A stretch of DNA of 64,000 nucleotides, taken from contig CAYJTU010000001.1 of assembly GCA_964373105.1 (NCBI GenBank), positions 5,217-69,216 on the forward strand. The letters are read 5' to 3'. Each line of letters starts with the position of its first letter. Within the stretch, counting starts at the first letter, position 1. Of this stretch, positions 1 to 64,000 are shown one piece after another. The notes below the pieces were generated by a model that was given only the letters and a program-made list of their open reading frames with translations, did no database searches and had not been told where the DNA came from. The stretch is from an uncultured Moraxellaceae bacterium. Lineage in GTDB: Bacteria; Pseudomonadota; Gammaproteobacteria; Pseudomonadales; Moraxellaceae. A program made the position numbers and the translations under genes.

Positions 1-145
1 ATTGACGAGGGGTTGACGACATGCAGGCATTCTCCAAAAAGCAAAGCGGGATCGACCATCGATAGCACTCATGCATCTCGAAAATGACGATAAAAAGAGC
101 GAAAAGAGTGATCTAAAGCGGACTATCTGAGAATAATATGGCAAT

Positions 146-174
146 TGAGATCGATTATCAACGATTGATTATCA
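146..174. promoter_or_regulatory. Fur-like box upstream of the DUF4198 gene
   Basis: TGAGATC-G-ATTATCA at 146-160 matches the 7-1-7 consensus TGATAAT-N-ATTATCA at 11/14; a second ATTATCA half-site lies at 168-174. Confidence 0.4.
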
Positions 175-241
175 TGAGCTGTTTCTGTACGCTGCAATGG
201 CATTCAAAATAGCTGACATCGTGCTGATCAAGGAATCTTTC

Positions 242-1162
242 ATGCTGCAATCTTTTACAGGCTCTCCCCTTAAATTTACCTATCTGCTGATGGTGTTAGG
301 TCTGATTTCGATCGCAAACCGCGTTGTAGCCGCCCCTTTTTTACTGCCTGAGCAGTTCGATATTGATGTGAGGACCACCAGTATCAGCATTCAAAGTGGA
401 CTGACAGGCGATAGTTTCTTTGTACCCAATCGTAATTTTAAAACCGAGTTTAATGTGACGACGCCAGATGGCCAAAGCAAAATATTGCCTGTCAGTGCGG
501 AGCTGAAAAAATTTAGTTTGATAGAAGCCGATGTCAGCCAGAGTGGGACGTATGTGATCCAAACGACCAATACGGCACTGATCCCGACCCGTTATGTGCA
601 AGTCGATGGCCAGTGGCTCAGAGTCGTGCCCGCCAGACCGATGGCGGGCATGAAAGAGATGCCCAAGAAAGAGTCTGCGGATAAAGCGGATGCGGTCAAG
701 ACGGCTCCTGTTAAAGCACCAACATCGATCGCCGAGGATAAACTACCTGCAGATGCCAAGTTGTATACCAGCAATGGACTGAATAAAGCCGTGACCTATG
801 TGACCAAGGGCGCACCTGCAGCTTTTGCTGCATGGACGAATAAAGGCTTTGAAGTTAGGCCTGTGACGCATCCGAGTGAAGCCTATGTGACCGATGGCTT
901 TGAGTTTGAAGCGCGATTTGATGGCAAGCCTATCGCCGGATTGACGTTCGATGTTGCGCGCGGTGTGAGTCAATATGACAAAGAAGGCAAACGCGAGCGT
1001 CCTGATGTCATTACCGACCTAAAAGGTCATGGCAAGGTGAGTTTTGAGCAGCCGGGCGTCTATTTGATTGCCACAACGTATCCAAAGGCCACGACTGATC
1101 GTACGGTGCAGCCGCCTGCACAGACGGTAAATTTTGGCTTAACGATTGAAGTAGCACCGTAA
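242..1162 (+). CDS. DUF4198-family periplasmic protein (putative metal-uptake associated); ORF track opens at 197, start at 242 preferred
   Basis: Signal peptide followed by PFLLPEQFD; C-terminal TDLKGHGKVSFEQPGVYLI resembles DUF4198. Confidence 0.65.
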   Translation: MLQSFTGSPLKFTYLLMVLGLISIANRVVAAPFLLPEQFDIDVRTTSISIQSGLTGDSFFVPNRNFKTEFNVTTPDGQSKILPVSAELKKFSLIEADVSQSGTYVIQTTNTALIPTRYVQVDGQWLRVVPARPMAGMKEMPKKESADKADAVKTAPVKAPTSIAEDKLPADAKLYTSNGLNKAVTYVTKGAPAAFAAWTNKGFEVRPVTHPSEAYVTDGFEFEARFDGKPIAGLTFDVARGVSQYDKEGKRERPDVITDLKGHGKVSFEQPGVYLIATTYPKATTDRTVQPPAQTVNFGLTIEVAP

Positions 1163-1274
1163 TTAAGACTGGTGCCGCCGTGATTTTTAACGTATTTACC
1201 CAAAACGAGCCTTCGTTTTGCTGTGTCATTTGGGTCTATAATCAGATGATAAGCCCAGATGGGGGCACATAAGA

Positions 1275-1901
1275 ATGAAGGAATACAAAATGACGCAAAT
1301 TGTTCCAACATTAGGTGCGAACATTCCTCAGCGCGGTACGCCGTGGAGCCGTGCTTTTTGGACAAACCTCGTGCGACTACAGGGATGGAAAGTCGTCGGT
1401 GAAGTGCCTAATATTCCAAAAGCGGTGATGATCGGCGCCCCCCATACGTCGAATCAAGATGGCGTCATTGGGCTGCAAATCGTTCTGGCGATGGGCTTAG
1501 AAATCCATCTGATGGCTAAAAATAGCCTTTATCGACCTCCACTGCGCGCCGTGATGGATTGGTTGAAACTGATGCCGATAGATCGGACGACCTCACATGG
1601 TCTGGTTGAGCAAATGTGCGATGCGTTTGCAACACATGATCAATTTTGGTTAGGACTTGCCCCTGAAGGGACGCGTGACTCCTCGGAAACATGGAAAAGT
1701 GGCTTTTATCGCATCGCCGATGCGGCAAAAGTCCCGATCGGGTTGGTGGGGTTTGATTTTAAAAATAAACAGGTGAAATTTTTGGGCCGCTTTGAACCAA
1801 CGGGTGATTTTGATGCTGATTTGCCTAAGATCTTGGCATTCTACAAAAACACCTCACCCGCCAACCCAGAGCGTCTTTCCAAGCCACTGCGTATGCTCTA
1901 G
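1275..1901 (+). CDS. 1-acyl-sn-glycerol-3-phosphate acyltransferase family (PlsC-like)
   Basis: PHTSNQD (HxxxxD), LAPEGTR and WKSGFY motifs. Confidence 0.9.
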   Translation: MKEYKMTQIVPTLGANIPQRGTPWSRAFWTNLVRLQGWKVVGEVPNIPKAVMIGAPHTSNQDGVIGLQIVLAMGLEIHLMAKNSLYRPPLRAVMDWLKLMPIDRTTSHGLVEQMCDAFATHDQFWLGLAPEGTRDSSETWKSGFYRIADAAKVPIGLVGFDFKNKQVKFLGRFEPTGDFDADLPKILAFYKNTSPANPERLSKPLRML

Positions 1902-2007
1902 AGTACGTCCATGACAGGTCGATTTTTCAAAAAAAAAAATCTGATCCCCCATTTCAGTTTTAAAAAGACATCTAAAATCCTTTAAGCCATGGTACGAGAG
2001 TGAAGTA

Positions 2008-2937
2008 ATGCGTGTTCATCAGCAAATGAAATCAGTGGGTTGGGTCGCAGCGATAGGTTTAAGTGTGGCGGTGCTGAGTGGCTGTACGACTACACCCCCT
2101 CCGGCATTGGTTGTTCAGCCGCGTCAGCCGATTATCGCCTTAGCATTAGGCGGCGGCGGCGCCAAAGGCTTTGCCCATATCGGGATTATCAAAGTCCTTG
2201 AGTCGCACGGTATTCGTCCACAAATCGTAACAGGGACTAGTGCAGGTAGCTTTGTGGGCAGTTTATATGCCAGTGGCATGACCCCATACCTATTGCAAGA
2301 AACTGCATTGTCGCTGAAAGAATCCGATATTCGCGATATGACGCTGAGCAGCCAGGGCTTTATCATTGGTCAAAAACTGCAAGACTACGTCAATCTAAAA
2401 GTGAATCAAAAGCCGATGGAGCAATTTCCGATTCGCTTCGCAGCGGTGGCTACCCAACTTGATACGGGTGCGCGGACGGTCTTCACGCGGGGTAATACCG
2501 GTCAGGCGGTACGTGCTTCCTGCAGTATCCCCAATGTATTTATTCCTGCAACGATTGGCGGTAAGAAGTATGTCGACGGTGGCCTCGTCAGTCCAATCCC
2601 TGTCGCCGCTGCACGTGAAATGGGTGCGGATATCGTGATCGCTGTGGATATTTCTGCACGACCTAAAGCGGGTCAATCTTCCAATGTCTTGGGTGTGCTC
2701 GATCAGACGTTTAATATCATGGGTCAGCAAGGGATCGATAAAGAACTTGCACAGGCCAATGTGATCATCAAGCCCAATGTCGGTAATGTCGGGGTGCTCG
2801 ACTTAAATAGTCGCCAACAAAGCATTTTGGAAGGGGAGCGCTCTGCACAGGTGCAGCTCGCGGCGATCGACAAGGCGTTGGCTCAGTTTAAAGCTTCTGC
2901 TGCAGCACGTCAGCCTGCAAATAAACCCAGACTCTAA
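2008..2937 (+). CDS. Patatin-like phospholipase, predicted lipoprotein
   Basis: GGGGAKG, GTSAG and DGG motifs; lipobox VLSGC. Confidence 0.9.
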   Translation: MRVHQQMKSVGWVAAIGLSVAVLSGCTTTPPPALVVQPRQPIIALALGGGGAKGFAHIGIIKVLESHGIRPQIVTGTSAGSFVGSLYASGMTPYLLQETALSLKESDIRDMTLSSQGFIIGQKLQDYVNLKVNQKPMEQFPIRFAAVATQLDTGARTVFTRGNTGQAVRASCSIPNVFIPATIGGKKYVDGGLVSPIPVAAAREMGADIVIAVDISARPKAGQSSNVLGVLDQTFNIMGQQGIDKELAQANVIIKPNVGNVGVLDLNSRQQSILEGERSAQVQLAAIDKALAQFKASAAARQPANKPRL

Positions 2938-2944
2938 AATGGTA

Positions 2945-3001
2945 CGCCTGAAGAAAAGAACCCCGTGACTTGCTCAGTTACGGGGTTCTTTTCTTCAGGC
3001 G
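2945..3001. terminator. Bidirectional intrinsic terminator between patatin and the TonB-dependent receptor
   Basis: Long inverted repeat cgcctgaagaaaagaaccccgt...acggggttcttttcttcaggcg between convergent genes. Confidence 0.85.
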
Positions 3002-3007
3002 CTGTTT

Positions 3008-5152
3008 TTAGAAGCGCTTTTCAACCGTGAGCAACAGATTGGGCACGGTTTCGGTTTTACGACTTTGAAAAAATGCACCGTCCGTATTGTCCAGTTCTGA
3101 ATATTGATCAGTACTGAGTAGATTACGTGCTGCAAACGTCACCGCCCAGCCATCGTTAAAGCGCTTGGTGGTACTGATATCAAGGCTGGTGCGTGCGTTT
3201 AAGCGACTGACATAGGATTGTCCTTGTACAGGGCTTTCATAGGCGGGGGTATAGCCGAGATTAACATTGGCTAGCCAGCGCAGCGGTTTGTATTGGTAGG
3301 ATACACCTACACTGGCTGTGTAAGGCGCTACGCCACTGGCATGCTGATCGGCCATACCATCACTTTGTAAGATCGCTCGGATGGTAGAGACTTGGCCATT
3401 GATCAGCAGTTTGTGGTCCTTGCCGACTGGAACGTTCCAGCGTCCATCAAGTTCTACGCCTGTTGCGATGGCATCACCTTGGTTCTGGGGACTCTGGATA
3501 TAGCGGCCATTGCTGAAGGTCAGGACGTTGCCGATATAGTTACTGATGTCGCGATAGAAGCCCGTCAAGTTAAAACCACCATCCGGTGAGTTGTAGGTCA
3601 AGGTACTCTCAAACGAACGAATGTCTTGCGGTTTAAGGTTGGGATTACCGCTGCTGTCTGGGTTATTCAGAGAGCCTGCATCGGCGCCGTTCGCCAGTGT
3701 GACTACAGGTGAAAGCTGTTGGGGTTGCGGGGTCTGGCTACTTTGGTTATACCCGGCTTGCAGTGACCACGCTTTATCAAATTGATATTTATAGAAAATA
3801 GCAGGATTGAGTGCTTGATGGTCATAGTCGACCAGTCCGCTGCGTTGCAGCCATTCTTGGCGTAGACCCGCAGTGAGGGTTTGATGTTCAGTGATTTTCC
3901 AGTTTTCCTCACCATAGAGCGCATATTTATTTTCTTGCAGACTCGCGACTTGGCTACTGTCGATCGTGGCCCACGAGTTTTGGAATCCATATTTGATTTC
4001 TTGGTTGCTCAGATCTTTGATGATGCCATCAAAGGCAGCCGAGTAAGTTTGACGCCCTTCATTGACTTGGCGGATACCATTGGAACGGTAGTCGGTTTCA
4101 TCTTCGTTTTGCCATTGCCCAGACAGTTTAAACATTTGTTTATTCACGCCGGGTGTACGTTCGAGCCGTAGACCCACGCGGGTATTATCGCCATTGACCT
4201 GTGATTGATCGGTGTTGGTTGAGCTGGTATTGCCTTGCTGACTATACATCACGTCCGAAGGTACTGTGGTGATCTCATCCCACTTATAGGTCATGCGCGT
4301 GCCAAACATCGCAAAATCATTGGCACTGGAACTGTTTTGCGTGGTGGATGTCAATCCAGTAGGCGTAGCATTGGTCAGCACGGCTTGGCTATCGCTGCTA
4401 TTGCGGTTGTAGGCCGCAGAGGTGCTATAGCTAAAATTGCCTGCTTTGCCATCCAATTGCAGATTCAGTTGGCGCTTATTATTGCCTAAGGTGTCATCGC
4501 CATAGGCGCCGTAGCCAGTCTTGACGGTGCCGGTAATGGGCGCGCTGGCATTTTGCCCACCTTTAAGAATGATATTAATCACGCCGCCTGATGCACCGGA
4601 GGCTTGGGTGACACTGGCTTGTTTGGTCACTTCGATACGATCAATCATATCGACACTGATGGTATCGACCATCGATGTCCCAGCCCGTTTACCTCCCTGA
4701 ATAGCCTCGCCATTGATCTGAATCACAGGCGGCACAGAGAGTCCGCGAAAAGATGAACGACCTGCACCACCACTGCCCATTTGAATGCCAGCGGCACGGC
4801 GGAGTGCATCCGTGACCGAGATATCACCATAATTAACCATTTCTGCTTGGGTGATCACGGTTTTACGGATGGCGCTGATTTCCGTAGGATCTTCTGTTTC
4901 TCGTTTTGCAGTGACGACAATCGTAGCGAGGACTTGATCATTGGTGCTGTCGTTGCTGTTGTTACGATTTTGCGGATTTGTGCTCGCGTCATCCCCAGAT
5001 GGGCGAGGCGCACTAGGATCCGTATGATCATTGCTGGACTGCACGGTTGTATTGGTCGTCGCAGATAACGCGGGATTGGTATCCGCATAAACCATACCAC
5101 CAAAACTGGCGGGAAAGAGCCCAATAAAAAATAAGCGATGCAGCTTAATCAT
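3008..5152 (-). CDS. TonB-dependent outer-membrane receptor (likely start MIKLHR at 5152)
   Basis: Signal peptide; TonB-box-like TIVVTA; plug motif IDRIEVTK...GGVINII; GNPNLKPQ; C-terminal Phe. Confidence 0.9.
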   Translation of the reverse strand: MIKLHRLFFIGLFPASFGGMVYADTNPALSATTNTTVQSSNDHTDPSAPRPSGDDASTNPQNRNNSNDSTNDQVLATIVVTAKRETEDPTEISAIRKTVITQAEMVNYGDISVTDALRRAAGIQMGSGGAGRSSFRGLSVPPVIQINGEAIQGGKRAGTSMVDTISVDMIDRIEVTKQASVTQASGASGGVINIILKGGQNASAPITGTVKTGYGAYGDDTLGNNKRQLNLQLDGKAGNFSYSTSAAYNRNSSDSQAVLTNATPTGLTSTTQNSSSANDFAMFGTRMTYKWDEITTVPSDVMYSQQGNTSSTNTDQSQVNGDNTRVGLRLERTPGVNKQMFKLSGQWQNEDETDYRSNGIRQVNEGRQTYSAAFDGIIKDLSNQEIKYGFQNSWATIDSSQVASLQENKYALYGEENWKITEHQTLTAGLRQEWLQRSGLVDYDHQALNPAIFYKYQFDKAWSLQAGYNQSSQTPQPQQLSPVVTLANGADAGSLNNPDSSGNPNLKPQDIRSFESTLTYNSPDGGFNLTGFYRDISNYIGNVLTFSNGRYIQSPQNQGDAIATGVELDGRWNVPVGKDHKLLINGQVSTIRAILQSDGMADQHASGVAPYTASVGVSYQYKPLRWLANVNLGYTPAYESPVQGQSYVSRLNARTSLDISTTKRFNDGWAVTFAARNLLSTDQYSELDNTDGAFFQSRKTETVPNLLLTVEKRF

Positions 5153-5313
5153 GGCAAATGTCTCGAAAAAACAGCAATAAAACCAGAGAGGGTATTTGAA
5201 ATTCATGGCCAGCATAAAGAGGAAAAGTGCAGAGAGCATGAATATTTTAAGGAGAGATAAAGATTTTTTGAGTTCAGAGTAAGCCCGCAAGCATCGGCAG
5301 TAGCAATATTAAG

Positions 5314-5339
5314 AATGATATTGAGAGTCGTTATCATTT
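5314..5339. promoter_or_regulatory. Fur-like box in the divergent receptor/tonB intergenic region
   Basis: TGAGAGT-C-GTTATCA at 5322-5336 (11/14 to consensus), inside the AATGATA...TATCATT inverted repeat. Confidence 0.6.
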
Positions 5340-5475
5340 ATTATGGACGGCGGTTTAAAATTGATCTTACCGCGTGAGATGAGTTTTAAGCCTTACGAAT
5401 TTTAAATACGATCACAATCGACCATCAGATTTTCATCTGCTGATTGTCGATGGATAGCGATCTTGGGATTAAATT

Positions 5476-6198
5476 ATGTCTTCCGCCATATTAAGTGCTG
5501 AGATTCATAACGTACAAGCACAGCAAACGCAGTCGATACATTCTCGTTCAAATACGCGTGTTATCGTGATTATAGCGCTGGTCGTATTTGCTCATGTTTT
5601 GACAGTGTTGGGGTTGGCGTTGATGAAATCAAACATCAAAGTTGTGCCTCCAAAGCCGATTGCGATACGTATGGTCTCAATCGTGCCTGAGCAGCCTAAA
5701 CCCGAACCGCCTAAGCCGAAAGTAGTACCTCTCGTCAAACCATTGCCGAAGCCCAAACCTTTACCGATTTTGGTCGCACCAAAAGCAGCGAAAAGCCCTG
5801 TAAGTGTTGTGCCAGTAGAAAAACCAATTGAGAAACCGATTGAGAATCCCGCACCCCCGGTAGAAATACCACCAGCACCCGCAGCAGCGCCAGCAAAAGC
5901 GGAGCCGGCGCCACCTAAAATGGTAGAAGGGGTTGCCTACTTGAAACAGCCAGAACCGATCTATCCTGAAGCTGCACGTGCTTCTGGCGATACGGGTAAA
6001 ACTATTGTACGTGCACTGATTAATGTCAATGGTCTGGTCGATGATGTCACAGTGAGAAAGACCTCTGGCAGTGCATTGTTAGATCGTGCTGCCTTACAAG
6101 CAGTCAAAAAAGCACGGTTTAAGCCTTATCGAGAAAATGGTCTAGCACAAGCGGTCTATACACTAATTCCAATCGAGTTCAATCTTGACCAAGATTAA
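5476..6198 (+). CDS. tonB: Energy transducer TonB
   Basis: N-terminal TM with His, Pro/Lys-rich linker, C-terminal PIYP...SGSALLDRAALQAVKKARFKP domain. Confidence 0.9.
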   Translation: MSSAILSAEIHNVQAQQTQSIHSRSNTRVIVIIALVVFAHVLTVLGLALMKSNIKVVPPKPIAIRMVSIVPEQPKPEPPKPKVVPLVKPLPKPKPLPILVAPKAAKSPVSVVPVEKPIEKPIENPAPPVEIPPAPAAAPAKAEPAPPKMVEGVAYLKQPEPIYPEAARASGDTGKTIVRALINVNGLVDDVTVRKTSGSALLDRAALQAVKKARFKPYRENGLAQAVYTLIPIEFNLDQD

Positions 6199-6260
6199 AA
6201 GTAGCTGATGTTAGCGTATGATCTATTTACATTGAAAAGATACCAATAAGGGTTGCGGTT

Positions 6261-6866
6261 ATGAGTTTTACAGATTTTTGGACACATGCGGATTTCTTAA
6301 GTAAATCATTGACTTTTATATTATTAATCATGTCGATCGCGACATGGACGATCGTGATTTTGCGTGTGCTGGCCACGCGTCAAGCCAACGTGACCTCGGT
6401 CACCGCGTTGAATCAATCTGTGGCGGATGTTGCTGTGCGTAGCGCGAATTTATCGCTTGAAAACCGCCGTGATGTTGCAGAGCAAGCCCTACTTCAACAA
6501 TTAGCCCGCACACGTAACGATGTGGAGCGAGGGGTATCGATTTTGGGCACCATTGCTTCGGTATCACCGTTTGTCGGGCTCTTCGGTACCGTGTGGGGGA
6601 TTTTCCATGCGCTTGCGGCGATTGGTCAGTCTGGTCAGGCAGGGCTTGCGCAAGTTGCAGGTCCAGTCGGTGAAGCGCTGATTATGACCGGATTGGGTTT
6701 GGCGGTTGCGATTCCTGCAGTCTTGGCCTACAACTTGTGTGTGCGTCTCAATCGTGTACTGCTGAACAAACTCCACGATCAAGCGCATAGTTTGTTGGTG
6801 GAAGAGTTACTGGCACCGAATAAAGCCGTTCAACTGGGCAAAGCACCGCTCGGAGGTCAGGTCTGA
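6261..6866 (+). CDS. exbB: ExbB (MotA/TolQ/ExbB proton channel)
   Basis: LGTIASVSPFVGLFGTVWGI and GEALIMTGLGLAVAIPA motifs. Confidence 0.92.
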   Translation: MSFTDFWTHADFLSKSLTFILLIMSIATWTIVILRVLATRQANVTSVTALNQSVADVAVRSANLSLENRRDVAEQALLQQLARTRNDVERGVSILGTIASVSPFVGLFGTVWGIFHALAAIGQSGQAGLAQVAGPVGEALIMTGLGLAVAIPAVLAYNLCVRLNRVLLNKLHDQAHSLLVEELLAPNKAVQLGKAPLGGQV

Positions 6867-7276
6867 TGGGTTTCCATTTGGGTGATGACACCGATCAAGG
6901 CATGAGTGAGATTAATCTCATCCCGCTGATCGATATTATGCTCGTGCTGATGATTATCTTTTTGGTGACTGCGACGATCGTGAATCCTGCAGTGAAGCTG
7001 AATTTACCGAAAGCAGATGCTGCGATCGTCCCGGATCAACCCGAGGTCGTAACGCTCAGCATCGATGCCAAGGGGGTGATTCACTGGAATCAAGATGTCG
7101 TCAGTTTGGATGAAGTGGCCAAGCGGATGAATACGGCTGCGCAAGCCGCGACCAAGCCCTCTTTGCATTTGCGGACCGATCGCGAGGCCAAGTACGATAC
7201 GCTTGCACAGGTTCTTGCACGGGCAAACCAAGCCGGTTTAACCGATTTGGCGTTTGTCAGTGAGGCGACTCATTAA
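6866..7276 (+). CDS. exbD: ExbD/TolR biopolymer transport protein
   Basis: SEINLIPLIDIMLVLMIIF motif; start overlaps exbB stop. Confidence 0.92.
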   Translation: MGFHLGDDTDQGMSEINLIPLIDIMLVLMIIFLVTATIVNPAVKLNLPKADAAIVPDQPEVVTLSIDAKGVIHWNQDVVSLDEVAKRMNTAAQAATKPSLHLRTDREAKYDTLAQVLARANQAGLTDLAFVSEATH

Positions 7277-7287
7277 GATTGCGTTCA

Positions 7288-7497
7288 TCACAGACGAATA
7301 AAATACGGGATTGCCATCAGCACGCTGCCAATCCCGACGATCGCATAGCTATCTGAGATGAAATACGGAAAGACCATCAGGAGCAGTCCGCAGATCAGCG
7401 GCACGAGTGCATGTTGTTTACTGCCATAGAAAAAGAAAACAAATCCAATCGCACCGAATAGTAAGCCCCATAACCACGCAGCGGTATCCATCAGCAA
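7288..7497 (-). CDS. Small hydrophobic membrane protein (about 69 aa), function unknown
   Basis: Three hydrophobic segments with LLFGAIG..FFYG and LMVFPYF; fills the gap downstream of the LOG gene. Confidence 0.6.
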   Translation of the reverse strand: MLMDTAAWLWGLLFGAIGFVFFFYGSKQHALVPLICGLLLMVFPYFISDSYAIVGIGSVLMAIPYFIRL

Positions 7498-7524
7498 TCC
7501 TTTTCTTCAATGCCGTGTCGTAGG

Positions 7525-8121
7525 CTAAGTCGCAGCTAGATCTAATTTGACGGCAAGGGGTGATGTGATGGGAGGTGTATAGAGCGCCATCCGATCCAGA
7601 ATTTTAGCTGGATCTTGCTCCACCATGAGCAGTTCTCGATGCGGCGGTTTGACGAAACCTTCTTCTGAGGCATGATTTAAGAAGGCAATCAATTGATCAT
7701 AGTAACCTGCGACATTGAGCAGGCCGCAGGGTTTATGATGAAAACCCAACTGTGACCATGTCCATACTTCAAATAACTCTTCAAAGGTCCCAATCCCACC
7801 CGGCAGGGCAATGAAGCCATCAGAATGCTCTGCCATGAGCGCTTTACGGTCATGCATCGACTTGGTGACATGCAGTTCAGTGAGGCCTTGATGGGCGACT
7901 TCTTTGAGCAGCAAACCTTCAGGAATGACACCAATCACACGTCCGCCTTGTGCCAGCATTTGATTTGCCACTGCACCCATGACACCAATCTGTGCGCCGC
8001 CATAAACCAGTCCAATATTTCGCTCTACAAGCACATCAGCTAAGCGTTCAGCACTTTCGACATAAGCGGGATTGCGACCACTGCTTGAACCGCAATACAC
8101 GCAAATATTTTTTAGATTCAT
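7525..8121 (-). CDS. LOG-family nucleotide phosphoribohydrolase (Rossmann fold)
   Basis: ICVYCGSS, LVYGG and PGGIGTFEE motifs. Confidence 0.92.
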   Translation of the reverse strand: MNLKNICVYCGSSSGRNPAYVESAERLADVLVERNIGLVYGGAQIGVMGAVANQMLAQGGRVIGVIPEGLLLKEVAHQGLTELHVTKSMHDRKALMAEHSDGFIALPGGIGTFEELFEVWTWSQLGFHHKPCGLLNVAGYYDQLIAFLNHASEEGFVKPPHRELLMVEQDPAKILDRMALYTPPITSPLAVKLDLAAT

Positions 8122-8183
8122 ATGTGACCTCGATTCAAAGTAGGCTGCGTCGCCTAATATTTATTGCAGAAGTCGCGACGTTG

Positions 8184-8729
8184 CTAAATCATCTCTTCAG
8201 AGAAGTATTGCTTGAGTTTGGCAAGCTTCGGTGGAATGGCGAAACTACAGTAGCCTTGCTCAGGGTTTTTGGCGTAGAAATTCTGATGATACTCTTCTGC
8301 AGGGTAGAAGATCGGTGCCGGTGCGAGTTCGGTGACGACATTAATGCCACTGGCTTTGAGTTCAGCAATTTTTGCCGTCGCAATTTCTTTTTGAGCTTCA
8401 CTGACATAGAAAATCACTGAACGGTATTGGGTGCCGATATCATTGCCTTGACGGTTGAGTGTGGTAGGGTCATGAGTGGCAAAGAAAATATCAAGGACGC
8501 GCTCATAAGGAATCTGAGAAGGGTCAAAGTCGATGGCGATGACTTCCGCATGCCCAGTCGCGCCACTGCAGACTTGCTCGTAGCTTGGGTTTGGACGTGC
8601 ACCGCCCGCGTAACCACTGATGACCGCTTCTACACCGCGAACGGCGCGAAATACCGATTCACTACACCAAAAACAACCGCCACCCACAACCGCACGTTCG
8701 AGATGAGCAGGAGGGCTAGTAAGTGTCAT
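8184..8729 (-). CDS. msrA: Peptide methionine sulfoxide reductase MsrA (start MTLTS at 8729)
   Basis: GGGCFWC active site, [31 protein letters not shown]. Confidence 0.95.
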
Positions 8730-8841
8730 GGCTAAGTTCCTTATTTGAGATGGGTAATGGGTATACTTTGACGTTATCACATCGTCGATCACGCAGGGAT
8801 AGCGATTGCGTTGAAGCAATGTTACCGAGCATGACCGTGAA

Positions 8842-9387
8842 TCAACCGTTTGTTTTACGATAGGTTTCAAAGCGAAAGTTGATCCCGCTTTTTTCATCTT
8901 TCAAGATACTGCGATCAAATACCGGATTAGGATCAATCGCCCATGTGCTTGGAATTTCAGGATAGTGAGCTGCACCTTGAACATCCAGATCGACATGGGT
9001 GATTTCTAAACGATCTGCAATGGGTAGAGTGAGATTAAATAATTCACCACCCCCAATCACATAAATCGCCGATTGACCACGTGTAATGGCATCCTGAGCC
9101 GCACCCGTAAGTAAAACATCAAGTGACTGCCTGACTTGAACGCCATCATGCTGCCAGTCGCTTTGGCGGGTTAGCACCCAGTGGCTGCGATTGGGCAATA
9201 AGCGTCCGAGGGAGTCAAAAGTTTTGCGCCCCATGACGATCACACCGCCTTGGGTAATCTGTTTAAAATGCTGTAAATCGGCTGGAATATGCCAAGGCAG
9301 TTGATTGTCTATACCAATGCAGTGTTTGTTATCCATCGCGACGACATGGACGATTTCAATCGAAGTTCCCGCGCTATTCAAACTCAT
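8842..9387 (-). CDS. folA: Dihydrofolate reductase
   Basis: [33 protein letters not shown]; follows thyA. Confidence 0.95.
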
Positions 9388-9451
9388 GAATCATCCTTAC
9401 TTTCTACGCTAGAGGGTTTAACAGAATAAACCCCATTCTTCAAAATATGAT

Positions 9452-10294
9452 TTAGACCGCAACGGCTGCTTTAATCGCGGGATGATGTTCATAATTGACC
9501 AGCTCTAAATCGGCATATTCAAATGCAAACAGATCTTTGATCTCAGGATTAATCTTTAAGGTCGGCAGAGCCAGCGGCTCGCGACTGAGTTGCAGTTGGG
9601 TTTGTTCAAAGTGATTGCTGTATAGATGGCTGTCGCCGCCTGTCCAGACAAACTCACCGACTTCTAGATCAGTGACTTGAGCAATTAAATGGGTGAGCAA
9701 GGCATAGCTTGCGATATTAAAGGGTACGCCTAAGAAGATATCGGCGCTGCGCTGATAAAGCTGGCAGGAGAGTTTGCCATTGGCGACATAGAACTGAAAC
9801 ATGGTATGGCAAGGCGGCAAGGCGACTTGCCCAGCTTCAGCTGGATTCCAGCCTGAGATGATCAGACGACGTGAGTCCGGGTTGGTTTTGATCTCATTGA
9901 TCAGCCAAGAAATCTGATCGAAGCCATCTTTGGCATAGCTGCCGTCGGCGTGTTTGGTTGCGCCGAAGTTACGCCATTGATGGCCGTAAACGGGCCCTAA
10001 ATCATCTTCAGCCCGTCCAAAACGTGCACATTGTTCCGCGGTTGCCCATTCGTTCCAAATGGAGACGCCATTGTCCTTGAGGTACTGGACATTGGTATCG
10101 CCTTTCAAGAACCACAGCAGTTCCACCGCGACCGATTTAAAGTGCACCCGCTTGGTGGTCAGGATTGGAAAGCCTTTTTGCAAGTCAAATCGCATTTGAT
10201 AGCCAAAAACAGAGCGCGTACCAGTGCCGGTACGGTCAGTTTTATCGACACCATGATCAAGCACATGGCGCATCAGATCGAGATAATTTTTCAT
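9452..10294 (-). CDS. thyA: Thymidylate synthase
   Basis: [30 protein letters not shown]. Confidence 0.97.
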
Positions 10295-10354
10295 GCAATG
10301 TCCTGTTTTCACTGATAGTTTACAGTCTTTGTTACAAGCTTTTTTACTGACGTC

Positions 10355-11170
10355 TTATGAGGCTTTACGTGGGCCCCAATCATAAACGTTACGGCGATAT
10401 GCATACCAGAATAGCCATAAGCCGATCACGAGCATTGGCACGGTCAGCAGTTGTCCTTTGCTCATCCAGCCAAACCACAAGTGTTGATCAAAATCGGGTT
10501 GACGGAAAAATTCGATGCCAAAGCGAGCGATACCATAGCCCAGCAAAAATAAAGCAGAGACGGCCATGCGTGGACGCGGTTTTGCCGAGAACCACCACAA
10601 GGCCAGAAAGAGGATCAAACCTTCAAACGTGGCTTCATAAAGCTGCGAAGGGTGACGCAATACATCGCCGCCCGTTGGAAATTTCATCGCCAATGCATAG
10701 GTCTGATCGACAACGGGACGTCCCCAAAGCTCACCATTAATAAAGTTGCCAATGCGCCCAAACATCAACCCGGTCGGCACACAGGGGGCAATAAAATCAA
10801 GGGTTTGAAATGCAGTTTTGCCATACTTACGTGCAAAAAAGACCATCGCGAGCATCACGCCAATAAAGCCGCCATGAAAGCTCATGCCGCCTTCCCAGAC
10901 CTTGAACAGGGTCAGTGGATTGCTGATTAAGCTATCCAACTGATAAAACAGCATATAACCAATTCTTCCGCCAAGTATGACACCAAGCGCGCCATAAAAT
11001 ACCAGATCAGAGACATGCTCAGCCGTCCAGCCGCGTTCAGCTTGACGGGCACGCCACAATGCAAGCCCATAGGCACTGGCAAATGCCAATAAATAGGTGA
11101 TGCCATACCAATGAATTTTCAATGGGCCAATGGCTAAAGCAATGGGATCAATGTGGGGGTAGGTCAGCAT
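10355..11170 (-). CDS. lgt: Prolipoprotein diacylglyceryl transferase
   Basis: IHWYG, GGMSFHGG, GRIGNFINGELWGR, HPSQLYE. Confidence 0.97.
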   Translation of the reverse strand: MLTYPHIDPIALAIGPLKIHWYGITYLLAFASAYGLALWRARQAERGWTAEHVSDLVFYGALGVILGGRIGYMLFYQLDSLISNPLTLFKVWEGGMSFHGGFIGVMLAMVFFARKYGKTAFQTLDFIAPCVPTGLMFGRIGNFINGELWGRPVVDQTYALAMKFPTGGDVLRHPSQLYEATFEGLILFLALWWFSAKPRPRMAVSALFLLGYGIARFGIEFFRQPDFDQHLWFGWMSKGQLLTVPMLVIGLWLFWYAYRRNVYDWGPRKAS

Positions 11171-11270
11171 TATGAACGTCTCATTGTATCTGTTTCAAAG
11201 TTACGGCATTCTACCGCATTGTTATGACGCTTTTCTTGGCATTGTTGTGACGTTTTACGAGTGAGCCTCT

Positions 11271-12017
11271 ATGTGTATTGTTGCGTTAGCGTGGCAGGTG
11301 GTGCCCAATAAACCGCTGATCTTGATTGGTAATCGAGATGAGTTTTTTGCCAGAGAAGCGGCGCCTTTAAGCGTGTGGTCTGATCATTCAATGATTGCTG
11401 GACGGGATCTGCAATCGGGCGGGACGTGGCTTGGGATCACCGCAACCGGTCGCTGGGCGGTGATTACCAACTACCGGGAAAAAGTCAGTCCGCCTGAGCA
11501 GGTCATCACGCGTGGCAGCCTTATTACCGATTATTTGAGCAGTGACCAAGCGCCACTGGATTTTTTAGCCACTGTGGATCCGGGGGCGTATGCCGGATTT
11601 AATCTGATCGTGGGCACGTTGACTGATGCCGCCGTACTGGGCAATCGCGGTACGCCGCCGCAAACACTCAGTGCAGGTCTGCATGGCCTCAGTAATGCGC
11701 TGCTGGATACGGTCTGGCCTAAAACAGAGCGTTTACTGAGTGGCTTTGAGTCTTTGGCGTTTAGTCATGACGATCAAATCGTCGATGCGGCTCTTGCGCT
11801 ACTCAATGACCAGACCCCCGCACCTGATGAGCGGCTACCGCATACAGGGGTCGGACCCATGATGGAAAAAGTCCTCTCACCCATCCGCATCGAAAGTCCG
11901 ATTTACGGGACACGGGTCTCGAGTGTCCTGATTCTTAAAGATGAGGGCTATACCTTTGCTGAGAAGACGTGGCGGCCCGTAGAAGGCGATGTGGTGAAAC
12001 TGAGTGGTGAGTGGTGA
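11271..12017 (+). CDS. NRDE/TANGO2-family protein
   Basis: N-terminal MC, NRDEFF, GRDLQSGGTWLG, YGTRVSS. Confidence 0.9.
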   Translation: MCIVALAWQVVPNKPLILIGNRDEFFAREAAPLSVWSDHSMIAGRDLQSGGTWLGITATGRWAVITNYREKVSPPEQVITRGSLITDYLSSDQAPLDFLATVDPGAYAGFNLIVGTLTDAAVLGNRGTPPQTLSAGLHGLSNALLDTVWPKTERLLSGFESLAFSHDDQIVDAALALLNDQTPAPDERLPHTGVGPMMEKVLSPIRIESPIYGTRVSSVLILKDEGYTFAEKTWRPVEGDVVKLSGEW

Positions 12018-12036
12018 GTGAGACCAAAGGTTGACG

Positions 12037-12660
12037 TCATCCAATCTCGGCGAACAAGGCCTGCTTAAACTGTGCCATCGCAATTCCACGATGACTAATC
12101 TGATTCTTCTCCGACCGTTCTAATTCCGCGCTGGTCTTGCCCAAAGCGGGCAGCCAAAAAAGTGGATCATAGCCAAATCCGCCATCGCCGCGAGTCTCAT
12201 CCAGAATTTCCCCATGCCAGATACCTTGAAAAATCAGTGGCAAAGGATCTTCAGCATGACGCACCAATGCCAATACACAAACAAACATTGCTGGAATGGA
12301 GTGTCCGTTACGCAACGGTTTAAGTCGTTCAAGCAAGGTTTGATTGTTCAGGATATCATTGCCATGCTCACCGCCGAATCGTGCTGAGTAGATCCCTGGC
12401 GCCCCGTCCAAGATAGGTACGCATAAGCCTGAGTCATCGGCGAGCGCTGCAAAGCCGGATTGTTTAGCCGCATGGCGGGCTTTGATCAATGCATTTTCAA
12501 CAAAACTTAAGCCATCCTCGACTGCGTCGGCTATGTCGAGTGTGCCTTGCGCGATGACGTTGATAGGCAGTGCTGCGGATTCAAACAGGGTATTGAACTC
12601 TTTGATCTTGCCTTGATTGTTGCTGGCAAGCACGAGGATGTTTTGAGGCAGATTCAGCAT
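12037..12660 (-). CDS. rdgB: Non-canonical purine NTP pyrophosphatase RdgB/HAM1 (start MLNLP at 12660 preferred)
   Basis: LASNNQGKIKE, ENALIKA, ADDSGL, GFGYDPLF, SHRG. Confidence 0.95.
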   Translation of the reverse strand: MLNLPQNILVLASNNQGKIKEFNTLFESAALPINVIAQGTLDIADAVEDGLSFVENALIKARHAAKQSGFAALADDSGLCVPILDGAPGIYSARFGGEHGNDILNNQTLLERLKPLRNGHSIPAMFVCVLALVRHAEDPLPLIFQGIWHGEILDETRGDGGFGYDPLFWLPALGKTSAELERSEKNQISHRGIAMAQFKQALFAEIG

Positions 12661-12720
12661 GGGGCTCACATTCTGGTGATCATTTCGTCTGTGAGATAAT
12701 AGCAAAAAAAACTGCCCCAT

Positions 12721-12750
12721 AAAAAAAGTCCGATTCAATCGGACTTTTTT
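12721..12750 (-). terminator. Intrinsic terminator-like hairpin between the sel1 gene and rdgB
   Basis: aaaaaagtccgatt-c-aatcggactttttt inverted repeat with A/T runs on both sides. Confidence 0.7.
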
Positions 12751-12770
12751 AAAAATAATTGAAGGATCAA

Positions 12771-13379
12771 TTATTTTTTGTTGGCACTGCCATCATCAGT
12801 TTGAATCCAACGATCAGCACGGTTTTTTGCATCTTGGATGTCTTGTGGCGACAAGTTCGCTGCTAAGGTACGGATTTTGCCTTGTGCTTTGTCTTTGATA
12901 CGCGCATCAAGCATGCCATCACGTGCAGACAAGTCGTACCACTGATAGGCATCCGCCAAATTCTGATCACGCTCTTCAATTATGGCAAGGTTATAGCTGG
13001 CGCGATTGTCGCCTTGCTTCGCCGCTTTGCCAAACCATACTTTGGCTTGATCAATGTTTTGGGCAACGCCTTTGCCTTGCGCATACATTTGACCGATATT
13101 GAGCTGTGCAGGCGCTGCGCCTTGGTCAGCCGCTTTTTTGTACCATGCAAACGCTTGTTGCATATCTTGTGGAACACCTTGACCTAACTTATAACGGGTC
13201 GCCAGGAAGAACTGTGCGCGGACATCACCACCTTGTGCGGCGGCTTGTAGTTCAGCAAGTGATAGGGTTGCAAAGCTAGGCTTAGGTGCTTCGGGTGTTA
13301 ATGACGTCAAGTCTGCCCAAGCAGGAATGCTCGCAGTCAAACCGAGGGACAGTGCTAGGGCGGTCAGTGTGTGCTTCAT
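12771..13379 (-). CDS. Sel1-repeat (TPR-like) periplasmic protein
   Basis: Signal peptide and repeated AQF.LA..Y..G.GV..D...A..WY.KAA units. Confidence 0.9.
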   Translation of the reverse strand: MKHTLTALALSLGLTASIPAWADLTSLTPEAPKPSFATLSLAELQAAAQGGDVRAQFFLATRYKLGQGVPQDMQQAFAWYKKAADQGAAPAQLNIGQMYAQGKGVAQNIDQAKVWFGKAAKQGDNRASYNLAIIEERDQNLADAYQWYDLSARDGMLDARIKDKAQGKIRTLAANLSPQDIQDAKNRADRWIQTDDGSANKK

Positions 13380-13969
13380 GATCGGCTCACTCTATAAATC
13401 GCAATTTCACCAAAAAAATTGGGGAAATGCTTCATGAAAAAATTACCTTGCTGATCGCCATCGACAGCAAGTCGATTGATTATTTTAATGCCATTTGCTT
13501 GGCAAAGGGCTTCAAAATCACGAAATGTACACAAATGGATGTTCGGGGTATTGTACCACATGTAAGGCAAAGCCTCTGAAACCGGCATTTTCCCCCGAAA
13601 TCCAAGATAACTTCGCGTCTTCCAATGAGCGAAGTTAGGGAAGGTAATAATGGCTTCGCGACCTACCCTGACCATATCCAATAAAATTTGATCTGGTGCT
13701 TTAACTGCTTGCAAAGCTTGTGCCATAACGACAGCATCAAAGCTTTGGTCGGCAAAGCGCCCAAGTCCATCATTCAAATCCTGCTCAATGATATTAAGAC
13801 CGCGACCTATCGCAGTGGTAATTTTATCTTCATCAATTTCAAGACCATAGCAATCAATGTCGAGACGTTTTGCCATGTGTGCCAGCAGCTCACCATCCCC
13901 GCATCCCAGATCTAAGACGCGTGAGCCTGGTTTGATCCAGCGTTCCGCGAGTTGTTGATCGAGTCTCAT
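13376..13969 (-). CDS. metW: Methionine biosynthesis protein MetW
   Basis: SAM-binding VLDLGCGDG and [11 protein letters not shown]; overlaps the metX stop. Confidence 0.93.
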
Positions 13970-15273
13970 GATGTGGCTCCAGCAACAGGGCTTGATTGAT
14001 TTTGGTCAGCGCTGTGCACTTGTGGTGCATTTTTGGTCACATTGTGCCCTAAATTCTGAATGGCGGGCTGCCCCAAGAAGCCGCGGAGCGTATGGACATA
14101 GCGTGGAATGGGGAATAGAAACGAATCGTGACCTTGAGGGGCATCGACATCGATATAGCTGACCGGTTGGCGATTGGTGATCAACGCATCGACGATCTCT
14201 TGTGAGCGGCTCGGTGCAAAACGCCAATCGGTAGTAAATGACACAATCAGAAAGCGGCAGGTCGCAGGCAGGAGAGCTTGATTAAGCTTGCTGTCATGGT
14301 CGCGTGCGGGGTCAAAATAATCCAAGGCCTTGGTCATGATCAGATAGGTATTGGCATCGAAGTTACGGCTAAACTGCTCGCCTTGGTAGCGCAAGTAACT
14401 TTCAACTTGGAATTCGACATCATACCCATAGAGAAAGTTGCCTGATTTCAAGTCACGGCCGAATTTTTCTTTCATCGCCTCTTCGGACAAGTAAGTGATG
14501 TGACCGACCATGCGCGCCAAAATCAGTCCGCGCTTGGGGAACGTCTGCTGCTCAAGGTAGCGACCCGCGTGGAAATCAGGATCGGAGAGGATCGATTGGC
14601 GTGCGACTTCGTTAAAGGCGATATTTTGGGCGGAGAGCTTTGGTGTGCTTGCGATGATTGCACAATTCTTGAGGCGCTGCGGATAATCAACCGCCCACTG
14701 TAAGGCTTGCATACCGCCCAATGAGCCGCCGACGACGGCATGCCAGACACCAACGCCTAAGCGATCGGCAAGTCTTGCTTGGACATTGACCCAGTCGCGC
14801 ACCGTGACAAGCGGAAAGTCGGGGCCATAGGGTTTATTATCATTTTCAGGATTGGGTGAAGTCGGTCCTGTAGAGCCATTGCAACCGCCGATGTTATTGA
14901 GGGCAACGACAAAAAATATATTAGTATCAATAGCTTTGTTTGGTCCAATACAGCTATCCCACCAGCCGGCTTTGCTTTCACCCGCATAGTATCCGGCCGC
15001 ATGATGATGACCTGATAGGGCATGACAAATCAGAATGGCATTGGACGCATCGGCATTGAGTGTGCCATAGGTTTCGATCATCAAATCGAAACGCGGCAAG
15101 ATACGACCTGTCTCTAGAATTAACGGGTCTTCAAAAGATTCTAAACGCGGGGCAACGATTCCGACCGAATCGGCTGCCAGTGCGGGATTCGGCTCAGGTG
15201 TTGTTGTCAATTTGGCATCGGGATGTGCACTAATGCTGAGATCAGCTTGGGTTGAATCAGTTGAGGAGACCAC
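13966..15273 (-). CDS. metX: Homoserine O-acetyl/succinyltransferase (MetX family)
   Basis: [14 protein letters not shown] nucleophile elbow, GHDSFL; adjacent to metW. Confidence 0.95.
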
Positions 15274-15379
15274 GTTTTACTTTCCAGCTTAAACCTAGCC
15301 TCAAGTGTAAGGTTCGATGTCATCCTGATCAATAGCTTGAGACGCTTTAGATGATAACAACATCGTGTTGTTGTCCGTT

Positions 15380-16198
15380 TTACTTGCGATGTTCCATGAG
15401 TGGCATTGCTTTGCGTCTGGTCAGCAATAAAGCCTCATCATAGTCCGCACTGATTTGGGTGGGGATTTCATCTTCACTCTCTGCCAAAACGTCGCCCCAA
15501 CCATCCACAATCGCACTGTGCCCCCAAGTCTGGCGCGTTCCATGCCAGCCCCCTTGACCCGCACCGATGACCAGACACTGGCTATCTATGGCGCGTGCGC
15601 GCAGTAGCAATTGCCAGTGGGCTTGACCTGTGAGATGAGTGAATGCTGAAGGTGCCGTCAAAATTTCAGAACCTTGATTACGCAGCGCGACTGCGAGCTC
15701 TGGAAAGCGTAAGTCATAGCAAATCATTAGGCCAAGTTTGCCGAAAGGGGTGGCGGCAGTGATGATTTGATCGCCCGGCTCAAAGGTTGCTGATTCAAGG
15801 TACTGCCCCGTACCATCGGGTACGTTGACATCAAACAAATGAATTTTGTCATAGCGGGCAACGATTTGACCATTGGGGTCAATCAACAGGCAGGCTGAGC
15901 GTACGCGTCCATCAGCCATAGTTTGGCCATTGGGGCGATAACCACAAGGTATAGAACCTGCAACAATCCACAGATTCAGTTGCTGTGCCCAACGTCCCAA
16001 GGTTGCTGCAATCTCATCGAAGCGTTCCGCGGTTCTGCGCTGTTGCCCCGGCGCAAAACAGGCGAAATTCTCGGGCAGAACCGCAAACACACTGCCGGAA
16101 AGAGCAGCTTGCTGAAGCAGCGCATAGGCTTGCGATAGATTCTGTTCAATCTGATCTTGCGAATTCATTTGGATGGCGGTAAAGCGAGCAGACGGCAT
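15380..16198 (-). CDS. Carbon-nitrogen hydrolase (Nit-like amidase)
   Basis: LPEN, YDKIHLFD and ICYDLRFPE giving an E-K-C triad. Confidence 0.92.
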   Translation of the reverse strand: MPSARFTAIQMNSQDQIEQNLSQAYALLQQAALSGSVFAVLPENFACFAPGQQRRTAERFDEIAATLGRWAQQLNLWIVAGSIPCGYRPNGQTMADGRVRSACLLIDPNGQIVARYDKIHLFDVNVPDGTGQYLESATFEPGDQIITAATPFGKLGLMICYDLRFPELAVALRNQGSEILTAPSAFTHLTGQAHWQLLLRARAIDSQCLVIGAGQGGWHGTRQTWGHSAIVDGWGDVLAESEDEIPTQISADYDEALLLTRRKAMPLMEHRK

Positions 16199-16358
16199 AG
16201 ACTGACTCTTTTAGCTGGAGTTTGAGCAGATTGAACAATATTGTCTTAAAGTACATTGCCAGTAAGCAATGTACCGTTCTTTTATTTCAATATAGAAGTG
16301 CGCTTAGATCAGTGTCAAGTTGAATGATTATGGTTTTTATCGGATGTCTGGGACGTGA

Positions 16359-16892
16359 TCAGTGATGTTGCTGGGAGCAGGAGAAGTTTTGTGAAGCTTG
16401 CTGTTGCTGGCGGTGTTCGTTTTCAAGCTGGCTGACCAGAGGCTGAAACATCGCTTTATTATTATCGTTCAAATTCATCAAGGCTTGGTGTGCTTCAAGC
16501 ACGGTCTCTAACATCGCATGTGCTTCAGGCTTTTCTTCAGGCAGTGTGTAGGTACACTGCGATGCCGTTTTGCAATTCATCATCACAAACACTTGGCCTA
16601 AGCCCATACTGTTGGTCAGCGTGGTGATATCTGGATTGGTCGATAACATAATCGGTTGAATGTCACGTTGCGTGCGCAAGTGTAGACCTAGCTTGGCGAG
16701 GACGCCCAGCGTAGTGCTATCGACAAAAGTTGTGTCAGTCAGATCCACAAGCGCACCAGTGAGTGCCGGATCTTGTGTTATTTTGTCTAATAAATGATCT
16801 AGACTGCTGCAGGTCATTGCGCGGATCTCGCCGACCAGTTTGAACACATGCGTTCCTTGTAGGACTGCATACTCAATACGACCAGTTGACAT
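16359..16892 (-). CDS. gigB: STAS-domain anti-anti-sigma factor, GigB-like (start MSTGRI at 16892)
   Basis: STAS motif VDLTDTTFVDSTTLGVLA with the phospho-Ser; directly downstream of a PP2C gene. Confidence 0.75.
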   Translation of the reverse strand: MSTGRIEYAVLQGTHVFKLVGEIRAMTCSSLDHLLDKITQDPALTGALVDLTDTTFVDSTTLGVLAKLGLHLRTQRDIQPIMLSTNPDITTLTNSMGLGQVFVMMNCKTASQCTYTLPEEKPEAHAMLETVLEAHQALMNLNDNNKAMFQPLVSQLENEHRQQQQASQNFSCSQQHH

Positions 16893-17102
16893 ATAAATGC
16901 AAACACTCACATTCGAAGTCACAATTATCGCACAAAAAAATGCTCCGCAGCAAGATTTCGACAAAAAAACATCCTTGTCACCAGCTTTAGTTTGTTACGA
17001 GACATGTGCGTATAGAGATTGAGGTTAAAGGCTTGAGATGCGGTTTAGATCAAAAAATATTCGAAAACAAAACCTATAAAGCTTTAATTGTGAACTGTTT
17101 GG

Positions 17103-18071
17103 CTAAATGCGACTTAAGGACAGAATGGTGAGATCATCCGTCAGATGATCGGGCGGGTCAAAGCGCCGCGTTGAGAGGGTCTCAATAAGTTGGGTCAATT
17201 GTTCACTGGTGCCGCCTGAAAAAATCTCAATCGCACCATCTGAGCAAAAAAGCAGCTGTGACTGCGGCTCAAGTGAGGTTGTTTGGGTGGTCAGTGTCAA
17301 ATCGGTGACTAGACCCAGTGGAAAGCTACTGCTATTAAGGATTTCGGTCGTGCGATCTGGATGAATCAAGATTGGCGGCGGATAGTGCCCTGCACTACAC
17401 CATTCCAGATGATGGGTTAGCGGGTTCAGTAATCCACAGAGTACGGTGATGTGCTTCCCTGCATTTTGAGTCACGAGCAAACGATTCATACGACTGAGTA
17501 GCGCTTGAGGCGAGTGCTCCGAACCATGAAACGCAGCCAGCCAGCCTGTCAGTAAACTACTTGCCGCCCCATGACCCGCGACATCGGCCAGATAAAACAA
17601 CAGTCGATTGTCGGGCGTCATCCAATAATCTAGCCAATCGCCCGATAATGCACTGGCGGGTTGATAGATATGTTCAATTTGATAGTTAGCCACTTCGAGA
17701 GGCTTGGGGATGAGCCGTTTTTGCAATCGGGCTGCGGCAGGCAGATCACGACTATCACTTTGATGCTGATGTCGCATTTTGAGTTGCTGAATAATGGGGG
17801 CAATCGAGTCGGGGAGTTGATCACGAATCCAACCTGCCCAAGCGCCACGCTGCCAAGCATTGACGAGCTCAAAGCCTTGGTGATTGTGAGCTAAAACGAT
17901 CGTCGGCTGCGGCCAACGATTTGCCAGATAGATGCTGACATCGGCGATGACCAGATGCTCAGCAGGAATGCTGAGCAATTCATCAGCGGTAATGGTGATG
18001 ATTTCTGGGACATCTGCCCGTAGACGCACATGGCAGTCATCTACGGGTACGTCAATGAGATAGACCGACAA
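17103..18071 (-). CDS. gigA: PP2C/SpoIIE-type phosphatase, GigA/RsbU-like
   Basis: LSGDW, LADVAGHG, CSAGHYPP, CSDG and DDLTIL motifs; sits between mlaA and the STAS gene. Confidence 0.75.
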   Translation of the reverse strand: MSVYLIDVPVDDCHVRLRADVPEIITITADELLSIPAEHLVIADVSIYLANRWPQPTIVLAHNHQGFELVNAWQRGAWAGWIRDQLPDSIAPIIQQLKMRHQHQSDSRDLPAAARLQKRLIPKPLEVANYQIEHIYQPASALSGDWLDYWMTPDNRLLFYLADVAGHGAASSLLTGWLAAFHGSEHSPQALLSRMNRLLVTQNAGKHITVLCGLLNPLTHHLEWCSAGHYPPPILIHPDRTTEILNSSSFPLGLVTDLTLTTQTTSLEPQSQLLFCSDGAIEIFSGGTSEQLTQLIETLSTRRFDPPDHLTDDLTILSLSRI

Positions 18072-18080
18072 GGCGGCGAA

Positions 18081-19361
18081 TCAAATAGACTGGTGCAGAG
18101 CTGTGGCCGATGCCATGCTCATTGCATAGGTTGCCAAGAAGGCTTGCTGCACATTGAAAGAGAGGGGCTGGTCACCTGACTCTGTCGTTGATGATGAGGT
18201 GGTGTTCGGCATTGTCTGGGTATCAGGACCACTCTGTGGGGCGACCGTTGGTTCAGGGTTTTCTCGGTGAGAGCTGCGCTTCGGTTTGTTTGGCGTGTCT
18301 GGGTTTGCCGTTGATGGCGTATTACTATCATCACCGAACCCATCATCGCTAAAGCTATTGTTAGGTGCGGATGCGTCAAGTTTACCGTTGATTTTAAATT
18401 GGCGATTTTGTAGGTAGATGTCGCGAAGGAGCGAGTATTGATCCCCTTCGACAAAATGCTCTAAACCGATCAGTTTCGCACGCATGTCGACGGTTTTGAC
18501 GGCCGTAAGGCCAGTTGAGGTCCAGCTATCATTGACATAATAGATCGGCGAGCCGAACTGATCGACCACTGTGCCAAAGGTATCACGAATGGTACTGGGT
18601 CCCAAAAAAGGCAGCATCAGGAACGGGCCGGAGCCTATGCCCCACTTGCCCAAAGTCTGACCGAAATCGCCACTCGATTTTTCGACACCCAGATAGCCGG
18701 CGACATCATAAAAACCCAGAGTCGTAGAGGTATTAATAATAAAACGACTCAATGATTCGATGGACGTGCCGGGATGACCTTGCAGCAGGTTGTTCACTGC
18801 GGTCCAAGGGGTACCCAAGTTGGTAAAGAATTGTGAAATGGCGGTTTGTACGGTCTGAGGCACATTGCGGCTATACGCGCCAGCAACAGGGAGCAAAATA
18901 TATTTATCTAACTTTAAGTTAAATTTAAAGATGCTGCGATTGAATCCCTCAAACGGATCTTTAACCGGGTCTGGCTGTGCTGCACTTGCATCCACCGCGA
19001 TCTTGGTGCCCAGCGCGCCAATTTTGTCTATAGTCTTATCAATGGAGCGAGTGATCGCATTGGTATTTGTCTTTGGATCGAGTGAGCCGTTTATCGCGGG
19101 ATCTGTTGACGCTGTAACCGCTGAGCTGTTGCTTTGATCTATGCTGCTGTCAATATTCTGCACGGTAACGACGGTTGCACTTGGGGCAATTGTGCTGGCG
19201 GGCAATGTACTTGCTTCAGGCACAGCAACAACGGGCGCGGTATCCAGTGGACTACTGGCTGGCGCTGCTTGTTCAGTCTCTGCCGCGACAAATGTCGATG
19301 ATAGGCTGATGCACACGGCAAGCGCTGTCATGAGGTGTGTGTTAGACATAAAAAAACTCAA
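18081..19361 (-). CDS. mlaA: MlaA/VacJ-family protein with long low-complexity N- and C-terminal extensions
   Basis: DPFEGFNR, RFIINTSTTLG, DFGQTLGKWG, GPFLMLPFLGPSTIRD. Confidence 0.92.
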   Translation of the reverse strand: MSFFMSNTHLMTALAVCISLSSTFVAAETEQAAPASSPLDTAPVVAVPEASTLPASTIAPSATVVTVQNIDSSIDQSNSSAVTASTDPAINGSLDPKTNTNAITRSIDKTIDKIGALGTKIAVDASAAQPDPVKDPFEGFNRSIFKFNLKLDKYILLPVAGAYSRNVPQTVQTAISQFFTNLGTPWTAVNNLLQGHPGTSIESLSRFIINTSTTLGFYDVAGYLGVEKSSGDFGQTLGKWGIGSGPFLMLPFLGPSTIRDTFGTVVDQFGSPIYYVNDSWTSTGLTAVKTVDMRAKLIGLEHFVEGDQYSLLRDIYLQNRQFKINGKLDASAPNNSFSDDGFGDDSNTPSTANPDTPNKPKRSSHRENPEPTVAPQSGPDTQTMPNTTSSSTTESGDQPLSFNVQQAFLATYAMSMASATALHQSI

Positions 19362-19701
19362 ACCTTAACTCGAAAAAACAGCTTATGTTACTTCATGTTA
19401 ATTTTCTAGGTGTAAAGAATGATTTGAGCTCTTTTAGTTTCATTCTGAGGCGTTATTTTTGTAAGTAATTATTTTAATTACACGGTGGCATCACTCATGA
19501 TGTAGCGCTAGAATGACAGCAAGCGCTGCTGAACACAAAATTTGATGATTAAAAAAAATGCATTCAAGGCATAAAAATTGCATACGCGCGCAAGCTTCGG
19601 TTGTATACTAAAAACAGGTGCTCCAAGATACCCATCAATACCGCGATGAACTATTAACCATGATAAATCAAATGTTGCAAGCTTAAATTCATGAGGGATA
19701 G

Positions 19702-21234
19702 ATGAAGTTATCAGTCGGACTGAGAGTCTCAAGCTCGTTATCGCTTACCCCCCAATTGCAGCAGGCGATCCGCCTCCTGCAACTCTCGTCACTTGAGCTC
19801 GAACAAGAAATCCAAAATCAGCTCGATAGTAATCCGCTTCTTGAGGCAGTAGATGCCTCTCCAGAAGGTCAAGCCTCTGACTCTTTAGATAATAATGTTG
19901 ATTATCAGTCGACAGAACAATCCTCTGATTACGATTCACAAAGTGATTTTCAAGACAGCGCGGTATCCGATGGTGCGTCTTCAGTTGCATTAGATGAGCA
20001 GATGGGTTTGACCCGTTTGGGGGAAGACCTACCGGTCGATACCCAGTGGGATGACGTGTTTAGTCATCAATCGACAGCGCTGGCTTCCCCTGAATTTGAT
20101 GAGCGGGAAGATACGCGGACGGTCAGTGATTCGATTTGGTCTGAATTGCGCTGGCAGTTGAACCTCACGCCATTTAGTCCGGTAGATCGGATTATGGCGG
20201 AGTGCATTATTGATGGGATTGATGAGCGTGGCTATCTAGAAGCCAGCTTAGAAGAGTTGCTTGAAGCAACCCAGAATCAACTCGATGCACTGGATCTGGA
20301 CATCGAAGAAGTCGAGCTCTCCGAGCTCGAAGTGGTTTTAAAGCGGATTCAGAATTTTGACCCTCCGGGTGTGGGCGCCCGTGACTTGAGCGAATGTCTC
20401 TGCTTACAACTACGCGCGCTGCCTGAGCATACGCCTTCGCGCCGGGATGCCCTGAATATGATGGCGCATCATGAATTATTGCTGATCAATGATATCCCGA
20501 AGCTGATGCGTCAAACGGGTTTGGATCAAGATGAGCTGCGCTCTGCCTTGGCGTTGGTGAAGTCTTTAGATCCTTATCCTGGTTTGAAGTTTCAAAACAA
20601 TGAACGTGAGCATCAAGTCCCTGATGTGATTGTTCGTAAGAAAAATGATCATTGGGAAGTGCAGCTCAACACTGATATTTTGCCCAAACTACGCGTCAAT
20701 TCCTATTACGCCAGCATGATCAAACGTGCCGACCAAAGTGAAGAAAATCAATATTTGCGCTCCCACATGCAAGAGGCGCGGAATTTTATCAAAAGTGTCG
20801 ATGAACGACATAAGACTTTACTGAAAGTATCGACGTGTATCGTTCAGCACCAGCGTGCCTTTCTTGAGCATGGTCCAGAGGCCATGAAACCCTTGATTTT
20901 GCGCGATATTGCTTTGGAAACGGAGCTGCATGAGTCGACGGTATCACGGGTTACTACGCAAAAATTCCTATTGACCCCGCGGGGCTTATTTGAGCTCAAA
21001 TATTTCTTTTCCAGCCATGTGGCGACCAGTACAGGTGGCGAGTGTTCATCGACCGCGATTCGCGCGATGATCAAGAAGATGGTTGCGGATGAGAATGTCA
21101 AAAAACCATTATCAGATAATGCATTGACCGAAAAGTTACATGAGGCGGGAATTGATGTGGCGCGCCGGACGGTTGCTAAGTATCGCGAGTCGCTGAATAT
21201 TGCGTCATCCAGCGAGCGTAAACGCTTACTGTAA
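19702..21234 (+). CDS. rpoN: RNA polymerase sigma-54 factor
   Basis: N-terminal LTPQLQQAIRLLQL, LHESTVSR and RpoN box ARRTVAKYRE. Confidence 0.98.
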   Translation: MKLSVGLRVSSSLSLTPQLQQAIRLLQLSSLELEQEIQNQLDSNPLLEAVDASPEGQASDSLDNNVDYQSTEQSSDYDSQSDFQDSAVSDGASSVALDEQMGLTRLGEDLPVDTQWDDVFSHQSTALASPEFDEREDTRTVSDSIWSELRWQLNLTPFSPVDRIMAECIIDGIDERGYLEASLEELLEATQNQLDALDLDIEEVELSELEVVLKRIQNFDPPGVGARDLSECLCLQLRALPEHTPSRRDALNMMAHHELLLINDIPKLMRQTGLDQDELRSALALVKSLDPYPGLKFQNNEREHQVPDVIVRKKNDHWEVQLNTDILPKLRVNSYYASMIKRADQSEENQYLRSHMQEARNFIKSVDERHKTLLKVSTCIVQHQRAFLEHGPEAMKPLILRDIALETELHESTVSRVTTQKFLLTPRGLFELKYFFSSHVATSTGGECSSTAIRAMIKKMVADENVKKPLSDNALTEKLHEAGIDVARRTVAKYRESLNIASSSERKRLL

Positions 21235-21579
21235 TGGGTTTGTCACACTGCCATTGTAGTATAGTAGAAATGTAAAAATAAATTTCGTAATGCTTGCTTT
21301 AATATTTTCAATGTGTTCTCTTAGAGGTGTTGCCGCAAGGGTAACATGAACCCGTCCGACTCGCGTCAGATGTTGTTTTATATGAGTTTATTTATGTTGA
21401 TTGCTTTTTTATACTGAAGTTTTCTAATGTAATTTGAAGTCTTGTAAATCACAACTGCACGGGCCGACTATCAGGCTAAAAGCGATGGTATGATTCGCTC
21501 GTCGCCGACCAGTCTGCTCTATTTGAATGGCCGCTCGACACATTGAATCATATCTTCGACACATTACGAGGATGGTTTT

Positions 21580-21942
21580 ATGCAAATTAAGATTAGTGGA
21601 CATCATGTGAATGTTTCCCCAGAACTGGAATCTATCGTTCAAGAAAAACTCGCCAAAGTCGAACGACATTTTGATCACATCAACAGCATGCAAGTGATCT
21701 TTTCTAAAGAAAATCACCATTCAGATCCGAGTTATGACGGCCGTAAAGGTCTTGCAAATCACAAAGCAGAAGTGATTTTGCGTGTCCCGGGCTCTGAATT
21801 ATTTGCACAAGCGACTGCTGATAATGTTCAAACGACACTTGATCTGTTGGTGGATAAGCTAGACCGCCAAATCGTGCGCCATAAAGAACGCCTCAAGAAT
21901 CACAGCAATCAAGCCCATCACCAGCAATTCGCGCTGGAGTAA
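21580..21942 (+). CDS. hpf: Ribosome hibernation promoting factor (RaiA/HPF)
   Basis: MQIKISGHHVNVSPEL...KLDRQIVRHKE; follows rpoN. Confidence 0.92.
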   Translation: MQIKISGHHVNVSPELESIVQEKLAKVERHFDHINSMQVIFSKENHHSDPSYDGRKGLANHKAEVILRVPGSELFAQATADNVQTTLDLLVDKLDRQIVRHKERLKNHSNQAHHQQFALE

Positions 21943-22067
21943 TTTTACCGATCAAATTTGCTGATTGTGAATCGCTCTTTTTATCGATTAATCTTTTAAA
22001 CGGACTCTATAGATGGATTCAATAGATAATCAGTAAATCAATTGTTTAATTCAGTGGTTACAATGAG

Positions 22068-22093
22068 AGCTCGGATTTGTCCGAGCTTTTTTT
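22068..22093 (+). terminator. Intrinsic terminator downstream of hpf
   Basis: agctcgga-tttg-tccgagct followed by a T-run. Confidence 0.8.
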
Positions 22094-22190
22094 ATGATTC
22101 GTATTTATGTCATCACCGGGCTTTAAGATATTATTTCAAGCATCGAGACGCATATCCATTCAAGTGGTTTTTAAGGGCAGGTTAATCGGC

Positions 22191-23054
22191 ATGAAAACCG
22201 TAGATGTAGATTGTAGTTTAGGTTATTTGGTCAATCAGAAATCTGAATTTATTATTCAGATTCAAGCTGCGAATCATCCTTGGCAGCGTGTGATATCTGA
22301 GACGCTTGATTTAGCGGGGATTACCCCTGAGTCGTTTGTCGATATCTCGGGGCAGAATCGCATGTTTCGCTTCAGTGGCCAGCCCGGTCGGATCGAAATG
22401 CGCTACCGCGCGACGGTCGAGGTTGATATGCCGCCGCGCAATCCGTATGCGGCGGAGTTGGATGTGGCCGATCTACCGACAGATGTTTTACACTATTTGT
22501 TGCCCAGTCGTTACTGTGAGTCGGATTTGATCAGTGCGATGGCTCAGCGTACGTTTGGCAATTTACCACGTGGCTTCAGTCGTGTTGAGGCAATCTGCAA
22601 TTGGATCAAAAATAACGTGGTCTATGAGATTGGCTCTAGCCACGCGTCAACGACAGCGCGTGAAGTCCTTGCGAACCGTGCGGGCGTTTGTCGTGATTTT
22701 GCTCATTTAGGCATCGCGTTTTGCCGAGCGCTCAACATTCCGGCGCGGTTTGTATTTGGTCATACTGAGTTCCCTGATCCACCGCCGGATTTTCATGCCG
22801 TGTTTGAGGCTTTTCTCGGCGGGCAGTGGATCTTGTTCGATGCCACCAAGATGGCACCGCTAGACAAGATCGTACGTATCGGTACTGGGACAGATGCCAA
22901 AGATGTTGCATTTTCAACCATGTATGGCGATGTGCAGATGACTTATCTGAAACCCTTAGTGCGTGATCACATCCAAGGCCAGTCGTCTGAGTTTGAGCAG
23001 GTTGATGATTTCATTGGAGCGGAATCGAGCTACGCCACCAAAGCGAGTGATTAA
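22191..23054 (+). CDS. Transglutaminase-like cysteine protease family protein (start MKTVD at 22191 preferred)
   Basis: YLLPSRYCESD, GVCRDFAHL, DFHA and FDAT giving a C-H-D triad. Confidence 0.9.
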   Translation: MKTVDVDCSLGYLVNQKSEFIIQIQAANHPWQRVISETLDLAGITPESFVDISGQNRMFRFSGQPGRIEMRYRATVEVDMPPRNPYAAELDVADLPTDVLHYLLPSRYCESDLISAMAQRTFGNLPRGFSRVEAICNWIKNNVVYEIGSSHASTTAREVLANRAGVCRDFAHLGIAFCRALNIPARFVFGHTEFPDPPPDFHAVFEAFLGGQWILFDATKMAPLDKIVRIGTGTDAKDVAFSTMYGDVQMTYLKPLVRDHIQGQSSEFEQVDDFIGAESSYATKASD

Positions 23055-23075
23055 GCTTACCACCATCTTTGGTCA

Positions 23076-23780
23076 TTAAAGAGGCGGTTTTTCAATGTCA
23101 TCGGCAAGTGGTTGGCTTCGCTTATTTTGCGGTAATCTGAATAGTCTACGGCGGTCACCGTTTTTACGTCGATCAATGCTACTGTGCTCTGGAAGAGTCA
23201 TTTCTGAAGGTTGAATTGATTCTTTAAGTTTCTGGCGAATCTTGCGGCGACGTTTGATGCGCGATTGGGTCAGGGTATGCATGAGGTGTGGCAGGTCTTT
23301 AAGCTCCAGACGTTTCACGAACTCATAGAGCATGCGATCACGGGTAAAGCGGAAGTATTGTCCAATGCGGCGCTGATTGATTTCATGCGTTTGAAATTTT
23401 AGGACATGGTGATCGATCAGCACTAAAGCCAGTAGCGCAAGATTGCTTGTTACCGCATTAAAAGTCGTCCCTAAGTATGTGGGCGCAAAGATCATCGTAT
23501 CGATTAGGGAAAAGACCAGTATCCCCCCTGCAATCCACAGCGGTTTTTTATCGGTAAAAGCAATGACTAGCCATATGGCAAGACCCATCTCAAGCACGCC
23601 CCCGATATGAGAAATCCAACTCACATAAGACATGGATACGCCGTGAGCCAAGACCACGGCTTGCTCTGTTGGGTCAAGGGTCAACCACTTCGGCACCAGC
23701 CCTTGGTAAAAAAAGCTAAAAGCAACGACGATGCGCGCAAGCCCTCGAATTTGGTATAATAATTCTTCTGTGGTTTTCAT
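23076..23780 (-). CDS. DoxX-like membrane protein with a basic C-terminal extension
   Basis: FFYQGLVPKW and GVLEMGLA hydrophobic segments. Confidence 0.65.
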   Translation of the reverse strand: MKTTEELLYQIRGLARIVVAFSFFYQGLVPKWLTLDPTEQAVVLAHGVSMSYVSWISHIGGVLEMGLAIWLVIAFTDKKPLWIAGGILVFSLIDTMIFAPTYLGTTFNAVTSNLALLALVLIDHHVLKFQTHEINQRRIGQYFRFTRDRMLYEFVKRLELKDLPHLMHTLTQSRIKRRRKIRQKLKESIQPSEMTLPEHSSIDRRKNGDRRRLFRLPQNKRSQPLADDIEKPPL

Positions 23781-23947
23781 TCAGTTGTTACCGTATTTTT
23801 TAAACATCGATGATGCGTTTTAGATTTGTTTTTAACGTTGTTATTCCAAGCGACAAGTGCTGTGTTTAAACCAGACTTAATGCGTCTTTGACTGGACTAT
23901 AACCCAGACACAGGCTAACCTTCGCTTTATTCTATCTCTTTATCCAA

Positions 23948-24208
23948 TTGAGCAGCAGCATGACCCCTGAAATCTTACGCGAGATCTTACAAGCCGCATT
24001 TCCAAGCGCAGAAATTGCCACGTCAGGACAGGCTGGAAAGTTTGATGTGCGCGTTGTGGATATTCAGTTTGAGGGCAAACGCCCAGTGGCTCGCCAACAG
24101 TCCGTCTATGCACCGCTGGGCAGCTATATTGCCAGTGGCGAGGTTCATGCCGTGAGCATCAAAGCATTGACGCCTGAAGAGTGGCGTAAAGCCAGCTTGT
24201 TCGGTTAA
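23948..24208 (+). CDS. BolA/IbaG-family protein
   Basis: FEGKRPVARQQSVY and VHAVSIKALTPEEW; upstream of murA. Confidence 0.9.
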   Translation: MSSSMTPEILREILQAAFPSAEIATSGQAGKFDVRVVDIQFEGKRPVARQQSVYAPLGSYIASGEVHAVSIKALTPEEWRKASLFG

Positions 24209-24348
24209 TCATTTATCGAATTCAGCGATCCGTTAAGCGGATTGTCCTCGATGTGCTGAATGTTGTCATTTTGACGGACATAAACTGTTGAAAAAATATT
24301 CTTATTAATAGACCGATTTGATCGCGGTAAGCACGACTTGAGACATGA

Positions 24349-25668
<1,320 letters not shown>

Positions 25669-26385
25669 ATGAGTGACCTGCAAAAAGAATCCCAAAATAC
25701 GCCACAGACTTCGATTGGCAGTGATGAGTCGGTGATGGGTAATTTTGATCATGGTTTGACGCTCGCACTCAGCAAAGGCCGGATTCTCAAAGAAACACTG
25801 CCGCTGTTAAAAAATGCCGGTATTGAACTGCTTGAAGATCCAGATAAAAGCCGTAAACTGATTTTTCCAACCACACATCCTTTGGTGCGCATCTTGATTC
25901 TACGCGCCAGCGATGTGCCTGCTTATGTGGAGAACGGTGCTGCCGATGTCGGTGTGGCGGGCAAAGACGTGCTGATGGAATACGGTGCGCAGAATGTCTA
26001 TGAGCTCATCGATCTTAAAATTGCCAATTGTCGTCTCATGACGGCAGGTCGTGTTGATGCAGAGGGCAATTGGCAGAAGCCTGTCGGACGTTTAAAGATT
26101 GCGACCAAATATATCAATCTGACGCGTCAATATTATGCCAGCCGCGGTGAGCAGGTTGATGTCATCAAGCTTTATGGCTCGATGGAGTTGGCACCATTGG
26201 TAGGATTGGGCGATTTGATTGTCGACGTCGTAGACACGGGAAATACCCTGCGTGCCAATGGTCTTGCACCGTTTGATGTCATCGCGCAGATTTCATCACG
26301 TCTGATTGTCAATAAAGCCAGCTATAAGCGCAAGCAAGCGGTCTTGAGTCCGATTCTCGCTGGTATCGAAGCCGCAATCGGTTAA
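25669..26385 (+). CDS. hisG: ATP phosphoribosyltransferase, short form (needs HisZ)
   Basis: [32 protein letters not shown]; no C-terminal regulatory domain. Confidence 0.96.
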
Positions 26386-26406
26386 GCTGTATTTTGTTGA
26401 TCGTTT

Positions 26407-26438
26407 ACCCTGTTTTGGTATGATCGCTAAAACAGGGT
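26407..26438. terminator. Hairpin between convergent hisG and HIT genes
   Basis: accctgtttt...aaaacagggt inverted repeat. Confidence 0.6.
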
Positions 26439-26455
26439 GTCATCAAGACTCGCAT

Positions 26456-26881
26456 TTAAGCGTCTAAGGCCGCTTTGATGCGTTCTGCAAAACCTTGAAT
26501 CTGTGCCATATCACCCATCTTTGCGCCATGCGCACGGGTCATCAGTGCCCCCAGTGAACTCGGCAGGATATGAAAGTGCACGTGCGGTACCGTTTGCCCC
26601 GCTGCGGCGCCATTCAATTGCATCAAGACAAAACCATCCACGCCCATCGCTGTTTTCACCGCTTTAGACACTTTTTGAACCGTATGAATCCACGCGCTAG
26701 CGCCTTCAGGCGATAGATCTAAAATCGTTTCTGCAGGTTCTTTGGTAATGACCAAGGTATGGCCATCCGCTTGCGGCATGATATCCATGAAGGCCAGTGT
26801 GTGCTCATCTTCATAGACTTTACTGCACGGGATTTCTCCGCGTAGGATCTTGGCGAAAATATTATTGGTGTCATAAGCCAT
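26456..26881 (-). CDS. HIT-family nucleotide hydrolase
   Basis: NIFAKILRGEIP, GHTLVI, GQTVPHVHFHIL (HxHxH). Confidence 0.93.
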   Translation of the reverse strand: MAYDTNNIFAKILRGEIPCSKVYEDEHTLAFMDIMPQADGHTLVITKEPAETILDLSPEGASAWIHTVQKVSKAVKTAMGVDGFVLMQLNGAAAGQTVPHVHFHILPSSLGALMTRAHGAKMGDMAQIQGFAERIKAALDA

Positions 26882-26988
26882 GTGAACCGTCCTTGCGATT
26901 ATGAGTGGGGGGTGGTGGATTGATCAGCATCTTGATCAACGCTGTCAATATTAGCAGAAAATAGCATTCGCACTTTATGCGTGTAATC

Positions 26989-27022
26989 AAAAAAGGTCGC
27001 AACGATAACGCTGCGACCTTTT
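26989..27022 (-). terminator. Terminator downstream of the DUF481 gene
   Basis: aaaaaaggtcgca...tgcgacctttt inverted repeat. Confidence 0.75.
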
Positions 27023-27077
27023 GACTGAATGATGGGTCTGGATGGGTTCATCGATTGAGTTGCGATTCTGCCGCTAT

Positions 27078-27839
27078 TTAGTAGCTGTATTTCAAGCCAA
27101 AAGCGGTCAATGAGCTGTCGGAATCACCCTGATCAGAGCTGATTTTTTTATAGTCAAAGCTAAATAGACCCGAGAGTTTATCGGTCATCATCATCGACAA
27201 AGCACTGCGCGAGCGGAAGGTGTTGGACGATGAACCGTAGTCATAGCCCAGATCCTGAGTAAAGTTTACGGTTTTGGTCAAGATGCGTTCATAGTGGGCA
27301 GCCAGTGTGCCGATGGCTTCAGTGTTATCATCTTTAGGTGGAAAGCGATCTACGCTGTAGCGCACACCGGCACCGATTTCACCATTTAAGAATTGCACAT
27401 CGTCGCGATAAAGCTCAGTACCGATTCCACCGGTAAGATAGGTTTGGTAGTCAAATGCACTGCTCAAGTCTTTTTCCCATTGCAACTTGGCAAATTCGTA
27501 AAAGCTGCCTTCACTATGCATCAGTTTACCTGATGCGAGATAGCGCTCAACGCTATCCGTCGATTGATTGTCGCTGCTCCCTATCGCTTCGGCTTTGAAT
27601 TCCTGTCCCCAGTCGCCTTGCATGTGTTTATAGGTGATATGACCTGCGACGCTTTGTTTTCGAGATGAGGTGCCATCGGTATTGTTGGTGTTATTGAGCA
27701 AATAGCTTAAATCGGCATCAAGATTATAATCTTTGTCTTTGGTGACTTTGATCGCGTCTTCCGCGGCCATCGATGCGGCACTGATCGCTAAGCCAAGCAT
27801 GACAGTGGTTAGTTTTTTAATTGAAAATGTCATTAGCAT
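27078..27839 (-). CDS. DUF481/YdiY-like outer-membrane beta-barrel
   Basis: Signal peptide, alternating beta-strand pattern, aromatic C-terminus FGLKYSY. Confidence 0.75.
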   Translation of the reverse strand: MLMTFSIKKLTTVMLGLAISAASMAAEDAIKVTKDKDYNLDADLSYLLNNTNNTDGTSSRKQSVAGHITYKHMQGDWGQEFKAEAIGSSDNQSTDSVERYLASGKLMHSEGSFYEFAKLQWEKDLSSAFDYQTYLTGGIGTELYRDDVQFLNGEIGAGVRYSVDRFPPKDDNTEAIGTLAAHYERILTKTVNFTQDLGYDYGSSSNTFRSRSALSMMMTDKLSGLFSFDYKKISSDQGDSDSSLTAFGLKYSY

Positions 27840-28098
27840 CTCTCGTCATGATGAAAAATAAAACGTGTGGATACACCACATGAAGTCAACAAATCCTAGA
27901 GACTATTGATCTTAAAATCTATTTGTATGACGAAATGGTTACAGGACTCAAACTAAAGGGATAAGATATTCCAGTTGAATCCTATCGATAAATGATAATT
28001 GGTTGGCATATTTTTGAGATACAGGCCTGGCGTAATAGAGCGCACATTTCAAGCCAAAAACAAGTTAAAATTGCCTCCTTATTTTTGTAAAAAAGTGG

Positions 28099-29409
28099 AT
28101 GCGGTCAATGATGCGTCGCCTGTCGAGTGTGGATGTGAATTTTGATGAGCAACTGAATAGTTTGCTTGCGTTTGAAACCGTGAATGATGCGGCATTGATT
28201 CATACCGTGGATCAGATCATTCATGACGTTCGCACCCATGGCAATGCACATGTGCTGAAACTCACCCAGCAGTTCGATCAGCATCCTGCACAGACTTTCG
28301 CTGAGCTAGAGTTAACTCAAGCTGCATTGAAAGCCGCCTTTGAGTCGCTTGATCCAACCGTGCGCACTGCATTGGAATTGGCTGCAGCGCGTATCCGCAG
28401 TTTTCATACTGCGCAGAAACAAGACGGCTGGCAGTACACCGATGAACTGGGCAATGTGCTGGGTCAAAAAGTCACGGCACTCGATCGCGTTGGCATCTAT
28501 GTCCCAGGCGGCAAAGCCTCCTATCCGTCATCGGTATTGATGAATGCGATTCCTGCACAAGTGGCTGGTGTGACGGAGATCATCATGGTTGTGCCTGCGC
28601 CCAAAGGTGAACTGAGTGAGTTGGTCTTGGCCGCTGCTTATCTATCGGGTGTGCACCGCGTACTGACCATAGGCGGGGCACAAGCGGTTGCGGCACTGGC
28701 GTATGGTACTGAGACGATTCCCAAAGTGGATAAAATTACCGGTCCGGGCAACCGTTATGTGGCCGCAGCGAAGCGGGCGGTATTTGGTCAAGTGGGCATC
28801 GATATGATCGCAGGACCTTCAGAGATTTTAGTCTATGCCGAAGGGCAGAATAATCCCGACTGGCTGGCGATGGATCTACTCTCACAGGCCGAGCATGACG
28901 AAATCGCCCAATCAATCTTTGTGACAACCGATGCTGTTTTGCTGGAGCAAGTAGCGGTTTCCATCGAAAAATTATTACCGACTCTGCCGCGCGTTGACAT
29001 CGCCCGCACATCAACCAATGATCGCGGCGCACTGATCTTGGTGAAAGATCGTGCGGAAGCCTTGGCACTGATCAATCGCGTTGCGCCAGAGCATTTAGAG
29101 CTCTGCGTGGATGATCCGGACAGCCTGCTACCTGATATCCGCCATGCAGGGGCGATCTTTATGGGTCGTCATACGCCAGAGGCGATTGGGGATTATTGTG
29201 CCGGTCCAAACCATGTGCTGCCGACGTCTGGTACCGCGCGTTTTTCATCACCGCTCGGTGTTTATGATTTTCAAAAACGCAGCAGCATCATTCATTGCTC
29301 AGCCGAAGGTAGCCAATCTTTGGCACAAGCCGCTGATATCTTGGCACAGCAAGAGGGACTGGATGCGCATGCGCGCTCGGCACGCTATCGTGTTGGGAGC
29401 CCATCATGA
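28099..29409 (+). CDS. hisD: Histidinol dehydrogenase
   Basis: [38 protein letters not shown]. Confidence 0.98.
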
Positions 29410-30503
29410 ACTCTGTCAGTCTAGTCGATGTCACTTTGAAGCAACGCCTTTGGAGTCCTTTGGTTCGTGATCTTGTGCCTTATGTACCGGGTGAGCAGCC
29501 CAAGATCAATAACCTGATCAAGCTCAATACCAATGAAAGTCCTTTTCCGCCATCGCCCAAGGTGCGTGAGGCGGTGATTGCAGCTTTGGGAGACGATGGT
29601 GACGTTTTGCGCCTTTATCCTGATCCTGATGCAAGTAGCCTGAAGCAAGTGATCGCAAGCTATCATGGATTACCAACCAATCAAGTCTTTTTAGGCAATG
29701 GTTCTGATGAGGTGTTGGCACATATTTATATGGCGTTTTTCAAACAGCCGCTGCCGATTTTATCGCCAGATATCAGCTATAGCTTTTACCCCGTTTACAG
29801 TCAGCTGTATGCGGTCGAAACGGTGCAGATTGCTTTGGATGCACACTTTCAGATTGATGTGAATGATTACAAGACGCCTAACGGCGGAATCATTCTGGCC
29901 AATCCCAATGCCCCAACGGGAGTATTGCTGACACTGGAGCAGATTCGATTATTACTGGCGAATAATCCTGACTCGGTCGTGGTGATTGATGAGGCCTATA
30001 TCGACTTTGGTGGTCAATCGGCGATTGCTCTGATCAATGAATTTGATAATCTGGTGGTCTGTCATACCGTGTCTAAATCACGCGCATTGGCGGGTCTGCG
30101 GATCGGGATGGTCTTTGCGCAAGCGCATCTCATTGAAGCGCTAGAACGGGTTAAAAACAGCTTTAATTCCTATCCTTTAGATCGCCTTGCGATTGCGGGC
30201 GGTGTGGCGTCTTTTGAAGATGATGCCTACTTCCAATCCACCTGTCAGGCATTGATTGATCTGCGTGATGCGCTGGTGGGTCAGTTGGACGGCTTGGGTT
30301 TTGAGGTGTTGCCTTCTCATGCCAATTTCATCTTTGCCCGTCATGCTCAGCATGAGGCTGTTGTTCTTGCTAAAGGATTGCGTGAGGCGGGTATCATTGT
30401 GCGTCACTTTGCCAAGCCGCGTATTGATCAGTTCTTGCGGATTACCATTGGTACGGCAGAGCAAAATCAAGCGTTGATCACGCGTCTGAAAGAGATGCTT
30501 TAA
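29406..30503 (+). CDS. hisC: Histidinol-phosphate aminotransferase
   Basis: [42 protein letters not shown]. Confidence 0.97.
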
Positions 30504-30520
30504 CGCTTAACGCGCTGAAT

Positions 30521-30565
30521 AAAAAAAGCCTGCAGCTTTGAAGTTTCCCAGCGCAGGCTTTTTTT
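30521..30565. terminator. Bidirectional terminator between hisC and the hydroxypyruvate isomerase gene
   Basis: aaaaaaagcctgc...gcaggcttttttt. Confidence 0.8.
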
Positions 30566-30576
30566 ACACGTGATCT

Positions 30577-31362
30577 TTAGGTCCAATCCATCCAGTCCAA
30601 TGTCTCTTCGGTCTGTTTTGAGGGTTTATACTCTGCGCCGCAGTAGCCCTCATAGCTGAGCGCATCAATCACTTTAAACAGATGCTGGTAGTTGATATTG
30701 CCTGTACTTGGCTCATGACGATGCGGACAGTCTGCGAATTGAATATGACCAATCTGTTGAATATTTTCAGTCAAACCGACTTCTAGATTTTCTCCCATCA
30801 TCGCCATGTGATAGCAGTCGAATTGCATTTTGAGCGGCATGATGATGCTCGGCGTATTGATGGCCTCCAGCATCTCTTGCATTTGCACGATGTTTTGGAT
30901 CAAAAAGCGTGGCATATCGATGCCATTAATCGCCTCCATGACCGTGCTGACCCCAGATCCGGCAAAGACATTCATCGCAAAGCGCGTATTGGCTGCTAGC
31001 ACATGGAGGCAGGGTAGGAGATCGGTATCCACGGGTTGACGTCCTGCAAGGATATTGATGCGAGGCACATGCAGTGTTTTTGCGTAATGTGCTGCTTCAA
31101 AGACGGCTTGGCGAAAAGTTTGCTCGCGCCCAGGCACCCCTGCTAAACCATCCCCGCCTTGCATCAAATCACCTGCTGGTACATTGATCAGGACCAGTTT
31201 CAGGTGATGTCGTTCAAGCTCTGTTTGAATTTGGTCGGTCGTCAGTTCGTAAGGAAATTGAATCTCTACCGCAGAGAAACCAGATTGACGCGCAAGTGCA
31301 AAGCGTTCAATCAGTGGAACTTCGGTGTACAGCATGGAGAGGTTGGCAGAGAACTGGGGCAT
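30577..31362 (-). CDS. Hydroxypyruvate isomerase family (TIM barrel)
   Basis: FSANLSMLY, EIQFPY, FDCYHM, GHIQFADCPHRHEP, GAEYKP. Confidence 0.9.
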   Translation of the reverse strand: MPQFSANLSMLYTEVPLIERFALARQSGFSAVEIQFPYELTTDQIQTELERHHLKLVLINVPAGDLMQGGDGLAGVPGREQTFRQAVFEAAHYAKTLHVPRINILAGRQPVDTDLLPCLHVLAANTRFAMNVFAGSGVSTVMEAINGIDMPRFLIQNIVQMQEMLEAINTPSIIMPLKMQFDCYHMAMMGENLEVGLTENIQQIGHIQFADCPHRHEPSTGNINYQHLFKVIDALSYEGYCGAEYKPSKQTEETLDWMDWT

Positions 31363-31383
31363 GGCGGGGATACACTCAGAATT

Positions 31384-32253
31384 TTAATTCTTTGATTCAA
31401 TGCTTTGAATTAAACTCGATAAATCATCGCTTGCATAGCCTTGCGCAGCATGTTGATGCAGTTGTTGCAGTGCACGCTGTGCGACGGGCAGTGTGAGTCC
31501 ATGGTTAGCCGCAAGCGTCATCGCATTATTCAAATCTTTTTCTAAAGTCTGCACTTTCCATTGCACTGGCTCAAACTGACGGGTGGCCATGCGCGGGCTC
31601 AGGATTTGGAAGGGTTTCGAGTCGGCAAAACCACCTGCCAATGCGGGCGCCAGCAAGGAGGCGTCTACACCCGATTTTTCCGCCAGTGCGATGGCTTCAG
31701 CAATCAACGTACTGGTCGCTGCCACGATCAACTGATTGCAAATCTTGGTGGCTTGACCGCTGCCACTGCTTCCCATGGTCGTGACACGTTGAGACAGGGG
31801 GGCGAAGAATGGCGCAAGCTGTTTAATAATGGCGTGCTCACCGCCTGCAAAGATCACCAGCGTGCCTTGTTCTGCGCCGATGACCCCACCAGAAACAGGT
31901 GCATCCACCCATGAGGCATTTTTTGCTTGAGCAAGTAGAGCGAGACGCTGCGTCAATGCCACCGAGCTACTCGAAAAATCAACGATGATTTGCTGGGGTT
32001 GAATCTGATTGAGTAGCTGAAGTCCCACAGTCTCAACCGCAGCGTCATCAGCAAGACACAGGGCAATGATCGTGACATCCTGCAGATGATCTAAGTCTGT
32101 GAGTGCTCTCGCTCCATGCTGGATGAGCGGCACCGTTGCGTTGACGGTGCGATTCCAGACACTGACGTCAAAGCCCGCTTGCAGCAGTCGCAAACTCATG
32201 CGACTGCCCATGAGCCCCATGCCTAAAAACGCGATTTTGACAGCATTACTCAT
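31384..32253 (-). CDS. 3-hydroxyisobutyrate/2-hydroxy-3-oxopropionate dehydrogenase-family NAD(P) oxidoreductase
   Basis: FLGMGLMG, WNRT, DAPVSGG, KICNQ. Confidence 0.9.
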   Translation of the reverse strand: MSNAVKIAFLGMGLMGSRMSLRLLQAGFDVSVWNRTVNATVPLIQHGARALTDLDHLQDVTIIALCLADDAAVETVGLQLLNQIQPQQIIVDFSSSSVALTQRLALLAQAKNASWVDAPVSGGVIGAEQGTLVIFAGGEHAIIKQLAPFFAPLSQRVTTMGSSGSGQATKICNQLIVAATSTLIAEAIALAEKSGVDASLLAPALAGGFADSKPFQILSPRMATRQFEPVQWKVQTLEKDLNNAMTLAANHGLTLPVAQRALQQLHQHAAQGYASDDLSSLIQSIESKN

Positions 32254-32268
32254 GGGGATCGACTCGTT

Positions 32269-33066
32269 TTAGCGGTATTGGCGCGGTTGGTATTCCAGTT
32301 CAGGCTTTTTGTCTTTACGCATCGCGATCTGACGATTCTTACCCATCAGCAATTTAAGCTGCCAGATTTTCTCTAAGCGTAGCGCACGTTTAGGATGATG
32401 CTGCATCGCATCCAAGACGCGTTTGCCTGCAAGCAGTGCATCTGGAGAGCGGGTGAGGAATTCTTGCGCCAGCGTTTCTGCGGCGGCCAGAGGATCGGTT
32501 GCTAGGTGCGTGACCAAATGTAATTTTTCAGCTTCCTTACCGGTCAGTATCCGTCCGGATAGGGTCAGTTCTTTGGCGACATCTAGGGGGACGATGCCTT
32601 TGAGGGTTTGAGTGAGCCCCATGTCCGGCACCAAGCCCCAGCGACTTTCCATGATTGACAGCTTACACGTTGGCGTTGCGATACGAATATCGGCGGCCAA
32701 TGCCAACTGCATGCCAGCGCCTAGGCAATGTCCGTGAAGTGCCGCGATGACAGGAACAGGCAGATCTTGCCAAACTAAAAATGCTTTCTGGAAAAGGCTC
32801 TGACCGGGTTTAATGAGTTCCCACACCGCAAAAAGGGCATTTTTTTTATCATTGAGATCGGTCAGGTCGATGCCTGCGCTGAATGATTCGCCCACACCCG
32901 TCAGAATCACGACCCGAATCGATTTATCTTTTTTGATTAGGCGCGCGGTCTGTACCAGTTCACGTAGGAGCGCAAAGCTCATGGCGTTGCGTTTTTCGGG
33001 ACGATTGAGCTGAACAGTGGCGATCGCGCCTTTTTTTTGCAGGAAAACGAGAGACATATTAAACAT
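32269..33066 (-). CDS. Enoyl-CoA hydratase/crotonase-family protein
   Basis: LNRPEKRNAM, FSAGIDL, GHCLGAGMQLALAADIR, WGLVPDMG. Confidence 0.92.
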   Translation of the reverse strand: MFNMSLVFLQKKGAIATVQLNRPEKRNAMSFALLRELVQTARLIKKDKSIRVVILTGVGESFSAGIDLTDLNDKKNALFAVWELIKPGQSLFQKAFLVWQDLPVPVIAALHGHCLGAGMQLALAADIRIATPTCKLSIMESRWGLVPDMGLTQTLKGIVPLDVAKELTLSGRILTGKEAEKLHLVTHLATDPLAAAETLAQEFLTRSPDALLAGKRVLDAMQHHPKRALRLEKIWQLKLLMGKNRQIAMRKDKKPELEYQPRQYR

Positions 33067-33145
33067 CCATTAAAGAGATGGCTGATGGCGAGCTTATCGG
33101 GCAAATAAAGTATTGAAGGAAGGATTGATTCCTTTGAGGACTCTA

Positions 33146-33652
33146 TTAGCGTCGATAAAAAACCGAATTGATATATCGCGGCAAGCCAATCAAGCCAATC
33201 AAGAGGCAAAGGCCTAAAATGATTAAGGTTGGCATCACACCCAGCCAATCACCGATTGGCGTTTGGTACAGTGGCCAAGCGAGCGAGAGCTTTTGCCAGC
33301 ATAAACTCTGCAGTGTCGTGATGATGGTTGCCAGTAATGCACTGCGAAAGGCTTGGGGTAGAATGATTGTACTGGTAATCGTTTCGCGGCGCTGATCTAT
33401 ATAGCGACGCAGCCGTTCAGCCAATGGCCACCCTGTCAGTAAACCGATGAATAGCCAAAGAATGAGCATCGGCACGCTGTTGGCAAAGCCGGCAAAGGGT
33501 TCAAGTCCCAAAGCGAGGCGCACCAATGGGATGAGCAATAATAAAAGTTGTGTCCACAACATGATCAAGAAACTCACGCGTCGGCGCAGTAAGGTGGCCA
33601 GCATGAGTAATATGGCGGGGTAGAATAAAATCGTAAACCCAATCAGCATCAC
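33146..33652 (-). CDS. Hypothetical integral membrane protein
   Basis: 168-aa ORF with several hydrophobic segments filling the gap downstream of gacS. Confidence 0.55.
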   Translation of the reverse strand: MMLIGFTILFYPAILLMLATLLRRRVSFLIMLWTQLLLLLIPLVRLALGLEPFAGFANSVPMLILWLFIGLLTGWPLAERLRRYIDQRRETITSTIILPQAFRSALLATIITTLQSLCWQKLSLAWPLYQTPIGDWLGVMPTLIILGLCLLIGLIGLPRYINSVFYRR

Positions 33653-33704
33653 GTATAAAGTCCTTCTCGGTGCGCTTGTCTTCTAAATAAGCTTAAGAAG
33701 AGAG

Positions 33705-36572
33705 CTAGTTAACAGAATCCTGCGGCGGATAGAGGCTTAATCCGACTTGCTCAAAAGGATAGGCTAAAACCGCGTCAATGGCATCCATCATGGCAGAAAA
33801 ATTTGTTAAAAGTTCGGCCTGTAGCTCTGTTTCTGACTCAAAATTGATGAGTTTGCCATTTTTTTGGGCTGCCGTTAGCGCGCGCTCCATGACACCCGTC
33901 GTTTTGCGTAGAGTCGGTGTCCCCGTATAGCGACTACCGCCATGCAGACGATGGACCTCGGACATCAGTGATTCGAAATTGTGACTTTCCCAACTGGAGA
34001 TCAATTCAATTTTATCCGTCGGCAGAGCTTCGATCAGCATCCGTAATAAATCACGTGCCAGATCAACTTTGCCTGCAGCCAGTTTCAGGCTGAGCTGCCA
34101 ATCCACGATAGGATAGGAGACGGGTTCGATGGCACTGTTATCAAAGTAGGCATTCGGACTGTTGGTGGCAAACTGGCCGGTCCAGCGCTCTAGGATGTCG
34201 ACCAACTGCGCTTGCTGAATGGGTTTGCTGAAGTAATCATCCATGCCTGCGGCAAGCAGACGCTCCCGTTCATCACTTAAGGCATGTGCGGTCAGTGCGA
34301 TAATCGGAGTATGCTGCTGCTCCTGATAGGTTTCGGCATATTCAGTTTCGAGCAGTCGAATGCGCTGAGTGGTTTCAAGTCCCGACATGCGCGGCATTTG
34401 AATATCCATAAAAATCAGGTCAAATGGCGCTTCGGGTGATTGAGGATGCAAGCGTGATTCGATGTATTCAATGGCTTCAAGCCCACTGCTGGCTTTGGTG
34501 GTTTGAATGCCCAAATCACCGAGTAATGCATCCAAGACCAACAGATTCGGCGCGTGATCATCCACTGCCAAGACATGCAGATTGCGACCTTCAAAGCGCG
34601 GCGTGGCAGTGAGTTCATGTTTGTTCTTAGGTTCAAGTACGCTCAGTAATCCGACGCGACTGACGGGCTGATAGAGGGCTTGCACTTGATATTCTGTAAC
34701 GATCACGGGATCGATGGCCATCTGATAGCCATAAATGACCAATGCTCCGCTATAACGGGTTCGAATCTCACGCAACAGTGCGGGCGTATCTTTGGCATCT
34801 GCATCGGTGATGACCCAACCACGGCCCTGGGTTTCTTCTTCAAAAGTCGTTAAGCGACCGAATAAGTCTGGCAGCGAGGTGGCTTGTTCTAACTCCACGG
34901 CCATATGACCTAAGTAAGCACGCAGCACATTGAGACTGGCACGATGGGCGATATGTGCCAGCACGCGGCGTCCGTTGAACTGCGGCCAATCCACTACGTT
35001 TTCTTGGGTGACGCCCAGCAATGCAGTGAACCAGAAGGTTGCACCTTGCTCGGCATTATCTTCAAAACCGACCTCACCGCCCATCAACTGCGCGAGCTGA
35101 CGGACGATGGCAAGCCCCAAACCCGTACCGCCATACTGACGATTGACGGAAGGATCACCTTGATGGAAGGATTGAAATAAATGATCTTTTTCCATACTGC
35201 CGAGGCCAATACCACTATCTTGCACAGAGAAGTGAATCAGATTTTGATGAGCGCGCTGCGGTTGCTGGGCGGGATCATCCAAGCGAACGCGAATAATCAC
35301 TTCGCCTTGCTGGGTGAATTTGATCGCATTGCTCACCAGGTTGGTCAAAATTTGCTTTAAGCGCAGTGCATCGCCATGCGCTTGACGCGGAACATCGTCA
35401 TAAAAATAAACGGCAATATTGAGATTTTTCTCACTGGCCAGCGGCGTCAACATGTCGATGACATCGAACACGGTCTCTTCTAAATTAAAGGGGGCTTTGT
35501 CCAGTACTAATTTGCCCGCTTCAATTTTTGAAAAATCAAGCACATCATTAATCAGTGCAAGTAAGTGGGCACTGGATTTACGAATGGTCTGTACATACAA
35601 GGTTTGCTCATCAGACAGTTCACCGCGCCGTGACAGGAGATTGATAAAACCATCGATGCTGTTGAGGGGGGTACGCAGTTCATGGCTGATATTGGCGAGA
35701 AAAACTGACTTGGTGGTACTGGCTTGCAGTGCTGAGTCACGGGCTTGGCGATAGGTGATGTTTTGCATCTCAATCGTATCAAGCGTCTGCCGCAGGTCAT
35801 CTTCGGTTTGGTCGCTATAGGCTTGTAGCTCGACGACGTTGCTATGCAAGCGTCTTAAGAAGTAACCAAAATCTTTTTGTAGCAAGCGCATTTCACCGTA
35901 GCTATTGCTTTCGATCGGTTGATTGAGCGAGGTAATCGAGAGGCGCTGGAGCAGCATGCGCAATTCATAAATCGGGCTGATCCAGCGGGTCGAATAAAAG
36001 CTTAAGCACAAGAGCAGCAATAGCAACGTTATCAAACCGATAATCGTCAACACGCCCCAGACGCGATAGCGCGCCAGCTCCAGCGGCTGATTATCCATAT
36101 CGATGACCAGCCAAATGGGGCTATCGGTGGCAAAGCCAACACGTAGACCATAATTGTTGCCCACACTGCTTGGCAATGGGCCAAACGTTTGGCGGTTGAT
36201 GGAAAACTTGGCCCATTCGGCATCCGCGTTAAAGCCCATACTTAAGCGTGGAATACCATGGATATCGATGAGTGCAGCGCGTTTGACGTTTTCTTCGCCA
36301 AGTATGTTTTGCAGGATATTACGGGCTTTGCTTGCGCCATCAGGCTGTTCGAGCAGTGGAATCAGGGTTTTGCTGGCCAATTGATAGCGGGCGAGGACGG
36401 CTTCAGCGCGGCTACGTTGTTCGGCTTTGGTCGCACGTGCGGTTTCGGAGATGACCAGAGATGCGCCAATCAAGGTCAGGATCGTAATCGGCACAAAAAT
36501 CAGCGCGACCAATTGCCCGTAAGCATTTTGAATGCTCAAGCGATGAAACCAACGTGTTTGGGCCGAGGCCAT
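33705..36572 (-). CDS. gacS: Hybrid sensor histidine kinase GacS/BarA
   Basis: Two TMs, H-box FLANISHELRTPL, HATPase, receiver FMDIQMP, Hpt VHRLHG; divergent from cysM. Confidence 0.9.
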   Translation of the reverse strand: MASAQTRWFHRLSIQNAYGQLVALIFVPITILTLIGASLVISETARATKAEQRSRAEAVLARYQLASKTLIPLLEQPDGASKARNILQNILGEENVKRAALIDIHGIPRLSMGFNADAEWAKFSINRQTFGPLPSSVGNNYGLRVGFATDSPIWLVIDMDNQPLELARYRVWGVLTIIGLITLLLLLLCLSFYSTRWISPIYELRMLLQRLSITSLNQPIESNSYGEMRLLQKDFGYFLRRLHSNVVELQAYSDQTEDDLRQTLDTIEMQNITYRQARDSALQASTTKSVFLANISHELRTPLNSIDGFINLLSRRGELSDEQTLYVQTIRKSSAHLLALINDVLDFSKIEAGKLVLDKAPFNLEETVFDVIDMLTPLASEKNLNIAVYFYDDVPRQAHGDALRLKQILTNLVSNAIKFTQQGEVIIRVRLDDPAQQPQRAHQNLIHFSVQDSGIGLGSMEKDHLFQSFHQGDPSVNRQYGGTGLGLAIVRQLAQLMGGEVGFEDNAEQGATFWFTALLGVTQENVVDWPQFNGRRVLAHIAHRASLNVLRAYLGHMAVELEQATSLPDLFGRLTTFEEETQGRGWVITDADAKDTPALLREIRTRYSGALVIYGYQMAIDPVIVTEYQVQALYQPVSRVGLLSVLEPKNKHELTATPRFEGRNLHVLAVDDHAPNLLVLDALLGDLGIQTTKASSGLEAIEYIESRLHPQSPEAPFDLIFMDIQMPRMSGLETTQRIRLLETEYAETYQEQQHTPIIALTAHALSDERERLLAAGMDDYFSKPIQQAQLVDILERWTGQFATNSPNAYFDNSAIEPVSYPIVDWQLSLKLAAGKVDLARDLLRMLIEALPTDKIELISSWESHNFESLMSEVHRLHGGSRYTGTPTLRKTTGVMERALTAAQKNGKLINFESETELQAELLTNFSAMMDAIDAVLAYPFEQVGLSLYPPQDSVN

Positions 36573-36819
36573 ACTGCAATTCCTTATATCAGTTTTCGTA
36601 CACCGCGGATGTTGCTTGGATTGTAGACTGAAGATTATTGTTTTGTCTGACTACACAAGTCATTCTAAATCGGATTTGTAGCAGTTAGCCAGTCAGGATT
36701 GAAATCTCTATCTATTTTCAGCCCGTGGATGATGATTACACCGGATACTGTGCAAATCCTTGTGTTTTTCTCTACAATCTCATTTGTTTAAAGAATTCTT
36801 ATTTTGCTTGAGTACAGCC

Positions 36820-37785
36820 ATGCTGCAATCCACCACTTCAGCCAGTGATTTTACACGATCCACTTCAAAGACCGCACAGTCCCTTGAGGCGATGGTGATT
36901 GATGCGACGATAGGTAACACGCCGTTGGTGCGCTTGCAGCGATTAGCCGCACATACCCAGGCGACCGTTCTCGCCAAACTTGAAGGTAATAACCCAGCGG
37001 GCTCCGTCAAGGATCGTCCCGCGTACAACATGATTATGCAGGCGGAATTGCGCGGTGATATTCAAGTCGGCGATACCCTGATTGAAGCGACAAGTGGAAA
37101 TACTGGTATAGCCCTAGCAATGGTTGCGGCAATGCGCGGTTATCGCATGATTCTGATCATGCCGGATAACTCTACTCAAGAGCGTAAAGACGCGATGCTG
37201 GCTTACGGCGCAACCTTGATAGAAGTATCGGCCCAAGGTGGTGGCATGGAAACTGCGCGAGATCTGGCGCTGCAAATGCAAGCGGAAGGCAAAGGTCGAG
37301 TGCTGAATCAGTTTGGTAACCCTGATAATTCCGATGCGCATTACAAGACGACCGGTCCAGAGATCTGGCAGCAAACCCAAGGCAAAATTACCCACTTCGT
37401 CAGTGCCATGGGCACGACGGGGACTATTATGGGTGTTGCACGCTACTTAAAAGAGCAAAATCCGGATATTCAAATCGTGGGTCTACAACCAGCGGATGGT
37501 GCACAGATTGCAGGTATTCGCCGCTGGCCGAAAGAATACCTGCCGACGATCTTTAAACCCGACTTGGTTGATCGGACCATGGATATTCCGCAAATTGAAG
37601 CGGAGAAAACCATGCGTAAACTGGCACGTGTTGAAGGTATCTTTGCGGGGGTCTCTTCAGGCGGTGCAGCATGGGCGGCTGTGAAGATTGCGGAAGAAAA
37701 TCCGAATGCGGTGATCGTATGTATAATTTGTGATCGCGGTGATCGTTATTTATCAACCGGGCTGTATTCAGTCATTGATGAGTAA
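36820..37785 (+). CDS. cysM: Cysteine synthase B (start uncertain)
   Basis: IGNTPLV, KLEGNNPAGSVKDR, TSGNTG, MGTTGT, CDRGDRYLS. Confidence 0.96.
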   Translation: MLQSTTSASDFTRSTSKTAQSLEAMVIDATIGNTPLVRLQRLAAHTQATVLAKLEGNNPAGSVKDRPAYNMIMQAELRGDIQVGDTLIEATSGNTGIALAMVAAMRGYRMILIMPDNSTQERKDAMLAYGATLIEVSAQGGGMETARDLALQMQAEGKGRVLNQFGNPDNSDAHYKTTGPEIWQQTQGKITHFVSAMGTTGTIMGVARYLKEQNPDIQIVGLQPADGAQIAGIRRWPKEYLPTIFKPDLVDRTMDIPQIEAEKTMRKLARVEGIFAGVSSGGAAWAAVKIAEENPNAVIVCIICDRGDRYLSTGLYSVIDE

Positions 37786-37844
37786 GACATCAAAACGACA
37801 AGTGCTGGGCTTTAAGTGATGAGCAACCGACGAGGGTAAGTCCG

Positions 37845-38633
37845 ATGATGAATCAGCCAATTTTGGTCTTTGATATTGAAACGATTCCTGATGTCAGCGC
37901 CGGCCTGCGCATGCACGGTTTGGATTTGCCGACACCAGAGGCCCTGCAAGCCTTATCGCATTTAAGACGGACTGAGGCGCTGGGGCGCTATGATGGCAGC
38001 ACTGACTTTCCACGCTTACCCTTTCACGAAGTGGTGTGTATTTCTGGGCTTTGGATCGGTTCCGGAGAGATGAAGCTGTTTTCATTTAGTCAGCAGGATT
38101 TATCTGAGCGCGATATTATCGCGCGCTTTTTTAGCGTTTTTGATAAACATTTCCCGACTTTGGTCAGTTGGAATGGTGCAGGATTTGATGTACCAGTCCT
38201 GCTCTATCGTGCGATGCTGCACAAACTGTCCGCGCCGCGCTTCCTAGATCAAGGTGAGCATGAGACCAGTCGTCGCTATGATAACTATCAAAACCGCTAT
38301 CAAACACGGCATACCGATTTGATGGATGCCATGGCGCTATTCAATAATCGTAATTTTCAGCGCTTGGATGATATTGCCCAACTTTTTGGTTTGCCGGGTA
38401 AGCAAGGTGTGAGCGGTGCGGATGTCAGTAGTCAAGTACAAGCGGGCCAGTGGCACGAACTCAAAGAGTATTGTGAGGGGGATGTGCTCAATACCTGGCT
38501 GGTGTATTTGCGCTGGCAACTCCTGCGGGGTCAGTTGGATTTAGCGGATCATGAGGAGTGGGTGCAGCACACCCGTGACTTTCTGGCCGTACACGAGACC
38601 CATCGTGATGGCTTCTTGAAGAGTTGGCTTTAA
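37845..38633 (+). CDS. 3'-5' exonuclease related to the PolB proofreading domain
   Basis: FDIETIP, SWNGAGFDVPVL and YCEGDVLNT (DEDD motifs). Confidence 0.88.
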   Translation: MMNQPILVFDIETIPDVSAGLRMHGLDLPTPEALQALSHLRRTEALGRYDGSTDFPRLPFHEVVCISGLWIGSGEMKLFSFSQQDLSERDIIARFFSVFDKHFPTLVSWNGAGFDVPVLLYRAMLHKLSAPRFLDQGEHETSRRYDNYQNRYQTRHTDLMDAMALFNNRNFQRLDDIAQLFGLPGKQGVSGADVSSQVQAGQWHELKEYCEGDVLNTWLVYLRWQLLRGQLDLADHEEWVQHTRDFLAVHETHRDGFLKSWL

Positions 38634-38747
38634 TCGATCCTTATTTTCTCACCCCTCTTTTTGCGTATTTTGCTTGATGCTTTTTTTCAGTCATCGTGAG
38701 TCTTTGATGCGGTGTTTTTATTTTTTTGAATCCTGATTAGTTTTTTT

Positions 38748-39911
38748 ATGACGTTATCACTCCGCCCTCGCCAAGTCGCTATCATTATGGCGATGACTAC
38801 GACTTTATCCACACCAGTATTTGCCGTACTCCCTCAGACTCTAGCCGTTCCTCCTCTGGATAACAAAGCGTATGTGCTCATCGACGCTGCGACGGGGCAA
38901 ATTTTGGCCTCAGCAAATCCCGATGCGAAGCTTCCCCCTGCATCACTGACCAAGATGATGACCAGTTATATCATCGGACAAGACCTCAGTCGTGGGCGCT
39001 TTAAAGAGCAAGACCCCGTGCGCATGAGTGCCTCTGCACTCTGCCAAAGCCAACTGGGGGAGTCGTGCATGCAACTGCCTTTAAATGCTTCGGCAAGTCT
39101 GCTGGATATGCTGCGGGGCATCATCATCCAATCCGGCAATGATTCGGCCAGAGCCGCTGCCGAGTATGTGGCAGGGAGTCAGCAGGCGTTTACTGAGCGT
39201 ATGAATGTCGAGGCCCAGAAACTGGGCATGCACCATACCCAGTTTTTGAATGTGTCTGGTATGCCGATGCCAGGACACTATGCCAGTGCGCATGATTTAG
39301 CCACGCTTGCTCGTGCGATCATCCAAAGTCAACCGCAGTATTTTCCCCTATACGGCATACAGCAATACCGCTATAGCCCCACGATTTTGCTCGAAAGTCA
39401 TAATCCCTTGCTCAAAGATCCCAGCGTCGATGGCATGAAGACTGGGCATACCCAAGAAGCGGGCTACTGTCTCGTCGTCACACAAAAGATCGGTGGCATG
39501 CGTTTGGTCAGTGCGGTGCTCGGCACGAAAACGAGAGCGGAATCGGGTATACAGTCCAAAGCACTATTAGCGTGGGGGTTTAATCAATTTGAAACCTTAA
39601 ATCTGAGTCATAAAAATCAAGTTTTGAAGACGGCACCGCTTTGGCTGGGGCAAGAGAAGACCATCGATATAGGAAGTCTTGAACCACTTGCCATCACCAT
39701 TCCACGTAGTCAGCGGCAAAATGTCCAAGTTCAAACGACACTGATTACTCACCTCAAGGCGCCACTTATGCAAAACCAGCCAGTGGGCACGATGACCGTG
39801 ACGTTAGACGGTAAAGTTTTGGCTAAGACGCCATTGATTGCGTTGACAGCAGTCGAAGAAGGGAATCTCTTTAAGCGACTTATGGATCATGTAAGGCTTT
39901 TATTCATTTGA
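38748..39911 (+). CDS. D-alanyl-D-alanine carboxypeptidase (PBP5/6, peptidase S11)
   Basis: SLTK (SxxK), SGN and KTG motifs plus C-terminal domain. Confidence 0.93.
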   Translation: MTLSLRPRQVAIIMAMTTTLSTPVFAVLPQTLAVPPLDNKAYVLIDAATGQILASANPDAKLPPASLTKMMTSYIIGQDLSRGRFKEQDPVRMSASALCQSQLGESCMQLPLNASASLLDMLRGIIIQSGNDSARAAAEYVAGSQQAFTERMNVEAQKLGMHHTQFLNVSGMPMPGHYASAHDLATLARAIIQSQPQYFPLYGIQQYRYSPTILLESHNPLLKDPSVDGMKTGHTQEAGYCLVVTQKIGGMRLVSAVLGTKTRAESGIQSKALLAWGFNQFETLNLSHKNQVLKTAPLWLGQEKTIDIGSLEPLAITIPRSQRQNVQVQTTLITHLKAPLMQNQPVGTMTVTLDGKVLAKTPLIALTAVEEGNLFKRLMDHVRLLFI

Positions 39912-39986
39912 TTTTTTTGTTGATTGTGCGATTTATACAGGCGCTATTTAAAATAAATCCTTGCGGAGCGATGACGCCATTTAAAA

Positions 39987-40016
39987 ATCCCCCTCTCCCT
40001 GAAGGGAAAGGGGGAT
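39987..40016. repeat. GC-rich inverted repeat (REP-like or bidirectional terminator) between convergent genes
   Basis: atccccctctccct-ga-agggaaagggggat; only one copy seen in the window. Confidence 0.5.
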
Positions 40017-40027
40017 CCTGATCAGGG

Positions 40028-41275
40028 TTATCGTGCAAGATGCTCCATCAGTACAACTTGGAGTTCTCCGACCAAGAAGCCGAGTGTGGCGCCCACGGCA
40101 ATGAGTATCCATTCATCTTGCTCAAAAGCGGGATGCAGCAAGTTTTCAAACTCTTCCAAGGTCAATTCGGTCATTTTCGATGCCAAGGTGCGTTCTAGAT
40201 CCATGGCGTCTTCAGCATACTGTTCGATATTTTTCAGGGTGTCGGGCAGACGTTTGATGATCTCTTCGGCGACCAATAGCTTCATTTCCTGATAGCGACC
40301 ACTGCCGACCGCAAAGACCACAAAAGGCTTGGCAATGCCGGATTGGTCATCGACCACCAACTGCACATGTTTTTGAACCATACCAAACAAGCGATCTGAT
40401 AGCGGACCACGCAGAATCGAGTCGATAATGTTGCGCGGTGTGACCACTTCTTTGGCAATCAGGCGTCCATACTACGCAGAGACTTCATGACGACGTTTCA
40501 ATAACAATCCTTGCCATTGGATGAGACCCCGTAAGTACTTGGTGGGATGCTTGGGGTTAAACACCATTTTCAGTGCCAGCCAATCTGTAAACCAACCGGT
40601 GAACAAGCCGAAGATCGGCATCACCCACGGTGAGTGGGTCAGTGCCCAAGTGACGGCTTGTACGATACCGATCATAAAACCAAACAATGCACCTGAGTTA
40701 CGGATAAAACGAAACTCGCCGCTGCCTGCTTCTAAAAAAATACGATTCAAAAGTTGCTTATCGCGGAGCAGGCTAGTGACCACCATATCTTTGAGATCAA
40801 ACACCGAGCCAATATTGGTTTTTACATCGTTCATGATGTGATTGACTATATTTGGCGCATCATCCTGAATGCGGCGAATGATTCGATTTTTGACCGACTG
40901 CGGTGCGATCTCCCACAGGCCTGGAGAATAGTGTGCAGCGACTTCGCGGGTAATGTCTTCGATCGCAGCCAGCAACGGTTTTTCGATTTCCTTGGCAATC
41001 CGCTCTGGATCGAGCTTATTAAAAATATCTTCAGGACTGATCAGTTTGGTCGTCATAGTATCGCAGGCGATTCCTGCCATGATGGCTGCCTTGCGCGGTA
41101 CGATGCCCTGCCACCCTAAGTAAGGTTTAATGCCAATGAACTCAAGCGGCCTGAACATCATATTGATGGCGACGATTTTGGTGCCGTAGCCAATAATTGC
41201 AGCAACAAAAGGCATGGAGGCATACAGCCACCAGTTGCGCTGTACATCAATGACAATTTCTGACCATGTTTGCAT
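40028..41275 (-). pseudogene. DUF445-family membrane protein interrupted by one in-frame TAG at 40472-40474
   Basis: Reading continues in frame as ...GAA GTC TCT GCG TAG TAT GGA CGC CTG ATT GCC AAA GAA GTG...; the two track ORFs join into a 415-codon frame with a duplicated M.F.P...WQG motif. Confidence 0.8.
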
Positions 41276-41384
41276 TTCTTGTTATTCCTATCCTTTGATG
41301 GCGCTGTACTATGATTATTGTGGCTTATGGTGCATGTCACTTTTTGCTCATGCTGGCATAGGCGGAGTCGCTATTTTTGATCAT

Positions 41385-42092
41385 TTAAGCGCTATCAGAT
41401 CGACAAGCGTTCCAAAGGCGCTCGCCGAAGTCCGATATGCGTAGTGTATGCCGAATAATCCGACTGCGCAGCCCATTTTTTTTGAGTTGTTCAAGCTCTT
41501 TACGCACAATCGCTTCTGTTTCTAGTATCTCATATTTCATGGTTTGACTATGCTCAGTCGGCTCAATCGTGACCAGCCCCAGCCTGCGTAAATGCTGGAC
41601 ATAAATATGCGTGAGGTCAGAGCATTGAACGCCAGCATTCTTGCCGACACTGGAAACGCACTCCACCGCATAATGCGTCCATGCAAAGCGAGACCCTGCC
41701 TCCACATGAATGAGTGGGTAGCCAGCGCCCTCTGAAAGGGCGGATAAAATGCGTGCTTGATCTGGAACGAGTGATTCGAGGATGGTCAGGAAGTAGTTGG
41801 TCTCTGCTTGTTCTCGGGTTTGGATCTGTGAGTGTTCTAGAAGCTCACATAAACGCGCATTAAGTCGCTGGTTGGCCGAGTGACTCAGCGTGACCGGATT
41901 GACCTGTGCGGGTTCCATCAGGTCCAGTCGTTGTTTGATCTCATGTAGGAGGCGCTGCTCTGCATATTTAAGCTGATTCAGCGCGAAGTCACGTCCAGGG
42001 AGATTGCGCAAGATTCGAGAGAGACGCGGCTCTGAAGTCGGTTCAACTTCAAATAGACTGACTTCATAAACTCTTGATACTTCTTTATTCAT
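41385..42092 (-). CDS. Putative Abi-alpha (DUF4393)-like protein
   Basis: ILESLVPDQARIL and C-terminal LRISDFGERLWNAC recall this family; recognition only. Confidence 0.5.
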   Translation of the reverse strand: MNKEVSRVYEVSLFEVEPTSEPRLSRILRNLPGRDFALNQLKYAEQRLLHEIKQRLDLMEPAQVNPVTLSHSANQRLNARLCELLEHSQIQTREQAETNYFLTILESLVPDQARILSALSEGAGYPLIHVEAGSRFAWTHYAVECVSSVGKNAGVQCSDLTHIYVQHLRRLGLVTIEPTEHSQTMKYEILETEAIVRKELEQLKKNGLRSRIIRHTLRISDFGERLWNACRSDSA

Positions 42093-42580
42093 GGTGTGAA
42101 CTCGCTGTCAGTCGTATCGATATCTGAGCTTCGAACAAACCTGTCATTCATTTTTGAACACTGCATGGGTTCAGGGACTGATTGGTTGGTTTGAGGTTAT
42201 TCCGCGTGATTAATCGATAAATGAGGTTTTATTGATTTTTGTCCATGATTTTCGATATCCCATCCTTTTTCGCTGCATTTATTGAAATTATTGTGATCTA
42301 CTTCTACGATTCGCTATTATGCAACAGATAGTATGAAGATGCATTTATAGAGTCAATAGGTTTTTTTACTCAGTAGGCGATTGTTAAGGATGAGCGCTGT
42401 TCTTGGCCTTAGGCTGTATAGAACAGGATGATTTTGATCTCGGCATGACCTAAGCTGATGGATGGATTCAACATCATCCCCTAAAAAATTCTTTGTTCTA
42501 CTGTAGCGGTATCGTTAGATGGGATTGATTTTAGATCACGGGATTCGATCCATAAGTGGGTATGATGTTCGATTGGGAGA

Positions 42581-43003
42581 ATGACTTTGCGTAAGATTTA
42601 CTTTGCTGCGGTGGTGTTTTTTTGCGGTTCAATGAGTTATGCCGCAGATCCTACAACAATCCCATCCAATCATCCGATTTTGGGCATATGGAAATGGACG
42701 ACGCCCATCGCAGGTTGCTCAGAGTTGTATAACTTCAAAGCGAATAATCGATTTGGATTTTCAAGCGGTGCAGAACTGGGTGAAAGCCGATATACGATCG
42801 CAGCAGAACCGAGTGCAAAAGGCTTTTACAGACTAGAAAATACGATTATCAAAGATAATGGCTTGGGGGATTGTCGTGGCCTCATCAGTGAGGTTGGTGC
42901 TAAAAGTATTTTATTTTTACGTTTTAACCCGAAAGCTACTGAGTTAAAAATGTGCCCTAGCGAATCGGAGGATGGTTGTTTTGGACCGCTCAAGCGTGAA
43001 TGA
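42581..43003 (+). CDS. Hypothetical secreted protein
   Basis: Signal peptide ending SYA; ILGIWKW lipocalin-like strand; four Cys in the mature part; own terminator. Confidence 0.65.
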   Translation: MTLRKIYFAAVVFFCGSMSYAADPTTIPSNHPILGIWKWTTPIAGCSELYNFKANNRFGFSSGAELGESRYTIAAEPSAKGFYRLENTIIKDNGLGDCRGLISEVGAKSILFLRFNPKATELKMCPSESEDGCFGPLKRE

Positions 43004-43030
43004 ATAGACATTACTCGTGGTGATCAAATG

Positions 43031-43064
43031 ATAAGGTCTTACTCGTGTAAGACCTTATTTTTTT
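43031..43064 (+). terminator. Intrinsic terminator
   Basis: ataaggtcttac-tcgt-gtaagaccttat followed by a T-run. Confidence 0.85.
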
Positions 43065-43157
43065 GACCTTACGATTTCTCGTCACATAAAAAAGCAATCA
43101 ACGATTAAATCAGACCCGCAAAAAAAACTTCCCCATAACAATAATATTTTCTTTTTT

Positions 43158-43184
43158 TGAATCCAAAAACGTCTTTGGCTCGTA
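43158..43184 (+). promoter_or_regulatory. Putative ECF sigma promoter of the DUF4331 operon
   Basis: TGAATCC-N16-CGTA preceded by a T-run; same motif and spacing found upstream of the fasciclin gene. Confidence 0.65.
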
Positions 43185-43283
43185 ATTACTCAGGTGATGG
43201 GAGTACTTATCACATCTGCGGCATGGGGATCGTTTTTTGGATTATAGAACAATGCACGTTCAATCATTTTAAGGAAATACAAT

Positions 43284-44768
43284 ATGAAACGTCAGCTTAC
43301 CACGCTTGCGATCGCAGTCATCATGGCGACGGGCAGCTTGAGTGCCAGTGCTTCAAGCCATCGCGAAGCGCCTTCGATTACCAAAAGTCCTAAGGTCGAT
43401 GGGACAGATTTTTATATGTTCAAAAGTTATGAGTCAGGTCGTGCAGGCTATGTCACGCTGATTGCCAACTATTTGCCGTTACAAGATGGCTACGGGGGAC
43501 CCAATTATTTTTCTCTGGATCCTAATGCGCTCTATGAGATTCATATTGATAACAATGGAGATGCCAAAGAAGACGTCACCTTTCAGTTCCGGTTTCAGCA
43601 AACTTTAAAAGACCTTCAAGTGCCCGTGAATGGGCAAATGGTATCTGTGCCGCTATCGAATATCGGGGCAATTACCAATGATGCCAGTTCAGCGCAAAAT
43701 ACCTCTGAAACCTATAGCGTGACCATGGTCAAAGGTGATCGACGCACAGGTGCAAAGACAACACTTGGCACTGGTTTTAAAAAACCTTTTGATAATGTCG
43801 GTAATAAATCCATTGCAAACTATGCTGCTTATGCCAATAGCTTTATTCAACCGATTAACTTCCCAGGCTGTGGGGCCGGCAAGGTATTCGTTGGTCAACG
43901 CAAAGACTCTTTTGCCGTCAACTTGGGTGAGACCTTTGACTTGGTTAATATCAAAGCGCCGGCAACCGAGTTTGATCCAAAAGCCGAAAACAAAGGCTTG
44001 AATACCCTAGAGGATAAAAACGTCACCACGCTAGCTCTTGAGGTGCCCATCGCCTGTTTAACTGCGGGTAGTGAGCCTGTGATCGGGGGCTGGACGACTG
44101 CCAGTTTACGTCAAGGTCGGTTGCTGAACCCAGTACCCGGCAGTGATATAAGCTCAGCGAGCAAGGAAGGCGGCGCATGGACTCAAGTGTCACGTTTAGG
44201 GATGCCACTGGTCAATGAAGTGGTGATTGGACTGAAAGATAAAGATAAGTTTAATGCCAGTAAACCCGCTAATGATGCTCAGTTTGCAACCTATGTCACC
44301 AATCCCACCCTGCCTGCATTGCTCGAGATTCTGTTCAAGAGTGCTGGCGTCAAAGCACCGACCAATTTTCCGCGCACTGACTTAGTCGCAGCGTTTCTGA
44401 CCGGTGTACCCACCTTGAATAAACCTGCCAATGTCGTCGCATCCGAAGAACTGCGCTTAAACACGACTCTGCCCGCGACACCAAAAGCGAGCCAAGAGCG
44501 TCTTGGCGTGATTGGCGGTGACGTTGCTGGATTCCCAAATGGTCGTCGTCCAGGTGATGATGTGGTAGACATTGCCTTACGTGTGGTGATGGGCAAGCTG
44601 TGTACGATCGATGGTGTCAATGCTGCAGTCGGTTGTAAACCAAGTGATGCGCCTGTCGGTGGCCTGCATTTCACTGATGGTGCATGGCAAAGTCCAACGC
44701 AGTTTGCTGAGACGTTCCCGTACTTGAATGCACCGATTGCAGGCTCTCCAAACCCTGCGAACAAATAA
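43284..44768 (+). CDS. DUF4331-domain secreted protein
   Basis: Signal peptide then SSHREAP, D.TDFYMF, QVSRLGMPLVNE, GFPNGRRPGDDVVD. Confidence 0.88.
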   Translation: MKRQLTTLAIAVIMATGSLSASASSHREAPSITKSPKVDGTDFYMFKSYESGRAGYVTLIANYLPLQDGYGGPNYFSLDPNALYEIHIDNNGDAKEDVTFQFRFQQTLKDLQVPVNGQMVSVPLSNIGAITNDASSAQNTSETYSVTMVKGDRRTGAKTTLGTGFKKPFDNVGNKSIANYAAYANSFIQPINFPGCGAGKVFVGQRKDSFAVNLGETFDLVNIKAPATEFDPKAENKGLNTLEDKNVTTLALEVPIACLTAGSEPVIGGWTTASLRQGRLLNPVPGSDISSASKEGGAWTQVSRLGMPLVNEVVIGLKDKDKFNASKPANDAQFATYVTNPTLPALLEILFKSAGVKAPTNFPRTDLVAAFLTGVPTLNKPANVVASEELRLNTTLPATPKASQERLGVIGGDVAGFPNGRRPGDDVVDIALRVVMGKLCTIDGVNAAVGCKPSDAPVGGLHFTDGAWQSPTQFAETFPYLNAPIAGSPNPANK

Positions 44769-44799
44769 GTGCAATCCCATCTCATGAAGGAGAACTATC

Positions 44800-45057
44800 A
44801 TGCGCTTTAAGTTGATTATGCCACTGGGTTTGTTGCTCTCGACGACGGTTTTTTTGGCCAGTTGTAGTCGAAGTGATTCGGACAGTACATCTTATAACTT
44901 TATCCCAACCCCATCGACGGATGATCCCTTTATCACTCTCGTTCGGCAACAGACCGATACGCCGAGTGCGCTGTCGGATGAATCTGAGCCGATAGACATT
45001 GTCAGACTGGTTGCAACATCCCCAGAAGATAATGAGCCTCAATTGGTTAAGTTCTAA
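44800..45057 (+). CDS. Small lipoprotein associated with DUF4331
   Basis: Lipobox FLASC; SD ggag upstream; SDESEPIDI segment. Confidence 0.75.
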   Translation: MRFKLIMPLGLLLSTTVFLASCSRSDSDSTSYNFIPTPSTDDPFITLVRQQTDTPSALSDESEPIDIVRLVATSPEDNEPQLVKF

Positions 45058-45072
45058 ATCATCTCGGTGTCG

Positions 45073-45103
45073 ACGCGATTGAGTACGCGGTATTCAATCG
45101 CGT
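45073..45103 (+). terminator. Strong intra-operon hairpin without a U-tract
   Basis: acgcgattgagtac-gcg-gtattcaatcgcgt. Confidence 0.55.
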
Positions 45104-45163
45104 TATGCATATCTTCCATAGTGACTTAAAGACTGAATTTAAAGCATCGTCAAAGGGCCATAT

Positions 45164-46324
45164 ATGAGGCAAATATCAAGTTGGGTCATGCTGCTCACGA
45201 TCAGTTTGATGGCCATCGCATCAACAGATGTGAGAGCTGCACCTTTTCGTCCGACCCAAGATCATGTGGTGATCGATACATTGCCTGTGGGTAGCCCCAC
45301 GTTTCAATCTCGGACACGCATGATGTCAACGACAAAGCAGCCTTTTAGTACAGTTGAACCTCAAATTCGTGCGCTATTACGCCAGTCTTATACACAGGGC
45401 GATCCGCGCGCGCTGGGCCAAGCGGAGTCACTTTTAGAGCCTTATCGCAATGATATTTCTCCAACTGTACGCATCCTACGCGCAAACATCTTTCAGGCCA
45501 GTCACCGTTTCGATGAAGCCCGACTTGAGTTACAGGCGATTTTAAAAAATATACCCAATCAGCCTGATGCATTATTGATGTTGTCTTCCATCGATCTGGT
45601 TCAGGGGCATTTTGATGTAGCGCGCAGTAGTTGTGATCAATTGCGCGATATGGGGTTATTGGTATTACGCTTAGCCTGCTATGCACAAGTGGATGCAATG
45701 ACGGGTAAACTACAATATAGCCGTGATACGTTGTTGAAATTATTACAGATGAATAGTGGACTCACGGTAGAGCAACAACGTTGGATGAATCTGATTTTGG
45801 CAGATATCGCGCTGCGTTTAGACGATGCAGTGCTTGCGAAATCTGTCTTTGAGCAATTGGATATCGAGACGGCACCGTCACTGATGGCCCGTGCAGATTG
45901 GTTACTTGCACATCATGAGTGGGCAAAAACACAACAATTGCTTGCCAACCATACTGATAACGACAGTTTACTGCTCCGTTTGGTCATGAGCGAAGTTCGA
46001 TTGAAAGATCCACTAGCAATATCGCATTTCAGACTGCTGGGTTCGCGAATTCTAGTTTGGAAGGAGCGCGGTGAAACCGCGCACCAACGAGAAGAAGCCA
46101 TGTATGCCTTGATGCTAAGCCCTCCAGAAAAATCACTGACGCTTGCCCGTGCGAATTGGCAGAAACAGCGTGAAACTGCAGATGTGGCTGTTTATGCCAA
46201 TGCTGCTATATATGCTCATAGCCGGTCTGATTTGCGCGTTATTCAAGATTGGATCAAAGAAACGGGGTTTGAATACCCAAGGCTGAGCCAAGTCATTACT
46301 CAATCTTTACAGGCAGGACAGTAA
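45164..46324 (+). CDS. Secreted TPR-repeat protein
   Basis: Signal peptide and helical repeats such as RANIFQASHRFDEARLEL and PDALLMLSSIDLVQGHFDVA. Confidence 0.8.
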   Translation: MRQISSWVMLLTISLMAIASTDVRAAPFRPTQDHVVIDTLPVGSPTFQSRTRMMSTTKQPFSTVEPQIRALLRQSYTQGDPRALGQAESLLEPYRNDISPTVRILRANIFQASHRFDEARLELQAILKNIPNQPDALLMLSSIDLVQGHFDVARSSCDQLRDMGLLVLRLACYAQVDAMTGKLQYSRDTLLKLLQMNSGLTVEQQRWMNLILADIALRLDDAVLAKSVFEQLDIETAPSLMARADWLLAHHEWAKTQQLLANHTDNDSLLLRLVMSEVRLKDPLAISHFRLLGSRILVWKERGETAHQREEAMYALMLSPPEKSLTLARANWQKQRETADVAVYANAAIYAHSRSDLRVIQDWIKETGFEYPRLSQVITQSLQAGQ

Positions 46325-46326
46325 TC

Positions 46327-47538
46327 ATGGCGCATGTCTCATTAGATCGTTATGGGCGCCTGATTCCGCTCATTCTTGTTTTTTTTGTCATGGTATGGTC
46401 CCACGTCGCTTACGCGCATCAATCCAGCACGGCGTATCTAACGATCACCAGCACGTCAAAAAGTCCAAAAGTGACGGCTGAATATCGATTGGCGATTCGT
46501 GATTTGGCACTGCTTGTTCCTCTTCAAATGGATCAAAATCGATCGATCACGTGGGGGGCGCTTAAAGCTCAGAGTCCCGCGATCAATCAGCTCTTGGTCC
46601 AAGATATGCAGTGGCAAACTGGCCAAAACCCATGTCGAATGACAAGTCAGCGTGAACCACTGGCACTGGATCATATGGCCGGTATGCCATATGTGGTGAT
46701 TTATCTGGGGGTGGATTGCGGGTCAAAACCGCCGACTACCCTGAATTACCAGATTCTTAAGCATATCGATAGCGGTCACCGTTTGATTATCAGTATCCAT
46801 GATCCACAGCAGGCACAACACAGCCGCAGTTGGTTGGTTGCTCCGAGTACAATTTCACTGTTTGCTCCCGATGGCAGTCTGCAAGAGACTTTTCAGACCT
46901 ATGTCCGCGAAGGCATTCATCATATTTTGACCGGATACGATCATTTGCTTTTTTTACTCTGTTTGCTGTTGCCCGCGGTCTATGTACATAGCAAAGCAAC
47001 ACGAGGGCTGGATAATCGTCAAGCGCATCATCAGGATAGTCATTGGATTCCGATTCAAGCGCCGATGAGTGCGGTGTGGCATACCTTATCTATCGCCACT
47101 GCCTTCACATTGGCACATTCAATCACCCTCAGCTTGGCGGCACTCAATGTGATTTCATTACCGTCGCGACTTGTTGAGTCGGTGATTGCTTTTTCGATTG
47201 CGCTGGCGGCGTTGAATAATTTACGGCCGATGTTTGGTACACGCTATATTCGTTTGGCCTTTTTCTTTGGCTTGATCCACGGTTTTGGCTTTGCGAGTGC
47301 ACTCTCTGACTTGCCGATTGGGACGGGTAGCCGTGTCTTGGCATTGTTCTCATTTAATCTGGGCATAGAGCTGGGGCAAATGACTTGTATTTTAATATTC
47401 TTGCCGATTGCTCTGGCTTTAAGACACAGTCTGTTCTATCGTCAAATTATGTTCAAAGGGGGGTCTGTGGTTGCCTGTATCTTAGCGCTGCTGTGGATGA
47501 CACAGCGTATATTTGACTTAAATTGGATACCCGGATGA
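46327..47538 (+). CDS. HupE/UreJ-family protein with N-terminal periplasmic domain
   Basis: AH at the mature N-terminus; EGIHHILTGYDHLLFL, TAFTLAHSITL, GLIHGFGFA, FNLGIELGQ. Confidence 0.88.
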   Translation: MAHVSLDRYGRLIPLILVFFVMVWSHVAYAHQSSTAYLTITSTSKSPKVTAEYRLAIRDLALLVPLQMDQNRSITWGALKAQSPAINQLLVQDMQWQTGQNPCRMTSQREPLALDHMAGMPYVVIYLGVDCGSKPPTTLNYQILKHIDSGHRLIISIHDPQQAQHSRSWLVAPSTISLFAPDGSLQETFQTYVREGIHHILTGYDHLLFLLCLLLPAVYVHSKATRGLDNRQAHHQDSHWIPIQAPMSAVWHTLSIATAFTLAHSITLSLAALNVISLPSRLVESVIAFSIALAALNNLRPMFGTRYIRLAFFFGLIHGFGFASALSDLPIGTGSRVLALFSFNLGIELGQMTCILIFLPIALALRHSLFYRQIMFKGGSVVACILALLWMTQRIFDLNWIPG

Positions 47539-48086
47539 TGTTCGCACCACTTGCAGATGAACGAACTTTATTGTTGCAAATAGGGCAAGGCAACCGCCAG
47601 GCTTTTCGTCAGCTCTACGATCAAACCTCACCACACTTGTTTGCGGTGGCGTTACGGCTTTTACGCAAACGAGATATCGCCGAAGAGGTCTTACAAGAAG
47701 TCTTTTTGACCCTCTGGCATGCAGCGGATCAGTACGACATTGAGCGTGGTTCGGTACGGACTTGGCTATCCACGATCACGCGTAATCGCTGTATAGACCG
47801 AATTCGCCGCACCCCTGTGGAGACACTGCCACTGCTCGATGAGGATGCTTTGGCATCAGAGAAAGATGATCCGCTCACGCATGTGCTAGACCAAGATCAT
47901 CATGCCCTGCTATCGGTCTGTTTAGGGGAGCTGGATGAGCAACAACGCCACTGTGTCTCACTGGCTTTCTTTGATGGCATGACCCATCAGGAGGTGGCGA
48001 CCCATTTGACAGTGCCCCTTGGTTCCGCGAAAACATGGATTCGCCGCGGTTTAGATTTTTTAAAGAAATGCATGGGAGCCGTATAA
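47535..48086 (+). CDS. ECF sigma-70 factor (SigK-like)
   Basis: AEEVLQEVF, WLSTITRNRCIDRIR, GMTHQEVA...LGSAKTWIRRG; ATGA overlap with the HupE stop. Confidence 0.93.
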   Translation: MMFAPLADERTLLLQIGQGNRQAFRQLYDQTSPHLFAVALRLLRKRDIAEEVLQEVFLTLWHAADQYDIERGSVRTWLSTITRNRCIDRIRRTPVETLPLLDEDALASEKDDPLTHVLDQDHHALLSVCLGELDEQQRHCVSLAFFDGMTHQEVATHLTVPLGSAKTWIRRGLDFLKKCMGAV

Positions 48087-48088
48087 TT

Positions 48089-48850
48089 ATGACTCTACAA
48101 GATGATGTTTTGGATGGCACTGAGCCGCCTTTTAACCTGATCGCCGCTCAATATGTACTGGGGACCTTATCCGCATCAGCGCGCTTACGCTTTCAAGCCC
48201 GCCTTCAACAGGAGCCTGAGCTACGGGCTTTAACCCACGCATGGGAGCGGCGTTTGAACCCCTTGACCAATCTCTTGGAGCCGCAAGACGTGCCCCCTGA
48301 AGTTTGGCAGAAAATTGAGGCGCGTCTTGATGGGGTTACATCTGTACAACGACCTACCGTTCAACCGCCTATTTTGGGATCTGCGGCGAATGACAGCTAT
48401 TGGAAGCCTTGGGCATGGGCCAGTTCGGCGATTGCAGCAGGTCTTGTGCTCTTTATCTTCGTACGACCCGATGGGATCACGCCGCAGCCACCTGTGATGA
48501 GCGCTCAAGTACAGCCAGTCAGTCGTGATGTGGCAGTGCTGAGCACCGATAAAAGTGCACCTGCATGGATTGTCCGCCAGCAAGGGCAAACGCTGGTCCT
48601 GAGTGCCTTGGATACCGCAGTTGTTCCTTCTGATCGTGATTTGGAGCTGTGGAGTATTCAGGGGAATGCCGCTCCGCATTCTCTCGGTGTGTTGCATCTC
48701 AAAAATGGCCAAGCGACACTGCCACAAGTCGCAGCAGATTTGATCACGAAAGACAGCACGCTGGCGATCAGTTTAGAGCCCAAGAATGGTTCACCGACGG
48801 GTCAACCGACTGGCACGGTGTTGTATACAGGGAAAGTGGTGGCGGCATAA
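48089..48850 (+). CDS. RskA-type anti-sigma factor
   Basis: AAQYVLGTL N-terminus, one TM, C-terminal DLELWSI and LAISLEPKNGSPTGQPTGTV. Confidence 0.9.
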   Translation: MTLQDDVLDGTEPPFNLIAAQYVLGTLSASARLRFQARLQQEPELRALTHAWERRLNPLTNLLEPQDVPPEVWQKIEARLDGVTSVQRPTVQPPILGSAANDSYWKPWAWASSAIAAGLVLFIFVRPDGITPQPPVMSAQVQPVSRDVAVLSTDKSAPAWIVRQQGQTLVLSALDTAVVPSDRDLELWSIQGNAAPHSLGVLHLKNGQATLPQVAADLITKDSTLAISLEPKNGSPTGQPTGTVLYTGKVVAA

Positions 48851-48914
48851 TCGGCTTGTTGATCGGGAAAGTCTTTTCAAGATTGAAGCAGTCATATCGT
48901 AATGGTCGAGTTAT

Positions 48915-48949
48915 AAAAAGGGAGAGCATCAATAATGCTCTCCCTTTTT
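48915..48949. terminator. Bidirectional terminator between rskA-like and DUF4394 genes
   Basis: aaaaagggagagcat-caata-atgctctcccttttt. Confidence 0.88.
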
Positions 48950-48975
48950 CAATGTTTGGCCTGCTGAATCAGCGG

Positions 48976-50733
48976 TTATTTGACGACGCGTATAGCCAAG
49001 TCTTTTAACACTATGGGTGTGGTCCCGCCGATCGGTGTCGTGCCGACTTGTGTGGCCGCACCGGTTTGTAAGTTGATCCGATATAGATTCGAACGACCTG
49101 TGACGGTCAGTGCCGCATAGGTAACTGTATTGCCAATATTGATGCCGATTTCTGCCGGTGTCGCTGCATCGATACCCGCGCCTCCAATGATATCCATCCC
49201 ACTATTTTGACTATCAGCGATGATGCCTAAACTGCCAATAACCACTTGGGTGCCGCTATTGGGTGGGTTTTGGTATTTCAATTGATTACTGGTTGGGTCA
49301 ATCACATATAGGCGTGTGGTGAGAGCACCATCAAAATTGTTGGTGTATGCGGCAGAACCACTGTTTCCTGCAGGGGTGATTGCGCCATCACTGATGACGT
49401 TATAGCCTGAGACATCAGCAGGGAAGGTGAGGCGGAAGTTTTCATGTGCATTGTTGAGGATACGCAGCGCATTGGGGACTGGATTGAAGTCCACGCCAAA
49501 ATTAGTCGCAGCGGGGTTAAACAGTAAGTTTTGCCCTGCATTTGCACTGATCAATGTTGCCACTGCGCTAGAACGATTGACCTCATAGATAGCGCCGGCA
49601 TGCGTTAGCGTATGACGGGTGACGATCGTGAGTGCGCCCGTTTTTGGGCGAATGTCCATACCTACAATGCTTTCATTTGCACCGATTCCCGTGATGGTTG
49701 TTGGGCTACTGATTAAGGTTGTAATACCCGCTGCATTGGGTCTAAAACTAACCAGTTGATTGCTGGTGGTGAGTCCATAGGCGATTGCGGGTGCCGGTGT
49801 GGGGATCGCGATGTCCACTACCAATTGACCTTTGGGTGCTTGAATTGTTCCGACACAACTCGCGGATCCTGTCGCAAGATTTATTGAATAAAGGCCAGTC
49901 GATGTGGTTTTGGCGACATTGAGTGCCGCTAATCCAACTCCAGTGACGCCGTCAATATCAAAACCTGCACGATCGTTAAAAGTGACCCCCAATGCGCCTA
50001 CTGAGGTGATTGAACCTGTATTTGGATTAGTCGACCCATCAATGCCGCCTTGTAGCACGAGGCTTCCTGACATCGAGTCGAGCAGATATAACGTTGTGAC
50101 GGGCGCCCCTGTGAAGCTATTGGTATAGGCTGCAGAAACGAGATGACCCACTGGCGTGAGGGCAGAGTCCACATTGACGGCATAAGATGTCAAGTCTGAG
50201 CTAAACACCAAACGATAATTTTCTTCAGCGTCACTGACGATGCGAAGCGCCCCGGGAACAGGGTTGAAGTCGATTCCAAAGCGTGTCCCTTTTAAATCTA
50301 ATCCAGTTGCGCCTGTGCGGGTCAATAGCGTTGCTTGACCTGTGGTGAGGTCTATCGTATAGAGTTGACCTACCGATCCTAATTTAGCTAAGGCGATGAG
50401 TTTGCTATCTGCTGGCCGATAGTCGATCGCCACCACACTTTCTCCAGCTTGTAAGCCTGAAATGGTGATGGGTACGCTGCCTGTTGCGGTATTCGGCGTA
50501 AACTGCACCAGCTTGCCACTTTCCGTGAGTGCTGTGACCGTTGCAGGTAAACCGACGGGTAAGGGGCTGACGGCGGTACACGCCGAATCAGGGGTAAGAT
50601 TAGGGTTTGTGTCAATAGGTCCAACGACTGCATCCATATCGTCATCGCTTCCACATGCTGCGAGTGACAAGATTAAAGCAGTGATTAGACCCAGCCTAAA
50701 ATGGTTTTGAGAGATCAAATTTATCGTTCTCAT
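48976..50733 (-). CDS. Lipoprotein with two tandem DUF4394-like domains
   Basis: Lipobox LAAC; duplicated ID/MDxRP...GxDFNPVPxALR...AAYTNxF motifs. Confidence 0.8.
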   Translation of the reverse strand: MRTINLISQNHFRLGLITALILSLAACGSDDDMDAVVGPIDTNPNLTPDSACTAVSPLPVGLPATVTALTESGKLVQFTPNTATGSVPITISGLQAGESVVAIDYRPADSKLIALAKLGSVGQLYTIDLTTGQATLLTRTGATGLDLKGTRFGIDFNPVPGALRIVSDAEENYRLVFSSDLTSYAVNVDSALTPVGHLVSAAYTNSFTGAPVTTLYLLDSMSGSLVLQGGIDGSTNPNTGSITSVGALGVTFNDRAGFDIDGVTGVGLAALNVAKTTSTGLYSINLATGSASCVGTIQAPKGQLVVDIAIPTPAPAIAYGLTTSNQLVSFRPNAAGITTLISSPTTITGIGANESIVGMDIRPKTGALTIVTRHTLTHAGAIYEVNRSSAVATLISANAGQNLLFNPAATNFGVDFNPVPNALRILNNAHENFRLTFPADVSGYNVISDGAITPAGNSGSAAYTNNFDGALTTRLYVIDPTSNQLKYQNPPNSGTQVVIGSLGIIADSQNSGMDIIGGAGIDAATPAEIGINIGNTVTYAALTVTGRSNLYRINLQTGAATQVGTTPIGGTTPIVLKDLAIRVVK

Positions 50734-50930
50734 GAGAATTATTCCTTTTAATGTTTTAAATTTTTAATCAAGTGGGATACACAAAAACATAGAACATACT
50801 TTGATCGTCAGCTGCGCTTGTAACTCACGATGAATGGCTAGCAATGATCTTTCCTTACATTCGATAGCGCCAAAAAACGTGTGACGCATTCGAACTTTTT
50901 TCTCATGAATCGCCTGTATTCATGTTGACC

Positions 50931-53078
50931 CTAAAAATTCACTCTCAAACTGACGCGCACGGCACGAGATTCAGCAGGGTGCAGATGTTTATCCAAGAAA
51001 CCTTCACGACTTGTCGCATTGGCATTACATGCGGATGTTGTGGATTCGCTGCGTAGGCAGGAGGCATAGAGATATTCAATATCATTGACCTGACGATTGA
51101 GTAGATTCAGGATTTCCAGCTTGCCTAGAAAGTGCTTAGAGAATTGATAACCCACTTGGGCATTGACCAATGTCGACGCTGCAGAGCGGATACTATTGTC
51201 TTCATTCAGTGGCCGTGGTCCAAAGTAGCGTAGCCGTAGACCCGCTGACCACGGACTATTTGGGGTATAGGCGATGCCCATAGATGCGGTCGTGGCGATT
51301 GCATCAGGGATATGGTTGCCTGCTGGATCGGCATCAGTAAATTTGGCTTGAGAAAAGGCGGTATCCACATCAACCTGCCATGATTTGGACGGCTGATAGT
51401 AATTGGTCCATTCAATCCCACGGCGACGGCTGGGGCGACTGGCTTCAGTCGTACCTGCATCGCCGACAAAGACCAGCTCTGAATCAGAATTCAACTGCCA
51501 TAGCGCCACGGTACTGTGCAGGTGCGGCAGTATTTCGGTACGGAATCCCAATTCTCCACCCTTGGTTCGGACAAGGGGCGAGACGGAATCGACTGGAGAG
51601 AGGTAGCCTGCATCACGCGGATCAGGGTTGATCCGTAGTGTGGTTCCCCGTGCATCGTTACTGTGAAATCCATAACCATAGTTGATGTAATATTCTGTTT
51701 TTTCAAAGGGACCAAAGATAAAGCCTATTTTAGGACTGGTTTTATGCGCATAGCGGTTGCCACTGTTCTGGGCAATATTGGCATCGACATCAAAATAATA
51801 AAAATCACTGCGTAAACCGAGAATACTGCGGAAGTAGGGTGTCCAATGGATCGTATTTTCGGCATAGAGTGCGGCGCTTGTTTCATTGACTTGGTCATCG
51901 CTGACCGTTGCATAGCGGACACGGTTCTCGGTCAGAAATAACCCATCACTGCTGATGGCATCATGGCGAGCGCTGATGCCGAGTTTATTCTGCATCGGGT
52001 AGCTGAACACATTGCCAAAGAAGCTCTGCTCATAACGCCCGCCAAAAATATTACGTTTATCGAGTTGCTCAAATTGGTCACCTCGGATCGGATTGTTCAG
52101 AAAATAGGTAAAATCAGAGAATAAATTGAGCTTGTAGTGCAGGGCAAACAGATCCAGTTTACGCTGTCCCGTGAGTGTAGTATCCGCCCAATTAAAGGTC
52201 AGTGCGGTACGTTTTGTTTCCCCACCATCGCTGGGGTTCAATGAGCCGTATCGCCCGATGACGCCATCGTCAATGGCACGTTGAGCGACCTGATCGGTAG
52301 ATCCCCAGTCGGATTGATAGTGGCTAAGTGCCAGCGACCAGCCGTTATTTAAGCTGCCACGGCTATAGCGTAGTTGAACATTTTGTTTTTTTGAGTTTTC
52401 GGCGACATCCCATGGTCCATCTGAATGTGAGGCATCTACAGCGCCCAGTAATTGACCGCCCAGATACTCAGTGGATCCTGCGGCTAGAAACCGCGCATAG
52501 CCGAAAGATCCAGCCGTAAGTTCGACGAAATTCTCTTTAAGTTGACGCATTTGCTCAATCCGCACACTGCCTGCGGATGCAAAGTCACCATCGGCAGCAT
52601 TGTACGGTCCTTTACGATATTGGATGAAATTGACCAGTTCTGGAATGATAAAGTTGAGATCGCTGTAGCCTTGTCCATGGGCATGACTTGGCATATTCAC
52701 CGGTGCGCCATCTACAAAACTGGCGAGATCAGTGCCATGATCGAGATTAAAGCCACGCAGGAAATATTGATTGGCTTTGCCATCCCCACTATGTTGGGTC
52801 ACGATTAAGCCAGGCACGGTTTCAAGAATTTCTGCGGGTCTTAGCAAGGGTCGATTTTTGAGTTGTGCTTGGGTAATGGTGCCTTGAGAAGCGGTATCTG
52901 CAATTCCAAGCAGATTGGGGGTCCGCGTTGCGGTCACTGTGACGCCCGGCAGTGAGGCTTCTTCGATTTGATTGTTATCCAGCGGCAGACCTCCTGCATG
53001 CACGTGAAAGGCACAGCAAAAAGGAAGGAAGGCTTGCCAGCTTCGTAGTCTGGATTGGATAATGAGCCGCGACATCAT
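50931..53078 (-). CDS. TonB-dependent receptor
   Basis: VTVTATR TonB box; plug VPGLIVTQHSGDGKANQYFLRGFNLDHGTD; C-terminal Phe. Confidence 0.92.
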   Translation of the reverse strand: MMSRLIIQSRLRSWQAFLPFCCAFHVHAGGLPLDNNQIEEASLPGVTVTATRTPNLLGIADTASQGTITQAQLKNRPLLRPAEILETVPGLIVTQHSGDGKANQYFLRGFNLDHGTDLASFVDGAPVNMPSHAHGQGYSDLNFIIPELVNFIQYRKGPYNAADGDFASAGSVRIEQMRQLKENFVELTAGSFGYARFLAAGSTEYLGGQLLGAVDASHSDGPWDVAENSKKQNVQLRYSRGSLNNGWSLALSHYQSDWGSTDQVAQRAIDDGVIGRYGSLNPSDGGETKRTALTFNWADTTLTGQRKLDLFALHYKLNLFSDFTYFLNNPIRGDQFEQLDKRNIFGGRYEQSFFGNVFSYPMQNKLGISARHDAISSDGLFLTENRVRYATVSDDQVNETSAALYAENTIHWTPYFRSILGLRSDFYYFDVDANIAQNSGNRYAHKTSPKIGFIFGPFEKTEYYINYGYGFHSNDARGTTLRINPDPRDAGYLSPVDSVSPLVRTKGGELGFRTEILPHLHSTVALWQLNSDSELVFVGDAGTTEASRPSRRRGIEWTNYYQPSKSWQVDVDTAFSQAKFTDADPAGNHIPDAIATTASMGIAYTPNSPWSAGLRLRYFGPRPLNEDNSIRSAASTLVNAQVGYQFSKHFLGKLEILNLLNRQVNDIEYLYASCLRSESTTSACNANATSREGFLDKHLHPAESRAVRVSLRVNF

Positions 53079-53290
53079 AAAATTTTTCCTAATTTATAGT
53101 TTTACATGACATTACTAGAAAAATAATTTATAAAACAATGCTTTATTTTTATTATCTGGATTAGTGCGCGTCTTTACCATACGAAGAATAACGTAGTGTA
53201 TGCAACACATTGATCTGCATAACTGCACTTACCTGCAAAATCAGGCTATCTACAATAGAAGCCTGATGGGCTCATCATCTGCTCATAATG

Positions 53291-53854
53291 TTATTTGGGC
53301 ATCAATACTGTATCGATGACATCAATCACACCATTTGATTGATAGACGTCATACGTGGTGATGTTGGCATAGCCACCTTTTTCATCCCAAACGAGGATGT
53401 TGTGCTTGCCATTCATGCTGAAGGTTAAGGTGCCGCCGCTTGCGGTTTTAAGCGTTGCTTTACCCTGTTCTTTGGCAATCAGTTTAGACAGTGCCGCAAA
53501 GTCATATTTACCCGGAACCACATGGTAGGTCAGGATTTTGGTCAGGGTATCTTTGTTTTCTGGTTTGAGCAGCGTCTCTACAGTGCCTGCGGGGAGCTTG
53601 GCAAAGGCAGCATTGGTCGGTGCAAACACCGTGAAAGGTCCTTTGCTTTTGAGCGTGTCCACCAGACCAGCCGCTTTAACCGCCGCGACCAATGTGGTGT
53701 GGTCAGCCGAGTTGACTGCATTGTCCACGATGTCTTTGCTCGGGAGCATGCTTTGACCACCGACCAGCACAGTGCTTTCAGCCAAGGCAACATTTGCCAA
53801 AGTCATCGATGCAGTCAGGGCTAGGGCTAAAGATAATTTGTTCATGGGGTTCAT
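53291..53854 (-). CDS. Fasciclin (FAS1)-domain secreted protein
   Basis: TTLVAAVKAAGLVDTL, GPFTVFAPTNAAF, ILTYHVVPG, NGVIDVIDTVL. Confidence 0.95.
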   Translation of the reverse strand: MNPMNKLSLALALTASMTLANVALAESTVLVGGQSMLPSKDIVDNAVNSADHTTLVAAVKAAGLVDTLKSKGPFTVFAPTNAAFAKLPAGTVETLLKPENKDTLTKILTYHVVPGKYDFAALSKLIAKEQGKATLKTASGGTLTFSMNGKHNILVWDEKGGYANITTYDVYQSNGVIDVIDTVLMPK

Positions 53855-53920
53855 CCTTTCTCAAAATTTTGGGGGTGTTTAATCCAATCGGATATTGAAT
53901 CTTGGTGTTGCCTAGAGATA

Positions 53921-53947
53921 TACGCAGCGCGGATGCATTTAGATTCA
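53921..53947 (-). promoter_or_regulatory. Putative ECF sigma promoter of the fasciclin gene
   Basis: TGAATCT-N16-CGTA on the minus strand, preceded by a T-run. Confidence 0.65.
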
Positions 53948-54125
53948 AAAAAGAAGTAGGTTTTTTTAAAATAGTTTATAAAGTCGTCTTTTATTGTTTT
54001 AAGAGTTATTTTTTTGCTTTAAAGATTTATTTTTATTGATAAAAATAAATCCTCAAGCAGTAGCGTCACCACTTGAGGATTCTGTGTACTTTTCGTTATC
54101 TAGACAAACCCAAGCGAGATCAAGA

Positions 54126-55124
54126 TTATTTGCCGTGCACCACGTTAGGATCAATGAAGCTGTCTGCATTGAGCAGTTGCTTATACGCCCCAGTGGTGAC
54201 GTTGAATTGGTTGACGAAATAGGTCGAACCATAGATCGAATCAAACCCTTTGCCTTTGACCATGGCTTTTTGATTGGCCGCCAGATCCAGCAAATGGGTG
54301 CCGTTCAAGAAACGTAAATAGGTTGCGGGGGCGACACCGACGCGACCTGACATGATCCGCACTGCATCGGGCTGTGTTTTAGGGTCGTGGATGTACTTCA
54401 CCACGCGGTCCCATACCTTGGTCATCTTGATCCAATCGGCACGTTTTGTCGCAAGACTGGTCGGATTGACGGCGATGCCGTCATAGATCAGCCCCGGTGC
54501 ATCTGCGGAGGTATAGAGCGGGTGAGAGCCAGCCACCGCTTTGAGGGTTTGGTTGGCAACAGGTTGCCAGACCGCGACCGCAGCAACGCTTCCTGAGGCG
54601 AGAATTTGTGGCAGTTCGTTGGTTTTGCCATTGACCAGTTTGACCGAAGATTCAGGAACACCGTATTTTTTGAGGGCGTTGACCAGTAACAAGTGATCAA
54701 CCAATCCGCGTTCCACACCCACGGACTTGCCCGCTAAATCTTTAATGGACTTAATCGCTGGTGTGCCGATGACCATGTCATTGCCACTCGAGTAGTCGGT
54801 CAGCAAGACCATGACGCCTTTGGTGCCGCCCGCGCCTGTGACTAACATATCGCCATTGGTTGCGGCGACGGCATCAAGCTTGCCAGCGGCAAAGGCATCC
54901 AGTGAGGCAGAGTAGTCAAACCATTGAAACGAGGCATCGACGCCTGCTTCTTTCAGCCAGCCTTTATCGATGGCAATTTGCCAAGCGACAAAGCCGGGCC
55001 AATCGCTATAGCCAATTTTCAACGGTGCGGCTTGGGCAACGGATGTCAGCAGTCCAGCTGCGGTGAGTACAAGCCCTGCAACCGCAGTGCGTTTGATGAA
55101 GCGTTGAGTCAATGATGTCTTCAT
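54126..55124 (-). CDS. ABC transporter substrate-binding protein (SsuA/NMT1/THI5-like)
   Basis: Signal peptide; IGYSDWPGFVAW, DYSSGND, DLAGKSVGVE, PGLIYD. Confidence 0.85.
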   Translation of the reverse strand: MKTSLTQRFIKRTAVAGLVLTAAGLLTSVAQAAPLKIGYSDWPGFVAWQIAIDKGWLKEAGVDASFQWFDYSASLDAFAAGKLDAVAATNGDMLVTGAGGTKGVMVLLTDYSSGNDMVIGTPAIKSIKDLAGKSVGVERGLVDHLLLVNALKKYGVPESSVKLVNGKTNELPQILASGSVAAVAVWQPVANQTLKAVAGSHPLYTSADAPGLIYDGIAVNPTSLATKRADWIKMTKVWDRVVKYIHDPKTQPDAVRIMSGRVGVAPATYLRFLNGTHLLDLAANQKAMVKGKGFDSIYGSTYFVNQFNVTTGAYKQLLNADSFIDPNVVHGK

Positions 55125-55225
55125 GATGTTTCCCCGTGAATTAACATTTAAAAAAGTGAATCGTTTTTACAGTGCTGGTAACGTGCTGTGTTGCATGGTG
55201 GTTCAAAAAAATGCATATGCTGGTC

Positions 55226-56305
55226 TTAAACTTTGTGTTCCGATGGACCAAAGGAGTTGAGTGGTCGTGCTTGCTGAGCCAATGTCAGTGTGCCGCTCTT
55301 CAGCCGTGCCTTGAGATAGCCAAAGCTTTGCGCCGTCTGGGCAAACAGATGCTCACCGGCGTTCAGCGCTGGATATTTTTGCATCGTATCTGGCGTTGCA
55401 AAAGCGGGTAAAGGTTGTACGCGGGTATGGTAGTTACAGCCAAAAAACAGCGGAAATGAATAGCGCTCAGTACTGACCTTACGCACCCGATGAGCGGTGG
55501 CGACAAACGTACCCCCACTCCAGATCTCCATGAGATCGCCGATATTGACGATAAAGGCATCCTCCATGGGCGGCGCATCAATCCATTTGCCTTCGCCATT
55601 GACCACTTCTAGTCCCGGCGCAGTGGGCAACAAAATAGTGAAGCACTCATAGTCTGTGTGCGCACCGATGCCTGGGCTATCACTGGCGCTGGCATCAAAT
55701 GGGTAGTGAATCAGACGTAATTGGGACGTGGGATTTTTGATAAAGCCATCCAGCGCATCTTCGGCTAGCCCGAGTGCGAGTGCAAAACCGTGTAAAAGGG
55801 TTTGACCCAATGCAAAGGCTGCTTGGTAATAGGTGCTGATCGCTGCTGCAAAGCCTTCCTGTTCCGGCCAGATATTGAGCCCATGCATCGGCGTCCCTGC
55901 AATCACATCAGGATCATCGACTGAATGCTCAAAGCCCAAATCAAAAGCTTCCTTACGATCGTGCTTGCCAGTGGCGAAGACTTCTTCCCCTTCAGGCACA
56001 TAACCTCTATGCGCTAGATTTCCTGAATTGCCGATGTAGTAGCGCATTTTTTCAGTCAAAGGTAGATCGAAGAAATCTCGGGTTTGCGCAATCAAGTGGC
56101 TGCGCATTAATCTGGATACGGCATGGCCTGTGATATAGAAAAATCCCACTTCACGTGCGGCTTTACCAAGGGCTTCTGCGGTGTGGAGGCGAACGGAAAG
56201 ATCAGGACTGTATAACCCTGAAATATCAATAATCGGTAATTGATCGAAATGATGCGATGTTGGTGGCGCGGTTGTTGGTGAATGTGTTGCTGGTGCATGG
56301 TACAT
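55226..56305 (-). CDS. 2-oxoglutarate/Fe(II) dioxygenase, isopenicillin N synthase-like (start MYHAP at 56305)
   Basis: LPIIDIS, GFFYITGH, HTD...H iron triad (GAHTDY, TAHRV), RYS 2OG-binding motif. Confidence 0.92.
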   Translation of the reverse strand: MYHAPATHSPTTAPPTSHHFDQLPIIDISGLYSPDLSVRLHTAEALGKAAREVGFFYITGHAVSRLMRSHLIAQTRDFFDLPLTEKMRYYIGNSGNLAHRGYVPEGEEVFATGKHDRKEAFDLGFEHSVDDPDVIAGTPMHGLNIWPEQEGFAAAISTYYQAAFALGQTLLHGFALALGLAEDALDGFIKNPTSQLRLIHYPFDASASDSPGIGAHTDYECFTILLPTAPGLEVVNGEGKWIDAPPMEDAFIVNIGDLMEIWSGGTFVATAHRVRKVSTERYSFPLFFGCNYHTRVQPLPAFATPDTMQKYPALNAGEHLFAQTAQSFGYLKARLKSGTLTLAQQARPLNSFGPSEHKV

Positions 56306-56326
56306 GGCGTAAACACTCAGACTGAA

Positions 56327-56376
56327 TCTGGTCGTCCAGAAAAAGTAAGCACCATGATGTTTGGGTCGTCCCAAAC
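56327..56376 (-). ncRNA. Guanidine-II (mini-ykkC) riboswitch
   Basis: Two hairpins with ACGA tetraloops, GUUUGGG-ACGA-CCCAAAC (56376-56359) and UCUGG-ACGA-CCAGA (56340-56327), an 18-nt linker, ending about 21 nt before the ATG. Confidence 0.85.
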
Positions 56377-56433
56377 GGTGGGTTATCGATAACGCGTGAA
56401 GTACGCTATAAACAAATCATTAATCATTATAAA

Positions 56434-56449
56434 AGCAAAGGACATGCCA
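56434..56449 (-). promoter_or_regulatory. Sigma-54 (-24/-12) promoter of the dioxygenase-SBP unit
   Basis: TGGCATGTCCTTTGCT: GG-N10-GC, close to TGGCAC-N5-TTGCW. Confidence 0.8.
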
Positions 56450-56488
56450 TTTTATAAAAATGAATGCGAATCAATGCTGTGACAAAAT

Positions 56489-57360
56489 TTAAGCAATGCT
56501 GGATTCCGCGCGCTGTAAAAAAGCACTGTCATGGTGCGAAAAATGCACTTTTTCGGTGTCTCCGATCCAGCGATTCATCTGCCAAATGTCAGCCACCTGT
56601 TCGCCTGTAAAGGGGATTTGATGGGTATAACCATCAGGACCACACTCCGGTGTCATCGTACTGATTTGATAGCCTTGCGCGCGCTGTGCATCCCAGATGG
56701 CTTCCCAGCAGCGCTGGTGCGATGCGAGACAATCCGCATAAGCGGGGTCTGCAGGATGGGGTACTTGCGGGCCTTGCGGATAGCCGATTCGCCCATGGAC
56801 ATGATGACCGTGCGGGGCAAGTTCAAGGATCGTCTCCCACTCACTGTCCATCAGTCGCTCGGAAACCACGACCCAATGGCTAAAATCACAGGTGAGTTTC
56901 AGGCTGGGGACTTGACGCACGACATCACGAGTGACCCATGGATTGAAAAAAGAACGGCCGCGATGGGTCTCAAAACTACAGATCACGCCGTGTTTGTCCG
57001 CGATATCGACAGCTCGTGAGAAAAAGTCAATTTGCTGATCCAGTGACCAGGCGTCACAACCCGCCATCACATTAAAAAAGCGTGGTTTCAGGTCTTTGCC
57101 ATTGATGATTTTTTCTTCAAGATCAGTAAGGTGATCGGCGATGGTGGCATTGCGCTCAGGAACGTAACTGCCTGCCGTACAGATCTCAGCGATGAGCCCT
57201 AGACCGGATTCGGCGACTTCAATTGCAAAGCGCTCACGGGTCTTAGGATCATGCGGAATCGGGGCTTCAATGCCATCGAATTTGGCCGCGCGAACCATGC
57301 TAAAGGCTTCGGATAGTGGTCCGTTAAAGCCCCAGAAGGTTTTATACAGTTGTAGTTTCA
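56489..57360 (-). CDS. Sugar-phosphate isomerase/epimerase-like TIM-barrel protein (xylose isomerase-like); start MKLQL at 57360
   Basis: FDGIE, FETHRGR, LTCDFSHW, HVHGRIG and TPECG metal-site-like motifs. Confidence 0.8.
56522..56560. promoter_or_regulatory. Tandem NtrC-like enhancer sites
   Basis: AGCACTGTCATGGTGCG (56522-56538) and TGCACTTTTTCGGTGTC (56544-56560) versus TGCACCA-N3-TGGTGCA; about 108 and 130 bp upstream of the inferred start site. Confidence 0.6.
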
Positions 57361-57395
57361 TACGAGAACTCACAAGGTGGATGGAGTCTATATCC

Positions 57396-57411
57396 AGCAA
57401 GTTCTGTACCA
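57396..57411 (-). promoter_or_regulatory. Sigma-54 promoter of the TIM-barrel gene
   Basis: TGGTACAGAACTTGCT: GG-N10-GC, about 36 bp upstream of the ATG at 57360. Confidence 0.7.
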
Positions 57412-57468
57412 TCGGCTTTTTGAGAGTGTTTTAAGAGTGGTTTTAAGCAGGGCTTTTGCGATGCGAAT

Positions 57469-58395
57469 TTAGCGGAGCAGAGCTTGAATTTCTTCACGCA
57501 GCTCACTGAGGTGTTTGGCTTTTTTGAGTTTAGACCACAGCAGTTCGGCTTCGCTATAGCCTTGGGTCAGCATCCCCAACCACTGCTTGTAGCGTCCCAC
57601 CAACCTGGCATCGGTCTTGGCGGGGCTGTCTAAGAAGTCGAGTTGTAACTGGAGCAGCGTTGGCCAGTCGATCTCGGCATGCCCGCGAATGCGGTTGACC
57701 AGATCGGGCCTTGTGACTGCGCCGCGACCCAGCATCAGATCCACGCAACCTGACACTTGCTGGCAGCGTACGGCGTCTTCAACCGTCCAGATTTCGCCAT
57801 TAGCAATCAGCGGCATCGCAACTGCTTCACGCACCGCAGGTAGTTTTTCCCAGTAGGCAGGGGGCTTATAACCATCAGTCTTGGTACGCGCATGGATCGT
57901 CAGCCAAGCGGCGCCAGCGGCTTCAATCGCACGGGCGTTGTCGAGTGTTCGGCTGTCGTCGAGATAACCGAGGCGCATCTTTGCCGATACTGGGATGTGA
58001 CTGGGTACGGCTTGACGGACGGCTTTGATGATCTCATAGATCACTTCTGGCTCATCCAAGAGCACGGCGCCGCCGCGATGACGATTGACGGTTTTGGCCG
58101 GACAGCCAAAGTTTAAATCAATAGCGAGCGCACCCAGTTCGGCGGCAAAAGCAGCATTGTCTGCCAGTGCAATCGGGTCATTGCCCAAAAATTGAATATG
58201 CACGGGTGTGCCGCTGTCGGTTTTGCAGGCGTTATGCAGTTCAGGGCAATAGCCACGAATCACATGGGCAGGTAACAACTGATCGGTCACTCGAATAAAC
58301 TCCGTCACGCACCAGTCGTAAGAGCCGACTTCGGTGAGTAGACGACGCATCGGCGGGTCGGTGAGACCTTCCATCGGGGCGAGGATGAGTTTCAT
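57469..58395 (-). CDS. dusC: tRNA-dihydrouridine synthase (DusC-like)
   Basis: LAPMEG, DLNFGCPAKTV, SAKMRLG, IHART, ANGEIW, MLGRGA. Confidence 0.9.
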   Translation of the reverse strand: MKLILAPMEGLTDPPMRRLLTEVGSYDWCVTEFIRVTDQLLPAHVIRGYCPELHNACKTDSGTPVHIQFLGNDPIALADNAAFAAELGALAIDLNFGCPAKTVNRHRGGAVLLDEPEVIYEIIKAVRQAVPSHIPVSAKMRLGYLDDSRTLDNARAIEAAGAAWLTIHARTKTDGYKPPAYWEKLPAVREAVAMPLIANGEIWTVEDAVRCQQVSGCVDLMLGRGAVTRPDLVNRIRGHAEIDWPTLLQLQLDFLDSPAKTDARLVGRYKQWLGMLTQGYSEAELLWSKLKKAKHLSELREEIQALLR

Positions 58396-58543
58396 GTGAG
58401 GGAGTTATGATCAGGTGCAATTTGGGTGGTCTTTATAGCGGATTTTGAGTAAGAGGTAAACAAAACCTTCGGCCAAGATTTCTATAAACGCACGAATAAG
58501 GATTCGAAGAGGGTGTTTTGCATGAAAGATTTATTCTTGCAAT

Positions 58544-58568
58544 AAAAAACCACTGTGCAAACAGTGGT
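58544..58568 (-). terminator. Terminator downstream of the S53 peptidase gene
   Basis: accactgt-gcaa-acagtggt with an adjacent A-run. Confidence 0.7.
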
Positions 58569-58597
58569 CTTTGTAAGTTGATCTAGGATGGTTGATT

Positions 58598-60376
58598 TTA
58601 TTTTGCAAAATCAGGGTTGGTTTTGATGAAGGCGTTGAGCTTGGAAATATCAAAGCTACCAAAGCCTGTTGATCCGTCCCATCCTGCTTTTGCAGGAAAG
58701 CCCGTGAATAAGCCACTGCCATTGTTTCCTGAAGTCACATCGTGAAGCAGAGATTGATTGGTGGGGAAGTATTTATAAAAACTTGCCGCTGGGAAGCCTA
58801 GCGTATTATTGTTGGCTGACTGCAAACGTGCCCAGATTCCGACAAAGATTGGCGAAGCTAAGCTTGTTCCGCCGTATTGTACGAGCTTGCCTTTGTAGTA
58901 AATTTGAGCACCACTGCTACCTGCAGCATCAAATGCGACATCGGGGAGTGCACGTTTGGTTGAACCCGTAATTGCTGTGGTTTGCCATGTTGGTGCGGGT
59001 TGAATGGTGCTATAGCCACCGCCTGTTGCCCAAATTCGCGTGCCTGATAAACCTTCATTCCATACCGTTTCGTTACTATAAGCTTTGCCATCGGTATACA
59101 GCGTTGTGCCCCCGACAGCGATTGCATAGGGTGAGCTTGCGGGGGTTGAAACCGTATAGATACTGCCTTCTGGCACACCGCGTGTTTCTTCGTACACGCC
59201 TTCATCGCCACTCGAGACTGACACGGTCTGACCTTGGGCAATAGCCTGTTTAAAAACGGTGTTCGTGGCAGCAATGCTATCGTCAGTGCCTTCATATTGA
59301 CCAAATGAGGCGTTGATAACTTTCACGACATTGTCTGTGACGGCACGATTAAATGCGCTCACGATACTGGCGTTGGTATTATTGTCTGGTGCGTTATAAA
59401 AAATAATTTTTTTCACAGCACCACCTGCAGCGCCAACAATCGATTGGCTATCAAGTTGCCATTCTGCATCGGCCTGTGTATGTGCACCAGATCCGATATT
59501 AATAATTTGTGTGGGGATCGCCGCTAAATTATTTTTGGTCGTGTAGGTGTTTAGATCTTTGACAGTTTGGGTTTGGCTACCCCAAGTCACGATGCCGACA
59601 GCAGTATTTGACGCAGTTGGGGTAGTCCCAGCGCCATATAGGGTTGAAAAATCAAGAGGATTGTGACCGACAGCAACCGGTGTCGCCGCTGGGCGTGATA
59701 GCCCTGACGTGATTTGTGTACTTTGCGGCACTGTACTTAAAGGCACTTCACGATGATAGGTGCGCGCAACAGCAGCAGTTTGTAATCCAAGTACCGTATC
59801 AACGATAGCGCTCAGAGATAGAGGGACTTGGGCATCTGTCGTATTGGCAAATACGGCTTTCCCTTCTTTTTGGAAGGTCTTTAGCGTGGTATTAAACGCC
59901 GCTTTGGCGTTGGCCGCTGTTCCTGTCGCCGTGACAAACAGGCGGTTCGGTGCAACGCTGATGTTGCTGTAGCCCGCTTTGGTCAGATGTTTAACCACCG
60001 TATCCACTTGTTGCTGGGAGGGACTGTATTGTTCGATGAATTGCGCTGTTGTGAGGTATTGACGTGAGCCGCCTGATTGTAAGTATTCAAGTTGCTTATC
60101 GAGTTGTGCTTCATTACGTAATTTGAGACCGACCGTGATTTCTACTGGCTCGTTGGTCGCAAGCTGCGTGGCCGTTGCAAGTGTTGCGGCGGAGATGCCA
60201 GCGCTTGCCGCCCGAGTGACTGTTTGAGGCGCTGGCGTGAATGCTTTGGTTTTGGTCGAAACCCAAGTTTCAGCGCCTTGTGCTGTGAATGACGTGGCGA
60301 GAGCAACCGAAATGGCAGCGGATAATAAGGTGACACGACGCGTCTGGGTAATGCGCCCTGAGTGAGATTGTTGCAT
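58598..60376 (-). CDS. Secreted S53 (sedolisin-like) serine-carboxyl peptidase with prodomain
   Basis: Signal and prodomain; EWQLD, SSGDEG, GGTSLASP; Ca-site HDVTSGNNG...GWDGSTGFG. Confidence 0.93.
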   Translation of the reverse strand: MQQSHSGRITQTRRVTLLSAAISVALATSFTAQGAETWVSTKTKAFTPAPQTVTRAASAGISAATLATATQLATNEPVEITVGLKLRNEAQLDKQLEYLQSGGSRQYLTTAQFIEQYSPSQQQVDTVVKHLTKAGYSNISVAPNRLFVTATGTAANAKAAFNTTLKTFQKEGKAVFANTTDAQVPLSLSAIVDTVLGLQTAAVARTYHREVPLSTVPQSTQITSGLSRPAATPVAVGHNPLDFSTLYGAGTTPTASNTAVGIVTWGSQTQTVKDLNTYTTKNNLAAIPTQIINIGSGAHTQADAEWQLDSQSIVGAAGGAVKKIIFYNAPDNNTNASIVSAFNRAVTDNVVKVINASFGQYEGTDDSIAATNTVFKQAIAQGQTVSVSSGDEGVYEETRGVPEGSIYTVSTPASSPYAIAVGGTTLYTDGKAYSNETVWNEGLSGTRIWATGGGYSTIQPAPTWQTTAITGSTKRALPDVAFDAAGSSGAQIYYKGKLVQYGGTSLASPIFVGIWARLQSANNNTLGFPAASFYKYFPTNQSLLHDVTSGNNGSGLFTGFPAKAGWDGSTGFGSFDISKLNAFIKTNPDFAK

Positions 60377-60868
60377 ATAGAACTCCGGATAATGAAGATA
60401 TGATGCGAGATGTCTTTTTACTATTTGGTTAGTTTGTAGTTAAGACAATTTGAGTATAGGATTATTTGTGTGAAAATAAAGCGATATTGTGATTGGAGAA
60501 TATAATGTTTTATTTTTTGATTATCAAACGTTTGAATAAAGAATTTAATTATATTTAAAAAAGCTATAGTGTATAAATGTTTAAAAATTTGATTTTATTT
60601 ATATTTTTATTATTTTAGTTAAAAATTTTGAATTATTGAATATTAAATAAATATTTATGATATGGCTGCTTTGGCTTGGTGTCTTATGGAGTATATAAAA
60701 TTTATTATAAAGATATAAATAATTATGTGAGATTAAATATTGCCCTCTATTAAAAAAATAAAATGTCTTTTTTTAAAGTTAATTTGTCTGAAATAATGAA
60801 TGATACGGCATTAAAATGCCAATCTGATCTCATTTTAACCGTTTGCTAGATGATGTTGAAAGGGCGAT

Positions 60869-62452
60869 CTAATCTTCACTTGCGCGATAAGACGGCGTCA
60901 TGCCCGCTTGCATTTTGGGTGCGGTCCCTTCTTTATTTTGTTTGATGCGCAGTGCGCCAATCAAGGGCAAAATATGATGTACATTCAAATTGGTTTGCGC
61001 GCGCGTAGCTGCCACATAAAGCAGGCGTAGCTCTTCATCAGCGATTTGTGCTTCATTCTTATTGATTTTATAGCTGTAATCATCTTCGAGTTGGACGTTA
61101 TGCCACTCAAGTCCTTTCGCCTTGTGTGCGGTCGAGATGACATAGTCAGCGCTTTGCACCGGGGTGATTTTGAGTAACGCTTTTTTCAGCGGGTCGGTGC
61201 CATGATCGTCTACCAATTTCACCAAGGACTTGATGTCATTGCCATCGTTGGTTTCGCAATACTCATGCACATCTTGCCAACTTGAAAACCACGCCAGTTC
61301 GGGTGCATCGAACACACGCCGTCCTGCTTTGAGTGCGGCTGCTGCATCGACAAACTTCAGCAACCGCTCACTGTCGGCTTGTAGGGCGACTTTGTCGCCA
61401 TTGACGAGACCAGACAGTAATAATGACATCGCGCGGGCATTGGTGCGGCACAAGATGGCATTTTTGACCGCCATGCGCGGCGATAAATCAATTTTGGATT
61501 GCTTGGAGGGTTCACCTTCTAAGGGCACTTGTTCCTTGAGCTCGCGGAGAAAGACATTGGCCACATCGGCCACAGCATCTCCAAAGCGAAATGAACGCGT
61601 CAAGCGGGTTGCGGTGAGGGGCAACTGTTGCATCGCATTGACCGCACCGCGCCATGCATAGATTTGTTGGTGTGCATCACCCACATAGATGACTTGTGCA
61701 CGTTTCTGCTTCATCAGTACGCCAAGCATCAGCGGATCAGAGTCCTGTGCTTCATCGAACAAGACATAATCAACCGGAATGATCGGATCGGACAGCGCCC
61801 AGCATTTCAGATAGATGTCATGGCCTATGCCCGCTTGATGGCGCGGGTCAATCGAGTCCTGCCAGCGCTTTTCGACATGGGGAAATAAATGCATACGTAG
61901 GCTTTCTGAATCATCGGGATGCAGCCACTCGGGCAGTTCGATATGACGCGGTGCGGGGTACTGGGCATTGGTGGCACAAAAGCGACTGACGGCGTTGCTG
62001 ATGAAGCTGCCGAGACGACTTGGGGTCAGCGTGAAGTATTCAAAGCGATTGCCGAGCATACGGCGAATTTTCAGCGGTTCAAGGCGGTATTCTTCAGCTA
62101 AACGCGCTGGACTTAAGCGCGGCAGGCGCAGCTTATCGGTGATCGCACGGCTGACATGACGAAAAGCAAGTGAGTGAAAGGTGCGGCAATCGACATTGGC
62201 ATGAAAGCGGGTTTTGGCATGATCGGCAATCGCTTTGTTAAACGCCAAGTAGATGCCTTTTTTTTGTGGAATCGCTTGGCTAATCAATTGTAGCGTGGTG
62301 GTTTTACCGCTTCCCGCATAGGCAATCACTTTGAAAGACTGGCCGCATTTCGCCTGTTCAATCGCACTGATTTGCTCAGGCGTTGCTTGCTCAGTCTTCT
62401 GCCCCGTTTTTTGGGTGGTATGGATCGTATTCGGGTTTACAGAATTGTTCAC
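60869..62452 (-). CDS. UvrD/Rep-like superfamily 1 helicase
   Basis: AGSGKT, DEAQD, VGDAHQQIY, STAHKAKGLEW, LLYVAATRA. Confidence 0.92.
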   Translation of the reverse strand: MNNSVNPNTIHTTQKTGQKTEQATPEQISAIEQAKCGQSFKVIAYAGSGKTTTLQLISQAIPQKKGIYLAFNKAIADHAKTRFHANVDCRTFHSLAFRHVSRAITDKLRLPRLSPARLAEEYRLEPLKIRRMLGNRFEYFTLTPSRLGSFISNAVSRFCATNAQYPAPRHIELPEWLHPDDSESLRMHLFPHVEKRWQDSIDPRHQAGIGHDIYLKCWALSDPIIPVDYVLFDEAQDSDPLMLGVLMKQKRAQVIYVGDAHQQIYAWRGAVNAMQQLPLTATRLTRSFRFGDAVADVANVFLRELKEQVPLEGEPSKQSKIDLSPRMAVKNAILCRTNARAMSLLLSGLVNGDKVALQADSERLLKFVDAAAALKAGRRVFDAPELAWFSSWQDVHEYCETNDGNDIKSLVKLVDDHGTDPLKKALLKITPVQSADYVISTAHKAKGLEWHNVQLEDDYSYKINKNEAQIADEELRLLYVAATRAQTNLNVHHILPLIGALRIKQNKEGTAPKMQAGMTPSYRASED

Positions 62453-62458
62453 TTCAGA

Positions 62459-63220
62459 TCAGGTACTCGCGCGACGTTTTTCAAGTATACGCCCAAAGAC
62501 CAGTCCTAATTCAAATAATAACCACATCGGGATCGCCAACATCGCCATACTGATTGCATCAGGCGGGGTCACAAACATCGCAATCGCAAAGCAACCAACG
62601 ATGATATAGCGTCGTTTTGCCACCAGGGATTCAACGGTCACCACACCCGCCAAGATCAACAGCAGGGTCGCGATCGGGATTTCAAAGGTGAGGCCAAAGA
62701 CCAAAAACAGCTTTAAACAAAAGTTTAAATAGAGGTTGATATCCGTCATGGGCACCACGCTTTGTGGCGCAATATGGATAAAGAATGTCAAGATCGAAGG
62801 TAGCGTAATGAAGTAGGCAAACGCGACACCAATATAGAATAAAACAATACTAGAGCCCAGCATAGGGATGGCGAGTTTACGCTCATGCTTGTACAGTGCG
62901 GGGGCAATGAACTGCCAAATTTGATGCAGGATATACGGCATGCCGATCATAATTGCGACAAAAAAAGTCAGCTTAAACGGTGCCATAAAGGTCGACGTAA
63001 TGTCGGTGGCAATCATGGTCGCGTTTGGCGGAAGCTGAGCACGCAGGGGCACGGACAGCATCTCATATAAATCACGGGCAAAATAGGCCAATGAAAAGAA
63101 GATCAAGCCGACACAACTGAAGATCCGAATAAGATGCTTACGCAGTTCAATCAAATGCGCAGTGATGGGCATCTCTGCGTGATTATCGGTGGATTCTGGT
63201 GGGGGTAGTGCTTCGGTCAT
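62459..63220 (-). CDS. tatC: Twin-arginine translocase subunit TatC
   Basis: HLIELR, WQFIAPALYKHE, FGLTFEIP, TPPDAISM. Confidence 0.97.
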   Translation of the reverse strand: MTEALPPPESTDNHAEMPITAHLIELRKHLIRIFSCVGLIFFSLAYFARDLYEMLSVPLRAQLPPNATMIATDITSTFMAPFKLTFFVAIMIGMPYILHQIWQFIAPALYKHERKLAIPMLGSSIVLFYIGVAFAYFITLPSILTFFIHIAPQSVVPMTDINLYLNFCLKLFLVFGLTFEIPIATLLLILAGVVTVESLVAKRRYIIVGCFAIAMFVTPPDAISMAMLAIPMWLLFELGLVFGRILEKRRAST

Positions 63221-63705
63221 GAGTGTGTTGTATCTGAGGTGAGTATCGTCTCATGGGCGCGATGAGAGGCTTTACGAAACTGAAAAGGCGTCTGCGGAAC
63301 CAGTGTGTCGCGTTCTGACGCTGACAGCAGGACATAAGGATGACGGGTAGACCCCATATCCGCAGGTGAAGGCAGAGCGGCAGTCTCTTCTGGCAGTGCA
63401 TCGCTTGGGTTCGACTTCTCCAAGCTGACCGCGTCACCTTGAATATTTTGATGAATCGTATTCACCTCACTATTCAGTGATTGCTCGGCGATGCGAATTT
63501 TTTCAAGCTCGTCATTCATCCGCTTGCGCATTTCCGCAAGATTCACTTCTTGCTCAATTTCAGCTTGAATCGTCGAAATGCTGCGACGAATACGCCCATA
63601 CCAAGCCCCCGCCATCCGTGCAGCATGTGGCAGCTTTTCAGGTCCTAGCACGATCAATGCGACAGCGCCCAGCAATAAAATTTCAGTAAAGCCGATGTCT
63701 AACAC
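63217..63705 (-). CDS. tatB: Twin-arginine translocase subunit TatB
   Basis: MLDIGFTEILLLGAVALIVLGPEKLP. Confidence 0.95.
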   Translation of the reverse strand: MLDIGFTEILLLGAVALIVLGPEKLPHAARMAGAWYGRIRRSISTIQAEIEQEVNLAEMRKRMNDELEKIRIAEQSLNSEVNTIHQNIQGDAVSLEKSNPSDALPEETAALPSPADMGSTRHPYVLLSASERDTLVPQTPFQFRKASHRAHETILTSDTTHS

Positions 63706-63794
63706 GTCAGAGCTCTCTTTAAAAACGGGTTCTTAAAAAACTTGTAAAAGTTGTGCGGTATCTGTGACTTGTACCGCTTTTAAAAAATCACCGT

Positions 63795-64000
63795 TTAGAC
63801 TTTGTCTTTATCATGTTGTTGGGTGCGCTGGGCATTGCCATCAAGCGTCCGATCTTGTTCCAATTTAGCGGTTTCTTCATCTTTGACCGACTCTTTGAAA
63901 CCTTTGATCGCGCCACCTAAATCTTTGCCAAGATTTTTGAGTTTAGAGGTGCCGAAAAGCAAGATCACGACAACTAAAATCAAAATCAAATGTGCAGGAG
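63795..64000 (-). CDS. tatA: Twin-arginine translocase subunit TatA (5' end lies beyond the window)
   Basis: HLILILVVVILLFGTSKLKNLGKDLGGAIKGFK; frame open to the window edge. Confidence 0.95.
   Translation of the reverse strand, partial: PAHLILILVVVILLFGTSKLKNLGKDLGGAIKGFKESVKDEETAKLEQDRTLDGNAQRTQQHDKDKV

Follow-up and report, generated by a model that had tools for sequence, protein, structure and literature searches.

Within the window, the 64,000-nucleotide stretch of DNA that was analysed, nine genes are arranged in two convergent arms that meet at a bidirectional terminator. This layout had been described in a sequence-only reading of the same DNA. All nine open reading frames were recovered at the same positions, each with the Pfam domains that had been named for it, and the stem of the terminator folds on both strands. 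The genes and features of the locus are as follows.

43030..43059, plus strand: terminator of the upstream unrelated gene (13-bp stem, then a T-run), the left boundary
43156..43186, plus strand: promoter-like site P1, TTTGAATCC-N16-CGTAAT, about 95 nt 5' of the DUF4331 gene
43284..44768, plus strand: DUF4331 protein, 494 aa, with a Sec signal peptide (Pfam E=3e-156)
44800..45057, plus strand: small low-complexity lipoprotein, 85 aa, with lipobox LASC and twin acidic ...EP... motifs at the C-terminus
45164..46324, plus strand: exported TPR-like protein, 386 aa (weak Pfam TPR matches)
46327..47538, plus strand: HupE/UreJ-2 permease, 403 aa (PF13795, E=5.5e-45, residues 192-367)
47535..48086, plus strand: SigK-like ECF sigma factor (Sigma70_r2 E=4e-20, r4_2 E=9e-12, no other domain)
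48089..48850, plus strand: RskA-type single-pass anti-sigma factor (RskA_C, PF10099, E=1.6e-19)
48915..48949, between the arms: bidirectional intrinsic terminator, perfect 15-16 bp stem with A-run/T-run flanks
48976..50733, minus strand: lipoprotein with two DUF4394 stretches, 585 aa (Pfam E=2.5e-96)
50931..53078, minus strand: TonB-dependent receptor, 715 aa, Plug (residues 63-170) and barrel
53235..53266, minus strand: weak hairpin followed by UUUUG, 3' of the fasciclin gene (z -1.75, not significant), a possible partial terminator ahead of the receptor gene
53291..53854, minus strand: secreted single-domain fasciclin protein, 187 aa (Pfam E=6.5e-34)
53921..53949, minus strand: promoter-like site P2, TTTGAATCT-N16-CGTATA, about 65 nt 5' of the fasciclin gene
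54047..54082, minus strand: terminator of the adjoining minus-strand gene (16-bp stem, then a T-run), the right boundary

The folding energies of the central terminator on the two strands are -22.4 and -23.9 kcal/mol (z -6.5 and -7.9). The plus-strand arm, operon A, runs from the DUF4331 gene to rskA and is tightly coupled, with intergenic distances of 31, 106 and 2 nt, an ATGA overlap and again 2 nt. The sigma gene probably starts at the ATG at 47535, which forms the ATGA overlap with the permease stop codon, within an ORF that opens at TTG 47523. The start of rskA is probably the ATG at 48089, 2 nt after the sigma stop, in an ORF that opens at 48035. All products except the sigma factor had been predicted to be exported or membrane-bound, and the corresponding signals are visible by eye in the translations, the cleavage sites being placed by the -3/-1 rule. 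AxA-type signal peptides are found in the DUF4331 protein, the TPR protein, the permease and the fasciclin protein, a signal peptide in the TonB receptor, lipoboxes in the 85-aa protein and the DUF4394 protein, and a single hydrophobic span in RskA.

About 90 DUF4331 loci were compared; linkage was counted in the 52 that are fully flanked, and an even sample of Pseudomonadota comprised 11 loci. The conserved core across the approximately 90 loci consists of DUF4331, the small lipoprotein, the TPR protein and the HupE/UreJ-2 permease. Among the 52 fully flanked loci the TPR protein is linked in 47, the permease in 42, the sigma factor in 29 and RskA in 23; in the even sample the sigma factor and RskA each accompany DUF4331 in 10 of 11 loci and the permease does so in 9 of 11. 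A lipobox search places a similar lipoprotein of 70-100 aa directly after DUF4331 in 82 of 92 loci, a count that includes a few spurious ORFs. No DUF4331 match was obtained in any of the 14 control genomes. The nine genes had been expected to co-occur as a system, and this expectation stands in part: the core recurs, usually with sigma, RskA and receptor genes adjoining, but fasciclin lies near DUF4331 in only a few of the fully flanked loci and DUF4394 in none (0/52). The DUF4394 gene is also missing from an otherwise identical locus in the same genus (G008) and from the L009 locus, and homologues unlinked to the cassette are found elsewhere, for example adjoining guaA. Judged from this distribution, DUF4394 is a lineage-specific insertion, a passenger and not a conserved member. 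Urease, considered as an indicator of nickel, is encoded in 5 of 10 DUF4331-carrying genomes, a proportion that is uninformative and establishes no tie to urease.

The link to metal that had been proposed for the locus is supported by the permease. Its periplasmic domain is an N-terminal-His beta-sandwich of the 'anglerase' type, preceded by the predicted cleavage site AYA|HQSS, in which A30 and H31 do not vary among 29 sequences, and its membrane helices carry conserved His, Asp and Glu residues. In the AF2 model (pLDDT 87) this domain matches, by fold, Cu- and Zn-binding proteins (8F1B, 9GCE and 7AMX, Foldseek probability 1.0 for each). The match to 9GCE, RbAng-1a, has E=6.5e-5, probability 1.0 and a TM-score of 0.56 on the target; a sequence search of the permease against the PDB gave no match to 9GCE. 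The best fold matches are ZrgA of Vibrio cholerae and PA4063 of Pseudomonas aeruginosa (TM-score 0.6 on the target), periplasmic Zn binders located in Zur-controlled ABC-type operons; these are free-standing proteins with 10-13% identity to the permease domain. That the fold neighbours bind Zn as well as Cu argues against the assignment of one metal. According to the anglerase paper (Nat Commun 2025, PMC12537917; 9GCE), RbAng-1a binds Cu2+ and Ni2+ with affinities of 74 nM and 220 nM, and the Anglerase (Ang-1/Ang-2)-HupE/UreJ-2 permeases have the same architecture as the permease of the window: a signal peptide, a mature N-terminal His, the beta-sandwich and the PF13795 membrane domain, in this order. 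The anglerase neighbours that it reports are mostly unknown genes and DUF4198; in its passages on DUF families, DUF4331, the TPR protein, ECF control and the receptor are not mentioned (PMC12537917).

The DUF4331 protein matches its Pfam profile (PF14224) over positions 1-421 of 421 with 521 bits against a curated cut-off of 27. The family is large: clustered at 50% identity, it counts 5231 clusters for E <= 0.001 and 878 for E <= 1e-30. Full-text searching across 8 million articles found no paper on DUF4331, and none was found for DUF4394 or for the Pfam numbers of the two families. The predicted mature end reads NH2-Ser-Ser-His-Arg-Glu-Ala-Pro, and the 30 sequences compared all keep S24, S25, H26, R27, E28 and P30. 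X-X-H follows an AxA-type site in 109 of 117 family representatives. Of 109 sequences, 93 have Ala and 8 have Gly at position -1 of the predicted cleavage site; the residue at -3 is small or aliphatic, and 102 sequences carry SS at +1/+2. Cleaved at the predicted site, the end agrees with the ATCUN criteria (His3, no Pro2) and is predicted to be an ATCUN-type Cu(II)/Ni(II) site. It has in common with the ATCUN sites of albumins, histatins and hepcidin a free amino terminus, His3, a residue other than Pro at position 2 and a flexible segment, the invariant N-terminal segment being predicted to be disordered in the AF2 model (pLDDT 74.6). To our knowledge, an ATCUN site has not been described for such a bacterial periplasmic protein family. 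A fold search of DUF4331 against the PDB gave no relative, the matches being meaningless antibody fragments with TM-scores below 0.13, and PDB sequence searches with DUF4331, the TPR protein, the permease, RskA and DUF4394 returned nothing useful. Many Asp, Asn and Arg residues of DUF4331 are invariant, and instead of a carrier the protein could be an enzyme, or a structural protein stabilised by calcium. The earlier suggestion that the system assembles or metallates DUF4331 found no specific support. With its NH2-Ser-Ser-His end, the protein reads better as the metal-capturing component of an uptake route that includes the TonB receptor and the permease.

The TonB receptor consists of Plug and barrel, and no N-terminal signalling (STN) extension was found by Pfam. 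Its orthologues, with 43-68% identity, adjoin DUF4331 in 24 of the 52 fully flanked loci and share six invariant His residues. It belongs to a dedicated subfamily that travels with DUF4331. Among solved structures, YncD and the PQQ transporter are its closest relatives, and neither is a metal receptor. The best PDB match of the fasciclin protein is Rhodobacter Fdp (1W7D, E=7e-35); MPT70 (1NYO) is matched with E=4.8e-15. The link of fasciclin to the locus is real and recurrent, but it is confined to a minority of genomes.

The sigma factor has SigK of M. tuberculosis as its best PDB match (4NQW, E=4.9e-24) and SigK as its best NCBIfam model, the score of 157 bits lying below the cut-off of 226. 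Residues C133 and C183 (numbering of the 187-aa ORF) align to cysteines in 4NQW, so that the pair is kept. The anti-sigma factor matches the NCBIfam model NF052375 with 105.5 bits against a cut-off of 100.

The two outer ends of the locus carry the same promoter-like motif, TTTGAATCY-N16-CGTA, with two exact matches in the window against 0.18 expected. P1 and P2 are each positioned after the terminator of a neighbouring gene and are the only two convincing intergenic matches in the whole 3.6-Mb assembly. A third match in the window, at 34760, is probably due to chance, being located within a 955-aa ORF of the other strand. In about 60 of 80 related loci, which span Gamma- and Betaproteobacteria, Nitrospiraceae and others, the motif stands no more than 260 nt upstream of DUF4331, as it also does in the same-genus genome G008. 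It is also found upstream of the linked TonB receptor in about 12 loci, before the sigma gene where this leads the operon (L127, L133), and before fasciclin in the window, G008, L009, Andreprevotia lacus (L021) and G431. G008 and L009, although diverged by about 20-25% in their DNA, have retained both P1 and P2. In the betaproteobacterium A. lacus, fasciclin, DUF4331 and TPR-HupE2 form three separate units, each with the motif, which adjoin a divergent sigma-RskA pair. In the Acinetobacter loci the motif and the permease are both absent. No ECF motif was found upstream of the TonB receptor or the DUF4394 gene of the window; its absence at the receptor and the weak hairpin between the fasciclin and receptor genes count against the regulon proposed below. 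We infer that the sigma factor reads the motif. The proposal that the genes form one sigma-centred unit is supported by a promoter motif shared across classes and by the presence of sigma and RskA beside DUF4331 in nearly all of the evenly sampled loci. Autoregulation, also proposed earlier, is plausible because the DUF4331 operon ends with the sigma gene and rskA, whose translation is coupled.

The locus is read here, with slightly more confidence than doubt, as a SigK-like ECF regulon that forms a self-amplifying capture and import route for a metal of the Cu/Ni class. The sigma factor would be held by membrane-bound RskA until a periplasmic cue releases it to read the two TGAATCY-N16-CGTA promoters. 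P1 would drive the genes for DUF4331, the small lipoprotein, the TPR protein and the anglerase-HupE/UreJ-2 permease together with sigK and rskA, and the switch would therefore amplify itself; P2 would drive the fasciclin gene and, probably through read-through, that of the TonB receptor. Together the products would conduct a Cu(II)/Ni(II)-class metal through the cell envelope. The receptor would pass this metal, as such or in a complex, inwards through the outer membrane, and DUF4331, periplasmic or secreted, would capture it on its flexible NH2-Ser-Ser-His end. With the TPR protein and the lipoprotein as a putative scaffold, the N-terminal-His domain of the permease would then take the ion and feed it across the inner membrane. 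What we infer in this scheme is which metal is carried, in which direction and by what order of hand-over, and what signal induces the system. Against an uptake function, metal uptake systems are usually controlled by Fur, Zur or NikR-type repressors and not by an RskA-type anti-sigma factor, and the receptor is without a signalling domain.

The same regulon may instead serve defence against metal stress, comparable to the ECF systems Cnr or CorE or to copper-binding peptides, with DUF4331 as a Cu/Ni sponge or chaperone under excess and the permease redistributing or exporting the ion. ECF/anti-sigma pairs classically respond to envelope or metal stress, and the very tight Cu(II) binding of ATCUN sites suits sequestration. 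In two Acinetobacter loci (L012, L013) the DUF4331 cluster adjoins genes for an MNIO (DUF692) enzyme, DUF2063, DoxX and an ECF sigma factor; L012 also contains a precursor with EGKCG repeats (orf102), which has no match in L013. This gene set, which makes copper-binding peptides, points towards defence, but it is linked to DUF4331 in just 2 of 6 Acinetobacter loci and lies on another contig in the genome of the window. Efflux pumps, multicopper oxidases and P-type ATPases do not recur among the neighbours of the cassette. The cassette is, moreover, accompanied by a dedicated TonB receptor, in about 12 loci under the same motif, and receptors of this kind import; HupE/UreJ proteins and their anglerase fusions are likewise described as uptake permeases (PMC12537917). 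A defence function is considered unlikely.

A response without metal, in which the SigK-like factor senses cell-surface or redox stress and induces surface proteins for envelope remodelling or adhesion, the receptor and the HupE-like protein carrying a non-metal substrate, appears quite improbable. It would agree with the role of fasciclin domains as adhesion or surface modules (Fdp being the best match), with the preservation of the redox-sensitive cysteine pair of SigK (PMC7826278), with the solved relatives of the receptor and with the lack of a recognisable fold in DUF4331. However, the permease domain matches three proteins shown by experiment to bind metal and keeps their ligand, the N-terminal His, and the HupE/UreJ-2 helices retain His, Asp and Glu residues of the kind typically seen in metal permeases. 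No non-metal rationale is obvious for the invariant X-X-His of DUF4331, and fasciclin is present in only a few loci. That the arms are not one regulon, the motif being read by different factors or being no promoter and the convergence being coincidental, is very improbable: the receptor and DUF4394 genes lack the motif and fasciclin seldom adjoins DUF4331, but the exact matches exceed expectation, both are kept in G008 and L009, the pairing recurs in A. lacus, and fasciclin promoters are SigK-dependent by experiment in Yersinia enterocolitica and mycobacteria (PMC7509140).

The system nearest to the proposed metal-import regulon is SigK-RskA with mpt70/mpt83 in the Mycobacterium tuberculosis complex and the mpt83-sigK-rskA 'minimal cassette' of Y. 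enterocolitica (PMC7509140). Common to both are an ECF sigma factor with the C133/C183 pair, here probably of the ECF18/19 clade, an RskA_C anti-sigma gene directly downstream, a secreted fasciclin gene with a sigma-type promoter, putative in the window, and a sigma gene inside an operon that is, or here would be, its target. Unlike in the SigK systems, the main target here would be the DUF4331-lipoprotein-TPR-permease operon together with the TonB receptor, neither of which is described in the SigK literature consulted, and the fasciclin protein of the window is soluble and secreted, not a lipoprotein. Like FecI/FecR/FecA, the locus combines an ECF sigma factor with a membrane-bound anti-sigma factor and a TonB-dependent receptor whose cargo is, here putatively, a metal; it differs in a receptor without the N-terminal signalling domain, an RskA-type anti-sigma factor and a sigma factor that probably belongs to another clade.

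More speculatively, and with considerable doubt, the SigK-RskA-fasciclin circuit may ancestrally have been part of a Cu/Ni-class acquisition response, in which fasciclins would share the extracytoplasmic metal pathway of DUF4331, which would itself be an ATCUN-tipped carrier of new fold and would pass the ion to the N-terminal-His domain of the permease. DUF4331 is a large, unstudied family with no solved structural relative, and NH2-Ser-Ser-His gives it a first testable function. If this end is a Cu/Ni site, the TonB receptor, the periplasmic carrier and the permease with its tethered domain would amount to an undescribed route of trace-metal uptake. The window ties the cassette to the SigK-RskA-fasciclin circuit of the tuberculosis antigens MPT70 and MPT83, and metal availability is therefore suggested as a cue for that circuit. 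Pseudomonas SbrI/SbrR/MuiA may be related to the cassette. The 'rskA' of Cupriavidus metallidurans is a coincidence of names; its product is the anti-sigma factor of the FecI-type RpoK.

The nine open reading frames occupy 43158-53947 in two convergent arms, and a Pfam search recovered all of the domains that the sequence-only reading had named. Each gene is present in one copy in the source assembly (Moraxellaceae, 3.59 Mb, 263 contigs), the nearest named relatives of which are Aquirhabdus-like metagenome-assembled genomes. The gene products are:

Plus arm (+): DUF4331 protein, full-length Pfam match, E=3e-156
Plus arm (+), 44800-45057: 85-aa protein, identified as a lipoprotein
Plus arm (+): TPR-like protein, weak Pfam matches
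Plus arm (+): HupE_UreJ_2 permease, E=5.5e-45, preceded by a 190-residue N-terminal extension
Plus arm (+): ECF sigma factor, Pfam match
Plus arm (+): RskA_C protein, E=1.6e-19
Minus arm (-): fasciclin protein, fasciclin domain in Pfam
Minus arm (-), 50931-53078: TonB receptor, Plug and barrel, without a signalling domain
Minus arm (-): DUF4394 protein, two DUF4394 stretches

The bidirectional terminator proposed between the arms is a perfect 15-16 bp hairpin with an A-run on one side and a T-run on the other, and it folds on both strands (z -6.5 and -7.9). Both arms begin directly past the terminator of an unrelated neighbour gene. The plus arm is tightly packed, with gaps of 31, 106 and 2 nt; the permease stop and the sigma start then overlap as ATGA, and 2 nt separate the sigma gene from rskA. 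It therefore reads as a single operon with the regulators at its end. Unrelated Abi_alpha (abortive infection; 41385-42092, minus strand) and DUF445 (40472-41275, minus strand) genes lie just upstream of the unit.

For comparison of the nine proteins, 80 loci were collected through similarity to DUF4331, and 11 were taken from 400 evenly sampled Pseudomonadota genomes, only 12 of which, G000 included, have a full-length DUF4331 match. The nine genes had been read as one system. The TPR protein, permease, sigma factor, RskA and receptor do recur beside DUF4331; fasciclin does so in only a few loci, and DUF4394 in none.

Genes beside DUF4331 (fully flanked loci; evenly sampled loci)
TPR protein: 47/52; 6/11
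HupE/UreJ-2 permease: 42/52; 9/11
Sigma factor: 29/52; 10/11
RskA: 23/52; 10/11
Same-subfamily receptor (43-68% identity): 24/52; 2/11
Fasciclin: 1/52; 0/11
DUF4394: 0/52; 0/11

A lipobox search placed a lipoprotein of 70-100 aa directly after DUF4331 in 82/92 loci, a few of the calls being spurious ORFs. These lipoproteins, like that of the window, carry twin acidic '...EP...' motifs at the C-terminus (e.g. SDESEPIDIV...SPEDNEPQLVKF); this end might serve to dock onto the TPR protein of the adjacent gene. The cassette, DUF4331 with its linked genes, is accessory: it is carried by 19 of 60 sampled Moraxellaceae genomes and is patchy even inside genera. Three Moraxellaceae homologues of DUF4331 (genomes G466, G011 and G470) contain one in-frame stop, TAA or TGA, and may be decaying copies of the module.

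DUF4394 was rejected as a cassette member. It is missing from the otherwise identical locus of the same-genus genome G008 and from locus L009, and five other genomes of the family have homologues of it, all away from the cassette; a scan of the neighbourhood of two of these put both beside guaA. The gene is therefore treated as a passenger, a lineage-specific insertion that separates the receptor gene from the terminator.

An ECF-type promoter-like motif precedes DUF4331 (TTTGAATCC-N16-CGTAAT) and fasciclin (TTTGAATCT-N16-CGTATA). With its T-run included, it matches the window exactly at two places, where 0.18 matches would be expected, and these two sites are the only convincing intergenic matches in the whole assembly. 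A copy with one mismatch at 34760-34788 (plus strand), within a 955-aa ORF of the opposite strand, is probably due to chance. Within 260 nt ahead of the DUF4331 homologue, a scan found TG[A/C]ATCC-N16-CGTA(T) 61 times; about 60 of the 80 related loci have it, and these belong to Gamma- and Betaproteobacteria, Nitrospiraceae and other groups. In Oxalobacteraceae, about 12 loci have the motif ahead of the linked TonB receptor gene as well, and at L127 and L133, where the sigma gene heads the operon, it precedes that gene. The complete genome G008 keeps both promoters, with DUF4331 95% identical and the surrounding DNA only 76-81%. In the betaproteobacterium Andreprevotia lacus, three separate units (fasciclin, DUF4331 and TPR-HupE/UreJ-2), each with the motif, adjoin a divergent sigma-RskA pair. 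A fasciclin gene distant from the DUF4331 locus carries it in genome G431; those of three other genomes checked do not. Fasciclin under the same promoter recurs in G008, L009, A. lacus and G431. These comparisons show that the motif is no mere local coincidence.

The best solved relative of the sigma factor is M. tuberculosis SigK (4NQW, E=4.9e-24), with which it shares both cysteines of the redox pair (PMC7826278), at residues 133 and 183 of its 187-aa ORF. From the linkage we infer that this sigma factor reads the motif, in agreement with the SigK dependence of fasciclin promoters in mycobacteria and in Yersinia enterocolitica, which has an mpt83-sigK-rskA cassette (PMC7509140).

The DUF4331 model (pLDDT 74.6, pTM 0.80) has no meaningful fold match in the PDB. 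Right behind the signal peptide stands S-S-H-R-E-A-P, invariant in 30 aligned sequences, and of 117 distant family representatives 109 show [A/G] followed by S-S-H-x-[E/D]-A-P; position -1 is Ala in 93, and position -3 is small or aliphatic. Signal peptidase I requires such -3/-1 residues, and thus the mature protein would start with NH2-X-X-His, the established ATCUN motif for Cu(II)/Ni(II). The segment is predicted to be disordered (pLDDT 27-37) though invariant, which fits a putative binding tip. In a sub-branch (P0049, P0056, P0066, P0080 and others) the signal peptides are very short and the end is a variant, SSHSEAPGT.

In every permease homologue an AxA cleavage site is followed by His, so that His is the predicted first residue of the mature protein; conserved His, Asp and Glu lie in the membrane helices. 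The AlphaFold model (pLDDT 87) contains a beta-sandwich domain that Foldseek matches with probability 1.0 to ZrgA (8F1B, zinc-bound), RbAng-1a (9GCE, Cu-bound) and PA4063 (7AMX, zinc-bound). By this model the permease is of the 'anglerase-HupE/UreJ-2' architecture, sharing the predicted N-terminal His, the beta-sandwich and the membrane domain. According to its 2025 description, the tethered domain uses the N-terminal His to bind Cu2+ (74 nM) and Ni2+ (220 nM), and the authors propose that it supplies the permease (PMC12537917).

Among solved structures, the receptor has no nearer relatives than YncD and the PQQ transporter. At 150 of its 715 positions at least 92% of its subfamily agree, six invariant His among them: H96, H114 and H134 in the plug, H472, and H698-x-H700-P near the C-terminus. 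Published knowledge covers only the permease architecture and the link of SigK with fasciclin; a full-text literature search found no paper mentioning DUF4331.

Whereas linkage, motif, N-terminal signatures and fold match were observed, we infer the cue, the metal, the direction and the order of hand-over in the following scheme, which is the most likely one. A periplasmic cue would free the sigma factor from RskA, and the freed factor would transcribe the fasciclin arm and its own operon, giving positive feedback. The receptor, DUF4331, the TPR-lipoprotein scaffold and the His-tipped permease would then pass a Cu/Ni-class ion inward. Several points weigh against this scheme. No motif of its own was found before the receptor gene of the window, transcription of which may rely on read-through past a weak hairpin. 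Zinc, too, is bound by proteins that resemble the permease domain in fold; of 10 genomes with the cassette only 5 have urease; uptake systems are rarely under RskA-type control; and Acinetobacter versions lack both permease and motif (neither was found at L012, L014, L016 and L017).

The main rival to uptake is that the cassette sequesters metal under stress. It draws on Acinetobacter loci L012 and L013, where the DUF4331 cluster lies beside MNIO enzyme, DUF2063 and DoxX genes, at L012 with an EGKCG-repeat precursor in addition; the conserved importer-type parts speak against it. Directly upstream of the cluster, L012:6456-9818 encodes a precursor of 102 aa in which (E/D)GKCG recurs, MNIO/DUF692, DUF2063, an ECF sigma factor and DoxX; a gene set of this kind makes copper-binding peptides. 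At L013 the enzymes, sigma factor and DoxX were found, and the precursor search gave no match. MNIO, DUF2063 and DoxX genes also occur in the genome that the window comes from, on contig C145 and without linkage to the cassette. At L012, L014, L016 and L017 the TPR gene is followed by the receptor and then by a 283-aa protein without a Pfam match, and the four loci have a conserved leader in common at about 9830-9990 with an inverted repeat, GTCTTATA...TATAAGAC, and a TCACAAAAAATTCAC box.

Follow-up and report, generated by a model that had tools for sequence, protein, structure and literature searches.

What does a bacterium do with a TIM-barrel enzyme, an oxygenase and a binding protein that are encoded side by side at a locus with a guanidine riboswitch? 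The question is raised by a 64,000-nucleotide stretch of DNA from an uncultured Moraxellaceae bacterium (hereafter the window), in which three co-oriented genes on the minus strand encode a TIM-barrel protein of 290 aa (56489-57361; PF01261), a 2OG/Fe(II) dioxygenase of 359 aa (55226-56305; PF14226 and PF03171) and an NMT1/SsuA-type substrate-binding protein (SBP) of 332 aa with a signal peptide (54126-55124; PF09084, PF13379). The two sigma-54 promoters, the NtrC-like site and the guanidine-II riboswitch that an earlier note had described around these genes are all in place, and comparison with orthologous loci upholds each of these regulatory elements. The TIM-barrel ORF in full spans 56489-57412 on the minus strand; translation most likely begins at the ATG at 57361 and yields 290 aa, because the first ATG of the long ORF overlaps the promoter and the orthologues are called from the later position. 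The dioxygenase-SBP transcript ends at an intrinsic terminator (54047-54082, minus strand), a 16-pair stem followed by ATTTTTAT. Co-occurrence of the three genes, which the earlier note had put forward as a check, was found in three orthologous loci (L018, L020 and L022), where the triad is kept within differing genomic surroundings.

A dioxygenase of the MgdH family

MgdH, the methylguanidine hydroxylase of Vreelandella boliviensis, is an IPNS-like 2OG/Fe(II) dioxygenase that takes dimethylguanidine as well and is inactive on arginine, homoarginine, creatine and guanidine (Sinn et al., Nat Commun 2025, PMC12508155). Demethylation of methylguanidine was first described in 2025 from a few halophiles, in which the exceptional stability of the hemiaminal intermediate makes a dedicated lyase necessary; this lyase, the N-(hydroxymethyl)guanidine lyase MgdL, is a beta-barrel protein with catalytic D49/R51, narrowly specific and inactive on hydroxylated dimethylguanidine (PMC12508155). 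The caveat that riboswitch-linked dioxygenases might already have been described was therefore correct.

The dioxygenase of the window (PF14226, 99 bits; PF03171, 76 bits) is 55% identical to V. boliviensis MgdH over 334 aa and forms a reciprocal best hit with it, the next V. boliviensis paralogue being 42% identical. In an alignment with MgdH, the HxD...H iron triad and the RxS 2OG-binding motif are invariant (H216, D218, H272, R281), and the residues neighbouring the iron ligands, HTDYECFT, are the same in both proteins. The enzyme falls in the same 55-row tree group as the characterised MgdH, in a different sub-clade; this group also contains Gca- or GdmH-linked loci, and the closest relative in the tree that has no TIM-barrel neighbour (L026) is MgdL-linked. 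A second, riboswitch-controlled paralogue of the MgdH family is present in the same genome. The dioxygenase is thus an MgdH-family enzyme and probably a methylguanidine hydroxylase, although 55% identity leaves its substrate specificity unfixed. The earlier guess that it dealkylates its substrate is most likely right, given the reciprocal best hit and the shared major clade, and the chemistry that it names is already published.

It is conceivable that such an enzyme makes guanidine from arginine or homoarginine, as the ethylene-forming enzyme or plant 2-ODD-C23 do, with the riboswitch serving as product feedback. The best PDB sequence match is indeed a '2-oxoglutarate-dependent ethylene/succinate-forming enzyme' (9ovh, E 1e-64), and guanidine-releasing hydroxylases occur in the superfamily. 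However, MgdH is a far closer relative and leaves both amino acids untouched, and the accompanying genes of the genome, for uptake and for guanidine breakdown controlled by nitrogen limitation, point to catabolism. We therefore regard this origin of guanidine as very improbable.

A TIM-barrel protein in the position of the lyase

The TIM-barrel protein scores 42.6 bits against PF01261 (cut-off 31.1), and its AlphaFold model has a pLDDT of 91.3. A sequence search of the PDB returned no match for it, while the top 40 PDB fold matches of the model all belong to the xylose isomerase-like TIM-barrel superfamily, the best being ketose 3-epimerases and UlaE (TM about 0.6, 11-17% identity). With the PF01261 superfamily (ketose 3-epimerases, UlaE, IolI, AsbF and the C-glycoside deglycosidase DgpBC) it shares the eight-stranded barrel and, as in the metal site of that superfamily, four acidic or histidine residues at strand ends, which alignment and model identify as the invariant E131, D159, H187 and E239. 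In contrast to the solved members, to which the similarity is as low as given above, it has no sugar-related genomic context and its family always lies beside an oxygenase gene. The label 'isomerase-like' given to it earlier goes too far, as it has no specific kinship to any isomerase. A homologue of MgdL it is not, since the folds differ and there is neither sequence nor fold kinship; any equivalence between the two proteins is functional rather than one of family.

MgdL itself is missing: single-sequence searches (E up to 10) and a profile search found no homologue in the 95%-complete genome. Among 53 metagenome loci with full flanks, the TIM gene lies directly upstream of the MgdH-family gene in 37 and MgdL is present in 10, with no locus carrying both and six carrying neither. 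When all loci with flanks are counted, the TIM gene is immediately upstream on the same strand in 44 of 76 and MgdL is found in 22, again never together. The same either/or pattern holds across six genomes, three of which (the genome of the window, G302 and G303) have the TIM barrel without MgdL and three (G301, G304 and G305) MgdL without the TIM barrel. The gap between the TIM and oxygenase genes, which share one orientation, is often about 10 nt, and where MgdH is absent the TIM family adjoins FA_desaturase-like membrane di-iron oxygenases. In the dioxygenase tree, TIM-linked enzymes form one large all-TIM clade and one TIM sub-clade within an MgdL-rich group, so that the complementarity corresponds to few independent switches, part of which could reflect lineage rather than function.

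Given this adjacency to MgdH-family genes and the exclusion of MgdL, we propose that the TIM barrel stands in for MgdL and acts on the hydroxylated intermediate. What had been called an unknown companion step can be placed more closely, as a conserved MgdH-family partner that excludes MgdL points to a role after hydroxylation. Alternatively, the TIM barrel might be co-regulated and yet stand outside the demethylation step, acting on formaldehyde-derived or 2OG/succinate carbon or making the substrate before the oxygenase acts, with the hemiaminal left to decay spontaneously. The hemiaminal does decay unaided, with a half-life above 1 h (PMC12508155), the six loci with neither partner fit this view, and the fold relatives include isomerases, epimerases and dehydratases. 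Against it stand the strict same-orientation adjacency, the fact that TIM barrel and MgdL share no locus and no genome in the samples, and the way the family tracks either oxygenase type, 2OG-dependent or membrane di-iron. We consider a role outside the step decidedly unlikely.

A somewhat more serious rival, though still an unlikely one, keeps the TIM barrel in the pathway and changes the substrate to dimethylguanidine, a longer N-alkyl guanidine or a guanidino acid, with the TIM barrel catalysing a follow-up reaction beyond that of MgdL, such as isomerisation, dehydration or elimination. The TIM-linked dioxygenases do form sub-clades of their own. The all-TIM clade is accompanied by amino-acid-type transporters and SBPs, often by a ureohydrolase, and also by an aldolase and a 2-hydroxyacid dehydrogenase; because of these transporters and ureohydrolases, the ancestral TIM-dioxygenase pair may have acted on a different guanidino compound. 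The narrow specificity of MgdL, which spares hydroxylated dimethylguanidine, would also be in line with a change of substrate. For the enzyme of the window, however, the MgdL linkage of its closest non-TIM relative and the MgdH-like residues beside its iron ligands speak for methylguanidine.

Two promoters and a riboswitch

Transcription of the three genes appears to start from two sigma-54 -24/-12 promoters on the minus strand, one for the TIM-barrel gene (TGGTACAGAACTTGCT, 57396-57411) and one for the dioxygenase-SBP operon (TGGCATGTCCTTTGCT, 56434-56449). The former has one mismatch to TGGCAC-N5-TTGCW, and the latter is invariant but for one base across four orthologous loci. Both are kept in L018, L020 and L022 despite diverged flanks and different upstream genes, the TIM-gene promoter being conserved there as TGGTA[CT]A[GA]AACTTGCT, 51-62 nt upstream of the TIM gene; these are the only 3 of 48 scanned TIM loci in which it was found. 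Exact TGGCAY-N5-TTGCW sites number only 27 genome-wide, and a near-identical TGGCATATCCTTTGCT precedes a paralogous ABC operon on another contig (C125). An NtrC-like palindrome and putative enhancer, GCACCATGACAGTGC (GCAC-N7-GTGC; 56523-56537, minus strand), lies about 90-100 nt upstream of the dioxygenase operon promoter, some 90 nt from its -24 element, inside the 3' end of the TIM coding sequence, where it maps to the variable C-terminal tail of the protein; its half-sites are conserved in L018, L020 and L022 and its spacer is variable. The genome encodes rpoN and five bEBPs.

The guanidine-II (mini-ykkC) riboswitch (56327-56377, minus strand) matches positions 1-48 of the RF01068 model over their full length and ends 22 nt before the dioxygenase ATG. 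At 28.2 bits (E 0.007 in 4 kb) it falls slightly short of the gathering score of 32; it is nevertheless the top RF01068 candidate of the 3.6-Mb genome, and the second (23.3 bits) belongs to the MgdH-family paralogue, so that the two best candidates lie 25-40 nt upstream of the two paralogous genes. As in RF01068, two short hairpins with ACGA loops (P1, GUUUGGG-ACGA-CCCAAAC; P2, UCUGG-ACGA-CCAGA) are separated by an 18-nt linker directly 5' of the start codon. The motif is kept in the three orthologous loci, and the few sequences compared include compensatory changes in P2 (UCUGG/CCAGA here, CUUGG/CCAAG in the paralogue) and in P1 (UUUGGG/CCCAAA here, CUCGGG/CCCGA in L101). In the minimum-free-energy fold the linker CAUGGUG pairs with the CGCCAUG start region, so the linker is predicted to be able to pair with the Shine-Dalgarno and start-codon region, and the architecture is that expected, by analogy, of a translational ON switch. 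Unlike typical members of RF01068, it precedes an oxygenase gene rather than one for an SMR exporter or a carboxylase, and it lies downstream of a sigma-54 promoter.

These elements bear on both alternatives for the TIM barrel. Its gene has a promoter of its own and lies outside riboswitch control, which is what a role apart from demethylation might lead one to expect. The guanidine-II riboswitch of V. boliviensis binds guanidine and methylguanidine equally well and does not sense dimethylguanidine (PMC12508155), which argues against dimethylguanidine as the substrate.

Uptake and the fate of guanidine

Against the urea/guanidine-carboxylase-linked model TIGR03427 (ABC_peri_uca) the SBP scores 112.9 bits, far under the equivalog cut-off of 333.9, and it is related to that model only distantly. 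It belongs to a separate NMT1-type subfamily common to Paraburkholderia gca loci, being 65% identical to the guanidine-I-controlled SBP of such a locus. There is no permease or ATPase gene adjacent to the SBP gene at the locus; contig C125 carries a full ABC importer operon (SBP-permease-ATPase), whose SBP is 71% identical to that of the window and whose permease and ATPase have about 70% identity with their counterparts in Paraburkholderia gca operons, and the SBP may well dock to this permease/ATPase. To the SBPs of the sampled MgdL-containing Jiella locus and Bryobacteraceae GdmH locus it is only 25-31% identical, a difference of subfamily that would suit another substrate, but the enzyme of the window and its Paraburkholderia relatives accompany NMT1-type importers and cgdAB-gca, as MgdH does.

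The earlier note was right that the window holds no guanidine carboxylase or hydrolase, and the genome search that it suggested located the carboxylase pathway on contig C45, where a guanidine-I riboswitch (78.6 bits) heads cgdA-cgdB-gca-atzF. With this operon and the importer on C125, the pathway is neither confined to the locus nor without a sink. AdhC and FghA are also encoded in the genome.

Discussion

We propose that the locus serves as a detached 'front end' for guanidine assimilation, which would convert methylguanidine, or a close N-alkylguanidine, to free guanidine. Under nitrogen limitation, sigma-54 and an NtrC-type activator would transcribe the TIM gene and, separately, the dioxygenase-SBP operon, with translation of the dioxygenase additionally gated by the guanidine-II riboswitch. 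The exported SBP would capture the substrate and probably pass it to the permease/ATPase of C125, which has an almost identical sigma-54 promoter. The MgdH-type dioxygenase would hydroxylate the N-methyl group to give N-(hydroxymethyl)guanidine and, MgdL being absent, the metal-dependent TIM barrel would speed the breakdown of this hemiaminal to guanidine and formaldehyde. Guanidine would then switch on the guanidine-I-controlled cgdAB-gca-atzF on C45, leading to ammonium, and formaldehyde would pass to a glutathione-dependent dehydrogenase. The fixed points of this model, established by comparison, are the identities of the genes, the orthologous relation of the dioxygenase to MgdH, the promoter and RNA elements, the mutually exclusive occurrence of TIM barrel and MgdL, and the downstream pathway, around which the dioxygenase substrate, the lyase role, the docking of the SBP and the activator are putative; as a whole we consider the mechanism probable, with appreciable room for doubt. 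The earlier reading of the locus as a nitrogen-scavenging module for a substituted guanidine is supported by the orthology to MgdH and by the conserved riboswitch and promoters.

The V. boliviensis MgdH/MgdL system shares with the window the orthologous dioxygenase with its catalytic motifs, guanidine riboswitch control, NMT1-type ABC uptake, and a guanidine-I-controlled cgdAB-gca-atzF in the same genome that guanidine feeds. In contrast to that system, a xylose-isomerase-like TIM gene adjoins the dioxygenase gene in a genome without MgdL, the guanidine-II riboswitch directly precedes the dioxygenase rather than gca, and the carboxylase operon and the permease/ATPase genes are encoded away from the module. 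Riboswitch control is here stacked with sigma-54/NtrC-type promoters, a second paralogue under riboswitch control is present, and the host is of Moraxellaceae type (Aquirhabdus) and not halophilic. In Paraburkholderia-type loci, of which L024 (P. fungorum) is one, the TIM and dioxygenase genes occur together with a guanidine-I riboswitch, cgdAB, gca, the permease and ATPase genes and a divergent SBP under guanidine-I control. Their TIM-dioxygenase pair is 66-68% identical to that of the window, the SBP 65%, the permease 70% and the ATPase 68%, but all these genes are gathered in a single locus, no separate riboswitch serves the pair, and the scan of TIM loci found no sigma-54 promoter before their TIM gene.

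What is new here is the TIM-barrel partner, the demethylation chemistry itself having been published. Hydroxylases of the MgdH family are widely distributed among Proteobacteria of soil and fresh water, and most members of the family have no MgdL and carry a conserved, unrelated TIM-barrel enzyme in the same position. More speculatively, and with the balance of our own judgement tilted against it, the TIM barrel could be a metal-dependent carbinolamine (N-hydroxymethyl) lyase, a non-homologous equivalent of MgdL and a general 'finishing enzyme' of guanidine N-dealkylation that serves as an interchangeable partner of 2OG, membrane di-iron (AlkB/desaturase-like) and Rieske oxygenases. In that case, MgdH-type demethylation would extend far beyond halophiles and take in a large clade whose substrates are amino-acid-like guanidino compounds. 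The sigma-54/NtrC promoter, responding to nitrogen status, and the translational riboswitch, responding to the presence of substrate, would together make a natural two-input gate of a simple kind. Should the TIM barrel do the work of MgdL, this would amount to a clean case of replacement by a non-homologous enzyme and would give a familiar fold a new activity; should its role be a different one, it would point to a step of guanidine metabolism not yet described.

Gene content and kinship of the dioxygenase

Three genes in the same orientation occupy the minus strand between 54.0 and 57.4 kb, in agreement with the earlier note. They encode a xylose-isomerase-like TIM-barrel protein (PF01261; ORF 56489-57412), an isopenicillin-N-synthase-type 2OG/Fe(II) dioxygenase (PF14226 and PF03171; 55226-56305) and an exported NMT1/SsuA-type substrate-binding protein (SBP; 54126-55124), followed on the same strand by a strong terminator at 54047-54082. 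Neither neighbouring gene is related to the module: the one upstream encodes a Dus-family dihydrouridine synthase, the one downstream a fasciclin-domain protein. Since a sigma-54 element, TGGTACAGAACTTGCT (57396-57411, minus strand), overlaps the first ATG of the long TIM ORF, the true start is most likely the ATG at 57361, which gives a protein of 290 aa and is the same call as in relatives. NCBIfam holds no model for either the TIM barrel or the dioxygenase.

A 2OG dioxygenase of Vreelandella boliviensis, the methylguanidine hydroxylase MgdH, accepts methylguanidine and N,N-dimethylguanidine as substrates for hydroxylation (Sinn et al., Nat Commun 2025, PMC12508155). It yields N-(hydroxymethyl)guanidine, a compound of unusual stability that a second protein, the lyase MgdL, cleaves to guanidine and formaldehyde; in a substrate screen that included guanidine, arginine, homoarginine and creatine, O2 was consumed only with methylguanidine and dimethylguanidine (PMC12508155). 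We recovered the V. boliviensis locus via the MgdL sequence in the supplement of that paper. The window dioxygenase shares 55% identity with MgdH across 334 residues, the two are mutual best matches between their genomes, and the iron and 2OG ligands with their flanking residues (HTDYECFT) are identical. We rejected an EFE-like guanidine producer, because MgdH is the closer relative and consumed no O2 with arginine or homoarginine. The proposal of a 2OG dioxygenase acting on a guanidino compound thus gains support from the kinship with MgdH, but the chemistry has already been published, and the combination of a dioxygenase with a guanidine riboswitch is already known. The exact substrate of the window enzyme is one that we infer.

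A maximum-likelihood tree of 94 dioxygenases (midpoint-rooted for drawing only) divides into groups of 39 and 55 sequences. Members of the smaller group are all TIM-linked and occur with amino-acid-type SBPs, fused permease-ATPases and often an arginase-family ureohydrolase, and the larger group contains the characterised MgdH, NMT1-type transporters, and Gca or GdmH pathways. The larger group also includes the window enzyme, in a supported clade of 15 (97/95) together with TIM-linked enzymes of Paraburkholderia, an MgdL-linked Methylophilaceae enzyme and a paralogue from its own genome. As this clade mixes TIM-linked and MgdL-linked enzymes, the alternation between the two partners is real, though few independent switches underlie it.

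A large sister clade of dioxygenases is represented by L032, L068, L111 and about 35 other metagenome loci, in which the TIM gene is always upstream. Downstream come an amino-acid-type SBP and a fused permease-ATPase, and frequent further members are an arginase-family ureohydrolase, a class II aldolase, a 2-hydroxyacid dehydrogenase and a LysR regulator. Such a gene set suggests a pathway, so far undescribed, for a guanidino compound that resembles an amino acid.

TIM barrel and MgdL as alternative neighbours

Three related loci with different surroundings also contain the TIM-dioxygenase-SBP triad, which bears out the co-occurrence that the earlier note had proposed to check. In Paraburkholderia, a TIM-dioxygenase pair directly precedes a guanidine-I riboswitch, cgdAB, gca, a permease and an ATPase; a divergent SBP is also found there, under guanidine-I control, and shares 65% identity with the window SBP. 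Near the dioxygenase of Jiella and of a Methylophilaceae metagenome-assembled genome lie, instead, MgdL homologues (30-32% identity) and guanidine-I riboswitches. We fetched 80 metagenome loci with the dioxygenase as sole bait and scored their neighbours by tblastn. Among the 53 with full flanks, the TIM gene is immediately upstream on the same strand in 37 and MgdL is present in 10; six carry neither and none carries both. Whole-genome searches in six genomes returned the same either/or: our genome, Aquirhabdus sp. (G302) and P. fungorum have the TIM barrel and lack MgdL, and V. boliviensis, Jiella and the Methylophilaceae genome have MgdL and lack the TIM barrel. Judged from gene neighbourhoods and genome content, the TIM barrel is a genuine partner of the dioxygenase.

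Most of the modules scattered among other loci are joined in one compact island in the Methylophilaceae genome (L026), where two guanidine-I riboswitches each head one of two adjacent units, FA_desaturase-MBL-MgdH-EamA and MgdL-SBP-permease-ATPase-creatininase-GS-like.

The TIM family extends beyond MgdH. A class-level sample of 300 genomes yielded the TIM barrel in 8 and an MgdH-like gene in 3, numbers too small for statistics on co-occurrence. Six of the seven other TIM-positive genomes have no MgdH-like gene, which excludes a strict dependency of the TIM barrel on MgdH and leads to a reading of the family as an oxygenase companion. In MgdH-less genomes, in Halopseudomonas and in Pseudomonas cavernae, the TIM gene lies directly beside an FA_desaturase-like membrane di-iron oxygenase; some of these loci also carry an NMT1-type ABC transporter, one (P. 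cavernae) rubredoxin and rubredoxin reductase, and one (in genome G176) a Rieske oxygenase. The desaturase-linked TIM proteins are 50-62% identical to the window TIM protein, compared with 38-47% in the all-TIM dioxygenase clade; thus, the family behaves as an oxygenase companion irrespective of the type of oxygenase. Five loci from MgdH-less genomes with this TIM-desaturase arrangement (L028, L029, L031, L116 and L117) often have NMT1-type ABC transporters, creatininase, a GS-like ligase, GATase and a NikR-like gene as neighbours.

The AlphaFold model of the TIM protein, of high confidence (pLDDT 91.3), resembles ketose 3-epimerases, UlaE, IolI and AsbF only remotely (TM about 0.6, 11-17% identity). 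E131, D159, H187 and E239 are invariant and sit at the ends of successive strands, a place that we take to be the metal site of the superfamily. A PDB search with the single TIM sequence gave no match, and a PDB profile search gave one marginal match, Art22 (E 0.02).

Guanidine-II riboswitch and sigma-54 promoters

At the gathering threshold, an Rfam scan of the whole window found no RNA. With permissive filters only, a full-length match to the guanidine-II model RF01068 surfaces at 56327-56377 in the dioxygenase 5' UTR, scoring 28.2 bits (E 0.007), below the gathering score of 32. ACGA loops cap both hairpins. In the 3.6-Mb genome, the two highest-ranking RF01068 candidates each lie 25-40 nt upstream of one of the paralogous dioxygenase genes, and the motif is kept in orthologous loci with 93%, 74% and 72% protein identity. 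Compensatory changes occur in both stems: P2 is UCUGG/CCAGA in the window and CUUGG/CCAAG in the paralogue copy, and P1 is UUUGGG/CCCAAA in the window and CUCGGG/CCCGA in a metagenomic relative. The genome-wide rank, the conservation and the compensatory changes make the call, first made from the sequence alone, convincing, and we rejected a chance pair of hairpins on the ranking and the conservation. In the minimum-free-energy fold, the conserved linker (CAUGGUG, UACUU) pairs with the start codon and an SD-like GAGUG; the z-score is weak, and the predicted fold would fit a translational ON switch. The guanidine-II riboswitch of V. boliviensis binds guanidine and methylguanidine equally (PMC12508155).

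In two metagenome loci (L101 and L102), a guanidine-II motif also lies directly 5' of a diverged MgdH-family gene that has neither a TIM barrel nor MgdL and is divergent from an SBP-cgdAB-gca unit; a second guanidine-II precedes gca there.

Two sigma-54 promoters and NtrC-like enhancers had been proposed, and both promoters and an NtrC-like site are conserved across orthologous loci with diverged surroundings. The element before the dioxygenase, TGGCATGTCCTTTGCT (56434-56449, minus strand; one mismatch to the consensus), has only one variable base across four orthologous loci despite diverged flanks. An NtrC-like palindrome, GCAC-N7-GTGC, is conserved about 90-100 nt upstream of it, within the variable C-terminal tail of the TIM coding sequence. 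TGGTACAGAACTTGCT, 51-62 nt upstream of the TIM gene, is kept in loci whose upstream genes are entirely different. The same window encodes rpoN (plus strand, about 20749-21225; Sigma54_DBD domain, 221.7 bits), and the genome encodes five sigma-54 activators. Exact sigma-54 consensus sites number only 27 genome-wide, one of which precedes a paralogous ABC operon on contig C125 and is almost identical to the dioxygenase promoter. The guanidine-I/gca operon and the MgdH-family paralogue, too, have sigma-54-like elements in front of them, as judged by eye. Among the loci examined, only the three closest have a sigma-54 promoter before the TIM gene; the sigma-54 wiring is therefore lineage-specific.

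The rest of the pathway in the genome

The assembly, 95% complete, has its closest public homologues under the label Aquirhabdus sp. A canonical guanidine-I riboswitch (78.6 bits) on contig C45 stands at the head of cgdA-cgdB-gca-atzF, with a Gca 55% identical to the V. boliviensis enzyme; this is the guanidine carboxylase for which a genome search had been suggested. Contig C125 carries an SBP 71% identical to the window SBP, with genes for a permease, an ATPase and a NikR-like regulator after it, and contig C40 carries a second MgdH-family paralogue with its own guanidine-II motif in front. Glutathione-dependent formaldehyde dehydrogenase and S-formylglutathione hydrolase are also encoded. 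That no carboxylase, hydrolase or transporter is present thus holds for the window but not for the genome, and with cgdAB-gca-atzF, the ABC transporter and the paralogue located elsewhere, the window module is a front end set apart from the rest of a complete system for guanidine assimilation.

The C125 operon (L016:809-4374), with its nearly window-identical sigma-54 promoter in front, closes with the NikR-like gene (RHH and NikR_C), and a NikR-like gene also accompanies a C125-type transporter in L029 and L056. The C40 paralogue (L017:3391-5487, minus strand) is preceded by a guanidine-II motif of 23.3 bits and the sigma-54-like TGGTCTGATTTTTGCT. It shares 58% identity with the window dioxygenase, sits on a very long branch and reads HTDMELFT beside the iron ligands, where the window enzyme has HTDYECFT. 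A Vgb-lyase/YncE-like beta-propeller of 324 aa comes after it; one relative with 64% identity (L113) has the pair as well, and more distant propellers occur in unrelated contexts. As the pairing is limited to close relatives, we rejected the propeller as a third type of lyase.

Discussion

We propose a model in which nitrogen limitation would activate transcription via sigma-54 and an NtrC-type activator, and methylguanidine or guanidine would open dioxygenase translation through the guanidine-II riboswitch. The SBP would bring the substrate, probably to the C125 translocator, the dioxygenase would form N-(hydroxymethyl)guanidine, and the TIM barrel may speed its fragmentation, with the guanidine expected to induce the guanidine-I/gca operon. 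The steps that rest on comparison with the published MgdH system are well supported; the role of the TIM barrel and the docking partner of the SBP are what we infer. Our literature search found nothing on a TIM barrel with guanidine, nor on sigma-54 with guanidine-II. Three aspects are undescribed in the searchable literature: the conserved partnership with a TIM barrel to the exclusion of MgdL, the breadth of the MgdH family and its division into two clades, and the sigma-54-plus-riboswitch wiring.

Follow-up and report, generated by a model that had tools for sequence, protein, structure and literature searches.

Two tandem hairpins with identical ACGA loops precede a 2OG/Fe(II) dioxygenase gene in a 64-kb stretch of DNA (the window, which is the whole of the sequence analysed) from an uncultured member of the Moraxellaceae close to Aquirhabdus, the best-matching locus being 93% identical. 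The locus raises the question of whether these hairpins form a guanidine-II (mini-ykkC) riboswitch and, if so, what a switch of this class would control through a dioxygenase. The first part can be answered plainly: as the original prediction had it, the twin hairpins form a real member of the guanidine-II class of RNA switches, and thus of a known kind, as confirmed by the comparisons described below. For the second, we consider it highly probable that the switch lies in the 5' leader of a unit composed of an MgdH-family dioxygenase gene and a gene for a substrate-binding protein (SBP). The features of the locus, with the evidence for each, are the following.

56489-57361, minus strand: gene for a xylose-isomerase-like TIM-barrel protein (AP_endonuc_2); Pfam, and adjacency in 61 of 93 loci
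56434-56449, minus strand: putative sigma-54-type -24/-12 promoter, TGGCATGTCCTTTGCT; match to consensus
56359-56376, minus strand: hairpin P1, GUUUGGG-ACGA-CCCAAAC, 7 bp, its ACGA loop closed by G-C pairs; sequence, Rfam alignment and covariation in 11 distinct homologous elements
56341-56358, minus strand: 18-nt linker, AUCAUGGUGCUUACUUUU; MFE folds and direct reading of complementarity
56327-56340, minus strand: hairpin P2, UCUGG-ACGA-CCAGA, 5 bp, with an ACGA loop; sequence, Rfam alignment and covariation
56314-56318, minus strand: weak, presumed SD-like sequence GAGUG, 8 nt before the ATG; MFE structure
56296-56309, minus strand: start-codon region, cgCCAUGuaCCAUG; MFE folds
55226-56305, minus strand: gene for a 359-aa 2OG/Fe(II) dioxygenase, IPNS/EFE-like, of the MgdH family; Pfam, PDB alignment, identity and tree
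54126-55124, minus strand: gene, preceded by an SD of its own (GGGGA), for an NMT1/SsuA-type periplasmic SBP that carries a signal peptide; profile matches
54047-54082, minus strand: intrinsic-terminator-like hairpin of 16 pairs with a U-rich tail, ending the dioxygenase-SBP unit

A guanidine-II riboswitch before a dioxygenase gene

The element occupies positions 56306 to 56376, exactly the limits first assigned to it, and re-reading of the sequence also bore out the predicted stem lengths, loops and spacing. Its placement before a start codon was equally right, with 21 nt between the end of P2 and the dioxygenase ATG (56305-56303), but the strand had to be corrected to minus. Both tetraloops of the tandem hairpins are ACGA, in agreement with the ACGR loops of guanidine-II (RF01068), and GGACGACC is found in both, with two G-C pairs closing each tetraloop. 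Members of the class share 16 conserved nucleotides in all and have linkers of 7 to 40 nt (PMC5558903); all 16 are present in the window element (GG-ACGA-CC, twice), and its 18-nt linker falls inside the published range. The pattern GGACGRCC-N12-42-GGACGRCC was matched once in the window, versus 0.01 matches expected from shuffles, and exactly twice in the 3.59-Mb genome, versus none for the reversed control. Both genome matches lie directly upstream of two paralogous dioxygenase genes, which agrees with the earlier statement that a chance pair at this position was unlikely. The second one (G000:C40:9937-9986, minus strand; approximately 9937-9986 of locus L083), whose P2 is GCUUGG-ACGA-CCAAGC, stands directly before a dioxygenase gene (L083:8861-9916, minus strand) with a product 57% identical to its paralogue in the window.

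An Rfam scan of the whole window at the gathering threshold gave no Guanidine-II match. When a 401-nt segment was scanned with a permissive E-value, a full-length match was obtained (model positions 1 to 48; 28.2 bits, E = 7e-4), with a genome-wide E value of 0.0015. The covariance-model check proposed with the original prediction was thus favorable as regards the match itself, although the score remained under the 32-bit gathering score of RF01068, which is an operational cut-off and does not describe a structural feature; the second copy, with 23.3 bits, also fell below it. The low score of the window element is explained by its A-U stem pairs and by three extra linker nucleotides.

Homologues of the dioxygenase were found in 10 of the 151 Moraxellaceae genomes searched, at 13 loci, and twin GG-ACGR-CC hairpins were present just upstream in every one of the 13. 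Such hairpins were also observed upstream in three loci from Acidobacteria (L027, L035 and L072), the first of which carries an element that passes the Rfam cut-off (32.3 bits). The arrangement is thus shared by dioxygenase homologues from further genera and from a second phylum. The linkers of the homologous elements measured 10 to 29 nt, except for those at two of the 13 Moraxellaceae loci, L087 and L088, which at 58 and 87 nt exceeded the published limit of 40 nt. On the protein tree, the riboswitch-preceded dioxygenases fell into four separate clades.

When 11 distinct homologous elements were aligned, both hairpins stayed in register and compensatory changes were observed at 8 of the 15 stem pairs. 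The covariation score was 0.45, compared to 0.22 for shuffled alignments (none of 500 shuffles reached the observed value) and to 0.12 or less for slid registers. The loop and closing-pair columns were invariant or nearly so, with single G-U variants limited to outer positions in one or two rows. The complete set of 16 defining nucleotides, the linker length, the position before an ORF and the covarying hairpins before homologous dioxygenases all support the guanidine-II reading, and this comparative evidence, drawn from sequences, settles the identity of the element despite its sub-threshold score.

In other Moraxellaceae genera, guanidine-II elements of approximately 30 to 41 bits, most of them above the cut-off, precede gca, gdx or a desaturase-like gene. 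The dioxygenase-associated elements, with 23 to 32 bits, constitute a lower-scoring subset within this comparison, and standard annotation misses them because most are below Rfam's cut-off. Guanidine-II switches that directly gate MgdH-family dioxygenases are nonetheless recurrent in Moraxellaceae and Acidobacteria.

The two long-linker elements (L087:1320-1407, plus strand, and L088:2579-2695, minus strand) are guanidine-II-like and lie before mgdH/mgdL-like gene pairs; extra hairpins were noted inside their linkers, and repeated TGCACCA motifs, resembling NtrC half sites, upstream of them. Apparent twin ACGG hairpins in L008, L012, L013 and L019 were dismissed, as they are located inside the TIM-barrel coding region. 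A search for guanidine-II hairpins upstream of the TIM-barrel gene in Paraburkholderia and Pseudomonas found none.

Predicted switching and transcription

The MFE fold predicted for the leader (z = -3.0) consists of an upstream hairpin, P1, and a helix between the linker and the SD/AUG region that encloses P2. Within the linker, CAUGGUG (56356-56350) matches the start-codon region by complementarity, and two registers are available to CAUGGUG(C), one on CGCCAUG (56309-56303) and the other on GUACCAUG (56303-56296; start codon plus codons 1 to 4). The linker segment UACUU (56347-56343) can base-pair with the SD-like GAGUG and does so in the predicted OFF state. The same linker-SD topology around P2 was predicted from the MFE structures of the G087, G117 and G020 elements. 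The element is thus found in cis before an SD-like sequence and a start codon, with a predicted anti-SD-type helix and in a guanidine gene context.

According to the P0 helix model of the Pseudomonas aeruginosa switch, the anti-SD is physically drawn away from the SD when P1 and P2 dimerise head to head (PMC5558903, PMC10351892). As modelled, the window leader matches the P0 topology and would fit the published translational ON-switch mechanism, with the difference that in P. aeruginosa the SD is held by a portion of the linker together with nucleotides at the 5' end of P1, whereas in the window the linker pairs with the start codon and the SD-like region. In the absence of ligand, the linker would pair with GAGUG and the start-codon region, and the resulting helix around P2 would mask the initiation region. 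On guanidinium binding, the two ACGA loops would kiss head to head and pull the linker away, and the dioxygenase would then be translated; methylguanidine may act likewise if the analogy with Vreelandella applies. When P1 and P2 were enforced in silico, the accessibility of the initiation region barely changed (from 0.38 to 0.44), a small effect that was expected because thermodynamic folding cannot model the kissing complex. No terminator follows P2.

The window element shares with the guanidine-II switches of P. aeruginosa, Escherichia coli sugE and the cgdB-gca intergenic region of Vreelandella boliviensis the twin ACGR hairpins with two closing G-C pairs each, a variable linker, the position just before an ORF, the P0-type complementarity to the initiation region and the association with guanidine metabolism. 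It differs from canonical members in its A-U-rich stems and the resulting 28.2 bits, in its target, a dioxygenase instead of gca or gdx, and in the sigma-54-type promoter found upstream. The general picture of how guanidine-II riboswitches work is unchanged by these differences.

Transcription probably starts at this sigma-54-type promoter, with a predicted start near 56423, approximately 47 nt upstream of P1. The relaxed pattern TGGYAY-N5-TTGCW was matched 3 times in the window, compared to 0.39 expected, and the stricter TGGCAY-N5-TTGCW gave 27 matches in the genome versus 1 for a reversed control. The gene for sigma-54 itself, rpoN, is located in the same window (19729-21222, plus strand; G000:C1:24945-26438). 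A nearly identical sigma-54-type element precedes an importer operon on contig C125 (L141:798-813, plus strand), and a looser match, TGGTCTGATTTTTGCT, was observed ahead of the second riboswitch. A sigma-70 scan between the TIM-barrel gene and P1 found no promoter. These matches point to sigma-54 dependence, in which case expression would depend on nitrogen limitation together with a guanidine signal, and two-layer control is suggested, with the promoter responding to nitrogen status and the riboswitch to guanidine. A GTGC-N7-GCAC site at approximately 56547-56533 is what we take to be a permuted form of the NtrC-type consensus.

A further sigma-54-type element was observed before the TIM-barrel gene (57396-57411, minus strand). 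It lies inside the longest ORF of that gene, and for this reason translation of the gene probably begins with the ATG at 57361.

The dioxygenase and the ligand of its switch

The ATG at 56305 is the sole canonical in-frame start of the dioxygenase ORF. The protein contains the Pfam domains DIOX_N and 2OG-FeII_Oxy, and its iron/2OG motifs HxD...H and RxS are intact, with HTD, AHRV and RYS aligning with the corresponding motifs of 9OVH; it thus has the IPNS-type fold and the ligand set of the MgdH family. By sequence, the closest solved structures were 9OVH (E = 1e-64), a reconstructed ancestor among ethylene-forming enzyme (EFE) relatives (PMC12329707), and PaIPNS (PDB 6JYV; E = 1e-55). The window enzyme shares its fold and its Fe/2OG ligands with these relatives, but neither PaIPNS, the function of which is unknown, nor EFE, which acts on arginine and 2OG, informs on the substrate of the window enzyme. 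An arginine-hydroxylating, guanidine-producing EFE identity was considered and rated unlikely, given that the closest natural relatives are encoded in guanidine-degradation clusters.

Those relatives include gca-adjacent homologues in Halomonas (L050) and Salinisphaera (L079), with 56% identity. In both loci the homologue is encoded directly after gca/atzF and is followed by an MgdL-like gene, and from this arrangement the two are probably MgdH orthologues. In the tree, the window dioxygenase was placed in the same well-supported 51-row clade, which also holds proteins from Paraburkholderia, Hyphomicrobium and Acidobacteria and within which a sister relation to L050 and L079 was not resolved.

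MgdH of V. boliviensis hydroxylates methylguanidine and N,N-dimethylguanidine, and the resulting hemiaminal is cleaved by MgdL, an N-(hydroxymethyl)guanidine lyase (Sinn et al. 2025, PMC12508155). MgdH, a 39-kDa protein, carries the annotation "2OG-Fe(II) oxygenase (Isopenicillin N synthase)". Its gene comes immediately after gca, and its membership in operons with guanidine riboswitches was demonstrated in 2025 (PMC12508155). A dioxygenase had originally been singled out as the unusual target at this locus, and that peculiarity is now largely explained by the MgdH operons. The enzyme controlled here is most likely related to methylguanidine hydroxylase, and an N-alkyl guanidine is most likely its substrate, methylguanidine being the best guess from homology. 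The substrate may also differ from methylguanidine, because the partner here is a TIM-barrel protein and not MgdL, and no MgdL homologue was detected in the genome (see below).

The window module resembles the MgdH/MgdL module of V. boliviensis in its IPNS-type 2OG/Fe(II) enzyme, its control by a guanidine riboswitch and the presence of a carboxylase pathway that consumes guanidine. The two differ in that the guanidine-II element stands directly before the dioxygenase gene in the window, whereas in Vreelandella it stands before gca, with mgdH inside the operon (PMC12508155). In addition, the window module lacks MgdL and is unlinked from gca, and its partner is a non-homologous TIM-barrel protein (a beta-propeller in the second copy). 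The RNA class and the tie of the enzyme family to guanidine riboswitches, published in 2025 (PMC12508155), are therefore already known. What is new is the direct control of a TIM-associated family member and the occurrence of two paralogous riboswitch-dioxygenase modules without MgdL, together with the separation of the module from gca and, as read from the sequence, a putative sigma-54 promoter stacked on the switch.

In the proposed pathway, the dioxygenase would hydroxylate an N-alkyl guanidine with release of free guanidine, and the latter would induce a separate guanidine-I-controlled cgdAB-gca-atzF operon leading to ammonia. If the ligand of the window switch were guanidine alone, the switch would be induced by the product of the enzyme, a point that counts against this explanation. 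Induction by the substrate would make more regulatory sense, and the physiological ligand could accordingly be a mono-substituted guanidine such as methylguanidine, not free guanidine, with the dioxygenase-associated elements forming a specialised guanidine-II subgroup. In favor of this view, one side of the guanidine-II pocket is open, guanidine and methylguanidine have equal affinity for the V. boliviensis switch (KD of approximately 90 uM; PMC12508155), and the dioxygenase-associated elements score lower than the gca-, gdx- and desaturase-associated ones of the same bacterial family (23 to 32 versus 30 to 41 bits). However, the subgroup has the same GG-ACGR-CC as canonical elements and is not set apart by any sequence feature of its loops or closing pairs; A-U stem pairs and linker length, both away from the binding pocket, account for its lower scores, and dual binding, as in Vreelandella, would suffice. 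We therefore give a switch specialised for the substrate only a small chance.

Much less probable still is that the twin hairpins are a conserved leader that serves some other purpose, for instance in protein binding, in RNase or Rho entry or in transcription attenuation. The sub-threshold score would agree with such a role, as would the location, because the element separates two genes of like orientation and processing signals may be found in such intervals. Against it, invariance coincides precisely with the ACGR loops that bind guanidinium and the two G-C pairs closing each loop, with free covariation in the stems. In addition, the genes found with these elements are those of guanidine metabolism in all lineages, and P2 lacks a following terminator. 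Finally, chance occurrence, which the short and simple form of each hairpin might have suggested, is already refuted by the pattern counts (0.01 expected per window, and two genome matches before paralogues with none in the control) and by conservation with covariation in two phyla. A guanidine-II switch that responds to guanidine, and possibly also to methylguanidine, is thus the reading retained here.

Partner proteins and guanidine genes elsewhere in the genome

The TIM-barrel gene lies upstream of the riboswitch and sits outside the riboswitch-controlled unit. Among the 93 dioxygenase loci compared (L003-L096), a TIM-barrel gene adjoined the dioxygenase gene in 61, from Paraburkholderia, Pseudomonas, Acetobacteraceae and Aquirhabdus, and an MgdL-like gene did so in 25; the two were never found together. 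This mutual exclusion suggests either non-orthologous replacement or different substrates. A clade of 35 TIM-type pairs comprised nearly exclusively Pseudomonas members, plus Acetobacteraceae and one Burkholderia, and in the three loci of this clade that were scanned no guanidine riboswitch was found within 3 kb. In the genome studied here, which is 95% complete, no MgdL homologue was detected at E <= 0.01, and none adjoins either dioxygenase copy.

The second dioxygenase copy has a different partner, a 324-aa six-bladed beta-propeller protein (L083:7890-8864, minus strand) whose start overlaps the dioxygenase stop and which gave weak matches to Vgb-lyase, DUF6923 and "Pizza". An hhalign comparison of the MgdL-like profile with the beta-propeller and TIM-barrel partners revealed no similarity (probability <1%), and the TIM-barrel protein had no match in a PDB sequence search. 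We put forward tentatively, and as rather an unlikely reading, that both partners are new lyases replacing MgdL or markers of new substrate specificities; it is prompted by their distribution, which is strictly complementary to that of MgdL beside this dioxygenase family. Replacement lyases would cleave the stable N-(hydroxyalkyl)guanidine hemiaminal that the dioxygenase forms. If the partners instead mark new specificities, the genome would hold two riboswitch-gated pathways for different substituted guanidines.

Peptidyl-hydroxyglycine amidating lyase carries out a comparable hemiaminal cleavage and is also a six-bladed beta-propeller, and this shared fold provides a lead for a lyase function of the propeller partner. 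Peptide-amidating lyase was cited by the authors of the MgdH study as the only comparable chemistry (PMC12508155).

Clusters of Paraburkholderia and Trinickia, such as that on chromosome 2 of P. xenovorans LB400 (L015), contain orthologues of the window proteins (SBP, ∼65% identity; TIM-barrel protein, ∼67%; dioxygenase, ∼64%) and likewise adjoin guanidine riboswitches and cgdAB-gca genes. In these clusters, in contrast to the window, the riboswitches are of the guanidine-I class and control the SBP gene and a DUF1989-gca operon, while the TIM-barrel and dioxygenase genes abut or overlap with no riboswitch between them. The Paraburkholderia pair is situated between the guanidine-I-controlled SBP gene, which directly follows its riboswitch, and a guanidine-I-controlled DUF1989-DUF1989-carboxylase operon. 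A large and widespread group of uncharacterised gene pairs, made of a TIM-barrel protein and an IPNS-like oxygenase related to PaIPNS, is in this way tied to guanidine metabolism, and the link gives a concrete set of candidate substrates.

Downstream of the dioxygenase, the unit was taken to include the SBP gene because a strong terminator-like hairpin follows it. Riboswitch control of the SBP would be indirect at best, because its gene has its own SD and is separated from the dioxygenase gene by a 101-nt spacer. This gene was earlier described as an importer-type target. ABC importers are standard guanidine-I targets, which goes some way to explaining a target of this type, but the gene in question encodes a lone SBP, with no permease or ATPase genes adjoining it. 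Its best NCBIfam match was a "urea carboxylase-associated" binding protein, below the cut-off, and a PDB sequence search returned only distant taurine/sulfonate binders. On contig C125, the gene for a paralogue with 71% identity is followed by permease and ATPase genes, so that a full ABC importer is encoded there (G000:C125:809-3356; L141), which has no riboswitch; the orphan SBP of the window could use this importer, its likely membrane partner.

The guanidine carboxylase route is complete and is encoded on contig C45 (G000:C45:674-7513; L111), where the genes for UAAP1 and UAAP2 (CgdAB-type), a urea/guanidine carboxylase (1884 bits) and allophanate hydrolase lie behind a guanidine-I riboswitch (78.6 bits) and make up a cgdAB-gca-atzF operon with no transporter genes. 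The genome also has three SMR genes, none of which carries the twin-hairpin pattern.

The desaturase-like gene product mentioned above is a membrane protein of approximately 335 aa with the histidine boxes of fatty acid desaturases, encoded directly behind canonical guanidine-II elements in L114, L116 and L135 (Moraxellaceae genera g17). The same protein is found behind a guanidine-I riboswitch in a Methylophilus MAG (L026:1030-2210), in an operon with a metallo-beta-lactamase-fold protein and the dioxygenase. It is an uncharacterised enzyme of the guanidine regulon.

Follow-up and report, generated by a model that had tools for sequence, protein, structure and literature searches.

A predicted sigma-54 promoter with NtrC-like sites upstream of a guanidine-II riboswitch and an oxygenase gene in Aquirhabdus

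Introduction

A 64,000-nucleotide stretch of DNA from the genus Aquirhabdus (Moraxellaceae), referred to here as the window, contains an exact consensus sigma-54 promoter element ahead of a guanidine-II riboswitch and a gene for a 2OG-Fe(II) oxygenase, with an IHF-like site and two NtrC-like dyads farther upstream. Judged from these features, it is fairly likely that the locus is a complete two-input system in which an NtrC/sigma-54 promoter is combined with the riboswitch. Guanidine has recently been recognized as a natural nitrogen source and the control of its use is still being worked out. To our knowledge, the one demonstrated gate that joins a nitrogen regulator to a riboswitch is that of a cyanobacterium, with NtcA. 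In this study, we describe the sequence elements of the Aquirhabdus locus, show how rare and how conserved they are and where they recur at other guanidine loci, and we consider which activator and which kind of control these elements point to.

The window comprises positions 5217-69216 of contig C1 in the fragmented 3.59-Mb genome assembly of the organism (G000). A DNA search in relatives recovered the locus in two Aquirhabdus congeners only, G004 and the complete genome G008, at 93% identity. Since two congeners at this distance are too close for footprinting, protein-anchored and riboswitch-anchored comparisons were used.

Organization of the locus

All elements of the locus are read here on the minus strand, where they follow one another in the order TIM-barrel 3' end with the two dyads, IHF-like site, -24/-12 element, leader, guanidine-II aptamer, oxygenase gene and binding-protein gene. 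The upstream gene (56489-57361, minus strand) encodes a xylose-isomerase-like TIM-barrel protein (Pfam AP_endonuc_2) and ends with a stop codon at 56491-56489. The oxygenase gene (55226-56305, minus strand) begins at the ATG at 56305 and encodes P0001, an MgdH-like protein of 359 amino acids with the Pfam domains DIOX_N and 2OG-FeII_Oxy. It is separated by a gap of 101 bp from the gene of an NMT1/SsuA-type periplasmic binding protein (54126-55124, minus strand; Pfam NMT1; TIGR03427 at 113 bits, under the cut-off), with which it is probably co-transcribed. The gene for sigma-54 itself, rpoN (19702-21234, plus strand; 510 amino acids; Sigma54_DBD, 221.7 bits), lies within the window, as an earlier note on this DNA had stated.

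The -24/-12 element

The earlier note had also placed a -24/-12 element at 56449-56434 of the minus strand, and the sequence there, TGGCATGTCCTTTGCT, is indeed an exact match to TGGCAY-N5-TTGCW, in which exactly 10 bp separate the GG from the GC doublet. Exact matches to this consensus number two in the 64-kb window against 0.48 expected. Scored with a crude PWM, TGGCATGTCCTTTGCT reaches 17.8 bits and is tied second among all GG-N10-GC sites of the 3.59-Mb genome. Genome-wide, half of the PWM hits of at least 16 bits (13/26) lie in intergenic DNA and share the orientation of a gene; for hits of 12.5-14 bits the proportion is 22/188.

The 16-bp core of TGGCATGTCCTTTGCT is unchanged in G004 and G008 and the flanks on both sides vary. 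From the stop codon of the TIM-barrel gene to the -12 position, 66 bp, the three genomes differ at a single position, and the leader varies. Across diverged congeners the glnA promoter reads TGGTA(C/T)GTC(A/C)TTTGCT; TGGCATGTCCTTTGCT is one base away from the glnA promoter of one congener, TGGTATGTCCTTTGCT, and two or three bases away from the others. On account of its genome rank, the conservation of the core with varying flanks, the near-identity to glnA promoters and the recurrence in the genome and in other families described below, the assignment of the element as a sigma-54 promoter is strongly supported and we regard it as very probably correct.

Recurrence in the genome and in the order

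The other two guanidine-riboswitch operons of the genome both have -24/-12 elements. The first, on contig C45, is the cgdAB-gca operon for guanidine carboxylase, led by a guanidine-I riboswitch (78.6 bits) that has TGGCTTGAAATTTGCT upstream of it; GG-N10-GC is kept in five of six diverged congeners and the surrounding sequence diverges. The second, on contig C40, consists of a paralogous oxygenase gene, a guanidine-II aptamer and TGGTCTGATTTTTGCT upstream. Its counterpart in G004 and G008 is preceded by unrelated DNA and yet carries TGGTATGTTTTTTGCT at a similar position.

The association extends across the GTDB order. Matches of at least 12 bits stand directly upstream of five of the eight oxygenase-linked guanidine-II leaders found in the order, and all five genomes tested encode sigma-54. 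Operon-leading guanidine-I riboswitches were sampled across the order (n = 30), and the 140 nt upstream of each were searched for sigma-54 matches scoring 12 bits or more. Such a match was present on the same strand at 22 and on the opposite strand at one; the background rate is 0.013 per 140-nt window. Guanidine-II riboswitches located before exporter genes or within gca operons served as a negative control, and one in 27 of these has a sigma-54 match. Guanidine-II riboswitches before gdx/sugE exporters or in gca operons have the same two ACGR-tetraloop hairpins 5' of the start codon; their scores exceed the Rfam threshold, whereas those linked to an oxygenase reach 20-28 bits and in most cases have a sigma-54 promoter. 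For the order, which contains Moraxellaceae and Pseudomonadaceae, it appears on balance probable that operons for guanidine and methylguanidine assimilation are as a rule two-input gates composed of NtrC/sigma-54 and a riboswitch of class I or II, and that exporter and operon-internal riboswitches are not.

NtrC as the probable activator

The sigma-54 holoenzyme is unable to open DNA alone and needs an enhancer-binding ATPase. Five such enhancer-binding proteins (bEBPs) are encoded in the assembly, NtrC among them, so that rpoN and at least one bEBP, which sigma-54 transcription requires, are both present. NtrC is the sole bEBP named by NCBIfam (NF008176, 738.7 bits; cut-off 620). A second bEBP with an NtrC-like receiver domain is taken to be PilR-like, two further ones are short and lack a receiver domain, and the fifth, interrupted by a TAA stop, looks like RtcR. 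The helix-turn-helix of Aquirhabdus NtrC, LLGWGRNTLTRKLKELG, aligns with the solved DNA-binding domain of Salmonella NtrC (1NTC), and the enterobacterial consensus should therefore apply; three positions differ, all alanines in 1NTC, which we take to be engineered substitutions.

If the C at 56435 is the -12 position, the predicted +1 falls at 56423 on the minus strand, which puts the centres of the two dyads at -129 and -107. Dyad A, GACACCGAAAAAGTGCA (56544-56560, minus strand), and dyad B, CGCACCATGACAGTGCT (56522-56538, minus strand), each deviate from TGCACC-N5-GGTGCA at three of 12 positions; they are the two NtrC-like palindromes, 22 bp apart within the 3' end of the TIM-barrel coding sequence, that the earlier note had described, and its coordinates for them were correct. 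Their placement is the one expected of an NtrC-activated promoter (two or more sites about 80-150 bp upstream, in helical phase). The likeness to glnAp2 drawn in that note holds for the geometry: two in-phase dyads stand about 100-130 bp upstream of a -24/-12 element.

As NtrC sites the dyads are weak, and their quality has to be judged against other promoters of the same host. At glnA, nirB and nasR-like promoters, a criterion of at most three mismatches gave almost nothing for the motif of the host NtrC. NtrC-type sites at glnA became visible through alignment within the genus, and these conserved enhancer elements carry two to four mismatches, no better than the dyads of the window. The half-sites of dyad A are the same in G004 and G008, with a change in the spacer only; dyad B has two mismatches in G004, where a non-synonymous change brings the better match. 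This conservation says little, because the dyads lie in coding DNA and the congeners are 93% identical.

More weight comes from the order-wide survey. Upstream of the 22 guanidine-I sigma-54 promoters, 29 NtrC-type sites were observed against 3.1 expected, about a ninefold excess, which corresponds to 6.4 per kb compared with 0.69 per kb elsewhere in the loci (Poisson P ~1e-18, overstated because the surveyed genomes are related, with the effect still large). The sites cluster from -86 to -137, and those of the window, at -107 and -129, lie in the middle of this range. At one locus in another family (L118), two divergent sigma-54 promoters feed a guanidine-I and a guanidine-II riboswitch, with two NtrC-type sites at about -98 and -129 relative to either promoter; one of these sites, CGCACTGCTATGGTGCG, matches dyad B at 14 of 17 positions.

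It is nevertheless conceivable, though rather unlikely, that the sigma-54 promoter is real and is served by another bEBP, for example a short receiver-less one or one missing from the assembly, and that the dyads are chance matches in the coding sequence. NtrC-type sites with at most three mismatches were found neither at the other two guanidine promoters of the genus (C45 and C40) nor, clearly, at loci L008, L013 and L015 of the survey, and a de novo search revealed no dyad common to all three guanidine promoters of Aquirhabdus. Across the genome, pairs of NtrC-like sites in phase are about as frequent as chance predicts (six observed, 4.5 expected); the pair in the window is the only one of the six that stands at enhancer distance from a strong sigma-54 promoter, a placement with an estimated chance of about 0.004-0.02. 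The complete genome G008 encodes seven bEBPs compared with five in the assembly, and one short bEBP adjoins a Liv-type ABC transporter that could be nitrogen-related. Against this explanation, none of the bEBP genes of G008 is close to a guanidine locus, and each of the extra bEBPs has its own sigma-54-promoted target nearby: the short ones have such targets and the extra 646-residue PAS-bEBP is part of a Nit1C-type nitrilase cluster. A dedicated activator beside the guanidine operon was accordingly rejected. The strong order-wide enrichment of NtrC-type sites at the matching position and the near-identical site at the independent locus L118 likewise speak against another bEBP. Since the window sites are in the range of that enrichment and of glnA quality, the recognition helix is that of NtrC and genes of other activators are absent from the surroundings of the guanidine loci, we consider NtrC, on this indirect evidence, to be the likely activator, given that the promoter is real.

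The part of IHF is the least certain of the promoter features. The IHF-like AATCAA-N4-GTG reported earlier, AATCAATGCTGTG (56469-56481, plus strand; centre -52), is present with one mismatch to WATCAA-N4-TTR and is invariant in the three genomes, like almost all of the 66 bp around it. Matches of this quality are common, with 105 in the window, so that about 0.05 would be expected in the 60-bp gap and the site taken alone is weak. IHF-like sites occur at -48 to -55 in six of 22 comparable promoters, with nine observed against 0.62 expected, a comparison that is generous because the background is GC-richer coding DNA. The genome has three genes of the HU/IHF family. A role for IHF is plausible from the sequence, weakly indicated and not established; the case for it is evenly balanced.

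Other promoters for the riboswitch

The hexamer TATAAT at 56432-56427 lies just downstream of the -12 element, and a sigma-70 promoter made up of this perfect -10 hexamer and the A/T-rich DNA upstream, with the -24/-12 element incidental or competing, would also account for a start in this region. The same arrangement, TTGCTTTATAAT, is found at the C45 promoter, where it can be read as TAGACT-16-TATAAT. Several observations make such a promoter quite improbable. The best -35 candidate agrees at two or three of six positions, a consensus scan of 55000-57600, intergenic region included, found no sigma-70-like promoter, and both congeners have TATGAA in place of TATAAT, which removes the key final T, whereas no base of the sigma-54 core changes. 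At C45 it is the GG and GC doublets that have been conserved, not the -35 region. A sigma-70 promoter at TATAAT was largely rejected on the basis of the empty scan and the TATGAA of the congeners, and the sigma-54 promoter remains the preferred reading of the gap.

The TIM-barrel gene has a promoter-like sequence of its own. Its start was revised to the ATG at 57361 as the most likely one (the orthologue in G008 has 290 amino acids), and this places a second, tandem sigma-54-like promoter, TGGTACAGAACTTGCT (57411-57396, minus strand; one mismatch to consensus), in intergenic DNA. No terminator-like site was found between TGGTACAGAACTTGCT and the riboswitch, and transcripts from the TGGTACAGAACTTGCT promoter may thus also feed the riboswitch by read-through. 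Because of this possibility the two-input gate is not strictly isolated; such transcripts would depend on sigma-54 too. That read-through from this sigma-54-like promoter, with no terminator-like site on the way from the TIM-barrel gene to the riboswitch, is the whole source of the riboswitch and oxygenase transcripts, with no working promoter in the gap and its motifs there by chance, is highly improbable, given the very low likelihood of an exact, second-ranked element 57 nt from a riboswitch at the background rate, the near-invariance of the 66 bp next to a leader that varies, and the recurrence of the arrangement at unrelated loci that have no upstream gene in common.

Leader and riboswitch

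The -24/-12 element lies 57 nt upstream of the riboswitch, and the leader from the predicted +1 to the aptamer measures about 46 nt. The guanidine-II (mini-ykkC) aptamer (56327-56377, minus strand) consists of two ACGA-loop hairpins. An Rfam scan at the gathering threshold found nothing in the window and the aptamer was seen in a permissive scan only: RF01068 matches over the full length of the model with 28.2 bits (E = 7e-4), short of the gathering score of 32. The two stem-loops, GGGACGACCC and CTGGACGACCAG, have ACGR-type tetraloops, are joined by a short linker and adjoin the start codon, an arrangement that is canonical for the class. The guanidine-II aptamers of oxygenase-linked relatives score 20-26.5 bits, likewise under 32, and the sub-threshold score therefore looks like a property of the subclass.

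The fold of the whole leader has z = -3.0. Upstream of the aptamer, both the MFE and the centroid folds contain a predicted 5' leader hairpin (56383-56415, minus strand) that includes the palindrome GTTATCGATAAC (56393-56382); its stem differs in sequence in the congeners and is still able to form. A candidate helix of the OFF state appears in the MFE fold, where the linker CAUGGU is paired with ACCAUG immediately past the start codon. No U-tract follows the aptamer, which suggests translational or Rho-linked control; we infer control of translation rather than by Rho. The class II riboswitch of the published gca/mgdH/mgdL operon accepts both guanidine and methylguanidine (PMC12508155), and the ligand here may be methylguanidine as well as guanidine.

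The oxygenase and the guanidine pathway

P0001 is a member of a 2OG oxygenase clade whose genes are often found behind guanidine-II aptamers. It is 52-57% identical to oxygenases in modules with a riboswitch, an MgdL-like protein and a TIGR03427 protein, and 56% identical to a Salinisphaera oxygenase encoded next to gca. At other Pseudomonadales loci the oxygenase is followed by a protein of about 324 amino acids that falls in no family and by a TIGR03427 binding protein. The ~324-residue protein shares the motif WLQ...DLRxP with the ORF after the gca-adjacent oxygenase of Salinisphaera, and the order of the three genes matches the published mgdH-mgdL arrangement (PMC12508155). MgdH hydroxylates methylguanidine, and guanidine and methylguanidine serve as nitrogen sources via MgdH and the carboxylase pathway (PMC12508155). 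Genes of the guanidine carboxylase pathway are present in the genome of the window, and no MgdL homologue was found there. A search of the PDB found no solved structure of MgdH or MgdL, the best match being an oxygenase of the ethylene-forming-enzyme type. P0001 is a putative oxygenase for a guanidino compound.

The proposed two-input gate and known systems

In the model that we propose, the sigma-54 promoter at 56449-56434, with +1 near 56423, would transcribe the riboswitch leader, the oxygenase gene and probably the binding-protein gene. The activator would most likely be phosphorylated NtrC, bound to the weak dyads A and B (-129 and -107), which share one face of the helix, and an IHF-induced bend near -52 would probably aid the formation of the loop. 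Since sigma-54 would need phosphorylated NtrC, transcripts would be made under nitrogen limitation. Guanidine or methylguanidine would then pair the two ACGA-loop hairpins loop to loop and so free the ribosome-binding region, and translation of the oxygenase would additionally need the ligand. An enzyme that scavenges nitrogen would in this way be gated by nitrogen limitation AND ligand. This logic, which the earlier note had proposed and which we infer, has an experimental precedent in cyanobacteria (PMC12704784).

The promoter part of the locus resembles the glnAp2-type promoters generally known from Enterobacteria and the glnA promoters of the genus, with which it has in common the -24/-12 element with GG-N10-GC, two in-phase dyads and the recognition helix of NtrC. 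Compared with glnAp2, the dyads of the window are weaker, 22 rather than 32 bp apart and located inside the upstream gene; unlike glnA, the locus has a riboswitch in its leader.

For the combination of both inputs, the closest parallel is gdmH of Synechocystis sp. PCC 6803, where control by NtcA together with a guanidine-I riboswitch has been shown experimentally (PMC12704784). There, a global nitrogen regulator at the promoter is coupled to a guanidine riboswitch in the leader of a guanidine-assimilation gene, and the same two-input design is proposed for the window. The components differ: NtcA is a CRP-family protein that acts near -42 of a sigma-70-type promoter, whereas the promoter predicted here is of the enhancer-dependent sigma-54 type; the gdmH riboswitch is of class I and transcriptional, that of the window is of class II and probably translational; and the product of gdmH is a hydrolase, that of the window a 2OG oxygenase.

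On the side of the enzyme, the gca/mgdH/mgdL operon of Vreelandella boliviensis is strongly induced on guanidine or methylguanidine relative to ammonium (PMC12508155). It shares with the window a 2OG/Fe(II) oxygenase of ~41 kDa under the control of a guanidine riboswitch. In V. boliviensis the oxygenase gene is part of the carboxylase operon, is preceded by riboswitches of classes I and II and has mgdL after it, whereas the oxygenase of the window stands alone with a binding protein and without MgdL. The V. boliviensis report describes no promoter type (PMC12508155). In the full-text literature searched, the coverage of which is incomplete and does not extend to curated regulon databases, nothing relevant was found that links a guanidine riboswitch with NtrC, RpoN or sigma-54; the arrangement of the window, which would be a sigma-54/enhancer version of the NtcA-type gate and takes in class II as well as class I riboswitches, was not found reported in the searchable literature.

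Biological significance

These observations indicate that many Gammaproteobacteria build the logic of the NtcA-type gate with sigma-54, NtrC and sometimes IHF, and that this logic spans both riboswitch classes and an oxygenase resembling methylguanidine hydroxylase. The comparison also flags a guanidine-II subclass that the Rfam threshold consistently misses, and tight two-input switches of this kind would be useful parts for synthetic biology. The prediction is that expression needs nitrogen limitation and ligand together. A gate of nitrogen limitation would explain how expression studies under ammonium-rich conditions could miss such genes and, if the model is true, guanidine assimilation would join the Ntr regulon as a rule at the level of the regulon.

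Leader structure and upstream gene start

Two pairings are predicted that involve the minus-strand leader of the oxygenase gene P0001. The first is a hairpin at the leader start (56382-56415), which includes the perfect 12-bp palindrome GTTATCGATAAC (56393-56382); in congeners the stem sequence is changed and pairing is still possible. This hairpin could serve in mRNA stabilisation or protein binding. The second joins CAUGGUGC (56349-56356), the stretch that links one aptamer hairpin to the other, to the complementary GUACCAUG directly past the start codon (56296-56303), the two being paired in the minimum free energy (MFE) fold. The pairing is a candidate OFF-state helix that would act in translational control; its sequence is absent from the paralogue.

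The 307-residue call for the upstream TIM-barrel gene is over-extended, with ATG 57361 (MKLQLYK...) as the likely start, which gives a protein of 290 residues, the same length as in the congener G008. With this start, TGGTACAGAACTTGCT (57396-57411, minus strand) lies between the Dus and TIM-barrel genes and represents a second sigma-54-like promoter, upstream of which no NtrC-type site was found.

Promoters of related loci

Divergent guanidine-I and guanidine-II riboswitches share a single intergenic region at L118 (genome G105, 1500-1945) and L015 (genome G309, 790-1460), each riboswitch being preceded by a separate sigma-54-like promoter. L118 carries two NtrC-type sites at about -98 and -129 relative to both promoters, and its guanidine-II-led gene encodes a 336-residue membrane protein. 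At five further guanidine-I leaders (L198, L199, L200, L203 and L187) the promoters read TGGCAC-N6-TGTA or TTGTA, GT substituting for the near-invariant GC at -12 across several genomes, with three of the five loci belonging to one genus; GT could be a variant of the -12 element specific to a lineage, or these could be promoters of another type.

A PAS-PAS-AAA+ enhancer-binding protein is encoded at L163 (G008, contig C1, 2880000-2893000), divergently from a Nit1C-type cluster (nitrilase, radical-SAM, GNAT and AIR-synthase genes), and G004 has this arrangement as well. A search of the assembly under study (G000) did not find this activator.

Other guanidine operons and ancestry of the oxygenase

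The guanidine carboxylase operon of G000 (L149, contig C45, 7571-7336, minus strand) comprises cgdA, cgdB, gca and a probable allophanate hydrolase gene. The guanidine-I riboswitch at its head (78.6 bits) is preceded by TGGCTTGAAATTTGCT and then TATAAT, and the GG-N10-GC frame of this promoter is kept in five of six congeners.

Among the P0001 homologues (L034-L056), the nearest outside the genus are those of Paraburkholderia, Trinickia and Pararobbsia, at 62-67% identity, whereas those of its own order are more distant (50-57%). This closer relationship to Burkholderiales, judged from sequence identity, suggests horizontal transfer; the Burkholderiales loci have no riboswitch directly upstream. 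The paralogous oxygenase of G000 (57% identity; L148/L158, contig C40, 7890-10060, minus strand) carries a guanidine-II aptamer (23.3 bits) and a -24/-12 element of its own. Downstream of it, where an MgdL-like protein would stand, lies a beta-propeller protein that matches Virginiamycin-B-lyase/DUF6923 weakly and may be an alternative lyase partner of the oxygenase.
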